Source: Eledone cirrhosa
Lineage: Eukaryota
Assembly (NCBI GenBank): GCA_964016885.1
Contig: OZ024743.1
Location: 299,026,001-299,090,000, forward strand
Direction of reading: 5' to 3'
Length of the DNA stretch: 64,000 bases
Part shown: piece after piece, positions 1-64,000 of the stretch
Numbering within the stretch: position 1 is the first letter of the stretch
How the letters are laid out: each line of letters begins with the position of its first letter
The notes under the pieces: generated by a model
Told to the model about the DNA's origin: nothing
What the model saw: only the letters and a program-made list of their open reading frames with translations
The model's database searches: none
Program-made: the position numbers and the translations under genes

Positions 1-492
1 AGAATCATCTGCAAATTGATAACAGAATTGAAACACATTTATTTTAAATATTAAAAGGTATGTAGACTAGTTAAATGTTTCTTTTTGTGTTCGTTTAAAT
101 TGAATACAAGACCGTAAGTATATACGAAAAAGGAACATAATGCGTTTTAGTAAAATGTCTTGCTTCAGTGTATACATCTTATCATACAATATTTCAATAC
201 AATTGAATATTGTCATTGTATTTCTATATAATGTATGACAGGCAACAGGGTGTTTATCTCGGTTGTGTAATGTGACTTGCTAATACTCAGCTAATTGTAT
301 CTTCGAACCATGCATGCATTAACTCTCGATAACATTGTTACAACTTATTTTGGGTTCCATTTATTATTTAACGGATCCACTTTATGCTACATTTTGAATT
401 TAAATCTCGTTGAAGGAGAATTTATCTTTGTAATAAATAAGTATAATATTACTCGAAACCTTTAAGCTATATATATATATATGTGTGTGTAT

Positions 493-541
<49 letters not shown>

Positions 542-1656
542 GAATTAAATTATATATATATATTGTATTAAATTCATGGGTATCTTAATTTTCTCTTTTC
601 AAATATATGAAAAACTCCTCGAAAACAGGTCCGTACTTTATTATATATTTGTAAACTGTCTATGTGCACGTTCCATTCCCCCCACCCCCCGTAATATTTT
701 AAGCAACTCCCCTAACACCACCTCGCACCCTTTTCCTTTGTATATAGACATTCATTGTTACTAGTGACTGTTTGATTCAAAGTTTCAGCGACATTACAGG
801 TTTATCAAACAATAGGCTTCGATAAGCTAGTAGTGTTATATAGTTTAGTTGAGGTACAAAACAAAAATGTTGTCTCGTATTAGGTATAGAGGTGATAGTG
901 CGTGTTATGAATGATATAAAAAAAGCCCATTAAGCTGTATGTTGATTCCATTATAAATACCAGAAAACGTATTTAGTGTGTCATGTTTCGAGGTGTTTAT
1001 GTATGTATGTATGTATTTTTTGTGGAGCGAGAGACTTCTAGTCTTCAAGACACCTCTCTAGGAGAAGGTCACTCTGATATAAAAACTATGACTTCGTTTG
1101 GATCCAATGATGTAGACCAATATTTCTTTTTGGGCAAATGCATTCGATGTTCAGAGAGTCGGATTGACCCGGTGCAAAGGCTTTCCTCACTTAAAAAAGT
1201 TTCAAGCACAGGCATCGCTTGTTATGTGACATTTTTTGTGCTGCATGGTATTGCTGGCCATAGGAAAGTTCTTAACAGGACTAAAACGCCACGTCATGTT
1301 TAAGTATCAAGCGATGGCATTTCTCGAAACCAAGTTGCAGCCATCATGATGTATGTATGTGTGTATGTGTGCATGTAGGTGTTGGGAAATATGGAAGATG
1401 TCTGAGGTAGCAATTATGGAGGAAGTCTTAATTCTAATAAAGACAATTAGTTCACAGTTGACATTGTTTTTAGGAATGTACTTTTTACGAGTTTGAAATC
1501 CGATAGTCTTGTCCGCTAGATATTTTGTTTATTGTTTGCTTTGTTTTCTGAGTGTATTATTTGCGTATAGGGCATTCGATGATTGCTTTGTGTTTGTTCT
1601 GAATGTGTCTGCGTTCAGTTCAGATTTGTGCATTTAACGATCCTACTTGAGTATTT

Positions 1657-1708
<52 letters not shown>

Positions 1709-1721
1709 GCACACGCACACG

Positions 1722-1753
<32 letters not shown>

Positions 1754-2020
1754 GTGTATATATGTGTGTGTATATTTAGTGTAGTTATCGATGGTGATTA
1801 GACTGGTTGGAGCAATAAGGGTGTTGTTTAAAAACACAGAGAAAACCCACTACAGGTTAACTAGTTGAAACATTCAGCTGTATGATGAAAGGCTTTGATA
1901 AACCGAGAACTTACTAGAAAAATTAAAAACAGTGTTTGCTACATTCAAAATCGTGCGACTCACACACACGCGCGCACACACATACACACACATACACCCT
2001 CCCATTTACACTTTTATATA

Positions 2021-2099
2021 CAAGGTTTCCATAAAGTCCGTGTGTCATTTAAAATACTTGTATTATTTTAAATTGCACGTGGACTTTCTGGACACTATG
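2021..2099. mobile_element. Tiny Tc1/mariner-type MITE remnant
   Basis: Imperfect ~25-bp terminal inverted repeats (caaggtttccataaagtccgtgtg / gcacgtggactttctggacactatg), flanked by TA on both sides. Confidence 0.5.
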
Positions 2100-3350
2100 T
2101 ATATAATGTATATTTTAACCGCATAGTACAGGAGAGTAGAAAAGGTTTAGAATCGGGAGGGGTGACGGATTATTTCCCTTTCATAATTGTCAATTTCTAC
2201 ACAGCTTTCTTTAAATAATACAAAAGTAGCAAACAAATATTTGTTCAGATTCAACAATTTATTCTTAACCACATGTATATATCTGCCTGGCCTTTTCAGT
2301 ACATATCTTTACAATGTTTATATTGATAGTTAATAGTATTTAAAGAATAACACTTCAACATGTATTACATTTCAGGGAAAATTTCATCGTCTGTGTGTAG
2401 CTGTTGTATTGTGTATACAATTGTCAAGTGTATGTATAGTTGTCAGAGACAATTAAATGAGACAAGCAACGGTGTAATGTGTGTTATATTATGAGGAATA
2501 TATCCCAAAGAAGATAAAGCAAAATCGACCGGATTTGAAATATGAACTTCGACGACATCAAATTCGATTGAGTATTTCATCTAGATAAGTTTGCTACTTT
2601 CGTAAACCAAGACATTTTAGCATTAATTGAATCTTGGTGTTGATATAATGTATATTGTGTTCGGTTTTATGAGATTTTAACAGCGTATTCATTTATTCTA
2701 TGGCTTGCATATACTTAACGTACAATTTGGTTATTTTTGCTGTGTATTGTATACGTTGAATTTATTGTGGTTAGTTTGTTTCTGTATTGTATACTTTGCT
2801 CTGCTAAATTATTTGAATATTGATTGGATGTTAGCATAATGAAAGTAACTTACCCGATAGTTATATCTACTTGCTAGCTTGCCAAACTGAACAAAGTGGA
2901 ATTAACAGTTTTGCCTGTAGCCATATAGAAACACCTGCAGCAGATATGACATAACCTGCTCCAGAGCTGATAGTTCAATACCTTATGCACTTGTTTTATA
3001 TTATATTGGCACAACACTTTACAAATGCCAGGAGTAGGAAATGGAATCTATTATATTTTTTTGTGTTTCCTAAGTGTATTAAAAGTGAAAATGAAATGAA
3101 TGAGTTTCTACAGTGAATGAAACCAAACTCAACGTCACAAGCCATTAGACAATTGAAATGTTATTATCCACAATTAGCATTCAGGGGTTATATTCACTAA
3201 AAGAAAAAGCGTGACACTCATGCTATAGTAGAGAGCATTAAGAATGCAGAAGAAATGGATACATTATCATTGGGGATGGAAACCTCATTACGGTTGTAAC
3301 TAGCTTGCATATATTATTGTATGATGATCACCACGTATAGTACAAATAAT

Positions 3351-3713
3351 TGTTTCTACTTTTGGCACAAGGCCAGCAAATACCCAGTGCATTACTGGTA
3401 CTTTATTTTATCGACCCCGTAAGGATGAAAGGCAAAGTCAACCTCGGCGGCATTTGAACTCAGATCGTAAAGGGACGTAACTATGCTGGAAAGCATGGCG
3501 TCCGAACCTCTACCGATACTGCCAATCCACTGCCCTTATTTATAGTACAAATAATTGTTTCTACTTTAGGCACAAGGCCAGCAATTAACCAGTGCATTAC
3601 TGGTACTTTATTTTATCGACCCCGTAAGGATGAAAGGCAAAGTCAACCTCGGCGGGATTTGAACTCAGATCGTAAAGGGACGTAACCGATACTGCCAATC
3701 CATCGCCCTTATT
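3351..3713 (-). mobile_element. Two tandem tRNA-derived SINEs (3351-3540, 3556-3713)
   Basis: Minus strand shows A-box-like tggcagtatcggt, B-box gagttcaaat(c/g)c, central gcctttcatccttacggggtcgataaa and 3' gccttgtgccaaaagtagaaac. tatagtacaaataat occurs at 3336, 3541 and 3714. Confidence 0.9.
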
Positions 3714-3992
3714 TATAGTACAAATAATGATGTATCATTCGTACTGATTCCATCGACTATAGAGAGATGAAAACAAGTACCGTATCTGTTTCATGGGGCA
3801 TGTAGTTGAATATATATTGGCCATTACACAGCTCTATAATTAGTAATTTATAATTTGGTACTATACAAAGGTTTTATGGAGAAGTAGTAGTCTTAGTTAA
3901 CTCTAGAATTTAACTCGATTTGTGTTTTCACTTATTTAGCTAAACGCATGCAAAGTTCACCATGAAACAAACATAAAAGTGGTTATAAATTT

Positions 3993-4153
3993 AATAGTTT
4001 CTGATTTAGGAACAAGGCCAGCAATTTTGTGGGGAGAGGAAAGTCAATTAAATCGACCCCAGTGCGTTACTGGCACTTTATTTTATCGATCTCGTAAGGA
4101 TGAAAATCAAATCTAACCTCGGCATGTCGTCCGGGGTTCCACTGATACTGCCT
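3993..4153 (-). mobile_element. SINE of the same family, internally deleted
   Basis: Shares aacaaggccagcaa and tttatcga..cgtaaggatgaaa motifs with the 3351 copy. Confidence 0.75.
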
Positions 4154-5007
4154 TAGAGGAAATAAATATATACTACAATTCATTTACGCTGACACTACCG
4201 TTCCTGCCGCTAAATAATATTTCTGTTTTTGTAAGGAACTATATTTACAATTGATAATCAATATAAACCTGTCCCCAACTTTATTCAACTTATATCAGCT
4301 TGATGCATGTGGCCACCATAAATACCAACACAAAAGAATATTTTAAATATTTCATTTGAAATTGTTGAGCATACATTTAATAGAGATCTATAAATATAGC
4401 AGTTGGCACATTAGTCGTTTAATTGTATTCACGGTGAGTGAATTCCCTCAAGCTAGATGAAGGATGTGACTTGTTTTTGAAATTATTATCATGTTTAGCT
4501 ATTAATCCAATATTTAAGAAAAAGCAAATATTTTAAAACAGCAACGGTTTTGGCTAAATGATAGATTTGTTTCATTGCTTTCCCCTCAAAATATTTATCA
4601 AAATATTTTATTGCATGCAGTTGACAGCACTTGCTTATTGCAAAAGCTCATTATTCTTTATTATTCATCCACTTTACATTCGATATTTTCATTCTTATAT
4701 TTCATTTTTCTTCTTCCTTTTAGCTGAAATGTGTTTTCCTTGTACCGCAATAACAATATAGTATTACGAAATGTAAACCAGCGAAATCAATTCCAATTTT
4801 GACGGTTATTTCGTTGATAGTATTTTTTAAAAACATATTAATTGAAATATATTTCAATAATTCCTTTACTTCTAAACGACAAAGAATATTCCATGAAATG
4901 TGTGAGCAAAATCCATTGTCACATATTCAGTTACTGTATGCAATTATATCGCTTCCAATAGGGAAAAGACTATTTATTAAATGCTGGATACCAATAATAA
5001 TAATAAT

Positions 5008-5190
5008 TGTTTCTAGTTTTGGCACAAGACCAGTAATTATACAGTACATTACTGGTACTTTATTTTATCGACTCCGTAAGGATGAAAGGCAAAGTTAACC
5101 TCGGCGGGGTTTGAACTCAGATCGTAAAGGGACGTAACTACGCTGGAAAGCATGTCTGACCCTCTACGGAATACTGCCAATTCACCGCCC
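5008..5190 (-). mobile_element. SINE of the same family
   Basis: Near-full copy with B-box, flanked by caataataataa on both sides. Confidence 0.85.
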
Positions 5191-5249
5191 ATCAATAATA
5201 ATAACACTAACAGATAACAATGAACAACAAATTGAAAACAACAACATAC

Positions 5250-8150
5250 CCCAGTAGTGTGGGGAGCATCACCCAGAGGTAATTTAAGAACACCACAGAT
5301 GTTTTCGACAAATCATCACCAGTCCGCAATGCACTCCCTTGTCTGTAGAGATTGTTGTCTCAAGCCGGTACGGCCCACCGGTAGCATCACAAACCAGAGA
5401 TTTCTAGAAATTGTCCATAGTCCTCTGCCCGAAAGTCCTATTTCTGTTCGACGCCTAAAAATTCCCTTGAACATCATCACTCTTGTCTACCACTAGTCCT
5501 CTAGAGAATGCTAACATGAAATATACATTGGTAGAGGGCAGTTATCGCCAGTCAACATTCCTGATGACAGGCGCTCAGTTTCTTTCTTTGATTGACTCAA
5601 GACTGCAGCTCAGTGAAAGAGACGATAGGGAATGATGTTTCTGACAAAACCTAACCATAAACGTTTACCGTTTTGGAACATCTGCAAACGACGTAACCCC
5701 AGCGCATGAATAGCCACACTATGCCGAGCCCTCAGTGCAAAAAGGTTGTTTGCAGCAGATGAATTGCTTAACCAGTAAAATGCGTCCCTTCCATTAGAAT
5801 TGAAAGAACTCACTGTACAAACTGGTGAGATGAAAACCGATGCATGGGAGGACGGTCACGTGGTAATACTTGATGGGGGGTGATGTACGCATTAGACACT
5901 TCTCTAGCCGATCGTTTAGGGATAGCTTCTTTCTGGTCTATTTCTGACTGAGACTGACTACCATGCTCGTTGCCTTGACTAAGTTCCTAGCCTCTTAAAG
6001 GTCCAGACGAAACGAAACCTCGAACCATTTAACCGGTCTGTCCTTGAAACGACCTACGATGCTGTTTAATGATATGAACTTCCATCTCTAGGTTTCAAAC
6101 AGCAAATCCAGCCTCTGAAGACGAAACCGAAACCAGTTGCCGTGAGGTCACTCTCAAAGTAAAGACGCAAGACACCATCAAAAGCTTTAGATTGATCCAA
6201 GTTGTTCAGAATACTACAGAAGCTAAGTTTACTCCTTACGCACGAAGTGAATAAAACTGGACGTGATTGCGCACATATGTGCTTTCCCGACAAAAACATC
6301 TTGATGATAAGCGTCAATGTCTTTGTTAGTACCTTGGCTGTATTTTAAACTCTGTGCTGAACAAATTTATCATCCTCAAGTTTTCAGGCCTTTTCGTTAC
6401 AGAACTGTGTCTCCTATTCCAAGCTGACTAAGAGATGTGTAGATTTTCAAGTCATTAAATTCTGGAATAGTGCGTGTGTATCGGAACTCCTGCTCTCGCT
6501 GATATCTAGTTAGAGACATGAGGTCGGTGAGTAACCGAATCCAGGGTATGAGCATTTATACATCCTACTCATATAGTTACCGTGTTGGCCAAAACAGAAT
6601 GAGAGGAATAAAGTAGGTGGGGGAGCTAATTACCATCCTGGTGCTGTTAACCATCGTGTAGGTCGACCTCTTTATTTTGGGGGCTTCATTGGGAAGTCTT
6701 TTAACATCCTGTTGGTGGCCTTTATACGTGCGATCTATGATCTTGTAGGAAGCTTTACTTCATGGTTTTATATATCTGCGCAGGCATTCTGCCTATTTTC
6801 CAAGTTTGTGGCACCTTGAATGTGTTGCTGTTGAAAGTACCCCTCCCCCGTTTCAATGTCCTCATTTTGTGCTATAAAAGACGTCAATCATTCGATCTTC
6901 TACCTCACTAGCACTAATTTCGTTGTACGAGTACTTAGTTGTCATTTTTGTGTATATGTGGGCTTGTGTTTTTGTGCAAGTTTCCTTTTTGTAATGGGTA
7001 GTGGAGTTTGTGCTAGTGTTCTGTTGATGGTGTTGGAGTTGGTGTCGTTTTCCTGTTTTCCGGAGTTGAGGCGAGACTAAAGTTCCTTTTCAAAGGCTTG
7101 TTTCTTTTTTCCTGTTCTTTGTTTTTCTGTGGCGTCGGCATTACCACCCCTCCCCAACATCCTCACCCTACCCTCTTTACTGCAAGACGAGGCGTTTTCA
7201 GTTTCTGAAAAATCCGACTAGGAGGCGCTTTGGAATGTGTGCACGTCGTGTGTGTGTGTGTGTGTGTGTGTGTTTAAAATGGTTAAAAAGAGAGAGAAAG
7301 AGAGAGAGAGAGAGATGTGTTGGGAGATTCTCGCACTGGGTTTGTTAGTATTTTTGTCTTCTGCTGTTTTGCTTTATATTAGTGGCTGTGGTGCTGTTGC
7401 TCTTGTTGTTGATGTTGGCCGTGCTGCTGCATTTGTTACATATGTCAAGTTTTTAGTGCTACTGTCACTGCTGTTGGTGTTGCTACTGTTATCGAGGATA
7501 GTGCTGTTGTTCTTCTTGTTCGCTGTTTGTGTCCGTGTTGTTAAGGTCCTCGTGTTGGTAGAAAGTTGGCACAGCGGTTCCCTGTCTTTTGTTACGGAGA
7601 GAAAATTCCTAGCTGATTGGGATCACCATATAGATAGCAGTGAAGATTTTGCCCTCAACTTTGTGATGTAGTTTAACCCATTCGACATGCGTATGAAGTC
7701 TGGTATCTTATAAAGTTTTATTGGCTTAATGTGCAGAAACAGTTCCAGCCTGATCACAGACTCGTTCTCCTGCCACATTCCGTTTAATTCCAGGAGAGTG
7801 TCGCTTCCTTCCAGGACAATGCAGCTCAGGATCCAGCTAGTGTCCAACTCCAGTGAGGTGTAATGCTCTGTAAATATGAAGGGAAAAGAAGGTCGTCGTC
7901 TCGTGACAGGGGAAGAAAAAATGTACTAGTTTTGAGGGCTTCGCTTAAAATGCATTGCTCTGCCACAAAACTTCTTTGGTCAAGCGATAATTTGAATGTT
8001 GGGCCATATATTATTAAAGCACCTGTTGACCTTAGCATGTGGAGCAGATTCTGGGGGAACTTCTTGAACGGGGGTAGCTAAACTAACCCAACGTTCCTTC
8101 CATTTTGATTAACTTGGCCGCTTGTGATAAACAGGTTTTTATTTAATATA
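5250..8150 (-). mobile_element. Decayed L1/Tx1-like LINE (ORF1 and RT remnants)
   Basis: Minus ORF 6066-6317 contains the RT motif LDQSKAFD. HALGLRRL-like post-RT segment at ~5700, degenerate zinc-knuckle near 6800, ORF1-like fragments at 7623-8038. Confidence 0.6.
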
Positions 8151-9027
8151 CACATTTAAAAAGTTTCTGCTGCTTTGGTAGCTGTTGGTTCGAAAGTGTT
8201 GGTTTCTTTGTTATTGTTGTTAAATTTGTTGATTTCCGTTATATTTCTTGTTGTAGTGGTGGTGATGAGGGTGTTGGTTGTAGCAGTGATTATGGTATTG
8301 TTTTGATTGCTTTATGGTTTCGAAGTGCTGCTAATATTGTTGTTGCTTTTGGCTGTGTTATGTTGTTGTTTGTTGTGGTTATGAGGGTGGAAATAGTTGT
8401 TTGCAATGCTGGAAAAGTAATGTTACATAAATAAGCAAATATGACCATCAAACACCTATATCTATACGTAGATACATCTAGAACAAACGCAAAATAATCA
8501 ACGAAAAAATAATCAACGAATACCCAAATACGTAAGTAATACATTCAGAAAAAAAACAAAGCCAACAATATACAAAACACCCAGGGGATAAGACCATCGA
8601 ATGCCAAACTTGTAACTAATACACTCACTAAAACAAAGCCAATTATAAACTAAATATCTATATTATTTTTCTGTTGCTTGACCTTTTTCGCAGTTCTTGT
8701 TGCTGCTTTCTTCTGCGGTGGTTGAACTTTGAGTTGAACTTCGGCGGCTATTCTTCTCTAAGGATGAAATTTGTTTTTCCACCTTGCTTTTTCAAACAAA
8801 ATTTGGGGGAAGTTTTGTGCCAAATAGGGATTAGGAATAAAAAAAATTGACAAAAAAATCAAATATTTCCATTAAAAATGTTTGAAATACATATAAATCG
8901 ATATTAAACTCACAAGCAAATGGTCAAGAGACATTTCAGCAGCCCCGGCAACAACAAAAACAGCTGCAGCAACACCAACAACAACGACAACAACAACAAC
9001 AGCATCCACCATCACAAACAAGAAGGT

Positions 9028-9088
<61 letters not shown>

Positions 9089-9149
9089 GTATAACATTTT
9101 ATATAAAATACACATACATAATAGTTTCTAAACTGTAGTAAAGATTAGC

Positions 9150-10540
9150 CGAGCATATAACAATTTTCAAGCGAAACGGAAGACTTCTCCCGTTCTCAGA
9201 AATTCTCAGAAATAAAGGAAGGCAGCGGGTGATGTACACAGTGGATTATGATAGCAGCTGGATTTATCCATTAAGAGAATTAACTAGTTTGTCATAATTG
9301 TTGAAGTCGATTATCTATATACCATGAATAATGTTATGTTAGGTTGGTTTCAAACCTCTCCCCGAATCTCAGAATTCAGCCGATAGAAATTTCACCTCAT
9401 CGGCAACGGGTCTTTCTTGCTGTTCTAAGTGCTTTCAGAAATGATTCATAATCTCTGATTGGAAAGTACTTTGTAAAAGCACATATTTATGGACATTGTC
9501 CGTATGCCTTAGGATATTATCGCCCATATTCTCTAATATATCTGTATAAAATGCAAGAATGGTTGTTTCTACCGACTCCATTGTCATGAGTATCCCGTAA
9601 CATGCAAGATAGCAATCGTCTACTCTATGTCTGCATGTAACTGGGGACTATAGTCCGCTGAAAGGGACGAGTTTTTTCAGTAAGGAAGAATTTCAAAATG
9701 AATCCTCTCTTATTAACCGCCCAAGAATATATGCAGATGTATTAACATTAGCACATGTCTTCGATTCAGTGACACGACATATTGAGATCCACAGAATGGA
9801 TACTGGAAACATGGATTTTTTTGATCAAGATAAGATGTTAAATGAGTTAAACAATGCAGATAAATCTCTCTTTCTACAGTGGTAGGACAGTAATGGATAA
9901 AACAGTGATGTGTATATTCGCTACCTTCACACAGGCCTCAGAATACATCCCTCAGATAGGTTCTGAATGACGTGTGCCATCCTTGTCATCACCTCGTCCA
10001 ATTTCAGTTTATCTGTAGATTTGGGCCAAATCAAAAGCCGAGTTCTGTGGCAACATAGCGATAAACATTTGTACGTATGGACTTAATTCTCCATGTAGAT
10101 GCTGGGCACCCACAAAATCGTTCTAATCAATGCGTACTCTCGCCACCACCTCACAAAATCCCCAAGGTACACTCCTCATGATTTTCCTAAACGTCATTTG
10201 AGATGTTACAGGATAAAATCCCTTCCCAAATACCAAGAGAATCATGTTTGAAATATCGATATCTTTGCAGTCATACTAGTGGAAAAGATTCGCTAGCCAA
10301 AAGACAAAACATTCTCTTGCTGTGCACTTATCCCGAGAACCAAGAATTTAAAAATCATTCCTTAGCTGATAGTGACTAACTACAAGATGTGTTTATTTCG
10401 AGGTCGTCTAAGGAAGGCATGAATCGTGCGTTCCCGAATTGTCTCGTTGATGGCTACTATATCTGCAATAATATTGAGTTAACAATTCTCCATAAAACGT
10501 GGAACTTTCGTCCACGAATGAATAAGCCTCATCTTGTTCA
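9150..10540 (-). mobile_element. Decayed L1/Tx1-like LINE fragment (RT C-terminal region)
   Basis: Minus translation near 10030 gives FGPNLQIN*NW, resembling the WFGPDLQxEKNW region I recall from Tx1-type ORF2. Many stops. Confidence 0.45.
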
Positions 10541-11889
10541 TCTTAGTAAAAAAATAGTTTAAAATATATTTGTTCCTTGTATGCTTACTGAAATGTTTCA
10601 TCTATTCGAAGATAATATATGGAATGCTGCAAAATGTATCATTAGATTATCATTTTTATTTGGTATCTTTATTATATATTATATATTGAATAGAAGGTCC
10701 TGTTGTATCTATACCATTTACAGTTGTAGTTCAATAAGGCGAATAAAGCACTTTCCAAGCCGAAATCAGATTTAGTCTCCTAACATATAGTTAGATTTTC
10801 TTCTTAAACTACAAATATATTTACACACGCACGAATAACCTTGTGAAAAATAAAACAATTCATTCACCGGTTTCGGTTGGATATATGTGTTTGCCTTTTT
10901 TCCTTTATAACTCGATTTCTCCATTATATTTCTTTTTTGTTCTCTGTTGCCATCTGCGTTTAAACATACATATATATGTCTATTTGTTTGTACCACTATA
11001 GTGTCTAATAAACATGTTTACGATAGTGTCAAATGAAATACATGCTTAGCTAAAAGGAAATATCTTTTTAAATTTGAATTTTCAATAACATTAAAATTCA
11101 ATATTAGTTCAACGAATATCATTGTTGAAACACATATTAAAAAAAAAGCAAATTTTGTCTCGGAGTTAAAATAAACCCAAAGATATAAGTTAAAATAAAC
11201 CAAAGATAAACCCAAAATTTAAAGCATATTTTCTAAAATTCAAATTTCCATTTCGTTGTGCAAGAACTGATACGAGATACGGGCCTGAAATTCCAGATAA
11301 CAAACATTAGTAAAACATGATAGAAACATATTTTAAGAGTTTGAAAAAAGAACATATGAGTGTTATGAATATTTACCATTGTGATGCGAATAAATGTCTT
11401 ACACGGAGAAAATGTTACTTAATAACATGTGTAACAATGTACTTTGGATTTGGATTTTTAAGATAATTGCATTTAATTTTACAGACTTTAAATCGAGCAT
11501 TCGCTCAATACAATTCTAAATAATAAATAAGGAAACGCAGCACATTTAATATCAAGAATTGAAACACACATGACTTACACAGTATGTAAAACTGGTGATT
11601 GTTACATCCAGCAAAGTTTACACCACATGTCTCTCTCGTTTACATTAGGTACATGTATCTACGAGCTATAGTGGATTTTTTACCACACATAAGATTAACG
11701 TTTGCTGTCTAGTTATACACAAGTACATCGGCAGAGGGGGGGGGGGGTGCAGACAGACAGACACACATGTAGGTAGAGAATAAAATTGTGCATGTATGTG
11801 TTGGATCATCTCCGTCGAATTCGGTGGCGAATTTTCCAGTTGCTGGAACACGCAAATGTCTGCTTAGGAAATTAATATAGGTGTGGTTG

Positions 11890-12085
11890 AACATTCCACA
11901 GACACGTGTACCCTTAACGTAGTTCTCGAGGGAAGATTTAACGTAACGCACTGTGTAACAAGGCCGACCCTTTAAATTGCAGCTACAACGCATTTTTGCC
12001 AGCTGGATTGATGGGGGCAACGTGAAATAAACTGTCTTGCTCAAGGACACAACGCACTACTGGGAATCAAACTCACCACCTTATC
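11890..12085 (-). mobile_element. SINE of a second (CORE/V-like) family
   Basis: Motif gcaacgtgaaataaactgtcttgctcaaggacacaacgc and tRNA-like gggaatcaaactca; similar to 37010-37121. Confidence 0.65.
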
Positions 12086-12477
12086 TCTCACGAGGCTTTT
12101 ACATCACACATATTTATATAAACGTTCACAGACACATAAACACGCGCATACACACACACACACACGCGCGCACACACACTTATATGTATATCAATTGTTA
12201 TATATTTTATTATTTATTTCTGCGTTTCCTGTTGCATTTCACGTGTATTTTCTTTCCAGGCATTAGTATTTTAGATTATCATTACACACATACACACACA
12301 TGCATACATGCAACACACATATAATATGATCAAATATAGATGCAAGTATATACCGGCAAAATCCACCAGGAAATATAGATATTAATAATGAAATCAATAT
12401 TCACATGTGTGAATATATAACTATATGTACCTATATATATATATATGTATGTGTATGTATATATATATGTGTGTATG

Positions 12478-12508
<31 letters not shown>

Positions 12509-12550
12509 ATGCCCACAAACATATATATATATATATATGTTTGTGGGCAT

Positions 12551-12584
<34 letters not shown>

Positions 12585-13054
12585 GCATACATAATCATGC
12601 ACACATACACTTGAATATATTAATATTCACATGTATAAACTCATACGCACATATTAACACGATGTGCGCGCTCACACACATACGCCTCTCAACACATGTA
12701 GGCATGGATGCGTGACAGTAATACCCGTTCAAATGTAAATTGATGAGAAATAGAAAAATATACATAAAGTATATGATGATAAAGATGCTCCGGCAAAATT
12801 CGGTACAAAGCAAGGAAGAATTATATAGATGAATGTGAGAAGCAGCCAGGGGTGACAAAAATTCTTTAAAATATATAAATATGTAAGTAAATGAATATAT
12901 AATATAATGCAGTTTTAGAAAAATAACAAACATGGATGCAATACTTTGCAGAAATTATACCCAGTCAAAAGCAAATGGTTTCATGCGTGTTTAGTTCATG
13001 CGTGTTTATAATGGGTAAACATATAGTTTGTTGCCTACTTACAGGAATTTAAGA

Positions 13055-13748
13055 TTTCAGATATTCAACTACAAACATTGGAGTTCCAGTGAAGCAGATG
13101 GAGTTCAAGTATCTCGGGGCCGTATTCACAAGTGATAGAAAGCAGGATACTGAATTAAGTGCAAGAATTTCAAGAGCTGGAGCAGCAATACGCCAGCCTC
13201 AGAATTCGATCATCAAAGGAGAGGTAGGTGTTAAAACCAAACTTACTATCTTCAATTCGGTATTCGTGATAACACATACTTATGGTTATGGATTTTGTAT
13301 AATGACCGAAAGAACACGATCACGAATATAAGCGGCCGAAATGGAGTTCCGAAGGGTCTTAGGGGTGACATTATTCGATAGAGTGCGTAACTGGAAGATC
13401 AGAGAGTCATTCCCGTTAGAGTTGCTACTTCACCGAATTGAGAGATCACGGCTCTTATACTAAGTACATGTGGTTAGAATGTCTCAGGGAAGATTCACTG
13501 TACAAATTTTTACAGGAAAAAAACCAATCAGTAGGAGATACAGGAGTAGACCCCGAGTAAGGTGGTTAGATATCATCCATGAACTCGGCTGGTCTCGCTT
13601 GGAGATTCAGCCGGATAAAGTGGAGACGGTTACCTCTGCCAGGTCCCGCTGGAATGAATGTTTGAGGACTCTTGCTCCCACGACCCTCTCAAGAAGAAGA
13701 AGAAGAAGAAGAAGAAGAAGAAGAAGAAGAAGAAGAAGAAGAAGAAGA
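13055..13748 (+). mobile_element. 5'-truncated RTE-clade LINE with (AAG)n tail
   Basis: ORFs with EFKYLGAVFT..ARISRA..TYG and (H)VVRM..GR..RPRVRWLD, the RTE RT C-terminus, followed by (aag)n. Confidence 0.85.
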
Positions 13749-15156
13749 TTACAGTAATGAGGATCTTTTTGTAAAACAAGTATTTCCTCAGATACAAAAT
13801 GACAATATAGCATGGGGTAAGCTAGACGGAGTAATACCTCTGCCTGCTTTCAGTTGTCTCTTTGAGCAGCCAAACGTACATCGCTAAATCATTGAGAAAG
13901 TATCTTTGAGGGTTAGCAAAATAATATTCAAGCTGGTAGAATCGTGTTTCGAAGTTATATTTCGTTAAGACTTCAGCTAAGATAGTCACTTAAGTGCAGT
14001 TTTACACAGTAAACCGAGAACATGTTCAAAGTATTGCCGTTAAACTGCAACGAAATAGGATTCTGCATCAGAGTAAAACCTAAGCTTATCACAGTTAATG
14101 TTTTCGCTATTACTTTAAACCTTGTTACTAATCATGTTAATACTTACCATACACATCATAACATTTGTTTTATATAAATAAGTGCTCTAAATATTCCATG
14201 TAGGAACTTGTGAAAATTGGACTCCAATATTAATCGGCGAATATCCGTATGATCTGCAGATAAATACAACTTTAGAAATCCCAGCACTTAAATGGCAGTA
14301 ATAAATGAGAGTGAATCCACTGAAGAAATATAATACTTCGCTGAAGTTAATGTCCTAAAAAGGTAAAGCCGAAAACACAGAATTGTATGGTAACATTCTG
14401 TCTTATACATAGCTATAAAAACTAAAGTAGTAAAAGAATTCCTCAAGCAAATATAGTTTTTCAGGAAACCACAATGGGAAAATCATTACAATGTATAACT
14501 CAGCATAGAGAACGAGAATACCTTGTCTATTCTAGAACATTTTAGCCCACATTTTAGGATGGAGTTTGAATACAGATCAGTCTGAGCTGCAGGTATACTT
14601 TATAGATAATGGGTGAAATATAAACATAATAGAGAACAAGATGTGTGATTTGTGTGTTAGCAAGTGATAATGTATGGGAACCGATTTTCATCCGACTCTA
14701 CGGATGGAAAGCTAAGGTAGACTACTACTGCAGCTATCTATTATTTCTACAATAGGTTTACAACTGTTATTAGTTTCTTACCTTCTCGTTATGTTGTCTT
14801 TTCCATGACAAATCAATTATTTTGGATCTTATATCGTTTTAGTATTTATTTTATCAATCTAGATTAAAAATAAAGGGTAATTTAATACGGCACTACGTAG
14901 CATTTAATCCGACACTACTTACCATTTCTACTATCCCAGAACGTTCAGCATTTAGTGTAACTGGCTAGACATCATTGGTTATAACTAGAAGGAAGTCCTA
15001 CACCAAATCACACAATACTTTTATTAAGAAGTGAACGTAAGATGGGGTAATATAGTCATAGATACACTATATATGAAAAACCAGTAAACACAAAACAAGA
15101 CGGCTTGTTATCAGCTGGAAAAGATCTGATCATAGATTCTCTTCATGAAGGTGGAA

Positions 15157-15246
15157 CTGGTGCTAAACAACTATAATAGCATCATCTGGTGCTAAACAAC
15201 TATAATAGCATCATCTGGTGCTAAACAACTATAATAGCATCATCTA
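15157..15246 (+). repeat. 29-bp tandem repeat, three copies
   Basis: ctggtgctaaacaactataatagcatcat repeated three times. Confidence 0.9.
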
Positions 15247-15402
15247 CAAAAAACAAATTTTAAACGGATCAATGAAAACAATTATTTAAATTCACTTGTA
15301 TTAGGAATTATTCAGAAATATTCATTCGCGCCGAATGTTTTTATTGTTTTTTTTTTGTCATTCAAAAATACATTTAGACACTTCCAGGTACATTATACAC
15401 GA

Positions 15403-16310
15403 CGATATAGCTATTATACAGTTCAATTATTGCTTTTGATTTCGACGTCGTTCGATGTGAAAGGTGTCTAGAAATTATATCCTATTTCTATGACAGAATT
15501 TTTATTTCTTAGGCTGCTATTTTTTTGTCGGTGTTTCTTAGTAAATGCTTTGAAATACAAACAATAACGGTAATATCATCGAAGTATTCTATTATATCGA
15601 TACGATTTTGCCAGTTGAAAATTGTAGACATCAGTCTAAAGAAGAGTGATTAAAAATATCTCAATGCAATCATGAAGATTATCTCATCGTGACTGACGCT
15701 ATTATTATCAGCCCTATGTTTTTCATATTATTTTTTTTCGTTTGGTTTAGATTTTTATTACTATAACTGCTTCTGATTTTGTTTCTTTACTTCATGACTT
15801 TATTATTAGTTTTGTTTTATTTTCTTTCATTTTATTCCTGTATTAATGTTTCATTTTTCGAAAACAGGTCATACTTGTCAATTGATGAATATTGAACCAA
15901 AGTGTAGTGAAGTCTCGATAAACGTGAAAAAGAAAGAAGCCAAACGAAGAAGAGAAAGAACATTGTAAGGTACAAATATATAAAATCATAAAGGAATTAT
16001 GTTGAATCATCATACCAGTAGTGTAAAGAGTAGGAAAATGTTCTATTCAATGGAATTACATTGTACGTTATCTCAACACTTAGTGCCACAAACCTTATTT
16101 CTTTTGAATTACATTGTCAATAACAATCTTTCAGAAAGTTTCCCAGTAGAAAATCATAACTTTAGAAAGAATTTCAGATTAAAAGAACAAAAGGCATGTC
16201 TCCCTACTGTTGTAAATAGTTAGAAACTATTTTTTCTGAAGCTGGAAATTGAGAAAAGTAAAAGTACCATATGTATTTCTCAGGATACTACTACTACTAC
16301 TACTACTATG
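15403..16310 (+). repeat. ~0.9-kb dispersed duplication, copy 1 (copy 2 at 37547-38470)
   Basis: Long near-identical stretches, both ending in a (TAC)n tract. Confidence 0.9.
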
Positions 16311-16741
16311 CAGTTACTGTTATTATTGGAAAAGCATCAAGCAAATATATGGTGCATTGTACTGCAGGCCATATGCACTATATTCATTTATTTATTCAAT
16401 ACGTGTTGTATGATGTCGATTTTGAAAAATAAAAAATAGAAAAATATTTGAAACGTATATTTTGCTCGACCATTTAAAAACATTACGTAATTAAACCGGA
16501 TGTTATCGGGCGATCACGTTTTCCTTGTTCTGTCTTCTTATTGCGTTTTCCTTTGGTTTAGATTTTTAATTACTTTTCCTTTTATGGTTTTCTTCATATG
16601 TTGCTCCCGATTTTAAATGTCGCATACGTTAACTCTTCATAGCTCTCTGAAATAAAGTGCTTGTCAAATACTCGCGTTGATATCGATTTTCTCCTCCCCT
16701 AAAATTTGTTAGCAATGTGCCTAAGGTAGAAAATATCATTA

Positions 16742-17078
16742 GTGGATTTTCAGTATCGGTAGCGTCGGACATGCTTTGCGGCATTGAGTTATGGCCTTTT
16801 ACGTTCTGAGTTCAAATCCCACCGAGGTTAGCTTTACCTTTCATTCTTACCGGGTCGATAAAATAAAGCGCCAATAATTCACTGGGGTTGATTTAATTGA
16901 CTTTCCCCTTCTCCTCTTCAAATTGCTGGTCTTGTGCTTAAAATAGAAACAATTATGATTATTATTATTGGCGACGGATTGGCATTATCGGTAGAGCGCC
17001 GGGCAACATGCTTTGCAACATAGAGTTATGGCCTTTTAGGTTCTGAGTTCAAATCCCGCCGAGGTTAGCTTTGCCTTT
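16742..17078 (+). mobile_element. SINE (16742-16955) plus partial second SINE (16970-17078)
   Basis: A-box and B-box (gagttcaaatcc) heads and the central domain of the main SINE family. Confidence 0.8.
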
Positions 17079-17447
17079 GGAAAATGATTTCGACTGATTC
17101 GCATTAATCGGCCCGTTTTGTTGAGCACTTTTTGAACACTAGGATATATTCATCACTTCTACATATGGAACTATATCAGGTAAATTATTCCAACAAGAGC
17201 ATACCGACATACACCAATACTGCTTACTTTTAACGGTATCTTCAAACTCATTTAGGGTCTGAAGAATAGGTCGCTAATTTGATCCCTCTTACAATCTGGA
17301 GATATGGTGACAATTGGGCCCTCACACGTTAGATAGCAATTTTATATGAATATAAATAAATATCATATATCAGCTCTCACACCTGGTTGAGCATTGTTTT
17401 CCTCTTCTCCTTTTCACACTCACGGATGATTACTATATATATATATA

Positions 17448-18160
17448 AGAGAGTATTGAAGTTTGCTTGAAGCATTGTGAAATAATAAGGTAAATTTCTT
17501 TAAGTCGTTTGGAAGCCCCGACAATGCAAATGGGTAAATCTCCGGGTAACAAGATCCGGTGGTGGAGAGAGAGATGTAAGTGGGTGTACGTTGAGATGCG
17601 TAGCGTGTATAAGACGTGTAGCGGAATGAAGGAAAGAGCATAAAGGATAAAATAAAAATAACAACACGAGAGAGAGTTACCTTGGGAGAGATTTAATTGT
17701 CCCTATATATTTAGGATTCACATCCATCATCTGGGGGTTTTTTCCGGGGTGGGGGAAAGGTTGTCTGTCGGAAAGGTGCGAAACGCATCCTCCGCTGTTG
17801 TGCGAAACGCATCCTCCGCTGTTCGTTGTTTTGAATATTCAAAACAACGAACAGCGGAGGATGCGTTTCGCACCTTTCCGACAGACAACCTTTCCCCCAC
17901 CTCGGAAAAAACACCCAGTTGATGGATGTGAATCCGAAATATATAGAGACAATTAAATCTCTACCAAGGTAACTCTCTCTCGTGTTGTTATTTTTATTTT
18001 ATCCTTTATTCTCTTTCCTTCATTCCTCTACACGTCTTATATACGCCACGCATCTTAACGTACACCCACTTACATCTCTCTATCCACTACCGGATCTTGT
18101 TACCATGAGATTTACCCATTTGCATTGTCGAGGCTTCCAAACGACTTAAAGTAATTTACC
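17448..18160. mobile_element. Spacerless fold-back palindrome (~0.67 kb), PLE-terminus-like
   Basis: Arms 17489-17836 and 17837-18160 are reverse complements around ttgaatattcaa. About 40 extra nt on the left; (TA)n on both sides. Confidence 0.85.
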
Positions 18161-18244
18161 ATATATATATATATATATATATATAATAATTTTATAATGA
18201 AATGACAGGAGGCTGGATTTGTGTAAATCCTTGAAAGCTTTATT

Positions 18245-18302
18245 ATACTATGATCATTTCAATGACCGGGTTCCGTATGAATCCGGTGATATCATCAGGT
18301 AT
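18245..18302 (-). ncRNA. Minimal type I hammerhead ribozyme
   Basis: Minus strand: auac CUGAUGA [accgg...ccggu stem II] GAAA U GAUC A UA guau. Palindromic stem III, AUA triplet. Confidence 0.75.
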
Positions 18303-21176
18303 TCGAAATATAATACGTGAATGTAATAGATAAAATCCATGGGGCTGAAAATCGAGGACCCGAGGGCGACCGCTATTCTGTTCCTTCAACTTCAGCCGGT
18401 CGCCCTCGAGTGATGTGGCTAAAGTTTACAGTATGCTACTACCGGTCAGATAAACGAAAACAGAAAGGGATGGGAACATAAGTTAGCGTCAATCTCATGC
18501 CACAAGGTAAAAGAAAGAAAGAAAGGAAGGAGAGAGAAGAAGGGGGAAGAAAGAAGAAGAGAAGCCAGGGTTAATGTCAGCTAATAGAAGAAAGGCAACT
18601 ACTACCGGTCAGATATAGGCAAGCAAAAGGGGGAAAGAAGATAAGTCTGCGGGAGGAAGACAGGAAGAGGGGAGAAGAGAAGGAAGAGAAGAGAAGGAAG
18701 AGAAGAGAGAAGTAGAAAAGTAAGGGTTGATGGCTACAAGAAGGAAGATAGAAAGAAAGAGGAAGAAAGGTCGATATTAATGTCAGACCACAGTCAGGCC
18801 AGGAGTGGCGCGAGAAAATTTTCACAGGGACCCGCATCTTAGCAGAGGTGAATATATTGGGAGTCAGTGTGTTACAATGTTTAGACTTATAGGATGAAGT
18901 TAAAAAATTAATAATCAATATTCAATATTAAAGAGGTTAGAGAATTTAAAGTTCAACAGTTTAACATTTTCAGGTTGATAAATCTAATAGTTCCGATTTG
19001 TTCTGTAATTTAAAGGTACTATGTGGCGGTTAAAACACCGGCCGCGCCCCGGGCCCCATGGCGCATTAAGCCACGCCGAGTATTTTCATTTACCAAAAGA
19101 AGGGGAAATTTATTTTTCCAAGCACTCCAGGTAAGCTCGTGCGCCAGGGAGCCGGTCGCGCCGCCATTAAAACCCACCCAACAGTCCGACAGAAAGTTGG
19201 AACTTTAAAATATTGCTTAGAGAAGTAGAAAAGTAAGGGTTGATGGCTACAAGAAGGAAGATAGAAAGAAAGAGGAAGAAAGGTCGATATTAATGTCAGA
19301 CCACTGTCAGGCCAAGAGTGGTGCGAGAAAATTTTCACAGGGACCCGCATCTTAGCAGAGATGAATATATTGGGAGTCAGTGTGTTACAATGTTTAGACT
19401 TATAGGATGAAGTTAAAAAATTAATAATCAATATTCAATATTAAAGAGGTTAGACAATTTAAAGTTCAACAGTTTAACATTTTCAGGTTGATATATCTAA
19501 TAGTTCCGATTCCTTCTGTAATTTAAAGGTACTATGTGGCGGTACACCGGCCGCGCCCCGGGCCCCATGGCGAATTAAGCTACGCCGAGTATTTTCATTT
19601 ACCGAAAGAAGGGGAAATTTATTTTTCCAAGCACTCCAGGTAAGTTCGTGCGCCAGGGGGCTGGTCGCGCCGCCATTAAAACCCACCCAGCAGTCCGACA
19701 GAAAGTTGGAACTTTAAAATATTGCTTAACTTTATCGGATGAAGTTGAAAGAATTCAGAATAACATTATAAAATTAAAGAGTAAGAAGATTGAGAATTGA
19801 ACAAACAGAAAATTGAAGATTAAACATTCAAATAACTTCTATGAGGTTTTGGGTTGCGGGATTTAATTAAAGAGAGTCTTTTATGAAGAAACGTTAATTG
19901 TATTATGTAGATCTGTAATTTATCCTAGTGGGATGTAGAGTACGGGATATAGTCGTGTAATATTTATTTTTGTTCTCAGGAGGAGACATTCTAGTGTCGT
20001 GTGCTAATGGGTACAAGTCCCAATGTGAGGGGTAGAAATACATGGATACATAGAAGTGGAAAACGTGGAAGAGCACATTGGTACAGCAACGGTATAAATA
20101 TATAAACATATCAATATATAGGTATAAATATGTAAATAAACCAACAAGAGTGGTGTTGGAGTAAGATGGAGAAATCAAGACATAGGAGAATTACAATATA
20201 GTTCAGGTTGCCGTATTTATGTTCCCGGGGAGGGGGGGGGGGGGAGACAATCTTGTGTCGTGTGCTAAGGGTACACGCGAGTAAAAGTCCGAATAAGGGA
20301 AGTAAAAAGTACATGGATGTATAGAGGTAGAGTACGTGGAAAGGCATTAATACAGCAAATAAAGATGTGAAGATATAAATAAACAAACAAGACTCATTGT
20401 CTAGTAAATGGAGAGTTCAAGTCACAGGAGAAATACAATATAGTTCAGGTTGCAGTATTTATGTTCCCAGGGGGAGATATTCCAGTGTCGTGTGCTAAGG
20501 GTACACACGAGTAAAAGTCCGAATAAGGGAAGTAGAAAGTACATGGATGTATAGAGGTAGAAATCGTGGAGAAGCATTAATACAGCAAATAAAGATGTAA
20601 AGATATAAATAAACAAACAAGAGTCGTTGTCTATTAAATGGAGAGTTCAAGACACAGGAGAAATACAATATAGTTCAAGTTGCAGTCAGATAATGCATAT
20701 AGATGTGGAAACAGTGTGTGTTCGAGTCTGGGAATTCAGTGTGAGTTATACATGCCCAGAAGTATAGGGTAGCGATTTAGTTAATACAGTGCAGTACAAT
20801 ACATGTTATGGTCTAATCCGTGGAGTTTCGTCGAAGTTCGAATATTCTGAGAGGGGAGTAGCAATGGGCCAGGCGAAAACACCGAGTAGCCAAAGTTCGA
20901 ATTGTGGTTAGATATATTCAGTCCCATGCCGCTGTTCATTATTACATTTTGAAGTGCTCAACATTTCAGGAGCATTATTTATTCGGGTTTGAGGTTCACC
21001 ACTGTATAGAGCTGGTCTATTCCGTATGGTCAATCGTAATGCAATAATATAGAGAGTACTCAACGTAAAGCAGTTCAACCATCTTTGTTTTTGTAGTTGG
21101 TGGTGCTATTACGGAGTTAAATATTATAATGAAATGACAGGAGGCTGGATTTGTGTAAATCCTTGAAAGGTTTATT

Positions 21177-21234
21177 ATACTATGATCATTTCAATGACCG
21201 GGTTCCGTATGAATCCGGTGATATCATCAGGTAT
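21177..21234 (-). ncRNA. Minimal type I hammerhead ribozyme (second copy)
   Basis: Same sequence as the 18245-18302 motif. Confidence 0.75.
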
Positions 21235-21276
21235 TCGAAATATAATACGTGAATACAGTGGTGAACTCAAACCCGA

Positions 21277-21326
<50 letters not shown>

Positions 21327-21339
21327 TGAGAGTGAGAGT

Positions 21340-21690
21340 GAGAGAGCGCGGGACAGAGAGATAGAACAAGCAACCAAACAATGACATGTGAATAAACGTA
21401 TGAATAAAAACACACAAGACCCGAATAGAACGCAAGCTGCGCTCGCAGCTCACAAAAGCAAGATGGTATAGGAGAGAACAAAGGTAGTAACTGAGGAGTT
21501 CCCAGAATGTGTGACAAAAGTGCTTTGGCAATCAACAACTAAACAACCATCTGGTTATCAAACTCATCGAGCGGGAATTTATAACAAATTGAAGTGATAA
21601 TCAACTGGAGAGTGTATTTTTATTGGCAGCATGACCCTGTCAAAGTATGACTATATCTGTTTCAATACACGTTTTCAAATAAGACGTCTT
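21340..21690 (+). mobile_element. Diverged 3' end of PLE family A
   Basis: Similar to 25780-26180 (aaccatctggtt; attggcagcatgaccct; acacgttttca), with a decayed HHR at ~21490. Confidence 0.65.
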
Positions 21691-21750
21691 TCAAAACAAA
21701 TATAGAAATGAAGTATATATACTTCATTTTTATATTTGTTTTTAAAGATA

Positions 21751-21921
<171 letters not shown>

Positions 21922-21937
21922 TATATATATATATTTC

Positions 21938-22514
21938 AGACTCGAAACCGATTCGGTAAAGGTAACCAAAGTGAGTAAAGTTATTTTTTAAAATTTATTT
22001 TTAAAATTTTTCTTATTTGCTAAACCTTGATTATATATGTTCTGGCTCGTTAATTTATTAACCTGCCATTGAACCACATTGGCATATGGTTGGACAATAC
22101 ATGTTTCCCTGAACGTTTTGTGTGTGTAGGGATATATATACTTTATTATTAATCTCCTCTTGGTCGAGAAAAAAAGTTGGTCGTTCTGACTGCTGCTAGT
22201 TATAATTGTAGTAAGTTGACCTCCCTGCTTTTGCTTCTATTTTTACACACGGTTCTTGAAAGAATTGCTCCCACATCATTCATTCTCATTTCGGGAACAA
22301 TTTTGAATAGCGCCAGTTCGTAATTTGAACTCGGGAATTTTATATTCTTCGAGTGAAAAGATCCTTCTGACGAGTGTTTATCTTTGCAACGGATGCCGTA
22401 TGTACTGTCCGTTTATTTTTGAGACTCGAAACCGATTCGGTAAAGGTAACCAAAGTGAGTAAAGTAAATTTTTTAAAATTTATTTTGAAACTTTTTCTTA
22501 TTTGCTAAACCTTG

Positions 22515-22518
<4 letters not shown>
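21938..22518 (+). mobile_element. Retrozyme-like non-coding unit with ~95-bp terminal direct repeat (period ~484 nt)
   Basis: agactcgaaaccgattcggtaaagg...ccttgattata at 21938 and 22422; (TA)n on both sides. Confidence 0.7.
22363..22446 (+). ncRNA. Type I hammerhead ribozyme
   Basis: ccuu CUGACGA [long imperfect stem II] GAAA CCG auu CGG UA aagg; GUA triplet. Confidence 0.75.
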
Positions 22519-22566
<48 letters not shown>

Positions 22567-22712
22567 TGTTATACTTTGGGAGGGTCATGTTGCCAATAAG
22601 AAACACACGCACCAGTTGCTTTCACTTCAATTTATTATAATACATTTATAAATTTAGGAATTTATAAATTTCCGGTTGGTTGGTTCCACAACCAGATGGT
22701 TGTTTATATATT

Positions 22713-22755
22713 GTCAAAGTTCTTTCGTCACACATTCTGTGACCTCTTCAGTGAC
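22713..22755 (-). ncRNA. Minimal HHR in PLE-A 3' repeat
   Basis: guca CUGAAGA g GUCAC..GUGAC GAAA G aa C UU ugac. Confidence 0.6.
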
Positions 22756-23050
22756 TGGGAATTCTTTTCTTTGTTTTTGTGCCTCTGCTTTGTTCTGTCC
22801 TATGGCATTTTTTTTCTGTGTGTGTGTGTTGTGTGCTCGGTCTGCGCATGCGCCACATCCGGGTGTTTGTGTGTGTTTATATTCGTTTATTTATTTGTTT
22901 ATTTACATGTTACAGGTTGATTGTTTGTTCTATGTGCGTGTGTGTTTTCATTTTGTCCTTAATTGTAAGTTGTCATGTTGCTGTTCCACTCATGTTTTCT
23001 ATTTACTTTTGGTTGTAATTCTTTTATGTTTATTGCCTCAGTTACATTTT

Positions 23051-25069
23051 TTATCTATACAGGGGGGGGGGGGGGCTTTGAAAAGGGTATGTCTTGCTAA
23101 TAAGTGTTTTTACGGAGGTACCTGGTATTTCTACTATCTTAATATTGAGTTTATATTTATCTAGGGCCCTTCTAAATTTGTAAGCTAATTCACCTCTAGG
23201 GGTTGTATCGATGAATATTACACTCTGGTATTTATTGCTATCATACCATGAGTTTATTCTATTAGCCTTATTCCTAGTTCTTTCTATTCTATTCCAAAAT
23301 GTGCTCCTATACAAGGGACAGGTCCCATTGGTGTCATTATTTACCATTTTTTTCCCATTTGGTTCTGGCTCCTCTATACACTGTGATTTTATCTCTCTGA
23401 TTGTAACCAGAGAAGTGCATACCGTGGATGAAGTGTTGTATGTGTCTCTATAGTTCTTCGGGGTTGCACATGCGGGACACGTTTCTCATCACCCGTACCA
23501 AATCCGCAATCAGTATGTTGATTTTGGTATGGTCCGAAACAGCTGAGTTTCGCTGGATCAGATATTGGAAGTCATGGGTTTGGCATAATGGGAATGGAGG
23601 ATTTGTTTTTTGTTATTAATGGTATCTAACCAGAGCTCTGTGTCTAGTACAGGTAATCGATGGTTGGGGTGTTTACTTGGGTAGTCTATAGTAACTCTAA
23701 TACTCTGGTGGATGGAGTTAGCTATTTGCTGGATGCTTTCCATTGTGTTTTTCTCTAATTCCTGACTGTTCTCTAGTGGGGGTATTTTAACTACGAATTG
23801 TATATCAGTGGGGGTATTTTAACTACGATTTGTATATCATCAACGTAACGGGAGTACATTATCAGGTTTAAGGGGTCTTCTAATTGTTCTTTAAGTTTAA
23901 GTTTAAGTCTACTGTCCCACCATACCATGAATAAGTTAGCTATGTTGCCTGCAATGCTAACACCAATGGCTGCTCCTTCCGCTTGGGCATATGTTTTTCC
24001 ATTAAATTTGAACATATATTCCTTAAGGGTTAATTTTATGCTGGCCCCCACCGCATGTGCAATCATTTTCTTTAGTTCATCGACGTTTTCGGGTGTCCGT
24101 ATGGCTCTGGTCCACCCGTTCCATCTATCTATGTGGGTTTTCTTGGCCATTGAGGTAATGGTAGGTGGTCTGCCTCTTGCTGGTCTTGTAGGGCACAGGT
24201 TGCTAAGGTCATATGTGTCTAGGTAACTATTACTATAGGTAAGTTTAAGTAGGGGTCCCAGCTCACTGGTATCAATCCCACGGAACTCAACATTGCTCTC
24301 ACTGATAATTTCTACGCATTTCTCCACAGCAAAATCCACATCAATAGATGGATACAGGGACACAACATCCATACTACCTATTATGCAGTTTTTTAGGTCC
24401 CTAGATCGGTTACCCTTGCCGATTCTGCTGAGGAGGTCCTCCGTGCTGTCACATACATCTGGGGACATTTCAATGGTGGGGGGTATGATCAGGGAGAGGA
24501 AGTAGGACAGTCTGTAGTTACTAGCAATGTTAGCTCCACAGACTGGCCGTGTTGGTGGTCCCGTGACAGGGTCACTGCCCGTTTTATGGTCTTTTCGAAG
24601 CCCATACAACGCCGGCACGTCATTCTTCCAAGCCTGTAAGTTGTTTGCAGTCCTTTTGTTGGGCTGCATTATATTCGTCCACATCACCATATGGGCATTG
24701 AGGGCTTTTTCTCTATCCTCATGCTCTTGTGGTGTTACTTCTCTTGCATTAGTGATGTGGGGTTGCATTGCCTGGATGTAGTTTAGCAGGCTTTCAACCG
24801 ACATTTTGCCAGACTTGTCTGTTGGAAAGCATGCTATCTCTCCATTACGCAAGCGCTGCATGAGCTTACGCAAGCCATTTGCAGATTTCTTCTCCCAGTT
24901 GCTGGATCTCCATTCTATGATGCTTCTTGCTATACTGTTCTATAATATTTCTAAGTTCGGATCTAGCTATACTAAATTGTGCTTCTGTTTGTTCATCTAC
25001 CTGCGACGGCAATTGCGTGCGTTTGTTAAATGGTAAAGTCGTGGCGTGGACTCGTCGCAGATCGAACAA
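23051..25069 (-). pseudogene. Penelope-like reverse transcriptase (disrupted)
   Basis: ORF 23791-24873 with TDKSGK, RPVC, SMDVVSLYPSI, QAEGAAIG and RYVDD. Thumb fragments (LPVLD) follow. A ~30-bp duplication at ~23780-23835 breaks the frame. Confidence 0.9.
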
Positions 25070-25099
25070 CTTATCGGAGGAATTATAAAAAGTAGAGTT

Positions 25100-25750
25100 C
25101 CCGGTACGTTGATGATATAAACATCGTAGTTAAAACACCCCGACTAGAGAACAGTCAGGAAATAGAGAAAAACGCAATGGAAAGCATCCAGCAAATAGCT
25201 AACTCCATCCACCAGAGTATTAGAGTTACTATAGACTACCCAAGTAAACACCCCAACCATCGATTACATGTACTAGACACAGAGTTCTGGTTAGATAGTA
25301 GAAAGACCAGGTACCTCCGTAAAAACACTTATTAGCGAGACATACCCTTTTCAAAGACCCCCCCCCCCTGTATAGATAAAAAATGTATAACCTGTAAATT
25401 AAGCCCCCATATTAACTGTAAAACTAGAAATGTAGTATATAGCATAAGATGTACTGAAGGACAATGTAGAGACAAAAATATAGTGTACATAGGTGAGACA
25501 GCTCGTAGTGTAGGGGATCGGATAAATGAACACTGGCGAGACCTTCAAGATAGTAAAGAATCATCTGTACTCTACCAACATGCTTAAATAGAACATATGG
25601 GTAAATTAGAGAACATAGAAATAAAAATAGAATCTACACACAGAAAAGACGCAATGTTTAGACAAATCACTGAGGCAATAAACATAAAAGAATTACAACC
25701 AAAATTAAATAGAAAACATGAGTGGAACAGCAACATGACAACTTACAATT
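25100..25750 (+). pseudogene. PLE-A RT end plus GIY-YIG endonuclease (internally deleted)
   Basis: RYVDDINIVV..., a deletion, then NVVYSIRC...VYIGETARS...EHW. Confidence 0.85.
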
Positions 25751-25949
25751 AAGGACAATATGTAAACACACACGCACATAGAACAAACAACCAACCTGTA
25801 ACATGTAAATAAACAAATAAACGAATATAAACACACACAGACTCCCAGATGTGGCGCATGCGCAGACCGAGCACCCAACACACACACAGAAACAAAATGC
25901 CGTAGGACAGAACAAAGGAGAGGCACAAAAACAAAGAAAAGAATCCCCA

Positions 25950-25992
25950 GTCACTGAAGAGGTCACAGAATGTGTGACGAAAGAACTTTGAC
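25950..25992 (+). ncRNA. Minimal HHR in PLE-A 3' repeat
   Basis: Same motif as 22713-22755. Confidence 0.6.
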
Positions 25993-26178
25993 AATATATA
26001 GACAACCATCTGGTTGTGGAACCAACCAACCAACCGGAAATTTATAAATTCCTAAATTTATAAATTTATTATAATAAATTGAAGTGAAAGCTCTGGTGCG
26101 TGTGTTTCTTATTGGCAACATGACCCTCCCAAAGTATAACAATATCGGTATCAACACACGTTTTCAGATAAAGAAACG

Positions 26179-26235
<57 letters not shown>

Positions 26236-26714
26236 TTAAAAGAGGAAACACGGGTAAGCATTAAGTGAAGTATTTTATCCAGTTATTTACGACCGTTTCA
26301 TTGGTAAGTGCAACCTTATATTGCTATACTGCAAATAGCAGCCACTCAATAATAATTGTTGTTCACAGTCCAAATTTTTAAAATAGTAAGTTACTCTTGA
26401 AATAATTCTTAATATATAGAGAAAAACATTTATTTGGAATTGTATTTACTAGTATAGAGAGAGAGGAATCAGAAGGTGAGGGGACAAACGGAATAGTATA
26501 GAGAGAGAGGAAGGGGGAAGAGGTAGGAAGTAGATTGACAAACTGAGATGGAGGGAGGGGTAGAGGTGGAAGGATTCTTTGGTCTTTTGATAGCAGACTT
26601 CATGTCGTGGAATGTAGTGAGTTAAAGAGAATTAAATTGATCATAGTGGGAGGGATGGATAGAGAGGGAGAGAGAGAGGGGGGAGTTATAAAGAGATAAA
26701 TATATATATATATA

Positions 26715-27967
26715 CTGATTGCGGATTTGGTACGGGTGATGAGAAATGTGTCCCGCATGTGCAACCCCGAAGAACTAGAGAGACACATACAACACTTCAT
26801 CCACCGTATGCAGTTCTCTGGCTACAATCAGAGAGATAGAATCAGAGTGTATAGAGGAGCCAGAACTAAATGAGAAAAAATGGTAAATAATGACATAAAT
26901 GGGACCTGCCCCTTGTATAGGAGCAAATTTTGGAATAGAATAGAAAGAACTAGGAACAAGGCCAATAGAATAAACTCATGGTATGATAGCAATAAATACC
27001 AGAGTGTAATGTTCATCAATACAACCCCTAGAGGCGAACTAGCCTACAAATTTAGAAGGGCCCTAAATAAACATAAACTCAATATTAAGATAGTAGAAAG
27101 ACCAGGTACCTCCGTAAAAACACTTATTAGCAAGACATACCCGTTCCAAAGACCCTCATGTATAGATAAGAAATGTATAACCTGTAAAATAAGCCCCCAT
27201 ATTAACTGTAAAACTAGAAATGTAGTGTATAGCATAAGATGTACTGAAAGACAATGTAGAAGCAAAAATATAGTGTACATAGGTGAGACAGCTCGTAGTA
27301 TAGAGGAACGAATAAATGAACACTGGCGAGACCTTCAAGATAATAAAGAATCATCTGTGCTCTACCAACATGCTAAGATAGAACACAGGGGTAGATTAGA
27401 GAACATAGAAATAAAAATAGAATCCACACACAGAAAAGATGCTATGTTTAGGCAAATTACAGAGGCAGTAAGCATAAAAGAATTACAACCAAAATTAAAT
27501 AGAAAATATGAGTGGAACAGCAACATCACAACTTACAATTAAGGACAAAATGAAAACACACACACACATAGAACAAACAACCAACCAATAATAAATAAAT
27601 AAAAAAATAAAAATAAATAAATAAATAAACAAATAGATAAATGAACACAAACACACACAGACACCCGGATGTGGCGCATGCGCAAACTGAGCACACAACA
27701 CACACACAGAAACAAAATGGCGTAGGATAGAAGAAAGGAAAGGCACAGAAACAAAGAAAGGAATCCCCAGTCACTGAAGAGGTCACAGAGTGTGTGACGA
27801 AAGGACTATGACTATATATAAACAACTATCTGGTTGTGGAACCAACCAACCAGAAATTTATAAGTTTGTAGATTTGTAAATTTATAAATTTATAAATATA
27901 TAATAAATTGAAGTGAAAGCAACTGGTGCGTGTGTTTCTTATTGGCAACATGACCCTCCCAAAGTAT

Positions 27968-27972
<5 letters not shown>
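26715..27972 (+). mobile_element. 5'-truncated PLE-A copy with open GIY-YIG ORF (26880-27542)
   Basis: ORF has C-x4-C-x2-C, then VVYSIRC..YIGETARS..RINEH..E..LN. Same 3' UTR as other copies, (TA)n flanks. Confidence 0.9.
27769..27813 (+). ncRNA. Minimal HHR in PLE-A 3' repeat
   Basis: aguca CUGAAGA g GUCAC..GUGAC GAAA G ga C UA ugacu; 5-bp stem I, CUA triplet. Confidence 0.65.
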
Positions 27973-28039
<67 letters not shown>

Positions 28040-29065
28040 AAGATAAAGATAATAATGACAAAAAAAAAAGCAAAGCAAAGTTAGCCAAGAAGGGAGTGAA
28101 GGATGGAAGAAAACGAAGAAATAGAAAAGGAATGAGGGAGAAGAGACGGATATGTGCATTGGTTTTGTGGGTAATTAAAAGCGGTTAGATACAAGAGGGT
28201 ATAAAGTCTAAGTATATGCAGTTTGTCAGTTGATAGTAAGAGGTTAAGGGTTCGATTTGTAGTGCGAAAACTTCTCTTTGAGTATATGGTTACAATAAAT
28301 TGATCTTTCGATTTTATAGTTGAGTAACTTATTCTTCGCACTCAAGATGTGGAACAGCTCAAGGTCGCATAATCGACAGCTTCTCATACCACTCCGATAT
28401 GGGGGCGCGTTCGATAATTTTTACCACTTCAGGGTGTATTGATGGTTACTTTCCCTCAGTTGCCAGGTCTTGTTTGCAAGAGTAGTTACATAACGATGCT
28501 GGGAATGTTTCATTGCGTATATATATTTATATGATTGTTATCGATTCGTATCTATTCGAGATGGTCCAGGTCAATCACCTACATGTTCGTATTTTTCCTT
28601 GTTGTAGCTATACACTATGACCAGATACACCTGGTCAATTTATATATATATCTTACTATGATAAAGGAAGGAGTGCGAGACAGTGTCCTCTTTATATTTT
28701 TTATACCGTTATTAAAACAAGTTGGATTACTTTGAATAAATAATGAATGGTTATTACATAATTTATCTACTAAATTTTGTAACTCTTGATTAAACATAAA
28801 TAATTTTATTCCTTATTTCAAGATTCACTTTTTTTATGTGACAGATATATACATATATATATATATTTTATTTTTCCTGAGTTCAGTTTTTTCGTCGCTA
28901 TGGCAATGCGCCCGACTATCGGTCGCTGTATTTGATTTGCAAAGCAGTCTAAACGTAATGTTATAACTCTGGGGTAATATTCTCCATTGAGTGCTTAGCT
29001 GCACACCGAATATGCATTCGTTAGCTTGGCTGCTGCCAAAAGCTTCGTTGATGCTGTACTAAATT

Positions 29066-29157
<92 letters not shown>

Positions 29158-29644
29158 AAGAGAAACACGAGATTAGGATTTTTTCAACACGCTGTTGCGT
29201 ATGTGTATGTGTGTGCGTGTGTGTATGTGCACACACATACATTTATAACTATAATCGCGTAAACACATATACTTACAAAAATATACACACAAACACACAT
29301 ATACATTTGCACAAACAGACACATACATATACATTCATGATAGTAGCGTGCGATAAATTGGAAATGGGAGGATAAAACGAAGTATAATTTTTTTTATTTA
29401 TTTATCAACAACCCAGTTTAACACTTTAAAAAAAACAACTCATTTGTTGGTACAGGTTTATTCACATTTGTATAAAAATATAATAATATAATGCTTACAG
29501 AACGAAAACACAAACAAATATAATATATACAAAGGAAAGGGAAAGGAAAAAAGAAAAAAACACACAAGCAAGTAATACACACATCTACGACCACATAAAA
29601 CAAAATGCAGGGGAAAGGGGTGGACTGGGAAACCTCTAATAATT

Positions 29645-30075
29645 TTTGAGGCAAGTCAGCACGCTCGCAGCGTTAACTCGAGTGATAGCGAGGTTGAGAT
29701 GCTGTAATAATCAAGTGCCCTCATGAGCATCAGCACTTACCTCTGTTTGGCGAGCCGCCAGTGAAGATAAGAACTTCGCTGACAGTAGCCCGACTCCCCC
29801 AAACGTTTCGAACGTCACAGGCTGGAAAATGAAGTTAGCCGACATATCACGGTATTTTAGGATTTTGTTCCGTTCAGCTGCTGATGCTGTAGCGCTGGCC
29901 CTGACCGCTACATCCAGGATGTGAGAAGAAGCAAAGAGTCAATCGATGTCCCAGATAAAGCACCTGCCTCTCGACCAGGGGCACAGGGTAAGGCCGTCAG
30001 GTATTTTCCCATAAATTCTAGACAACCCAGAAGGTTCTGAAATCGAGTGGATGTTTGCTCGGGCAAAAGCTCTTA
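29645..30075 (-). mobile_element. CRE-like non-LTR retrotransposon C-terminus (restriction-like endonuclease)
   Basis: Minus translation: EPSGLSR..GKIPDGLTLCPWSRGRCFIWD..AAERNKILKY..FQPVTFETFGG..LAITRVNAA. Confidence 0.8.
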
Positions 30076-30269
30076 AGTGGTCATGTATGCATGTGTATGC
30101 GCGCGCGCGCGTGAGTTTATCGGCGTTCTTAAATTAGACACGTGTGTGTGCGTGACACGGTTTTAAAGTTAGAGGCATATAGATGTGCATATCCCCTTCC
30201 TTCCTTTTACACACACATACATTCACACAAACACACACATACATTGTGTGATGGACGAATGGACAGAAG

Positions 30270-30862
30270 TCCCCCAAATTTATATGCATGTGAATGGAGT
30301 TGTGCTAAAGTTCAAGTATCTTGGAACCGTGTTCATGAGTGATGGAATGAAGGAGGCTGAATTAAGTGCAAGAATTACAAAAACTGATGCAGCATTGTAC
30401 CAGCTTCATCTTTCAGTAATCAGAAGAAGGGAGGTAGATATAAAAGCCAAACTCGCTGTCTTCCTGGTATTCCAGCTAACCCCTACCGAGGGTCATGAAT
30501 CTTGGGTAATACCCGAAATAATACAATTGCAAATATAAGCGGCAGAAATAGGGTTCCTTCGATAAAGACCATAGCTCAGAGATAAGAGAGTCACTTCTAA
30601 TAGAGCCGCTACTTCTCCGAATTGAGAGATCATAGCTTCGATACTATGGGCATGTGGTTAGAATGTCTCAGGAAAGAATCGCTGGACAGATTTTGCAGGC
30701 AAAACCAACCGGCAAGAGACCCAGAGGTAGACCCTGGCTGGTCACGCTTTGGGATCCAGCTGGATCAGCAAGAGATGTTTGCTTCTGACAAACTCGCTGG
30801 AAGGAATGTTTGAGAAGGACTCTTCCCCCACAACCCTCTCAGAAATAAGTGGGCGAAGAAGA
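30270..30862 (+). mobile_element. 5'-truncated RTE-clade LINE, same family as 13055
   Basis: FKYLGTVFMSDG..ELSARI; nucleotide similarity to 13090-13690. Confidence 0.8.
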
Positions 30863-30898
30863 TGATATTGTCAATTTATTTTTCAATTTACATATATC

Positions 30899-30930
<32 letters not shown>

Positions 30931-30964
30931 TGTATGTATGTATGTATGTATGTATGTATGTGTG

Positions 30965-31595
30965 TCAGGTCACCAGTTGGTGCTACTGGTAACATGTATC
31001 CCAGTACAACCTGTCCCATGGGCGGGTCGTTGGCGACTAAACTGGCAACCCCACCAATGTTTCTTGGTGAGGAGGGTGACTTTGGACATCCTGCAGGACT
31101 AAAAATAAAACCTGTCAAAGGGCAAAGGAGCTCTTTAGAGTCAATGGCCATCCAAAATCACTGGGAGAGATGACCCCTTAGCCTTTGTCAAGGCAGAATT
31201 CTAGGAGAAGGAAAACTCTGATATAACACCTGCAACCCTGATGGTATCCAATGATGTTGACTTGTTCTTCTTTTTGGTAAATATTATCTTGGTTAAGAGA
31301 GTGGGACTGGCTTTGTGCAGTGCCTTTGCTCACTATAAAAGCTTCACGGCACAGGCATTGCTTTATATCTGGAGATCTCTGATCTCTCTGCACTTGTCGT
31401 CACATGGTACCATGGGCCCAGCACTATGTGTCAATAATTGTCACAGGTGTAGTGTTTGTACCAGAGTTTTCAAGTCGCTGGCTGGACTAAAAAGTCACAC
31501 TCGTTCAGCGCATTGGTAGGGGTTCTCCTACATGGATATAAAGTAGTGGCCGTACTCGAAAACGAGTTGGCAGCCACCATGTATGTATGTATGTA
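30965..31595 (+). mobile_element. Short RTE-derived element (5'UTR-like head plus C2H2 3' end) in (TATG)n
   Basis: Ends with CSVCTRVFKSLAGLKSHTRSAH* and an (atgt)n tail; no RT inside. Confidence 0.55.
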
Positions 31596-32448
31596 TTTAA
31601 GTAACTGCCGTACTAAGAGTGAGAAATGAAATTTCGTTTCATTCTATTCCATTTACATGCATATATATTTGCGTATAATAACAATATGCACACTGCATAT
31701 GATAGCAGAAAATCGCGCGTGGGCGGTCTTTCTGCTAGCATAAATAATTGCTTGTATACTAGCACTATGCCTGTTAATAAACGTTTGTTTACGATAGTAT
31801 AGCAAAGCATACTACTTCATATACAGGAAAAAATCTTTTTTCTTTATTTCCATAACATTATATTTATATAATATAATTGTTCAAATGCATTTAAAAGCAC
31901 TTTCTGTCCCCTGGTTCAAAAGAACTTAATCAACAAAAAAGGGAGATTTTCTACGGTATGCCGCTGAATCTTCAAGATATTTTCTAAAGAATCTAATTTA
32001 CCATATCCATCTCATGGAAAAGATTGATAGTTTGAAGTTTCAGATAGCGTGCAGATGAAACAGAAATAGGATTTTAAGAACCAATTACAACATATGGATA
32101 CAATGAAGGCCTGATTAAGTAAATAAACGTCTGACTAAGTAATATGCACAATAAATGTATTAGATTCATTAAAATAATTAATTTAATGGTACAACATTTA
32201 TATCAATGTATCCCTTTTTACAATATATGTTACATATTTGTAAACACACTATAGGGAAGAAGAATACAGTCTATGGGACAACATATCTCTTACATAGAGA
32301 GTAAATATGTTACCACTGGTATAATTCACAACGCCTTTTGCAAGTTAAGAAATACAGAAGCGCCGCCCCATATAAACGTATATTTTCTTTTGCATTGTAT
32401 CTGTATATCCTTCTATATGCATTTGAGTATTTTCATTCCCTTCTTTAA

Positions 32449-32526
<78 letters not shown>

Positions 32527-32589
32527 AATATACATTTAGAATAAGAAAATGTGAAGTAGTTTCAGATGTTAAAGTCCTTTATTGATAAG

Positions 32590-32664
32590 GCTGTGATACA
32601 TGTTTCAATGACGACAGTGGCCACACAATTCCGTGTACCCAGTGCCATGACCTCATCAGACAGC
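32590..32664 (-). ncRNA. HHR-like motif
   Basis: gcugu CUGAUGA [auggca...ugucgu stem II] GAAA CAUGUAUC acagc. One stem III mismatch. Confidence 0.55.
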
Positions 32665-33434
32665 TTCTTACATAATAACGTTACGTTCTCGAGGCAATCC
32701 AAATTGGAACGACAAGGAACGGACAAATTGGTGCTCCCTTGTGAGCACCAATTCACCTCCACAGCTTTGCGCAGGCGCAAATGTGAGGGAAGTAAACCAT
32801 CTAACTACTACCCCATAACATAACGAAACTAGCATAGGTAAGTATCCCCCCCCCCACCAATCAACCACCTCCATCCAGGTCGGTAAGGTGACATGGTCAT
32901 AGAGTTTTTGTCAGCCACTAAGTTGTGGTTTACTGCTAGTCGCTCTTCCAGTGGCAGCCAACCGAAAACTAGTGGTGAGGTATAAGTTTCAATAGGTTTC
33001 GATACTAACCCTAAATTATGCTTGGACAATAGAATTGACCATCACCCGCGCAGAATATCAACTTAATTCTGGGGTCTATACATTATGGTTTCACAATGAA
33101 AATTAAAATTGGTAATAAGATTGAAAATTAGAAAGTTAAAATCTTGATTGAAGTAAAACAAATATAATAAATAGGAAAATGTGTAAATTATAGTGAGAAA
33201 TTATGAAAAGGGGATGAATTTTGGATATTACAGATATAGGATATCCCTACTACTGTACAGACTTAAAATTATAAACAAACTTTCGACCGGATAAAGAAGC
33301 GGACCAGAAAGCAACGTAAAACCCCTTATTTTCCTGCATCAACTTGCATTTTGCACAGAGACCTAGAACAGAAGCCCTCTCAATTCATCCGATAACGGAC
33401 GGAAAAGGAATTATATATATATGTATATATATAT

Positions 33435-33515
<81 letters not shown>

Positions 33516-33619
33516 TATTGAAGTTTCCATTGAAAATTGAAAAAGTCATAGGAGTGAAGAGTGCTCTATGTAAGTACCAGAGCAAAATGTAATGTATAAT
33601 AAACAATACAATATAATTA

Positions 33620-33689
33620 CCTCATTACCAGAGGTTTCCCGAATAAGACGAATACGAAAAAAACGTCCTCATTCGTTCGTCGGACAAGG
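33620..33689 (-). ncRNA. Degenerate HHR
   Basis: ccuugu CCGACGA a[cgaaugaggacg..cgucuuauucg]g GAAA CC ucu GG UA augagg. U4C change; ~100 nt from (TA)n. Confidence 0.55.
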
Positions 33690-34804
33690 TAATATAAAAC
33701 ATAGTGAAATATTTGGAAAGTCTCCTCAAGAAATGTAAAAAATATATAAATAAAAGTAATACAAGAGATATATAAAAAAATATATAAAAAATATAAGGAA
33801 ATATAGTTAGGTATGTGTATATGTATGTATATACACAAATGTATATACACAAATGTACATATGTGTGTATGTACAAATGCATGTGTATGGTGAAAATGTG
33901 TGCGTAAGTACATATATGAGGGCAAGTATATTTGTGTATATGTGACCACAAATACGGATATAATATGAGTTGAAAAGGAAAATGATAATATAGTTGACAC
34001 GCATCCAGATACAGGTATTAAATACACATACGAGTATGAAAGCACGAGTATAAACACACACACACGCGCGGTCACTTATATGCGGAAGATAAAGAGGGAA
34101 GGGGGTGTAATAGTAAAAAGAAGTGTCATTCTCGATACATGTATACAAATGAAACAATATATGAGAATGAAAAAAATGTTTAAATGAAAGAGAAAGTAAT
34201 CAATTAACACTAGAGAAAAGAAAACAAACATAGGTACGGACGCACATACACATATATCTATAAAAACATATATCTATAAAAAAATATTTATGCACACAAA
34301 TACGTACAGACAAAAGCGCATGCATGCGTACATACATACACACGAGGCACGTATATATATATATCACCCCATGTATATCTAATCACACGTGCGTACGCGT
34401 TTATATATATATATATACACATACACATACACACCCATACATACATATACATATATACACACATACATACACATTCACGTACATTCACCCGCTTACACAC
34501 ACACGTAAAAATAAGAATGTAAAAAACATAGATGTAAAAACATAGATATAAAAACACAGATATAAAAACACACATACACACACATATATATACACGTACG
34601 CACGCGCGCATACCGAGGCGTTCGTATACATATACAGAACGTATACACACATAAGCACACTCAGACACATAGAGACAGAGTATAAAGCAGCCTTATGAAT
34701 AAATGAGTACAAATATAAAATCGGCTGCGAAACAACAGAATATATCTGGAGTGGAAAACGCAAGTGAACTGTAAAATCAGGTAGTGAAAGAAAATGGGGA
34801 AGTA

Positions 34805-34842
<38 letters not shown>

Positions 34843-34855
34843 TTGTGTGTGTGTG

Positions 34856-34902
<47 letters not shown>

Positions 34903-34921
34903 ATACGTATGCGTGCAAATA

Positions 34922-35789
34922 CGCGACGAAATCAATTTCCTTCTTTCTTACATTGGATTCATCTCGAAAGGTCTAATTTCTACTCGCTCATATATTCATC
35001 CAGCTTATACTGATAGAATAACTATGTAGCTTGTATCTCTTCCTATCTACGGTTAGCTTTCCTCTTTGTTGTTTACTTGTCTCACTCGCTTTACGCGTTT
35101 TAATTGTCCTAATAACTTAATTTAGTTATTATTGCACCAACGTGAGGTATATGATTTTTAATGCAATGAAATATCTATGATCATTGGCAAATCACTGATG
35201 AGGGACTCATTTTATAACATGTTATCCATGTGCAACCTGCAGTATTCTTCTCCCCATTTTTTCACATATATTTACCTAAACTGCGATTCTGTTTTTCTCT
35301 CTCTCTCTCTTACTGCTCCCTCGTTCTCTCTGTTTCTCTTACTTTCTTTCGTCCCCTCTGTCATGTCAGTTAACACTTTCTCTCTACTGACCTCTTCCTC
35401 ACACTTCCACTCACTCACTCACTGTTTCTCCCCTTCTCACTTCACCCCGTTCGCGACGAAAACAATTTCCTTCTTTCTTACATTGGATTCATCTCGAAAG
35501 GTCTAATTTCTACTCGCTCTTATATTCACCCAGCTTATACTGATAGAATAACTATGTAGCTTGTATCTCTTCCTATCTACGGTTAGCTTTCCTCTTTGTT
35601 GTTTACTTGTCTCACTCGCTTTACGCGTTTTAATTGTCCTAATAACTTAATTTAGTTATTATTGCACCAACGTGAGGTATATGATTTTTAATGCAATGAA
35701 ATATCTATGATCGTTGGCAAATCACTGATGAGGCACTCATTTTATAACATGTTATCCATGTGCAACCTGCAGTATTCTTCTCCCCATTT

Positions 35790-35795
<6 letters not shown>
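34922..35795 (+). repeat. ~340-bp direct repeat, two copies (period ~530)
   Basis: cgcgacgaaa...ttctccccattttttca at 34922 and 35452. Confidence 0.9.
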
Positions 35796-35856
<61 letters not shown>

Positions 35857-35977
35857 GAGAAAGAGATAAACAATGAGTTATATGGTTAGTTGATTGTTAT
35901 TCAACAGTGTAAATTTTATAACAGGTTTGAAGCATTCTACATATTTTATCTGGAGTATTATTAATATTAACAAATAT

Positions 35978-36751
35978 TAGTTTAATACATTTATTTGCTG
36001 ACAATTGTTTCTTCCAGGGGGATGTCTGATTTTTCGGAGCATAGGGAATGTCTAAACAGGTGATTAAAATCCTAGTCTTCATAACATTAAGGTAGATACA
36101 TAAGTGTTGTTAATGTCCTAGACATCATTTAGAGAACACAATTACCAGGAGCACGGGTGGAACGTGCAAGAGGTACAAGCAAAAGGTACAAGCAAAAACA
36201 GTTACAAGCAAGGAAAAATGTAATATAGGATAGACATAAGATATCATGGCATTGGAGATCAGGTAATGTTATGGGTATATAATGCAACAGTCAATACAAT
36301 CAATAAGGCATGTATGAGGTAAGAGTTATATTACAGATGAAATAAGCATATTTCGTGTAGAATGTAAAAGCATGTTATAAGTGTTAGAAATGTTTAAAAT
36401 GGGGTGATATATACGGTAGGGAGACATGTGGTGATAACTTAGGTATATGTTATGTGAGGTGTAATGCAAAGCACGTGATTGAATTGGGTAGGTAATTTTC
36501 ACTCAAGTGTTTTTATATTGGAGGTCGTATATAGATGTATATGTTGATTGTAACTCACATGTATTAACCATGGAATTCTCTTAGTTTGAGATGTAATACA
36601 TGATGTCTAGGACACTAACCACACTTATGTATCTACCTGAATGTTATGAAGACTAGGATTTTAATCACATGTTTAGACATTCCCTATTCCCCGATGATTA
36701 CAGACATCCCTTTGGAAGAAACAATTCACAGCAAATAAATGTATTAAACTA
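35978..36751. mobile_element. Fold-back element: ~150-bp inverted arms with decayed HHRs
   Basis: 35978-36128 is the reverse complement of 36600-36751. Left arm minus reads ugcu ccgaaaa ... GAAA C AAUU G UC agca. Confidence 0.7.
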
Positions 36752-36770
36752 AGATGTGATTGTTTTAACA

Positions 36771-36824
<54 letters not shown>

Positions 36825-36904
36825 TATATATATGTTCAATTGAATCCAGGAGAAAGGGAGAGCGAGATGTATGTATATGTGTATATTTATATACATATAT
36901 ATAT

Positions 36905-37121
36905 GTATATTGACAGTCGATTGACTTTCGTAAAATAGGACCGAGGAAACAATGTTTGCATTGGTCTTTCCAATTGCTAATACTATATATCGGTCGCAAA
37001 TCCAGGTAGAAGGAGCAACGTGAATTAAAGTGTCTGGCTCAAGGACATAATGCATCACCCGGTCCGGGAATCGAACTCACGACCTCACGATTGCAAATCC
37101 AATTCTCTAACCACTCAGCCA
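36905..37121 (-). mobile_element. SINE of the second (CORE/V-like) family
   Basis: tRNA-like head (tggctgagtggttag...gagttcgattccc on minus) followed by tgtccttgagccagacact. Confidence 0.75.
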
Positions 37122-37546
37122 TATATATATATATATATATATATAAATATACATATATATATATATATACACACATATGCATACATCTCGCTCTCTCTTT
37201 CTCCTTCTTTTTCCCTGTCTCTCCTCCGTTGCCTCTCTAAACATATATATGCCAATAGTCCGGCAGTTAGAGTATGTTTCCATCTTATAAGATCTCTTAA
37301 GCAAAGATAATGGCCAAATATATAGGAGAGGCGGATCTGTGTCTAAACAACATCAATAATAACCTCTCAAATAAGATTTTTTATCAATAGAAAGGTTTAC
37401 TAACATTTACATGATGTATTTGAAACTATTCTGAATAATTCATCCGCTCCGAATTATACGAGGAAGTCTTATTGATACAACAAAGTGCTATATTTTTGTT
37501 GTCTGTCTTGTCTTTTATAGATTTTATTTAGATTCCTCAATACAAA

Positions 37547-38402
37547 GATATAGCGATTATTTAGTTCAATTATTGCTTTTGATTTCGTCGTCGTTCGATG
37601 TGAAAGGTGTCTAGAAATTATATCCTATTTCTCTGACAGAATTTTCATTTCTTAGGCTGCTATTTTTTTTTTGTCGGTGTTTCTTAGTAAATGCTTTGAA
37701 ATACAAACAATAACGGTAATATCATCGAAGTATTCTATTATATCGATACGATTTTGCCAATTGAAAATTGTAGACATCAGTCTAAAGAAGAGTGATTAAA
37801 AATATCTCAATGCAATCATGAAGATTATCTCATCGTGACTGACGCTATTATTATCAGCCCTATGTTTTTCATATTATTTTTTTTCGTTTGGTTTAGATTT
37901 TTATTACTATAACTGCTTCTGGTTTTGTATCTTTATTTCATGACTTTATTATTAGTTTTGTTTTATTTTCTTTCATTTTATTCCTGTATTAATGTTTCAT
38001 TTTTCGAAAACAGGTCATACTTGTCAATTGATGAATATTGAACCAAAGTGTAGTGAAGTCTCGAAAAACGTTGAAAAAGAAAGAAGCCAAACGAAGAAGA
38101 GAAAGAATATCGTAAGGTACAAATATATAAAATTATAAAGGAATTATGTTGAATCATCATACCAGTAGTGTAAAGAGTAGGAAAATGTTCTATTCAATGG
38201 AATTACATTGTACGTTATCTCAACACTTAGTGCCACAAACCTTATTTCTTTTGAATTAAAATGTCTATAAAAATCTTTCAGAAAATGATAACTTGAAAAT
38301 GAATTCCAGAATAGGAGACAAGAAGGCAGATGTCTCCATATTCTAATCGAGTTAGAAAATTACACTTTTCTCAAGATAAAAATTGAGAAAGTAAAAAGGA
38401 CA

Positions 38403-38467
<65 letters not shown>

Positions 38468-38470
38468 TAT
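37547..38470 (+). repeat. ~0.9-kb dispersed duplication, copy 2
   Basis: Matches 15403-16310. Confidence 0.9.
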
Positions 38471-38571
38471 AATTGTTGTATTAAATATATGTGATAAATT
38501 AACATCAATGTTCCACCCTTTACATTTTCTTCTCAATAATTCTCAATATATATATATATATATATATATAT

Positions 38572-38707
38572 AACGAAGGAAATGTGGTAAGGAACCAACT
38601 GGACCATAACGCACCAAAGTACTCAATACTTAGGGTAGTAAAGTGGGTAATAGTCCAGAATTAGCCGTCGAAACGGCTTGAGCTCAGCCGTCGGGGTCCT
38701 ACTCGTT

Positions 38708-38710
<3 letters not shown>
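38572..38710. mobile_element. Short family-E element (half-HHR) between (TA)n
   Basis: Shares gccgtcgaaacggcttgagctcagccgtcgggg and ggaccataacgcac with 39598, 45826, 47114, 48448 and 54509. Confidence 0.7.
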
Positions 38711-38752
<42 letters not shown>

Positions 38753-38755
<3 letters not shown>

Positions 38756-39298
38756 AAATTAAGATAAATCAAATGAATTTAATCGAAATAAAAATTATGG
38801 GTGTCATGCCAGAGAGACATGCGCCATATCACCCGCAAAATAAGCTCTAAGATTCTAACGAGTAGGTCCGAGCATTTCAATTAATTCACCAATTCAACTC
38901 TGTTGAATGGACTCGACTGCTGTCTCTAGTTGTCGATAACCCTATTCACGCCACTGGGACGAAGCTAGTATGATGTGTGTATTTCTAGTAAATATAGCAC
39001 GTGTTACTGGCCAGTCGCTGATTTGAACTTGAAGTGTAAACACGGATCGCTGAAACTTCTTCCTTGTTGAAAATCCAAGTATCCACTTCCGTGGTTTACC
39101 ATCCGATTAATTGGTGAAATATATTTCTTTAATGGAATATATAGAGGGAAGATTAATCATATTATAAGGTATCTATTTTTGAAGTTCTGGTCAACTTTAT
39201 TTAGTTACCTACCTAGACATGTGTGGTTACACACTTGTAAAAATTATCTCCTGTGATTATTCATGTTTATTCATATGTCAATCAATTTCTAGTTATTA
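38753..39298 (+). repeat. Two-module repeat that recurs rearranged at 52023-52420
   Basis: 38753-38877 is the reverse complement of 52293-52418; 39068-39298 matches 52061-52292. Confidence 0.8.
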
Positions 39299-39385
39299 TA
39301 TATATATATACACACACACACACATATGTGTATATATATATATATGAGTCTGTGTTTGATTTTCTTTTTGAAAGTGCGTATTGAG

Positions 39386-39426
<41 letters not shown>

Positions 39427-39484
39427 AATGAGTGCTCAACGGACACGCCGCCTACGGACGCATTTACCTGCAACCCTACAACCA

Positions 39485-39769
<285 letters not shown>

Positions 39770-39770
<1 letters not shown>

Positions 39771-40285
39771 TTGTTTACTTATTTATTGTTTACTTATTTA
39801 TACGTTTATTTACTTGTCACTAGTTGGTTATTCGTTTTATCTGTGTATGTCTGGTTTGTTTTATTCATTTTGTTATTGTGTGTCTCTGTATGTCTTTATC
39901 ATATCCTTAGTTACTAGTTGTGAGGTTGCTGGTATTCCCCTCATCTTTTCTACTTACCTTTGGTTGTAGTTTGTTTATGTTTGTCGTTTCTGTAATCCGT
40001 CGGAACATTACATATGTAATGCGTCTGGATATGATCTTATCTCAATTTTCTGTAGTGTGTCCCCATTTTGGCATGTTGGTGGAGTTCTGATGAGTTTTTA
40101 CCAGTGTTCTTTTAAATCCTCCTCCTATGATTCAGGCCGCCCCACCTATGTAAGTCGTGTTTCTATTCATACATTGTCCCTCCATTCACTTATGCTATAT
40201 ATTACGCTCCTAGTTTTACAGCTAATTTGTGGGCTTAATCTGCAGACTATACATTTTCTATCAGTGCAGAGGTTTTCGTAACGCC
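39770..40285 (-). mobile_element. Decayed PLE 3' end related to family A (GIY-YIG)
   Basis: Minus translation LCTDRKCIVCRLSPQISCKTRSVIYSI...EHW parallels the 26880 ORF. Confidence 0.75.
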
Positions 40286-40459
40286 CACATGATAATATTG
40301 TCTAGCCTATTAAGACATACATTATATAATTATCATATATATATACTACTAATCTGTAAGATTTTAATTACTTTCGAAGCTAGTTACTCTAGATGTTATA
40401 TTTAGTACACCCTCATATATATCAGAGGTGATGAAGAGGTGTGATTTTGATATCATCCT

Positions 40460-41808
40460 TGGGTTCTGTAACTAGGCACTGGAGAAAGGAGCTGCCCCGA
40501 ATCAGTGGAGGATCAGTAACATCGTCACAGTGCCAAAGAAGGGAGATCTCTCTAACACCAACAACTACAGGGGGATCTCACTGACGTCACTTGTGGCAAA
40601 GAGCCTCAGCAGGATGATTCTTAACAGGATCCAGCCCAAGATGGAGAAGAAGCTCAGGGACAACCAGAAAGGCTTCAGAGAGGGAAGATCAACCACCAGA
40701 CACACCCTGATGCTGAGGAGGATATTAGAGGGAGCTAGAGCAAAGTGCCTTCCTGCAGTCATGGTTCTCATTGATTTTAGGAAGGCCTTTGATTCTGTGG
40801 ACCGTCACTGCCTGATGAAGATGTTACAGGCTTATGGAATCCCCAAGAAGATAGTGGACCTGATATCACTGCTCTACACCAACACCAAAGCTCAAGTCAT
40901 TACACCTGAGTTCTTTGAGATACTGGCTGGAGTGCTCCGGGGAGATACATTGACTCCCTATTTTTTTATCATCGCAGTGGACTATTGTATGCGCCTTGCG
41001 CTGGAGAAACACCAGAACTCTGTCTTTACTGTAACACTCGCTCAGATCAGGAGAGTTAAGGCGAAAAAGATATCGGATGCTGAATATGCTGACGACATAG
41101 TTCTGGTGATAAACACCGTGAAGGAGGGAGAGGAGTTGATGAAGTTGGTGGAGACTGTGTCGATGAGTGTGGGGCTGAGAATGAATGAGATTAAGACGAA
41201 GTATCTGGTAGAGAATATTAAAAAGCCAGAGAAGATTACTAATTTAGGTAGGAAGCCGCTAGAATTGGTTGAGGACTTCCTGTATCTGGGTGAAAAGATT
41301 GGGAATACAGAAGATGATGTGGTCGAGAGGAGAACAAAGCCTGTGCGGCGTGCCACAGTTTGAGATCGGTGTGGAAGTCGGACTTTCGTAAGACCTGAAG
41401 ATCCGTCTCTTCATTGCTGTAGTGGAGTCTGTGGTGTTGTACGGGTCTGAAACTTGGACACTGACCAAGAAACTCACTCAGATGGTTGATGGGTGCTACA
41501 CGAGAATGCTGAGGATGGCTCTGAACATTAATCAGTATATACTGAGGATGGAGAAGTCAGAGCTGCACGGGAGCCTCCCAAACGTCAGCTCGAAAGTAGC
41601 ACAGAGGAGACTGAGGTTAGCTGGACATGCTCACCGACATCCAGAGTTGACACTACACTCAGTTCTCCCGTGGGAGCCCCTGCACGGACACACTGGAAGA
41701 GGAAGACGGAAGTTGACATATGTTGATGCCCTAAGGACAGACACGGGTCTCTTGGAGACGCAGGACATGGCAGCGATGATGAGGGACAGAGACCGCTGGA
41801 GAGAACTC
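40460..41808 (+). pseudogene. RTE/RTEX-like LINE reverse transcriptase (frameshifted)
   Basis: PKKGDLS..NYRGISL, NQKGFREGRST, IDFRKAFDSV, GVLRGDTL, EYADD, FLYLG; then VLYGSETW, RLAGH, GRGR. Confidence 0.92.
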
Positions 41809-41809
41809 G

Positions 41810-42105
41810 TTAAGGGTGAAAGCAGCGATTGTTTGCTTAAACTTTAATCTGCTATTTGAATAAATATTTGCTCTACGGTTCTTATATATTTGATATATAT
41901 TTATCCTTATCGAGCCCTCTTTGGATTTTAGTCTTCAAATTTATTATTATTACTATATTGTTATAATGTCATAATAGTTCCTTTGTTCTTTTTCATTAAT
42001 ATTTCTGCTCTGCTTATACGCATAGAGCTTAACTAGCTACCGTCGCATATTTGGTAGTTCAGACGTGATCATCGCGATTCACATACGACTTACCATACAT
42101 CTTGC
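41810..42105 (+). mobile_element. Family-D short element (also 54135-54247 minus and the 58612-58702 hairpin)
   Basis: gttaagggtgaaagcagcgatt shared with 58651; 41850-41957 is the reverse complement of 54138-54246. Confidence 0.65.
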
Positions 42106-42106
42106 T

Positions 42107-42134
<28 letters not shown>

Positions 42135-42138
<4 letters not shown>

Positions 42139-42510
42139 AAAGAATAGAGGTGTAACACACAAGTTATTATATATTGGTAAACGGAATAGAAAATGCTGAC
42201 AAATTGTTCACAGTTGAAAAATGGTTTAATTAGGAATAAAAGAGTATTAGTGATTGTATGGGTTAGTATTCAGTTGTGGTTTTAAGTTTTTAGGTGTTTA
42301 CAGGTTGCGCATTTCTAAATGCTTTTCAAAAATAATTTTGAGATAGAGTGTCCGTGCTGTTTGCTCTGATCAGAGCAAACCGGTAAACACTTAAAAACTT
42401 AAAACCACAACTGAATACTAACCCGTACAATCACTAATACTCTTTTATTCCTAATTAAACCATTTTTCAACTGTGAACAATTTGTCAGCATTTTCTATTC
42501 CGTTTACCAA
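42135..42510. mobile_element. Fold-back mini-copy of the PLE-B terminus
   Basis: Palindrome with apex tgatca (42367-42372). Matches 54636-54872. (TA)n flanks; right arm has lost the HHR-like part. Confidence 0.9.
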
Positions 42511-43431
42511 TATATATATATATATATATATATATCCAATAGGTTTCGCCTCCCCCTGTCAGCCCACTTCCGTGTAGTTAGCGCAAGCGCATTGAATTCG
42601 TGTTCGACAAGTGCAATTTAAAAATCTTTTCAGTTCAAATTTTTACTCGAATGTAAATAATATATAATAACAACGATATTAATTCAATTGTAAATAAAGT
42701 TGTATATAGCTATTCGAATGTAAATAATATATTCAATAAGTTTGTGTTATTTCATATATATACTCATTCTCCCAGCGAAGACTATGGAGTTTGTTTATAT
42801 ACATCGACAAACATATAGAGGCACACACACACACACTCACAGAGAGAGTGAAACCGAGAACGCGACAACAGAGAGAAACAAATTTGTAGCGGAAGAGAAG
42901 ACATTGAAAAAAAATTCCGTACAATAGAGAGGATAGCGGGAGAGAAACGCTGTATTTTTGCTTCTATATTCATGTATGTGTGCTTCAGTGAAGATACGTG
43001 TGTGTGAGACAACATTACGATAGTGTAGCAGTGATCATGGAAATTGGCGAGGAGAGGCGGAAGGAGAGTAAGTATTAGCAAAGAACGAGAAAGAGAGCAC
43101 GTTCTCTCTTCTCCCTCTCTCATGTAATTACCAAACAAACGAACGCAAATTTATACTTCTAAATACTTCATGAAGAGAGACGCTCTATGTTTGCTTCTGT
43201 GCGCGTCAGCGAAGATGTGTGTGTGTGTGTGTTATTCAGATATTTCTTTGGTGTTCCACAAGAGTCTAGAATCTAAGCTATAATAAAGTAAGCAGTGGGG
43301 GATTGCGTCAAGAATATATTTTTTTTATCCCGTATGTAAAATAAGTTGGATTACTTTGAATAAATAATGATTTCTTTATTTTTTTTATTCATTTCTTTAT
43401 TTTTTTAAAATTTATTTATTACTTTGAATAA

Positions 43432-43610
43432 TTAATTTTCTACTTTTGGCACAAGGCCAGCAAATACCCAGTGCATTACTGGTACTTTATTTTATCGACC
43501 CCGTAAGGATGAAAGGCAAAGTTAACCTCGGCGGGATTTGAACTCAGAATGGCAAGGGCCGTAACTCTATGCGTCAAAGCATGGCGTCTGACCCTCTACC
43601 GATACTGCTA
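43432..43610 (-). mobile_element. SINE (main family)
   Basis: Full motif set; interrupts a repeat also seen uninterrupted at 28715-28830. Confidence 0.85.
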
Positions 43611-44199
43611 GTGAATAAATAATGAATGAATATTACATACTTTATCTACTAAATCTCGTTATTCTTCATTAAATATAAATAATTTGGTTGCTTATCTTTG
43701 ATTCACTTCTTTAAAATTTTCAAATGTCAACATTCATATATTTCCGTCACTAATTTTCTCCTAATGCAGTTTATATATAATATCGTCTTCTTTAATGTAT
43801 CATGGATTACCTTACTGATTACATAAGCTAGTGTAACGTAGTCTTCGTTCAATTTCTGTGTATATTGTCAATTACGATTTTATTTGATGAATCATATCTA
43901 CTTGCGTATAATATCAATATACACACTACACTTGTTAGCAGAAAACCACCTGAAGGGTGATTTTTCTGCTAGTGCTCTTAAAATATGTAAGCACAATATT
44001 GTTAGGCTCAAATATCAGCTGAAGTTTAAGCATATTGCGTGGCTTTCATGAAGTCGTTTTACATCAGTCTGGATGCAATACAGCGACAAGGTGCCAGAGT
44101 TGTCAATGAGACAATAGGCAGGCGAGAGATTCAACAAATAAATCAAGAGGGAGCAGTTGCTACAAGACTTCGCCAATTCTCAGAGGAGAGACGTAAACG

Positions 44200-44920
44200 T
44201 CTTGATCAAGATAGGCTGAATACGTTTGACAAATGCGTAGCACCTTTCTAAATGACTTGGAAAAGATCATCTTTCAACTATGATCCACAACATGATTATT
44301 CTACGGAAGGATTGATTGGTATTGGGACGATGTCAAAAGAGTGAGGCTTTTGCAAAAGAAGGATTTTGGAAAGAGGAACCCCCACTATCTGTTGTGGAAG
44401 AGGAACGCTCGTTTGACCGACGTCTGGTACACCCCCAGATACTTTGAAGGTGCTGCCTTTGGAAAAGACATAAAAGATAATGCATTCTTTTTAAAACATT
44501 AGACGTTACAATTCCACTCTCCAAATGATCGCTTTTCGTAGCAATATTATAAGAGAAGGGAATTTCAAGTCAACCTTTAATGTTCGAGGTCAAATATACC
44601 ATCGTATTGGATCTTGGTTCCAACTGAAGGCAAAAGTTTTTGCAGTTATATTTTGCGGCAAATTTCAAAGAACAGGCTTTGCAACGGTCATTGAACATTC
44701 CAAACCTGAAAATAAGAGAGTTAATCTTTGATCTGCAAGATATGTTCCATGCAAACAATAGCTACATCAGAAATTTCAAATATGCATTGGAATCTACACC
44801 CCGCATTGATTACTAGATAATCATTGTTGCAGATAAAAAGCCTGTTGGTGAACACAGAAGCCGTTAAAATGTCCTTGCTTCAAATGAAGAAGCAGCAACT
44901 ATTACTGGCGACGATTATAT
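44200..44920 (+). pseudogene. Helitron RepHel N-terminal fragment
   Basis: IGTMS..C, NIRRYNS, FNVRGQIYHRIGS, LQDMFHANNSYIRNFK, ADKKPVGEH..R*N..SNE, typical of the Helitron Rep upstream region. Stops and frameshifts. Confidence 0.85.
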
Positions 44921-45147
44921 GAGAATAGATTTTCTTATTCAAGGAAGTGAAGATATATTTGAAATGGATGTTTTCCTCTGTCTCCTACTATTAACTTTCT
45001 TAACGATATATTATTTTCACTATACTTAATTTATCTGTAACTGCATATTTTTTCAATTTTTTCAATTTCTTTTTATTGAATTTATCTGCTCCTATTTTTC
45101 ATATGTTTTCCCGTCTCAGTAACTTTATATAAATTTTAATGCTTGCA

Positions 45148-45177
45148 CTAACCCTAACCCTAACCCTAACCCTAACC
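45148..45177 (-). repeat. Short interstitial (TTAGGG)n tract
   Basis: ctaaccctaaccctaaccctaaccctaacc. Confidence 0.8.
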
Positions 45178-45370
45178 GCCCATATTATGTATCTACTAAT
45201 GTTTTTGTAACAAAGTTTTGATCTTATATTTGTGTTTAACTTTTGTTATGAACTCCTATGAAACCGACCTTGTGCTAGGAAGAAACGATCGTCAGTGATT
45301 AAATATTTGAAAGAGTAAAATTCTTTGATTATCATGTATACACAAAGACACACACACACACACATACCTA

Positions 45371-45447
<77 letters not shown>

Positions 45448-45453
<6 letters not shown>

Positions 45454-45794
45454 AAAAAGAGATGAAATCGAAAATGCAACTGGAGTCTTATTTTTAAAAA
45501 AAATATATATATTTATTTGGTTCCTTTACCGGTTTCGCAGTTCTTCTGCTTTTCAAAAGGTGTGTTGAGATGGAGGGTCTGTGGTTTTTCTCACAGAAAA
45601 ACCACAGACCCTCCATCTCAACTCACCTTTTGAAAAGCAGAAGAACTGCGAAACCGGTAAAGGAACCAAATAAATATATATATTTAAAAAAAAAATAAGA
45701 CTCCAGTTGCATTTTCGATTTCATCTCTTTTTCTTTATACTTTCACTCGTGTAGGACACCTCGGTTATTTTTCATTTTGTAAAAAAAACCTCAC

Positions 45795-45800
<6 letters not shown>
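45448..45800. mobile_element. Family-F fold-back element with HHR in each arm
   Basis: Arms 45448-45590 and 45595-45738, plus a ~60-nt right tail, between (TA)n. Confidence 0.85.
45626..45663 (+). ncRNA. Minimal HHR, U3-A8 variant (copies at 45523-45560 minus, 46913-46950, 48254-48291)
   Basis: ccuu UUGAAAA GCAG aagaa CUGC GAAA C CG G UA aagg. Confidence 0.7.
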
Positions 45801-45825
<25 letters not shown>

Positions 45826-46013
45826 GGAAAAAGTATGACTCCGACGGCAGAGCTCAAGCCGTTTCGACGGCTATTTCTCGATCAGAAATAGCCGTCGAAA
45901 CGGCTGGAGCTCTGCCGTCGGGGTCATACTTTTTCCTATTTCCCACTCTACTACACTAAGTATTGAGTACTCTTGTGCGTTATGGTCCATCTGGTTCCTT
46001 ACCACATTTCCTT

Positions 46014-46015
<2 letters not shown>
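45826..46015 (+). mobile_element. Family-E fold-back element
   Basis: Palindrome 45826-45936 plus ~80-nt tail, between (TA)n; repeated in each triplicated unit. Confidence 0.8.
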
Positions 46016-46053
<38 letters not shown>

Positions 46054-46491
46054 GTGTGTGTGAGTATATACATACATGTAGGTACATATGACTGTATGTA
46101 AGTATGCTCATATGTATGTGTGTTTGCATGTCTCTATGTACATTCATATTTCATATACAATATTATTGCTTCCATTAAAATATTAAACATTTTAAATTTC
46201 TCGCTCATCCCCTTCATCATTCGCAATAATTTTCTCTTATGACCATAAATGTTTTTTCATTGCAGATATAATTTTGAATGATTGAAGATTTTTATCTTTC
46301 TTTATAATATAGGATATTATGTTGTACATGAAGAAGGCGTCCAAGGGAAATGTGTTTATGTTACTTCTACTATTACAATAACAACAATGACTACTACTAC
46401 TACTAGTACTACTAGTACTACTACTACTACTACTACTACTACGACCGCCACCACCACCACCACTACCACTACTACGACGACGACCACCACC

Positions 46492-46586
<95 letters not shown>

Positions 46587-47081
46587 CTGTACTACTATCC
46601 TCGTACGAGGCTACGAATTTTAAAGCTAAATATATAACCTATCGACTGAAAACAGCGTGTGAAGTGTCCTTGGCTTTTTATTGTTCATCCTTAGACTTCG
46701 CGGAAATTTGAATTCAGAATGTGGTGGAGGGTAGATTAAATACTGAGAATTATATCCTCTATTCCACAACACGTCACATCTCCTAAGATATACAACGAAA
46801 AGAATCGATGTTGGAAGTAGCAGAGATTGGATTTGTAGAACGAGTGGATACAAGAAAGCAACAGTTGTTGGTTTTTCTCACAGAAAAACCACAGACCCTC
46901 CATCTCAACTCACCTTTTGAAAAGCAGAAGAACTGCGAAACCGGTAAAGGAACCAAATAAATATATATATTTAAAAAAAAAATAAGACTCCAGTTGCATT
47001 TTCGATTTCATCTCTTTTTCTTTATACTTTCACTCGTGTAGGACACCTCGGTTATTTTTCATTTTGTAAAAAAAACCTCAC

Positions 47082-47114
<33 letters not shown>

Positions 47115-47302
47115 GGAAAAAGTATGACTCCGACGGCAGAGCTCAAGCCGTTTCGACGGCAATTTCTCGATCAGAAATAGCCGTCGAAACGGCTGGAGCT
47201 CTGCCGTCGGGGTCATACTTTTTCCTATTTCCCACTCTACTACACTAAGTATTGAGTACTCTTGTGCGTTATGGTCCATCTGGTTCCTTACCACATTTCC
47301 TT

Positions 47303-47418
<116 letters not shown>

Positions 47419-47853
47419 GTGTGTGTGAGTATATACATACATGTAGGTACATATGACTGTATGTAAGTATGCTCATATGTATGTGTGTTTGCATGTCTCT
47501 ATGTACATTCATATTTCATATACAATATTATTGCTTCCATTAAAATATTAAACATTTTAAATTTCTCGCTCATCCCCTTCATCATTCGCAATAATTTTCT
47601 CTTATGACCATAAATGTTTTTTCATTGCAGATATAATTTTGAATGATTGACGATTTTTATCTTTCTTTATAATATAGGATATTATGTTGTACATGAAGAA
47701 GGCGTCCAAGGGAAATATGTTTATGTTACTTCTACTATTACAATAACAACAATGACTACTACTACTACTAGTACTACTAGTACTACTACTACTACTACTA
47801 CTACGACCGCCACCACCACCACCACTACCACTACTACGACGACGACCACCACC

Positions 47854-47899
<46 letters not shown>

Positions 47900-49075
47900 G
47901 TAGTAGTAGTAGTAGTAGTAGTAGTAGCTGTACTACTATCCTCGTACGAGGCTACGAATTTTAAAGCTAAATATATAACCTATCGACTGAAAACAGCGTG
48001 TGAAGTGTCCTTGGCTTTTTATTGTTCATCCTTAGACTTCGCGGAAATTTGAATTCAGAATGTGGTGGAGGGTAGATTAAATACTGAGAATTATATCCTC
48101 TATTCCACAACACGTCACATCTCCTAAGATATACAACGAAAAGAATCGATGTTGGAAGTAGCAGAGATTGGATTTGTAGAACGAGTGGATACAAGAAAGC
48201 AACAGTTGTTGGTTTTTCTCACAGAAAAACCACAGACCCTCCATCTCAACTCACCTTTTGAAAAGCAGAAGAACTGCGAAACCGGTAAAGGAACCAAATA
48301 AATATATATATTTAAAAAAAAAATAAGACTCCAGTTGCATTTTCGATTTCATCTCTTTTTCTTTATACTTTCACTCGTGTAGGACACCTCGGTTATTTTT
48401 CATTTTGTAAAAAAAACCTCACTTTCTAATATATATATATATATATAGGAAAAAGTATGACTCCGACGGCAGAGCTCAAGCCGTTTCGACGGCTATTTCT
48501 CGATCAGAAATAGCCGTCGAAACGGCTGGAGCTCTGCCGTCGGGGTCATACTTTTTCCTATTTCCCACTCTACTACACTAAGTATTGACTACTCTTGTGC
48601 GTTATGGTCCATCTGGTTCCTTACCACATTTCCTTTGATATATATATATATATATATATTTGTGTGTGTGTGAGTATATACATACATGTAGGTACATATG
48701 ACTGTATGTAAGTATGCTCATATGTATGTGTGTTTGCATGTCTCTATGTACATTCATATTTCATATTCAATATTATTGCTTCCATTAAAATATTAAACAT
48801 TTTAAATTTCTCGCTCATCCCCTTCATCATTCGCAATAATTTTCTCTTATGACCAAAAATGTTTTTTCATTGCAGATATAATTTTGAATGATTGAAGATT
48901 TTTATCTTTCTTTATAATATAGGATATTATGTTGTACATGAAGAAGGCGTCCAAGGGAAATGTGTTTATGTTACTTCTACTATTACAATAACAATAATGA
49001 CTACTACTACTACTAGTACTACTAGTACTACTACTACTACTACTACTACGACCACCACCACCACCACCACTACCA

Positions 49076-49166
<91 letters not shown>

Positions 49167-51283
49167 CTGTACTACTATCCTCGTACGAGACTACGAATTT
49201 TAAAGCTAAATATATAACCTATCGACTGAAAACAGCGTGTGAAGTGTCCTTGGCTTTTTATTGTTCATCCTTAGACTTCGCGGAAATTTGAATTCAGAAT
49301 GTGGTGGAGGGTAGATTAAATACTGAGAATTATATCCTCTATTCCACAATACGTCACATCTCCTAAGATATACAACGAAAAGAATCGATGTTGGAAGTAG
49401 CAGAGATTGGATTTGTAGAAAGAGTGGATACAAGAAAGCAACAATTGCTCCTGCTAATTATGTTGTGGCAAACGTAATTTAGGGAGCTCAATTAAAGTGA
49501 CACCTGTGTCGCATAAATATTATTAAGGTTTTGAAATTTTAAGGAGAAATATACAAATGTTTTACTGAAAAACAATCATTGATTAGGCAATTTAAAATAA
49601 TGTCTTAGCAAAGTTTCACAGTAAAGAATTCTGCAGGAAGCTATATTTAATTAGGGTTTAGCACTAATGTACAAAGTAAAAAAGAATAAAAATCCCAAGT
49701 GTAGCAAAATGGTATCATAAGCGTTAATGAGACCTAGGACTACTCGTAATTACTCAGTCATGGTGATTAAAATTTTCAGGCAGTTAACTGAATTATACAA
49801 TTGCCTTAATTCCCATAGTAGTCGATATATAACAAGATTTCAGCATTGTGGCTATGTTATACATGTACAGGATACGTAATGCAATATAATAAAACGCTTC
49901 TTGTCTTTTCTTTTTTTTTGATTCCAGTACAACACAGTGCATCCGAGTCTTTTTGTTCTTCATTTATCTCCTATGACTTTTTAATTTCTTTTGATAGTTT
50001 TAATTTCTTTTGATAGTTTGCAATTAAAGATTAGAGTTGTTCATATGTCCCAGCAATAATTTTAACACGAGTTGAATTACACAATGGTATCTATAAAGGG
50101 TATGAAATATAAAAAAAATAATGTCAATTACATGCTGATGTAGCCGATAATGAAAATAACATTACAGACCATTCACTGCTTGTTTACAAATCAATTTTCT
50201 TTTCAAATCTGATCTACAATGGAATCTGGTTTTAAAAGTTTTATTTCTACACAATTAAATACATAATAAAAATAAACAGTAATTTTAGCTTTGATAAATG
50301 CATTAAAATGTCAAGAATAATTTAAATACTTTTGACATGTTTGACAGCGGTAGATTCTGAAAATGGAATGCTGAATATTGTAATTTTAACTAGTCATAAG
50401 AAGAGGACCTTCTTGAATCATATTCCTAACAAATAAAGTAGGTATTCAATTTTAAGCTACATGCGACCAATGTTTTTAAAATGAAAAATGAAAAGAAAAA
50501 AACACACAAAAAACGTAATTAATGTTATATGCAAATGCAATTAACGATGGATTTTTCAAAGGCATTTGAGATACAATTTTATTATTGGAAATATTCTATG
50601 AAAGTATTCCGGATTTCTTTGAAAATGGATAGTTCTATGAAATTGAGTTTCGCAGCACAGGCCGTAAATTTCTGTAATGAGATAGTATATGACGATTTCA
50701 TTCACCCACTTCTAAACTTTAAATATAAACAATCTTTTATTTGGATTTGGTTTGAGTATGTCGTTTGTTCATTCAGTATGAGACAATGCTTCATGCCGTT
50801 CTAATCATAAAATCTGCCCCAGAAATTAAACGTTTTGTTACATAAAATAAGTGGAGAGCAAACGGTGAAACGGCGTGTTTCTCCCTCATTTTGATTTTCA
50901 TACAATATTTACTTAATGTTATTTTATTTGTCCAAATGTCATACAATATTTCTGCCGGAAACACATCAATTGTTTTACAATGACCGCCAAATGGCTGTTA
51001 TCTATCGCCGAAGGCCGTCTAGGAACGTGCACATATACAAGACTTAAGTTTCCACTAAATAATATTTCGAACCAACATTATGCTATGCATTAATTGAAAA
51101 TCTCCTGGCCAAATGATTGGTTGATATTCCAAGCTGACTCCGCAGAATCGCGTTGGATGTGCAACTTAGTCACAGCATAAAATACAAAAGCAATAAAGAG
51201 TGAAAGCAAAAGCACCAAGATAAATACATAGAAGGAAAGGGTCAAAGTTTATAGTAAACAAAGCCGCAATTATATATATATAT

Positions 51284-51318
<35 letters not shown>

Positions 51319-51322
<4 letters not shown>

Positions 51323-51503
51323 TCAGAGCAAACATCACGGACGCTCTATCTCAAAATTATTTTTGGAAACCATTAGAAATGCGCAACCGGCAAAACTTAA
51401 AACCAAAACTGAATACTAACCAATACTATTACTAATTCTCACTTATTCCGAATTAAACTATTTTTCACTGTGAACAATTTGTCAGCATTTTCTTTTCCGT
51501 TTA

Positions 51504-51508
<5 letters not shown>
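51319..51508 (+). mobile_element. Solo diverged PLE-B terminus
   Basis: cagatcagagcaaac...tttaccaa between (TA)n. Confidence 0.85.
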
Positions 51509-51593
<85 letters not shown>

Positions 51594-51595
<2 letters not shown>

Positions 51596-51888
51596 TTTGA
51601 AAAAAAGAAAAATAATGATTTAACTTGTAGTGTTAAATAATTTGATTTAATTTTATAATATTGTAGTATTATGAGTTGGTAGATCTAGTAAGATATTTGT
51701 TAACTTCGGTGGGAAGAATTTCAAAGATTCCTTGTTAACTTTGTTGGACAACTTTCCCGCATTCGTCGGTGGCGATTGTCAAACTGAGATCAGCACAACC
51801 TGATTTTAATAATTTGATTTAATTATAAAATTAAATCAAATTATTTAACACTACAAGTGAAGTAATTCTTTTCCCTTTTTTCAAATAT
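51594..51888. mobile_element. Fold-back element with ~65-bp inverted arms
   Basis: cttgtagtgttaaataatttgatttaattttataat versus its reverse complement at 51822-51857; (TA)n flanks. Confidence 0.7.
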
Positions 51889-52550
51889 ATGTATATATAT
51901 ATATATACACAATATATAAATATAAATAATATATATACATATATATATATGCATACATAAATGTATATATATATATATATATGTATGTATATATATACAT
52001 ATGTATACATATATATATATGTATATAATAACTAGAAATTGATTAACATATATGTAAACATGAAAATCCAAATCTCCACTTCCGTGGTTTACCATCTGAT
52101 TAATTGGTGAAATATATTTCTTTAATGGAATATATACAGGGAAGATTAATCATATTATAAGGTATCTATTTTTGAAGTTCTAGTCAACTTTATTTAGTTA
52201 CCTACCTAGCTATGTGTGGTTACACACTTGTAAAAATTATCTCCTGTGATTATTCATGTTTATATATATGTTAATCAATTTCTAGTTATTATAAAATGCT
52301 AGGACCTACTCGTTAGAATCTTAGAGCTTATTTTCCGGGTGATATGGCGCATGTCTTTCTGGCATGACACCCATAATTTTGATTTACATTAAATTCATTT
52401 AATTTATCTTAATTTTGGATATAGATATATAGATATATATATATCTATATATATGTATATATATATATGTATATATGTATATATCTATATATGTACATAT
52501 GTATACATATATACATATATATATGTATATATTTATATATGTACATATGT

Positions 52551-52630
<80 letters not shown>

Positions 52631-52896
52631 ATATGTATACATATAGTAATATATGTATAAATAAACACATTAAATTTCGTGTCTAAAATTACGAGAGTAT
52701 AGAATACCACAAATGTTTTAAATATTTAATCTTAAATATACAGTAGGATATAATTTTATACTGACTGTAACAAAAATATTTCATCTCTCGGACAGATTAA
52801 AGATTCAATCTGTTTCGCCCTGAAAATTGTGTTTGTAACAGATAATCTGTAGGCTATCATCATTTACTGTGCTTATTTATACATATATTACTATAT

Positions 52897-53155
52897 AATT
52901 GTTTCTACTTTTGGCACAAGGCCAGCAATTATCCCAATGTATTACTAGTACTTTATTTTATCGACCCCGTAAGGATGAAAGGCAAATTTAACCTCGGCGG
53001 GATTTGAACTCAGTCCGTAAAGGGACGTAACTGTATAAAAGGACGTAACTATATAATTGTTTCTACGTTAGGCACAAGGCCAGCAATTACCCAGTGTATT
53101 ACTGGTACTTTATTTTATCGACCCCGTAAGGATGAAAGGCAAAGTTAACCTCGAC
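52897..53155 (-). mobile_element. Two partial tandem SINEs (main family)
   Basis: Two copies of ggcacaaggccagc...gaccccgtaaggatgaaaggcaaa. Confidence 0.85.
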
Positions 53156-53522
53156 GTAACTATATAATGCTCAGTATTTATATTTTGAGCTTGTTTAATT
53201 GCAGAGTATCAATATGAGTTAATAACTATGTATTTTATGTGTATATGTATACATATATTTATATATGTATATATATATGTATATATATGTATATATATGT
53301 ATACATATGTATATATATATATATATATATGTATACATATATATATATATATATGTATACATATATACATATATACATATATGTATATATATATATACAT
53401 ATGTGTACATATACATATATATGTATACATATAGATATATAGATATATATTTATACATATATATATACATATACATATGTATACATATATATGCATATAT
53501 ACATATATGTATACATATATAC

Positions 53523-53595
<73 letters not shown>

Positions 53596-53879
53596 TACAT
53601 ATATATATGTATATATGTATACATATATATTATATATAGAGTTATAAAATCAAAATAGTCCTTTACAATTAAATAGCTCAAAGAAAGGAATATTTCCGAG
53701 CCATGTAATACAAATGATAGGGATAATCACTGATACAAGTTTACATGTGTTCGCATTACGAATGACCAAGTTAGCTAGATTGAAAAATAATAATAAAATA
53801 ATATGGTTTGCCTGTCTCGATTTAAAATAATAAATACGTATACATATATACATATATACATGTATATATATATGTATAC

Positions 53880-53914
<35 letters not shown>

Positions 53915-54245
53915 TATATGCATATATATATATATATATATAAATTAATAAAAACAATGAAATAAAAAGAAAGAACAAGTTCTTTATATTAAAAAATTCA
54001 TAATTTTACGATCATTTCTAGGATGCCTACGTGTGTTGGTATGTATATCATATAGATCTATGTAAAAATATTACAAATTATCAGAGGAAATATACATACC
54101 TTCACATATACATGCTGTCTTCCGTAATATATATATATATAGTAATAATAATAAATTTGAAGACTAAAATCCAAAGAGGGCTCGATAAGGATGAATATAT
54201 GTCAAATATATAAGAACCGTAGAGACAATATTTATTAAAATAACA

Positions 54246-54286
<41 letters not shown>

Positions 54287-54326
54287 ATATTTAGAAACAC
54301 ACAGATGAAGCTAGTAAAACGAGGTA

Positions 54327-54416
54327 TCCTCTTGATAAGTCGGCAGACCTCGCAAAAGCTCAATATCTTTATGATGTATTGTTTTTGTTTATGCCACGAA
54401 ACTACGTAGTCGAGGA
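54327..54416 (+). ncRNA. HHR, U3-A8 variant
   Basis: uccuc UUGAUAA g[..ggca...ugcc..]c GAAA CUA CG UAG UC gagga. Palindromic ACUACGUAGU, GUC triplet, inside a ~200-bp island between (TA)n. Confidence 0.7.
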
Positions 54417-54586
54417 ATCTAGGAGCAGTTTAGGTATGACACATTTTATTACTAATTATATCTAAATGTTTCTTCTCTCTTCATAATATATATATATATA
54501 TATATATAGGAACCAGTAAGACCCCGACAGCTGAGCTCAAGCCGTTTCGACGGCTAATTCTGGTCCAGAATTAGCCGTCGAATATA

Positions 54587-54624
<38 letters not shown>

Positions 54625-55154
54625 ATATATATATAGTTAAAAGAATAGAGGTGTAACACACAAGTTATTATATATTGGTAAACGGAATAGAAAATGCTGA
54701 CAAATTGTTCACAGTTGAAAAATGGTTTAATTAGGAATAAAAGAGTATTAGTGATTGTATGGGTTAGTATTCAGTTGTGGTTTTAAGTTTTTAAGTTTTT
54801 ACCGGTTGCGCATTTCTAAATGCTTTTCAAAAATAATTTTGAGATAGAGTGTCCGTGCTGTTTGCTCTGATCTGATTAGTTTTGGGAATTCTACCTGTTT
54901 TTATGTTAAAAAAATGGCTCCAGCGTTATTTTTGTGTTGCAAAAATGCTTGTGGTCAAAACAATTTTGATTGGTCGGTAGAGGTCATGTGAATGTAAAAA
55001 GTTGATTTTGCGCCAAGACTGTTTTTATGTTAAAATGTTAGAAAAGTGGCTCCAGCAAAAATTATGGTCAAAACAATTTTGATTGGTCGGTAGAGGTCAT
55101 GTGGATAAAAAATTGGTTTTGCGCCAAGATTGAGAAATGACTCTTTCACAACAA

Positions 55155-55212
<58 letters not shown>

Positions 55213-55598
55213 TAGTAGTAGTAAGGTGTTCGATGCTGCGACAATAGCCACCAGCGATGTGTGTCAAATGGCTATTAAGATAAGTGTGTGTGTGTGTGTG
55301 TGTGTGTGCGTACATACACACAGCAGAGTCATTTGAAGGTCAAAAGATATTTTTCAGCTTTTGTCTTATACGGAGAAGTGTGTGTGTGTGTGTGTATAAG
55401 TCTCTTTGTATGTTGATGTACGCGTGTGTATGTGTTTGTGTATATATGTGTGTGTGTGTGTGTGTGCGTGTGTGGGTGGACCAGTATTTTTTTCCCCCCT
55501 GGTAAAATGGTGTACATTATTCGATTTTTTCAGTAAAATCGGTTCTCTTAATAGAACATCAACAATCTTAACAATAAAAGGTGTGAAATGATATTCAC

Positions 55599-55639
<41 letters not shown>

Positions 55640-55811
55640 TTTCACTACATATATATATATATATATACATATATACATACATATGCACATATATTTTTTT
55701 GTATTGCACCATAGAGCATGTGTGTTTACGTGTGTCATTGTGTTTATATGTGGGTAGAGATGTGTGCTGATGTAGGTATGTATGTTGACGTGTGTATGTT
55801 GTGGGTTCGTC

Positions 55812-57258
55812 TTAGGGAGAAGTGTTTAGACGGGGTCCGTATTTGTTAATGAAGTAAGATTCCTTGCTGATGCGCTGGGTGTGGGTGGCATTATCTTTAA
55901 ATTTGTAGAGGGGAAAGATTCTGAAGTTGGGATGATTTTGGGCGGCGCAGGTATCAATGTGTTCACTCAGTGGTATTTTCCTGTATTCCCGTATTTTAAT
56001 TTGGGATCTATGGACAGTCATGCGTTGGCGGAGGCTGTTTTTGGTCTGGCCTATGTATTGTTCTCGACAACCTGAACAAGTTAATACATATATTAAATTT
56101 TCCGATGCACATGTGAAATTGTGTTTTACTATAAAACGTTGTCCATCTTTGAAATAGAATTCCGAACCCTCTATTAGGTTGATGCAAATGCCACAGTTGG
56201 GTCTATCGCATTTTTTTTACTGTGGGTTTCGTTGTTGTGGTTGGCAGTACTTTGGCATGTGTTAAGATGTTTTTCATTGACTTGGATTGTCTTTTGCTCT
56301 TTATGATATCGTGTGTTCGTAGAATTTGGTTCATTCTATGGTCCTTTTTCAATACAGGGATGTTCTGGAGGATGGTGTCAAAAGCCTCGTTGTTGAGGGG
56401 GTTGTGTGTGGAGATGTATGGAAGAGCTTTTAGTTTTGGTTGATTTACTTTAGGGTGTCTAAGGTCCTGGGTACTGAGTTTTAGGGCACGTTGGATTCCA
56501 TTGTCAATTAGTGATGCAGGGTAGTCCCTGCCTATGAGTGTGTCCTTTAGTTCTTGTAGCCGTAAGTAGCAGATGTTTTTATTGGAGACTATAGTACAGA
56601 TTCTCTTGGCTAAGTTGTAGGGAATATTAATTTTAACGTGTCTAGGGTGGCAAGAGTTGAAGGGGAGGTATTGCTTGGAGTCTGTGGGCTTGTAGTATAT
56701 GTCTGTTTCTATGTTTTTGTTATGGATCTTAATGAGGATGTCGAGGAAGGGGAGTTGTTGATGGCTGTATTCCATCGTGAAGTTAATATTTGTGTTGAGC
56801 CCATTTATAAGGGTGTGAAATTCTTTAAGTTTTTCGATGTTTTCGTGCCAAAGGATGAAGCAGTCATCAAGATATCGCTTCCAGTTCCTTTCAATGTGTA
56901 AGTGGAGGGTGTTTCCAAATTTGTTTAGGACTTTAGTGTAGAGGGTGATTTCCAGGTATCCCATGACTAGGTTGGCATACGTAGGGGCTGTTTTCGTTCC
57001 CATAGCGGTCCCAGATTTCTGCCTGTAGGGTTTGTTATTGAAAACGAAGTAATTGTTCTCCAAGATAAATTTGAGTCCCTCTATCACGAATTCTTTTTTG
57101 ATGCGTTGTGGGAGTTCATTGTGGAAGTTATCCAGCCAGAATTGGATAGCTTCTATTCCTAGGTTGTGGGGGATGTTGGAGTATAGGTTGACTACATCGA
57201 ACGTCACTAGTAGGGTTTGTTCAGAAAGTGGCATATTAGGGAGGTGATTGAGCATATC
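55812..57258 (-). pseudogene. Penelope-like RT plus Cys motif plus GIY-YIG (5'-truncated, one frameshift in an A-run at ~56210)
   Basis: TFDVVNLYSNI, QKSGTAMGT, WKRYLDD, LPFLD, SCHP; then CGIC, NLIYVLTC..C..QYIGQT..RMTVH..E..LN. Confidence 0.93.
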
Positions 57259-57951
57259 TAAAATACGGGAATACAGGAAAATACCACTGAGTGAACACAT
57301 TGATACCTGCGCCGCCCAAAATCATCCCAACTTCAGAATCTTTCCCCTCTACAAATTTAAAGATAATGCCACCCACACCCAGCGCATCAGCAAGGAATCT
57401 TACTTCATTAACAAATACGGACCCCGTCTAAACACTTCTCCCTAAGACGAACCCACAACATACACACGTCAACATACATACCTACATCAGCACACATCTC
57501 TACCCACATATAAACACAATGACACACGTAAACACACATGCTCTATGGTGCAATACAAAAAAATATATGTGCATATATATGTATGTATATATGTATATAT
57601 ATATATATATATATGTAGTGAAAATATATATATGTGTGTGTGTGTGTGTATATATATATAGTGAATATCATTTCACACCTTTTATTGTTAAGATTGTTGA
57701 TGTTCTATTAAGAGAACCGATTTTACTGAAAAAATCGAATAATGTACACCATTTTACCAGGGGGGAAAAAAATACTGGTCCACCCACACACGCACACACA
57801 CACACACACATATATACACAAACACATACACACGCGTACATCAACATACAAAGAGACTTATACACACACACACACACACACGCACTTCTCCGTATAAGAC
57901 AAAAGCTGAAAAATATCTTTTGACCTTCGAATGACTCTGCTGTGTGTATGT

Positions 57952-57993
<42 letters not shown>

Positions 57994-58407
57994 ATCTTAA
58001 TAGCCATTTGACACACATCGCTGGTGGCTATTGTCGCAGCATCGAACACCTTACTACTACTACTACACACACACACACACACACATTTGTTGTGAAAGAG
58101 TCATTTCTCAATCTTGGCGCAAAACCAATTTTTTATCCACATGACCTCTACCGACCAATCAAAATTGTTTTGACCATAATTTTTGCTGGAGCCACTTTTC
58201 TAACATTTTAACATAAAAACAGTCTTGGCGCAAAATCAACTTTTTACATTCACATGACCTCTACCGACCAATCAAAATTGTTTTGACCACAAGCATTTTT
58301 GCAACACAAAAATAACGCTGGAGCCATTTTTTTAACATAAAAACAGGTAGAATTCCCAAAACTAATCAGATCAGAGCAAACAGCACGGACACTCTATCTC
58401 AAAATTA

Positions 58408-58444
58408 TTTTTGAAAAGCATTTAGAAATGCGCAACCGGTAAAA
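58408..58444 (+). ncRNA. HHR-like motif of PLE-B with non-canonical core
   Basis: uuu UUGAAAA GCAUUU ag AAAUGC GCAA C CG G UA aaa; GCAA replaces GAAA. Confidence 0.45.
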
Positions 58445-58562
58445 ACTTAAAAACTTAAAACCACAACTGAATACTAACCCATACAATCACTAATACTCTT
58501 TTATTCCTAATTAAACCATTTTTCAACTGTGAACAATTTGTCAGCATTTTCTATTCCGTTTA

Positions 58563-58611
<49 letters not shown>

Positions 58612-58615
<4 letters not shown>

Positions 58616-58698
58616 TAAAATAACAGATTACAGTTTAAGCAAAGAATCGCGTTAAGGGTGAAAGCAGCGATTCTTTGCTTAAACTGTAATCTGTTATG

Positions 58699-58702
<4 letters not shown>
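58612..58702. repeat. Family-D mini hairpin between (TA)n
   Basis: ~35-bp inverted arms around gttaagggtgaaagca. Confidence 0.8.
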
Positions 58703-58771
<69 letters not shown>

Positions 58772-58773
<2 letters not shown>

Positions 58774-60650
58774 CCAGAATTTAGGAAGGATGCGTAAAAA
58801 TATCAGAAAGCTTTTTAAGGAACTAGGATTAAATATTACATTTGAATATAACCTCAAAGAGGTTAATTTCCTTGATGTTACTTTGAATCTCAATACAGAA
58901 ACGATTAAACCTTTCCATAAACTAAATGAGAACCTTAAATATGTAAATAACCGTTCTAACCATCCACCCTCTATAATTAAATCCATCCCTAGAAATATTT
59001 CCCTTAGAATCTCCCGCCTGTCGTCCAATCAGCAAACCTTCAAAGAACATGCCGAATATTATGATGATGCACTTAGGAAAGCCGGACACCTAGATAATAT
59101 AGAGTATATAGTCGACGATCACCAAAACACCCAAAATAAATCTCAGAGAGGTAGAAATAGCATAGAATCACCATCATACATACACTACCGCAATAGACAC
59201 ACTAATAGTCGCACACCACAAAACAGAAGGCGATGTAAACAGTATATATGGTACAACCCGGTCTATAACAACTTTATTAAAACCAATCTACCCTCACAAT
59301 TATTTCGATTAGTTAAAAAACACTTTCCAACATCACATAAATATAATTAAATCTTAAACCCTAACACTATTCGACTTTCATATTCAACCACCCCTAATAT
59401 TGAACAACATATAAAAAGCTTAACGCAAAACGGTTGTAGAAACGCCTTCCAACACATAACAATACACGTAAAACATCAGCTATAACATCACAAAACAACA
59501 AACAACATCCCGTCCTACCTAAGCAACCTCATCAACCCACCCATGCCAATACAACAACGCAAAATTATAACTGTAACTGTGTCCAACCAGGAATGTGTCC
59601 GTTGAACAATTAGTGTCTTGAACGCAACATCATATACAAATGTACTATCGAATCGGATAGACAGAAGTGGTACTATGTGGGGTCTACAGCCACCTCCTTC
59701 AAATCTCCCCTTTATAGACATCGTTACTCGATAAAACATGAAAACCAGCGTTATGTAACAACACTCGCAGACAAGGCTTGGCAGCTGCGCGAAAATAACC
59801 AACAATTTAACCTAAAATGGGATATAATAGTATCTGCCCCTGCATATCCCCACGGACAGGAATTTTGTAAATTATGTAATATGGAATTATTTTGTATTAT
59901 GAAATCCAAAAATATTTTATTAAATAACAGAATAGAGCGATCGTTATACTGTAACCATCGCTTGAAATCTACATGTTCATATTACAAACACTACCAGGAT
60001 TGAACGCCTGTCTCCATCTCCGTTTGATTGTCAAAATACATATTAACATTCTCTATTAGTCTTAATTCTATCAACTCTTCTATTCTTTACCATTTAATAT
60101 AAACTGCTATAGATAAAATGAGATTTCTTAATTCAATTCCCTAATGCATATACCAGCAGGCTACCAGCATTGTTGTTATTTAGTAGCAGTGAAAAATCTC
60201 CCTCTTCCTTAATTGACACTTTATAATTAATACTACTACACCAAACGACCAGCCCTGTCCATTGTTCAATTGGTCAAGTATAGATTAAAATAGGCACTCC
60301 CAAAAATTCTTATTTAGATAAAATAAACCATATACTCATTGTATTCTGATTAGAAACCCTTTATATACTTGTTTACCAGTAAATAGAATTGCCATCTGTC
60401 ATATACTATCTCCCCTCTTCTTCCTTTATTCCAACTAATATAAATACTTCAACTTTTCTGATTTTTTCCAATTTATCCAATATCTCTGAAGAAGTGACAA
60501 CTGATTACACATTTGCTATCGAATACTTGCTAACATTATATGATTACGCAAGCAGCGATACATAGGTATTCCGTCTGTTACAGAAACATATGTCAATATC
60601 TAATAAATTCCTTTTTAAAAAAAACACTTTCATTTTATATTCATCTTTTC
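58772..60650 (+). mobile_element. 5'-truncated PLE family C (thumb plus GIY-YIG, disrupted)
   Basis: VNFLDVTLNL, SNHPPSIIKSIP, IWYNP, CNC..CPL..CL..NIIYKC..YYVGST, CKLC..E..LLN; (TA)n flanks. Confidence 0.9.
60480..60599 (+). ncRNA. HHR with extended stem II at the PLE-C 3' end
   Basis: auaucu CUGAAGA a[gugaca ...~80 nt... uguuac]a GAAA C AUAU G UC aauau. Confidence 0.6.
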
Positions 60651-60654
60651 TATA

Positions 60655-60814
<160 letters not shown>

Positions 60815-61257
60815 AATATATATATATATACAATATATTAACAAATGGAAACTGTATTTATAAAACCATATTTATTTCATTATACATATTTCAAGGGCCA
60901 CCAGAGGAAACTATGGTGCGCTTTCATCACATAAAATATAATATAGGTTAGTTTTATAAATAAATATTGACATACCCTTAAAAAAATGCAACAATTCTGG
61001 TTGGAATCTCCTGGATAGTGGAGTTATTAGATTTATTATAGGTTTATTATGCAAATTAGTGTTGGATAGGTTTAAAAACAGTATATTTAAATTAAGCCGT
61101 TGGAATAGGGAAAAAAAGAAAAGAAAGAGAATAAACGAAAGAAAGAAAGAGATAAACCTGAGTATATTTTAGTGAGAGAGAATAGCGTAATTTAGAGGGA
61201 AGAGGCGAAGAAATGAATATAGCGTGGATGAATACCGTAAGATGGATAAACAATAAT

Positions 61258-61438
61258 TGTTTCTACTTTAGGCACAAGGCCAGCAATCACCCAGTTCATT
61301 ACTGGTACTTTATTTTATCGACCCCGTAAGGATGAAAGGCAAAGTCAACCTCGGCGGGATTTGAACTCAGATCGTAAAGGGACGTAACTATGCTGGAAAG
61401 CATGGCGTCCGACCCTCTACCGATACTGCCAATCCACC
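61258..61438 (-). mobile_element. SINE (main family) with 19-bp target-site duplication
   Basis: aagatggataaacaataat at 61239 and 61439 flanks a full copy. Confidence 0.92.
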
Positions 61439-61479
61439 AAGATGGATAAACAATAATAACAACCAATAACAGATACTAA

Positions 61480-61977
61480 CGAAGATGGATAAAGCTATGT
61501 TGAAGAATTTATCATGGAACAAAGTCACAGATAGCTGTGTCATGAATGCACTACGAACAGGCTATCTGGATAAGAACTCTCCATTCAATTCGACCTCTAT
61601 CGCTCAACATGAAAGACCATTGAGTCACAAGAACATTCCACAGGAATAATTGAATCCACTGATTTGGAAAACAACGACATTCCAGAGCAGGATGACATGA
61701 TTATTTTTGAATAAATTAGTGGATTATTTCGCTCATGAGTTTTTGAATTAAAGGGTGTGTTCATTTTTAATAAATTTGATCTTTCAATTAAACGATTCGC
61801 GTAAATGCCGATTGTTTTTTTTCGTAATTTCTAATCATTTAGCAAATTTGTCATTTTCAGTTTCGTAGTGTCGTTTTTTCGGCATATGAACCACCTTCCC
61901 CGAAAATAAGCTGTAGTGGTACATTTCGGAGTAAAAATTAATATAAGCCAAGGCTCATAATCGGGAAAACGCGGTAT
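61480..61977 (+). mobile_element. Possible pogo/Tc2-like transposon 3' remnant
   Basis: SWNKVTDSCVMNALRTG resembles a pogo DDE C-terminus; ends in TIR-like ataatcgggaaaacgcggta. Confidence 0.4.
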
Positions 61978-63088
61978 TTGTATCTATACATGCACACAAT
62001 TACATATTATATCTATATATATATATATATCAAGTCTATTCAAGTACGACGGGCGATTCGCGATTGATCAGCTCAATGTTCGATCTCTATTGGATGGGTC
62101 TGACTCTAGAATCAAAAGCTCATCAGACTCACACACACACACACATACACACAAACACACACACACACACACACAGATACACACACGCACACACATAGAC
62201 ACTCACACATACATATATATATAGATTTATAAATATACATATAATATAATTTATCATTTGAACGTATGTTTTTGTCTGCACATAAGTGTGTATATATCTG
62301 GGTATCGTGATACAATTTTAATATACGCAACTAGATTGAGACATAATGCATGCATACACACATCCAACAATAGACGCACAACACATATGTATGTATGTTC
62401 TTCTGGTTTTATAATTTCACAACATTTTTCCCAATAGAGAGAGAGTCGGTTTCTAACATAGACACAAGACTCTCTCATTGGAATTTACACATGTATGCAT
62501 GTATGTATATATGTACGTCTGTGCGAATATAATCTAAATGGTTCTATGTATATATACATTATGCAATACACATACACACACATATATGTATATATATATA
62601 TATATATACACACATACACTCTTATATATATATATTTATACATGCGTTACTTATATTTTAACTTTTTCTGCCCTAGGCGAAAAACCGCATTTTAAAGCCA
62701 TATTTAGGCCCTTTTTGAGGCGTAATTTAAAGATAATCCAGTCGACTTCCTCGAAATTTGCAGTACATATTATTTAGTCCCCTCGCATTGCTGTGGACAA
62801 AGAAAAATTTCCGATTCCATTAATGGTCTCTAGGAAATTTACGAATTCGCATTGGGCATTTCATGCCATTTTCATTTTCGATATAAACGTTACTTAAACA
62901 TCGTAAGTAGCGTATAATATTTCGTTAAAAATTTGATTTATTTAACAGAGGACACAACATTGGAATCATATATGATTCCAGTTCCTCAATGAGATAACAA
63001 CACAACAAGGAGGTGAAAAAAAAGATGTATTGACAGAGAAAAACACATTTCAACAACATGTGTACCTGCCTCTCCCACACCAATTCGG

Positions 63089-63143
63089 ACTGCCTGAAGA
63101 GGTTACAGCCAATGATGGCTGTCACCGAAATGTATATAGCAGT
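63089..63143 (+). ncRNA. Minimal type I hammerhead ribozyme
   Basis: acugc CUGAAGA GGU u ACAGCCA auga UGGCUGU c ACC GAAA U GUAU A UA gcagu. Confidence 0.8.
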
Positions 63144-63409
63144 ATATCTATAATTTATAATAAACGAAGCCAAATTTTACATATTTGACTTAATTAATTT
63201 ACATTACTCCGGAGTAAACAAACCAACCTGTGTACTTCGTCGAGTGCTCCAATCTGTATACTGAGGTGTCGGAAAACAAACCAACATATACTCAATATAT
63301 ATATATATATACACATACACGCAACCTGGCGGACTGATATGTTTATAGGGTTTGCAGGAATAAAATAATTAAAGGAATGCATCCTGCCCAGCCTCCTGTC
63401 ATTTTACTT

Positions 63410-63443
<34 letters not shown>

Positions 63444-63445
<2 letters not shown>

Positions 63446-64000
63446 TTTCTGAATTTGTTTAGCAAGATTCTTTATCTGAAAACGTGTGTTGAAACCGATA
63501 TTGTTATACTTGGGAGGGTCATGTTGCCAATAAGAAACACACGCACCAGTTGCTAACACTTCAATTTATTATAATAAATTTATAAATTTAGGAATTTATA
63601 AATTTCCGGTTGGTTGGTTGGTTGGTTCCACAACCAGATGGTTGTTTATATATTGTCAAAGTTCTTTCGTCACACACATTCTGTGACCTCTTCGGTGACC
63701 TCTTCGGTGACTGGGGATTATTTTCTTTGTTTTTATGTTTGTGCCTCTCCTTTGTTCTGTCCTACGCCATCTTGTTTTTGTGTGTGTTGTGTGCTTAGTT
63801 TGCGTATGTGTTACATCCGGGTGCCTGTGTGTGTTTATATTTGTTTATTTATTTGTTTATTTACATGTTACTGGTTAGTTGTTTGTTCTATGTGCGTGTG
63901 TGTTTTCATTTTGTCCTTAATTGTAAGTTGTGATGTTGCTGTTCCATTCATGTTTTCTATTTAATTTTGGTCGGAGTTCATTTATGTTTATTGCCTCAGT
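63444..64000 (-). mobile_element. PLE-A 3' end with tail (runs off the window)
   Basis: Matches 22563-23040. HHR at 63655-63711 has a duplicated, mutated core (ccgaagaggtca twice). Confidence 0.9.

Follow-up and report, generated by a model that had tools for sequence, protein, structure and literature searches.

A dispersed 2.9-kb non-coding hammerhead element in Eledone cirrhosa with the insertion anatomy of Penelope-like retrotransposons

Several described systems resemble the locus reported here. It shares with animal non-LTR retrozymes (as outlined in PMC7229834 and preprint 10.64898/2026.07.22.740005) a non-coding unit repeated head to tail, a type I hammerhead and a weak palindromic helix III, and further (PMC7229834) at least two hammerheads per insertion, a proposed dependence on Penelope-like retrotransposons (PLEs) and a U.U-based helix II; the precedent for the last is HHR_Amex2, which is described as cleaving better as a dimer. 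With EN+ PLEs such as anole Poseidon PAc (in the accounts of PMC11167929, PMC8557442 and PMC4209133) it shares pseudo-LTR partial tandems, an inverted 5'-truncated second copy (see also PMC3846280), an optional tail, two internal starts on the downstream side of the hammerhead, a long helix II and targets that are AT-rich or (TA)n; the PLE tail has been traced to the two internal start sites (PMC11167929). Circular RNA templates have been proposed for more-than-unit PLE copies (in the part of PMC4209133 concerned with them), a proposal that lacks in vitro support: for the anole PLE in vitro, hammerhead cleavage is dispensable and uncut RNA is used (PMC11167929). Chlamys MRC1 of Chlamydomonas, as presented in PMC8557442, is likewise a non-coding PLE passenger with pLTRs and head-to-tail insertions. 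Plant LTR retrozymes also have two hammerheads in direct repeats with a non-coding interior between them, and are described as having a circular RNA intermediate (PMC7761336).

The window analysed here, 64,000 nt of Eledone cirrhosa DNA (contig OZ024743.1), contains an insertion whose features are listed in Table 1. Our main reading, to which we give a probability of about 60%, is that a non-coding hammerhead element of 2,932 nt, abundant and with two fixed 3' ends in (TA)n, has inserted here as 1.05 units, that a PLE RT/endonuclease likely mobilised it in trans and that a circular RNA of one monomer was the likely template.

Table 1. Features of the insertion and related sequences in the window (m, position in the monomer).
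Feature	Position	Strand	Remark
Whole insertion	18188..21283	-	1.05 units of 2,932-nt non-coding element plus 31-nt inverted second arm, flanked by (TA)n
Predicted monomer between two hammerhead cuts	18249..21180	-	2,932 nt; m1 = 21180, m2932 = 18249
Downstream terminal-redundancy copy	18188..18322	-	Reaches (TA)n at 3' end A, which is fixed ~60 nt beyond the cut
Upstream terminal-redundancy copy	21120..21254	-	5'-truncated at m2859
Type I hammerhead, downstream copy	18245..18302	-	Predicted cut 18249/18248
Downstream hammerhead parts	CUGAUGA 18298-18292; GAAA 18260-18257; palindromic UGAUCA 18256-18251	-	
Type I hammerhead, upstream copy	21177..21234	-	Predicted cut 21181/21180
Conserved motif immediately before end A	18200..18215	-	Common to all sister families; second copy 21132-21147
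145-nt tail, end A to end B	20976..21119	-	End B = 20976, ~205 nt past cut site
Inverted 31-nt second arm (m174-205)	21253..21283	+	Ends at end B on (TA)n
12-bp GC hairpin	18361..18408	-	~110-160 nt upstream of cut site
Internal tandem duplication	18706..19728	.	513 nt, 96%
Internal tandem unit, ~230 nt	19965..20686	.	About three copies
Internal motif, copy 1	19570..19664	-	Predicted three-way junction on long stem; stem to about 19521-19695
Internal motif, copy 2	19061..19155	-	Within 513-nt duplication
Target tract, (TA)n, at end A	18161..18185	.	Forms the tail of a palindromic, older element (17485-18164)
Target tract, (TA)n, at end B	21277..21307	.	
Short decayed fragment of older sister family C	63322..63412	+	Separate insertion; reaches (TA)n at end A

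The direct repeats agree at 133/135 positions with a spacing of 2,932, the mismatches lying at 18191/21123 and 18238/21170. An earlier note on this DNA, made from the letters alone, had called them two ~130-bp identical repeats; the repeats are real, and their identity was overstated. Rather than LTRs, they represent permuted terminal redundancy, the stretch in which a 1.05-mer of the 2,932-nt unit overlaps itself. The second arm, overlooked in the earlier note, is an inverted copy of 20976-21007; the m60 arm has 3,067 nt and the m205 arm 31 nt. The tail is 70-85% conserved across sister families and carries GAGUACUC at 21061-21054; a 21-codon frame in it was discarded, as its length is not kept across sisters. 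The arms of the GC hairpin (18361-18372/18397-18408), seen already in the earlier note, pair perfectly (z -3.9 for the plus and -5.4 for the minus strand), and 0/200 shuffles are equally stable. Sisters retain this hairpin with altered sequence, and 5' truncation points concentrate at and just past it. The internal tandem repeats that the note had reported correspond to the 513-nt duplication and the ~230-nt tandem, while its similar terminus on (TA)n at ~63390 was found at 63389 and belongs to a fragment of an older sister family on the plus strand.

The head-to-tail permutation, the two ends and the inverted two-arm insertions are direct observations in the family. In a position-ordered sample of 73 motif-bearing arms, 35 stop at end A on (TA)n, 27 at end B on (TA)n and 11 otherwise. 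Besides the window, two-armed inverted insertions with both ends visible were mapped at 27 of 33 family loci (10 kb each, picked by interior probes, so that long copies are over-represented), and end A is paired with end B in 26 of these 27 (binomial p 2e-7); with a stricter regex, 15 of the 16 resolved loci are A+B. This pairing, together with the inversion of the arms, matches Penelope-type two-site initiation. Both flanks are (TA)n, by which any target duplication would be hidden. Partial tandem pseudo-LTRs with variable 5' truncation are present in the family, their repeat boundaries differing between copies. From this insertion anatomy we infer that the pattern in (TA)n is the one left by Penelope-like retrotransposons, which points to a PLE as the mobiliser.

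In each repeat the minus strand reads AUAC-CUGAUGA-(31 nt)-GAAA-UGAUCA-UA|GUAU. The earlier note had read this as an intact hammerhead with palindromic UGAUCA and had placed the predicted cuts ~2932 nt apart; the type I motif is indeed in both repeats and the cut spacing is borne out, but the motif is non-canonical, with U.U at the base of helix II and no Rfam match. Searches with Rfam (gathering and E-value thresholds) of the window, the element and four sister loci gave no ribozyme or other family, only microsatellite-driven miRNA noise, and a metagenome scan for the hammerhead motif gave 0 matches. The active fold of a single motif was computed at -4.0 kcal/mol and its best fold at -15.2, a predicted misfolding by 11 kcal/mol that speaks against the ribozyme step. 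All four core blocks are retained at 72/83 junctions. Across sisters helix III is UGAUCA, UGUGCA, UAUAUA or UGUACA, and it is fully self-complementary in 208/227 cases, a property of only 36 of the 256 possible U-NNNN-A hexamers; one subfamily has the non-palindromic UGUUCA (9/227). The second pair of helix II varies between A-U, G-C and G.U. Pairing of the hammerhead cells reaches 74%, versus 17-35% when the register is slid; covariation is not above shuffles (36-49/500 shuffles as high). The kept core, the self-complementary helix III, the pair variants in helix II and the 74% pairing suggest that the ribozyme is under selection.

The junction between units is unbroken, and haplotypes match within insertions. 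The cut site is spanned by 83/89 junction hits and is the starting point of none, and helix III runs directly into GUA in 77/77 matches, no bases being added or lost. Among the 33 fetched loci and the window, 22 same-arm repeat pairs have a mean divergence of 1.7%, versus 3.4% to other loci, and two loci show 0 differences in 546 between their own repeats. None of the 154 upstream/downstream differences recurs in more than two loci, while 12 variants are private to one locus yet occur in both of its repeat copies; opposite-arm pairs behave alike (19 pairs, 13 locus-private shared variants). There are at least five haplotypes, separated by 3-4%, and for each of them the repeat copies of an insertion agree. 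A locus's own repeat is the closest sequence in only 8/22 pairs, which is expected for young families and not decisive. Since the cut site is crossed cleanly and the repeats share haplotypes without recurrent differences, one unit was likely copied more than one round, via a circle or an exact template jump. A 2.9-kb RNA, linear or circular, may be released, as the earlier note had also supposed. The circular monomer is predicted to be 51% paired at -0.195 kcal/mol per nt (a figure without shuffle control), which would set it apart from compact retrozyme circles.

These data bear on two other templates. The more credible of the two, though we hold it well below the circle, keeps the same non-autonomous PLE passenger and takes as template a linear RNA that is read through from a tandem donor and left uncut, the hammerhead acting at another stage or never. 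Such a transcript predicts unbroken junctions, young donors would be expected to give identical repeats, no arm has more than two junctions (no arm with three was found in the 33 loci), and uncut RNA is the dominant anole PLE substrate in vitro, and no RNA-seq reads ended at that element's cut site (PMC11167929). It sits poorly with at least five haplotypes that agree upstream and downstream, where no difference recurs and some variants are private to a locus yet shared by its copies; gene conversion would be required at every subfamily birth, and palindrome and core have been retained across ~20-30% divergence. The other, which we consider rather improbable, has the hammerheads free a linear monomer; the PLE enzyme, once at its 5' end, would jump exactly to the 3' end, either of that monomer or of a sister one, no covalent circle being formed. 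Such a jump accounts equally well for haplotype concordance and would explain why arms with over two junctions are rare, but the absence of truncation at m1 and the 77/77 junctions without added or lost bases speak against it, as template jumps of retrotransposon reverse transcriptases are usually imprecise.

With a circular monomer as the template, the cycle could run as follows. (i) A transcript would pass through both hammerheads. (ii) Paired with each other via the palindromic helix III, the two hammerheads would cut, probably assisted by a protein. (iii) The monomer would be ligated into a circle. (iv) A PLE protein would bind the conserved 205 nt that follow the cut site and nick both strands of a (TA)n tract, reverse transcription starting internally at ~m60 at one nick and at ~m205 at the other. 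(v) Each cDNA would cross the ligation site, sometimes twice, and halt at a variable point, and the two cDNAs would be joined head to head.

The 2,932-nt unit has no RT or GIY-YIG ORF. It is U/C-rich, and its longest ATG-initiated ORF has 86 codons. Pfam profiles found nothing above cut-off in eight interior stop-free frames (65-114 aa), and tblastn of six PLE proteins of the window against the element gave no similarity (best E 2.4), in line with the earlier note's interior without recognisable RT; an Arterivirus GL match (E 0.0018, below cut-off) on a low-complexity frame is regarded as noise. Like animal non-LTR retrozymes, the unit codes for no protein. The family is abundant: its 27-nt end motif has 2,040 exact matches versus 0 for the control, and two interior probes gave 2,152 and 1,512 candidates genome-wide. 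Alignments longer than 2.7 kb, at 91.5-95.4% identity, were obtained for 11 of the 33 loci. The 2,932-nt unit is a young family inside an older lineage (8,224 matches) with 1.85-kb (1,842-1,867 nt) and ~2.2-kb sisters, and the families of all three sizes are non-coding and have internal blocks in common. The interior is an inherited body with conserved blocks in three sister families, not one-off cargo, and the repeats around it are permuted redundancy, not independent LTR-like ends. That the unit could be what decay or gutting left of a single autonomous PLE, and not a self-standing non-coding lineage, would suit its PLE-like ends and hammerhead, and is nevertheless very improbable: similarity to PLE proteins is lacking, an ORF could not decay beyond recognition where full-unit copies are 91-95% identical and some repeats 0% diverged, and the sisters of all three sizes are equally non-coding.

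Contigs of two public DNA runs cover the window element in 30 and 29 of 30 bins; both runs are from the same study as the assembly and hence not independent of it, and no empty-site joint was seen in their contigs, an absence that carries no weight. Two independent mini-insertions around unrelated host DNA, or an assembly artefact, are refuted: short stumps are the family's commonest form, as the former would have it, but the interior recurs with the hammerhead repeat at many loci on several chromosomes, and the contigs cover the interior throughout. This multi-copy, repeat-linked occurrence with (TA)n, the opposite of a single-copy, unlinked interior, supports the earlier note's proposal of an unusually large retrozyme-like non-autonomous PLE.

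An autonomous PLE with homologous ends was sought in several ways. There was none among 50 GIY-YIG loci (a partial sample: the top 30 and 20 further long-frame ones, with 150 scored of 10,597 candidates), no link to one in 70 position-ordered motif-bearing loci, no 3'-end similarity to the elements of the window's four PLE ORFs, and no partner upstream of the older sisters C and F where these were traced. Two loci considered as partners, L244 and L311, proved to be nested neighbours separated by (TA)n.

The conserved internal motif is a candidate for a new cis-acting RNA element. It has no Rfam match. Folding z-scores of 11 copies range from -5.8 to +0.3, and a flank-swap test was mixed (cognate best in 2/6 rows, one row being an inversion-junction artefact). 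The three-way junction core is 85% paired, yet 491 and 499 of 500 shuffles reach as high, so that covariation is unsupported in these sequence alignments. Two nearby signals, a YY1-like GCCGCCAT as promoter and a plus-strand CAG|GTAAGT as splice signal, were rejected, both being absent from sisters B and C. Taken jointly, the observations may tentatively be read as a long-lived lineage of multi-kb non-coding circular RNA parasites. A circle of 2.9 kb, processed by the hammerheads and equal in length to the coding element on which it depends, would hijack a PLE enzyme without sharing its ends, be reverse-transcribed from two sites simultaneously into both (TA)n strands and need a new conserved RNA domain, the three-way junction on its long stem, to reach or recruit the enzyme, comparable to the SRP-derived domain of Alu.

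We found no published account of the 2.9-kb family in the papers searched. Compared with animal retrozymes as they are outlined in the sources above, the unit is far larger (2,932 nt versus ~170-400 nt; a screen limited to a tandem period of 1,000 gave 51-972 bp), forms dispersed, 5'-truncated, two-armed insertions of 1-2 units in place of long arrays, and combines a predicted loosely paired U/C-rich RNA with a conserved internal motif. From EN+ PLEs it differs in the missing RT/GIY-YIG ORF, in a tail of ~145 nt versus 30-40 nt, and in the nearly strict pairing of a short and a long end in each insertion (26/27). Non-autonomous Chlamys elements, in the account of PMC8557442, generally resemble the 3' end of an autonomous family and mostly lack canonical hammerheads, whereas here no matching-end partner appeared in the sampled loci and the hammerhead is conserved. 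The pLTR-flanked cargo of Adineta vaga, as reported in PMC3846280, is an NRPS gene moved in trans, a single host-gene capture; here a heritable non-coding interior has been amplified genome-wide via successive subfamilies. Plant LTR retrozymes have a type III hammerhead, true LTRs, PBS/PPT, a 4-bp target duplication and a spacing of 600-1,000 bp in the description of PMC7761336, in contrast to the type I hammerhead, permuted pseudo-LTRs and (TA)n targets found here. The family thus widens the known size range of retrozymes, as given in those sources, about three-fold, into a class invisible to a tandem-repeat screen limited to 1,000 bp. The near-strict pairing of two start sites on opposite arms, counted here, constrains the integration model (two cDNAs at two nicks). 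Because no ORF lies over the ribozyme, copies number in the thousands and span ~0-20% divergence, helix III co-varies as a palindrome and the repeats within an insertion are reset to one haplotype, the family offers a clean genomic test bed for the role of hammerheads in PLEs and for RNA circles as template.

The non-coding 2,932-nt element is real, and its two direct repeats are present 2,932 nt apart as an earlier note had seen, although "identical" overstated their likeness (2 of 135 positions differ). Each holds the expected minus-strand hammerhead motif, reading AUAC CUGAUGA, a 31-nt helix II region, and GAAA UGAUCA UA/GUAU (slash, cut site), with a U.U mismatch at the start of helix II. 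Scanning both strands of the window for this motif (CUGANGA...GAAA, a palindromic hexamer and U) returned only those two sites; Rfam gave no match to it. For one motif on its own, the predicted catalytic fold is 11 kcal/mol less favourable than the best fold, and the 8-nt palindrome AUGAUCAU is predicted to pair fully with a second copy at -7.2 kcal/mol. Unit positions are counted from the cut site (m1 = 21180, m2932 = 18249). The GC hairpin, internal repeats and lack of coding capacity of the interior are as first described.

Across the 3.0-Gb genome, interior probes pick up 2,152 and 1,512 candidates; a 27-nt motif from the family's end occurs 2,040 times without mismatch (control, 0). Thus the interior is not single-copy and unlinked to the repeat, the outcome that the earlier note had set against its proposal; all 33 family loci studied (10 kb each; long copies are over-represented because the loci were drawn from hits to the interior) consist of one unit, permuted and arranged head to tail, that joins hammerhead repeat and interior, with 11 loci aligning over >2.7 kb at 91.5-95.4% identity. 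The upstream boundary is freely variable with a cluster at and after the GC hairpin; among truncations above m2300, 15/29 and 12/25 fall in m2770-2860. This makes the window copy a 1.05-mer whose 135-nt repeats are the terminal redundancy of the unit.

Two 3' ends recur on (TA)n, ~60 nt (end A) and ~205 nt (end B) beyond the cut site; in a position-ordered sample of 73 arms, 35 stop at the former, 27 at the latter and 11 elsewhere. Maps of the 33 loci show 27 with a pair of inverted arms whose ends can both be read; 26 of these combine a short with a long end (p 2e-7) and one has two short ends. A stricter regex gave short plus long at 15 of 16 loci. The window copy fits: it reaches end A at 18188, and its inverted arm of 31 nt stops at end B. 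The protein of a Penelope-like element (PLE) has been shown to nick AT-rich DNA on both strands and extend each of them, with starts at two internal sites in the RNA from which the genomic tail results (Frangieh et al., PMC11167929). Partial tandems and inverted truncated copies of PLEs are described by Craig et al. (PMC8557442) and Arkhipova et al. (PMC3846280). Because end pairing, (TA)n, partial tandems and inverted copies all match this behaviour, we strongly infer PLE mobilisation.

The template is best read as a circular RNA. Among junction hits 83/89 span the cut site and none begins there, and 77/77 helix-III matches run straight into GUA (the reverse count gave three seeming exceptions, which come from an unrelated repeat). 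At least five haplotypes occur, each common to both same-arm repeats and the opposite arm. Same-arm pairs (n=22) diverge by 0-5.2% and on average by 1.7%, compared with 3.4% from other loci; two loci show 0/546 differences, none of 154 same-arm differences recurs in more than two loci, and 12 variants are private to a single locus yet present in both copies. Such concordance and private sharing are predicted if one unit is copied more than once round, a model proposed in PMC4209133. Against a circle, no arm with three junctions was seen among the 33 loci, and a repeat's nearest neighbour is its own partner in only 8/22 pairs. The template may instead be an uncut linear donor, given that the enzyme of the anole PLE PAc used uncut RNA in vitro (PMC11167929), or an exact template jump may stand in for a covalent circle. 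A cut linear monomer alone is insufficient, as reverse transcription from m60 or m205 meets the cut site within 205 nt.

Related families show that the lineage is old and non-coding. Sister B has units of 1,842-1,867 nt (82-86% identity across hammerhead and tail, the stretch between the two ends) and sister C of ~2.2 kb (about 70-80%); an older sister, F, and intermediates are also present. The similar terminus noticed near 63390 exists, but belongs to sister C. Both ends are common to all sisters, and a 16-nt end motif occurs without mismatch 8,224 times (control, 1). No ATG frame >99 codons occurs in the sister units, F being covered only in part. F is the oldest, with ~82% identity between copies, 2,450 candidates and the same two ends. 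In place of UGAUCA, helix III reads UGUGCA, UAUAUA or UGUACA in sisters, and UGUUCA in one subfamily; it is self-complementary in 208/227 copies. This variation in sequence with retained self-complementarity argues for selection on a putative dimeric hammerhead, like HHR_Amex2, which has a U.U helix II and cleaves better as a dimer (PMC7229834). Twelve aligned hammerhead copies were 74% paired versus 17-35% when slid, and pair counts on them were no better than shuffles.

The interiors of A (the window's family), B and C are otherwise divergent but keep GAGU(G/A)CU(U/C)GGAAA...UUUCC...ACUC (two copies in A, two in B, at least one in C). The pattern has 1,598 exact matches, 29 of 30 sampled lying ≤1.5 kb from the lineage's hammerhead or tail, and is absent from 50 autonomous-PLE loci. 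Its predicted fold, on the hammerhead strand, is a long stem bearing a three-way junction, and G.U variants occur on this strand. Rfam gave no match, covariation gave no support because the core is mostly invariant, and a flank-swap test was mixed; we regard the motif as a candidate cis element without established structure. In A, B and C a self-complementary octamer, GAGU(A/G)CU(C/U), is present both where the motif begins and within the conserved tail, and could serve long-range or intermolecular pairing.

Features in the window
Feature	Position	Strand	Remark
135-nt direct repeats	18188-18322, 21120-21254	-	
Inverted arm of the element	21253-21283		31 nt
Octamer GAGU(A/G)CU(C/U)	21054-21061, 19629-19636, 19120-19127	-	
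Inverted repeat	17485-18164		315 nt, 94%, (TA)n ends
Autonomous PLE fragments, at least 3 families	23791-24939	-	RT and GIY-YIG-like frames
	26874-27542	+	
	55812-57321	-	
	58703-60003	+	
LINE-type RT fragments	40476-41847	+	PF00078, E 2e-29
Local tandem duplication	46237-49218		three similar ~1.3-kb units, each with (ACT)n/(TAG)n tracts
Separate hammerhead family, CUGAAGA core	63060-63310	+	
Sister C fragment	63322-63412		

The inverted repeat, in whose (TA)n tail the 2.9-kb element is inserted, carries degenerate hammerhead-like cores (…GGAUGUGAAUCC GAAA UAUAUA), is very deep in run X1, and looks like the palindromic stump of a different PLE family. The CUGAAGA family (2,960 candidates, (TA)n ends), most copies of which have AUAUAUAU as a palindromic helix III, is unrelated to the 2.9-kb lineage.

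PLE endonuclease matches number 10,597 candidates; the 150 scored include young families with long open frames and two end sites on (TA)n, so suitable enzymes exist in this genome. No ORF linked to the lineage's ends was found in 50 PLE endonuclease loci, the window's four PLE ORFs or 70 motif-bearing loci, and the window's autonomous fragments have no ends in common with the element. Within this partial sampling, either the partner is rare or its recognition depends more on structure than on sequence. One young PLE family, seen at seven loci, has a 938-aa frame (L239, minus strand), two 3' ends on (TA)n with about 60 nt between them, and a degenerate-looking hammerhead core with helices present and CUGANGA missing; it is possibly a ribozyme-dead yet recently active canonical PLE.

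Our literature search, with Repbase and Dfam outside it, found no multi-kilobase non-coding hammerhead unit. Animal non-LTR retrozymes have units of ~170-400 nt (PMC7229834), or of 51-972 bp in a screen with a 1,000-bp period ceiling (10.64898/2026.07.22.740005), and the 2,932-nt unit lies outside these sizes. The ~145-nt tail likewise exceeds the 30-40 nt of described PLEs. Precedents exist for non-autonomous PLEs (MRC1; PMC8557442) and for cargo flanked by pLTRs (PMC3846280). The element suits the proposed retrozyme-like non-autonomous PLE: its workings resemble those of an animal non-LTR retrozyme, and its insertions those of a Penelope-like element.

Follow-up and report, generated by a model that had tools for sequence, protein, structure and literature searches.

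A dispersed family of non-coding repeats with a hammerhead motif and a Penelope-type insertion footprint in (TA)n microsatellites

Between two (TA)n microsatellites of the window (the whole 64-kb stretch of DNA analysed here) lies a short segment whose origin is the question of this work: what kind of element is it, and by which route did it arrive? The region contains a 21-nt sequence, AGACTCGAAACCGATTCGGTA, at exactly two places, 21938-21958 and 22422-22442, with a spacing of 484 nt. The core sequence CTGACGA is found only once, so that the left repeat is just the 3' half of a hammerhead motif and the right one is part of a complete motif (Table 1), the layout that the first-pass annotation had described. 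The left half has neither a CUGANGA box nor a helix I 5' strand upstream and, judged by its letters, is not a complete ribozyme; a covariance model built here (R1) gave it 21.8 bits, against 122.1 for the full copy. In an ungapped comparison the repeat extends over 21930-22011 and 22414-22495 (88% identity over 82 nt), and by BLAST 22422-22523 matches unit positions 1-101 (96% identity, 102 columns). The window copy amounts to 1.21 units of the 484-nt repeat. It was annotated as non-coding, and this agrees with what we found: the longest stop-to-stop frame within 21938-22523 has 82 codons, and in 26 family copies the longest frames (63-106 codons) vary in strand and reading frame, none being conserved. 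A (CT)n tract (21754-21870) precedes the 5' (TA)n, whose last bases (..TATATTTC) blend into an A/T-rich stretch ahead of unit position 1; the 5' end of the copy falls within this stretch. We read the locus, with a probability of roughly 0.6, as the insertion of a non-coding 484-nt hammerhead repeat by the enzymes of Penelope-type retrotransposons (PLEs), through target-primed copying of an RNA that exceeds the unit in length and is probably circular. The element is a new family of the metazoan non-LTR retrozymes already described and involves no new principle.

Table 1. Features of the window copy and its surroundings (positions in the window).
Feature	Position	Strand	Remarks
Diverged PLE-A-like 3' end (context)	21486..21651	+	far side of the microsatellite; 68% to 22568-22756, inverted orientation
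(TA)n microsatellite, 5' junction	21871..21937		(TA)n at about 21871-21935
One 484-nt family A unit	21938..22421	+	phasing of the first-pass annotation (position 1 = 21938); 35% G+C, non-coding
Half hammerhead, 5' end of the insertion	21938..21962	+	helix II 3' strand AGACTC, GAAA, helix III, U-A, AAGG
Internal S1 copy, GATTATATAT	22029..22038	+	unit positions 92-101, read through here
Internal S2 copy, ACTTTATTAT	22140..22149	+	unit positions 203-212, second fixed 3' end of the family
Complete type-I hammerhead motif	22363..22446	+	core letters, three helices
Helix I, 5' strand, CCTT	22363-66	+	
Core CTGACGA	22367-73	+	
Helix II, long rod	22374-22427	+	
GAAA	22428-31	+	
Helix III, CCG/ATT/CGG	22432-40	+	
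U16.1 and A17	22441 and 22442	+	predicted cleavage between 22442 and 22443 (after GUA)
Helix I, 3' strand, AAGG	22443-46	+	
Terminal repeat	22422..22523	+	unit positions 1-101, 96% to 21938-22038; ends at S1 (22514-22523), joined to (TA)n
(TA)n microsatellite, 3' junction	22524..22565		target
3' untranslated region of the coding PLE copy PLE-A (context)	22566..23042	-	outside the element

A search of the genome of origin gave 85 matches, mostly 87-100% identical and with a lowest value of 80% (the best 40 scored of 2,496 first-look candidates). The window copy is one insertion of a dispersed family, family A, with a copy number in the low thousands, next to which there is a sister family, B, 78% identical to it. 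Loci of 1.2-2.7 units are present in the genome, and one of them (L016/L017) carries three motifs with intact core letters. Head-to-tail units, for which the first-pass annotation had suggested a search, occur in this locus and in insertions running from unit to unit. Long arrays were not seen: the first 100 read-through junctions listed included six pairs on the same strand with a spacing of about 484 nt, but not a single triple. A satellite expanded by unequal crossing-over was rejected, since the copies are dispersed, with 3' ends fixed in (TA)n and variable 5' ends. Two other classes were considered and rejected, namely a SINE with a Pol III head derived from tRNA, 7SL or 5S (no Rfam family reaches its gathering score in the window, and the unit has several T runs) and an autonomous PLE (the unit has no conserved frame for a reverse transcriptase plus GIY-YIG endonuclease, and tblastn of the neighbouring PLE-A protein against it gave a best E value of 0.87).

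The copies have their 3' ends at one or other of two fixed A/U-rich sites within the unit, at about position 101 (S1) and about position 212 (S2), where they are joined to (TA)n. S1 is the main site at which insertions of the family end against the microsatellite, with at least 1,031 exact S1-(TA)n junctions in the genome (three for a reversed-pattern control) and 724 junctions at which S1 is read through (control, 0); exact S2-(TA)n junctions numbered 317 (control, 32). Conservation within the unit is highest in a block that extends to either side of S1, in a comparison that includes only two family B units. Insertion lengths were taken from 40 S1 junctions, the first 40 places listed on contig 1, a sample described as unbiased. 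They range from 46 to 720 nt (median, 328) and form a 5'-truncation series that crosses the unit boundary: 31 of the 40 are shorter than the unit, nine exceed 500 nt, and two reach at least 655 nt, which leaves room for two full motifs. All nine long insertions continue into another unit, none into coding sequence. The layout of slightly more than one unit, which had been taken as a special signature, is one point in this series. An inverted partial copy adjoins 14 of the 40 insertions. Among 27 head-to-head pairs, 20 combine S1 with S2, one combines positions 111 and 212, one is S1/S1 and none is S2/S2; counted over all arms, the 3' ends fall 96 times at S1, 28 times at S2 and 13 times elsewhere, so that a random mix would yield about 35% of S1/S2 pairs. 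Gaps at the head-to-head junctions are mostly between -8 and +3 nt. A microsatellite target, a pseudo-LTR, an inverted 5'-truncated partner and a tail at one end only are together the insertion footprint of a PLE.

Reverse transcription of a circular RNA had been put forward for the window copy. The part of this proposal that stands is a template longer than one unit, needed for nine of the 40 insertions, and such insertions could equally stem from a circle, from a multimeric transcript or from template jumping. A linear template is the competitor that survives best, although we consider it unlikely. The element would be the same PLE-dependent, non-coding one, and its templates would come from read-through of a locus of 1.x to 2.x units, or from monomers joined by template jumping of the reverse transcriptase, with the hammerhead trimming transcripts or having some other role. 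The same insertion data fit, and the 1.2-2.7-unit loci are possible sources. Rare variants compared across the passes of 47 multi-pass insertions (7,565 overlapped positions) were private in 289 cases and shared in 28, as they would be if passes came from different genomic units; post-insertion mutation predicts this equally. The excess of private variants gives no positive sign of one RNA having been read repeatedly, and no A-to-G excess, the mark that RNA editing would leave, was found between the passes of these 47 insertions. Two considerations speak against linear templates. With 5' truncation as frequent as seen here (31 of 40 below one unit), they should shrink at each generation, yet nine of 40 insertions exceed the unit, and the first 100 read-through junctions listed revealed no long arrays that might act as sources. 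In addition, the priming sites are internal, and conservation on both sides of S1 (again with only two family B units compared) would fit an RNA without a fixed 3' end.

The identification of the motif as a hammerhead is based on its core letters, its three helices and their covariation. The order CUGANGA, GAAA and U-H, with an open helix I, is that of a type-I hammerhead; 32 of the 40 copies of family A and 29 of the 36 of family B have an intact core. The length of helix I is only 4 bp in A and 5 bp in B, and helix III has three to four pairs. When the majority sequences of the two families are compared, 33 of 112 columns differ, including 27 of the 67 unpaired non-core columns; all 13 core columns are identical, and the six paired columns that differ all keep or create a pair. 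Over the 76 copies together (40 of A and 36 of B), 17 pairs have 92.9% of their cells paired, a share that drops to 14-56% when the 3' partners are slid. Four helix pairs have changed on both sides (UA36/CG34; GC39/AU26/GU9; GC64/UA4; CG33/UG30/UA9), and the cells changed on both sides number 73, with 27.9+-9.8 after shuffling and none of 500 shuffles reaching 73. This analysis draws on only two related clades and on a structure taken from the very same sequences; within these limits, compensatory change supports the three helices around the core. The first-pass assignment to a non-coding, retrozyme-type, hammerhead-bearing element in (TA)n is supported. In the window copy itself the second pair of helix II is a U.U mismatch, and the apical loop is altered. 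With a half motif on its left and a weakened helix II on its right, it is most likely a dead product rather than a source.

Alternatively, the motif could lack catalytic activity, as a relic or through chance resemblance, and the family could simply be a short non-coding repeat mobilised by PLEs; several observations point that way. No match reached the Rfam gathering score in the 64-kb window. At E<=10 there was no hammerhead among 11 matches in 1 kb, nor among the best 150 of 284 matches in the whole window, and 136 nt of a family B copy gave two matches, neither of them a hammerhead; the relaxed-threshold matches listed were only false microRNA matches driven by microsatellites. The likely reason why the Rfam models miss the motif is the length of helix II, 46-54 nt. 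Helix I is short. In family A, moreover, the hammerhead is not the preferred structure, lying above the minimum free energy by 2.8 kcal/mol in an intact copy and by 6.0 kcal/mol in the window copy; in a family B copy the two are equal (-23.4 and -23.5 kcal/mol). The motif region folds no better than shuffled sequences (z of +0.37 and +0.06), and the z value of the whole monomer is -1.57; these z values were not counted for or against the motif. The core is broken in eight of the 40 copies of family A and seven of the 36 of family B. Such a minority among old copies is, however, expected under neutral decay, and a relic would hardly have kept every core column between families that differ at so many others, nor preserved pairing at each paired-column change and altered four pairs on both sides. 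We therefore regard the relic as improbable. The internal loop of helix II after 6 bp and the opening of helix I after 4-5 bp would be at the right distance for a loop 1/loop 2 contact, if the modelled structure is correct. A generic hammerhead pattern scan of the window returned only one site, at 63094-63144; it missed the motif at 22363-22446 because its gap limit is 38 nt.

The genome also contains two abundant families of coding PLEs, PLE-A and PLE-C, with 18,932 and 23,312 first-look candidates and, among the matches listed, open frames of up to 1,282 and 1,167 codons, respectively (an individual PLE-C copy that we examined has 1,119). Each encodes a reverse transcriptase followed by a GIY-YIG domain at the C terminus, and copies of each terminate in (TA)n. 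The retrozyme family coexists with autonomous PLEs, as metazoan retrozymes do, and in the window only 44 nt separate a retrozyme copy from a coding PLE. Mobilisation by Penelope-type enzymes is likely, even though the sequence does not single out the partner. Neither blastn with short words and relaxed scoring nor local alignment with shuffles detected similarity of the unit to PLE-A or PLE-C, the sole match being 15 nt, TTTCTTATTGGCAAC, in the tail (p of about 0.05). PLE-like coding matches were present in 13 of 100 family loci (about 95 of them distinct) and in no case contiguous on the same strand with a retrozyme arm; the only chimera among these loci (L029) is a head-to-head one, with a PLE-C-like copy joined to a retrozyme without filler. 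The first-pass annotation had itself raised the case that the interior might be the 3' untranslated region of a longer coding PLE. That it is such a region, or a pseudo-LTR, with the window copy a 5'-truncated PLE, would suit both the proximity of the coding PLE and the 5' truncation and pseudo-LTR hammerheads reported for PLEs by Craig et al. 2021 (PMC8557442) and Li et al. 2026 (10.64898/2026.07.22.740005), but appears very improbable given that all nine insertions above 500 nt enter another unit, that the alignments show nothing shared by the unit and PLE-A or PLE-C, that in the 100 loci no retrozyme arm adjoins PLE coding sequence on the same strand and that model R1 finds no such long-helix-II hammerhead in 33 PLE loci, all this with genome searches that score the best candidates only and that a rare low-copy coding parent could escape.

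For the preferred reading, insertion of a hammerhead repeat by PLE enzymes, the following route can be proposed. Transcripts would come from loci that hold two complete hammerheads; self-cleavage after GUA (22442/22443 in the window copy) would release RNA of unit length, which would then be circularised by ligation. At the target, (TA)n would be nicked by a PLE endonuclease, and the TA 3' end, paired with UAUAUAU (S1) or UUAUUAU (S2) inside the RNA, would serve as primer for cDNA synthesis, which may stop early or pass one unit. Joining of the 5' end would follow, either at A/T microhomology, as in the window copy, or with a second cDNA that started from the opposite DNA strand. Self-cleavage and circular RNA are what we infer for the family from its genomic copies. 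More tentatively, the two-armed insertions could each be a single event, in which a PLE complex acts on both nicked (TA)n strands and draws cDNA from S1 and S2, 111 nt apart, on one small circular RNA, and the hammerhead could be a distinct type-I subclass with a helix II rod of 46-54 nt unseen by current covariance models; we consider this extended version rather unlikely.

Part of the route has precedents. In LINE-1 twin priming, two cDNAs made from both strands of one target break produce inverted arms with microhomology; here, unlike in that process, the arms have sequence in common and begin at two fixed positions inside the unit, separated by 111 nt. In SINE/LINE partnerships, an autonomous element supplies the enzymes that a non-coding RNA uses, and the difference is that our unit has no demonstrable 3' tail in common with its candidate partners.

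The closest relatives are the metazoan non-LTR retrozymes, with units of 150-450 nt as given by Cervera & de la Pena 2020 (PMC7229834), and of 51-972 bp, with dispersed copies of monomer type, as described by Li, Clavereau & Pollet 2026 (10.64898/2026.07.22.740005). The family shares with them a non-coding unit of a few hundred nt (484 nt, above the former range and within the latter), a type-I hammerhead, a low G+C content (35%), head-to-tail units and the coexistence with PLEs. It would also share the route proposed in these sources, through self-cleavage, a circle and target-primed tandem cDNA, the family being known from genomic DNA. It departs from the arrays that they describe in that its copies are mostly dispersed insertions, from below one unit to 1.5 units, and from their hammerheads in having the 46-54-nt helix II rod missed by Rfam and a helix III of three to four pairs. 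According to the criterion stated by Li et al. 2026 (10.64898/2026.07.22.740005), an active retrozyme has two complete hammerheads; the window copy falls short of this, with a single complete motif plus a half, and some family loci do reach it, for example L016/L017 with its three motifs (of the 40 sampled insertions, two are long enough). Plant LTR retrozymes, as summarised by Cervera & de la Pena 2020 (PMC7229834), have hammerheads of type III within their long terminal repeats, possess a primer binding site and probably owe their mobility to Gypsy elements, features of which none was seen in our family; what it has in common with them, in the account of Cervera et al. 2016 (PMC4918200), is to be non-autonomous and hammerhead-bearing, with passage thought to occur via circular RNA. 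The structures that Craig et al. 2021 (PMC8557442) report for PLEs (pseudo-LTRs, a neighbouring inverted copy truncated at its 5' end, a tail confined to one end and a bias to (TA)n) recur in the family as (TA)n insertion, terminal redundancy, a variable 5' end and the adjacent inverted copy, together with two alternative 3' ends, longer on one arm, and a hammerhead shortly upstream of the 3' junction. The same paper gives a CX2-5CxxC linker as Neptune/Nematis-type, and PLE-A and PLE-C, with C-terminal GIY-YIG, carry a linker of that type. Unlike them, the retrozyme has no reverse transcriptase or endonuclease frame.

Animal retrozymes and their suspected dependence on PLEs are already in print. 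What this family adds is a hammerhead missed by the Rfam models, with core and helices kept across two diverged families, and a footprint that can be counted: two internal A/U-rich priming sites, a truncation series that crosses the unit and S1/S2 combinations in 20 of 27 inverted pairs. This makes target-primed copying, by PLE enzymes, of an RNA longer than the unit and possibly circular testable at the bench. If two-site priming and a distinct long-helix-II subclass were true, such retrozymes would be under-counted in animal genomes, and their loci would be a natural read-out of the priming of PLE reverse transcription. The hammerheads of the PLEs of this genome contrast with the long helix II and 3-4-bp helix III of the retrozyme, being of a minimal kind with a 6-bp helix II and a 1-bp helix III with loop GAAC. 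A minimal hammerhead-like motif was also noticed in the window at 22713-22757, inside the 3' untranslated region of PLE-A. This neighbouring PLE-A copy faces, with its own 3' end, the same (TA)n as the retrozyme copy and, since PLE-A-like 3' ends flank both sides in inverted orientation, a large inverted repeat surrounds the window copy.

The 484-nt non-coding repeat unit (position 1 at window 21938) and its relatives form family A which, with a sister family B, is a new family pair of metazoan non-LTR retrozymes, a known kind of element, carrying the insertion footprint of Penelope-like elements (PLEs). Its 3' ends join (TA)n mainly at two A/U-rich unit sites, S1 (position ~101) and S2 (~212). 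Two features distinguish it, a long helix II that hides the hammerhead from the Rfam models and an especially clean S1/S2 rule, by which head-to-head pairs mostly combine one end of each type. The retrozyme-like monomer proposed in the first-pass annotation stands as a member of a non-coding, hammerhead-bearing family with a PLE footprint, while its layout of 1.2 units is not distinctive.

The anatomy described for the window copy was recovered (see table). The 21-nt string AGACTCGAAACCGATTCGGTA recurs at a spacing of exactly 484 nt, and CTGACGA is found only once in the region, so that only the right-hand copy is complete. By its reading, it is a type-I hammerhead motif. The left-hand copy is a half motif because it begins within the 3' strand of helix II, with just (TA)n upstream. 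The repeat extends further than first noted, with 96% identity over 102 columns (BLAST), or 88% over 82 nt when the same two copies are compared without gaps. (TA)n flanks the insertion on both sides, with (CT)n farther left. The unit is non-coding: its longest stop-to-stop frame has 82 codons, and in 26 family copies the longest frames (63 to 106 codons) are inconsistent in strand and frame. Helix II of the window copy contains a U.U mismatch. With a half motif on the left and a complete but weakened one on the right, this copy is most likely a dead product.

Features of the window copy and its surroundings (window coordinates)
Feature	Position	Strand	Remark
21-nt repeat	21938-21958; 22422-22442		half motif; complete motif
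Longer repeat (BLAST)	21938-22038; 22422-22523		
Helix I, 5' strand	22363-22366		CCTT
Hammerhead core box	22367-22373		CUGACGA
Helix II, long	22374-22427		
GAAA core box	22428-22431		
Helix III	22432-22440		CCG/AUU/CGG
U-A	22441-22442		predicted cleavage after 22442
Helix I, 3' strand	22443-22446		AAGG
AAGGU; ACCUU	21959-21963; 22024-22028		after cleavage site; before S1
Conserved block	21998-22077		unit positions 61-140
PLE-A 3' region, hammerhead-like motif	22713-22757	minus	minimal type I
PLE-A 3' region, hammerhead-like motif	25948-25992	plus	minimal type I
PLE-A RT frame	23791-24939	minus	weak RVT_1 match
PLE-A GIY-YIG endonuclease	26874-27542		CxxC-type linker before it
RT frame, another retroelement	40476-41363	plus	RVT_1 E 2e-29
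TA-rich hairpin-like stretches	45500-49200		about every 1.3 kb
RT frame, another retroelement	56203-57321	minus	RVT_1 E 2e-6
Third hammerhead-like motif	63087-63150	plus	ACUGC, CUGAAGA, 9-position helix II, GAAA, short helix III, GCAGU

Rfam reported nothing in the whole 64-kb window at the gathering threshold, and no hammerhead appeared among 11 matches in 1 kb at E<=10, in the best 150 of 284 matches for the whole window, or in 136 nt of a well-formed family B copy. The long helix II is the likely reason. It is a rod of 46 to 54 nt, in which six base pairs next to the core are followed by an internal loop, a stem of 5 to 6 bp and a short apical stem. The tetraloop closing this last stem is GUAA in family A and GCAU in family B. 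The motif regions of 40 family A and 36 family B copies were aligned to a 17-pair structure, which was read from the same sequences on which it was tested. Across these 76 copies, 92.9% of the paired cells can pair, versus 14 to 56% after sliding of the 3' partners. In four pairs both partners have changed, namely helix I pair 15-100 (UA 36, CG 34) and helix II pairs 25-83 (GC 39, AU 26, GU 9), 27-81 (GC 64, UA 4) and 29-79 (CG 33, UG 30, UA 9). Cells changed on both sides number 73 against 27.9+-9.8 in shuffles, none of 500 reaching that value, although independent events are few since the families are two related clades, and two inner-stem changes lie at CpG sites. Of 112 columns, 33 distinguish the two family majorities, including 27 of the 67 unpaired non-core columns; all 13 core columns are identical, and the six differing paired columns all keep or create a pair. 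Constrained to the hammerhead, the family B copy folds at -23.4 kcal/mol (MFE -23.5), an intact family A copy at -18.4 (MFE -21.2) and the window copy at -14.9 (MFE -20.9). The unconstrained fold of the motif region was not better than shuffles, and the whole monomer gave a z of -1.57. The MFE fold computed for the cleaved monomer pairs AAGGU with ACCUU rather than with the helix I strand, a possible alternative conformation.

A search of the genome with the unit (3.0 Gb, 1,796 contigs) gave 2,496 first-look candidates; scoring of 40 of these produced 85 matches, mostly 87 to 100% identical (lowest 80%). Family B, met within the length sample described below (L078, L084), shares 78% identity with family A across the whole unit; its first-look candidates number 1,797. 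In BLAST comparisons with 30 fetched loci the layout is regular, with a fixed 3' end and a variable 5' end. The main 3' end lies near position 101, where GATTATATAT runs into (AT)n, and some loci use the alternative near 212, where CTTTATTAT runs into (AT)n; one locus ends at 173. Within the unit itself, positions 95-101 are TATATAT and positions 206-212 are TTATTAT, which puts each 3' junction at a point where pairing between the RNA and a TA repeat would be possible. Exact patterns counted genome-wide gave 1,031 S1-(TA)n junctions (3 with the reversed-pattern control), 724 S1 read-throughs (control 0) and 317 S2-(TA)n junctions (control 32).

The first 30 loci had been picked with a 1.2-unit query, and selection by similarity to it favours long copies. 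We therefore took an unbiased length sample, the 40 S1-(TA)n places that come first in the list for contig 1, measured with family A and B queries. Insertions range from 46 to 720 nt (median 328; that of L045 is a lower bound, with masked N upstream), and 31 of the 40 are shorter than one unit. Nine exceed 500 nt, and two, at 655 nt or more, have room for two complete motifs. The "slightly more than one unit" layout is thus one point in a 5'-truncation series. In all nine long insertions of this sample, unit position 1 is preceded by position 484 of another unit, which makes it unlikely that the interior is the 3' UTR of a longer coding PLE. An inverted partial copy abuts 14 of the 40 insertions; among the 26 without such a partner, 12 have A+T of at least 27/30 upstream, and several of the other 14 end in TA repeats, as judged by eye. 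The window copy has its 5' end at the point where (TA)n runs into the A/T-rich stretch before unit position 1; several copies stop at this point.

The 100 loci contain 27 distinct head-to-head pairs. In 20 of these, one arm (an oriented family copy) has its 3' end at ~101 and the opposing arm at ~212, and one more pair is 111/212; random pairing would give ~35% mixed pairs. The remainder are 101/101 (one), 212/212 (none) and other ends (five). Over all arms, 96 end at ~101, 28 at ~212 and 13 elsewhere, and the gap between meeting arms is mostly -8 to +3 nt. Pseudo-LTRs, an adjoining inverted 5'-truncated copy, a tail confined to one end and a (TA)n bias are PLE traits according to Craig et al. 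2021 (PMC8557442), and by that account the family insertions have a PLE-type footprint. One of the 100 fetched loci (about 95 distinct) is a chimera (L029:552-1980), in which a 5'-truncated copy resembling the coding family PLE-C (minus, 552-1486), cut off inside the endonuclease domain, meets the 5' end of a plus-strand retrozyme arm head-to-head, with neither filler nor TA repeat. This is suggestive of a single event using both RNAs.

Coding PLEs also surround the window copy. Its (TA)n sits between two facing 3' ends of the PLE-A type, which explains the large inverted repeat around it. For PLE-A, 108 of 18,932 first-look candidates were scored, and its frames reach 1,282 codons. Its 3' untranslated region of ~480 nt is present at five places in the window; the element also has a pseudo-LTR of 470 nt, and its 3' end lies in (TA)n. 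Its minimal motif (CUGAAGA, 6-bp helix II, GAAA, 1-bp helix III with loop GAAC) drew no Rfam report at gathering. PLE-C (23,312 candidates, 150 scored; frame of 1,119 codons in the fetched copy, up to 1,167 in the genome search) is 65% identical in protein to PLE-A over 778 residues and has a similar minimal motif and the same type of 3' end. No sequence common to the unit and either family was found when both were compared with it, and R1, our covariance model of the long-helix-II hammerhead, scored the window copy at 122.1 bits and its half copy at 21.8 bits, with no further match in the window and 33 PLE loci (202 kb). A full-length PLE-A (L043, reverse complement, 83-7125) has an inverted 2.3-kb partner; one arm has a short end (..GTTTCTTA) and the other a tail ~94 nt longer before (TA)n, a single case that resembles the S1/S2 rule.

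We infer that loci with two complete motifs would be transcribed, the hammerhead would cleave after GUA and the unit-length RNA would become a circle. A PLE endonuclease would then nick (TA)n, and the TA 3' end would pair with S1 or S2 inside the RNA and prime cDNA, whose synthesis would stop early or pass beyond one unit. At the 5' end, the junction would form through A/T microhomology or with a second cDNA started from the opposite strand. Cervera and de la Pena 2020 (PMC7229834) and Li et al. 2026 (10.64898/2026.07.22.740005) propose the same route. Nine of the 40 insertions need a template longer than one unit; this could be provided by a circle, by a multimeric transcript or through template jumping. 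Indirect indications of a circle are copying that truncates 5' ends and yet yields super-unit copies, with no long arrays visible among the first 100 read-through junctions listed, the internal priming sites, and a conserved block spanning S1. This block (61-140), extending over both sides of S1, is the most conserved between the families (90-97% versus 78% overall, with only two family B units passing the filter) and, judged from conservation, would suit a reverse transcriptase recognition site. A comparison between the passes of single insertions showed no signal of common variants (28 shared by all passes versus 289 private) and no A-to-G excess.

A generic hammerhead pattern scan of the window gave one match, the third motif in the table (0.26 expected by chance), which probably belongs to another PLE-type element. 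The TA-rich stretches gave identical false microRNA matches at 45830, 47119 and 48452, which suggests a tandem repeat of ~1.3 kb.
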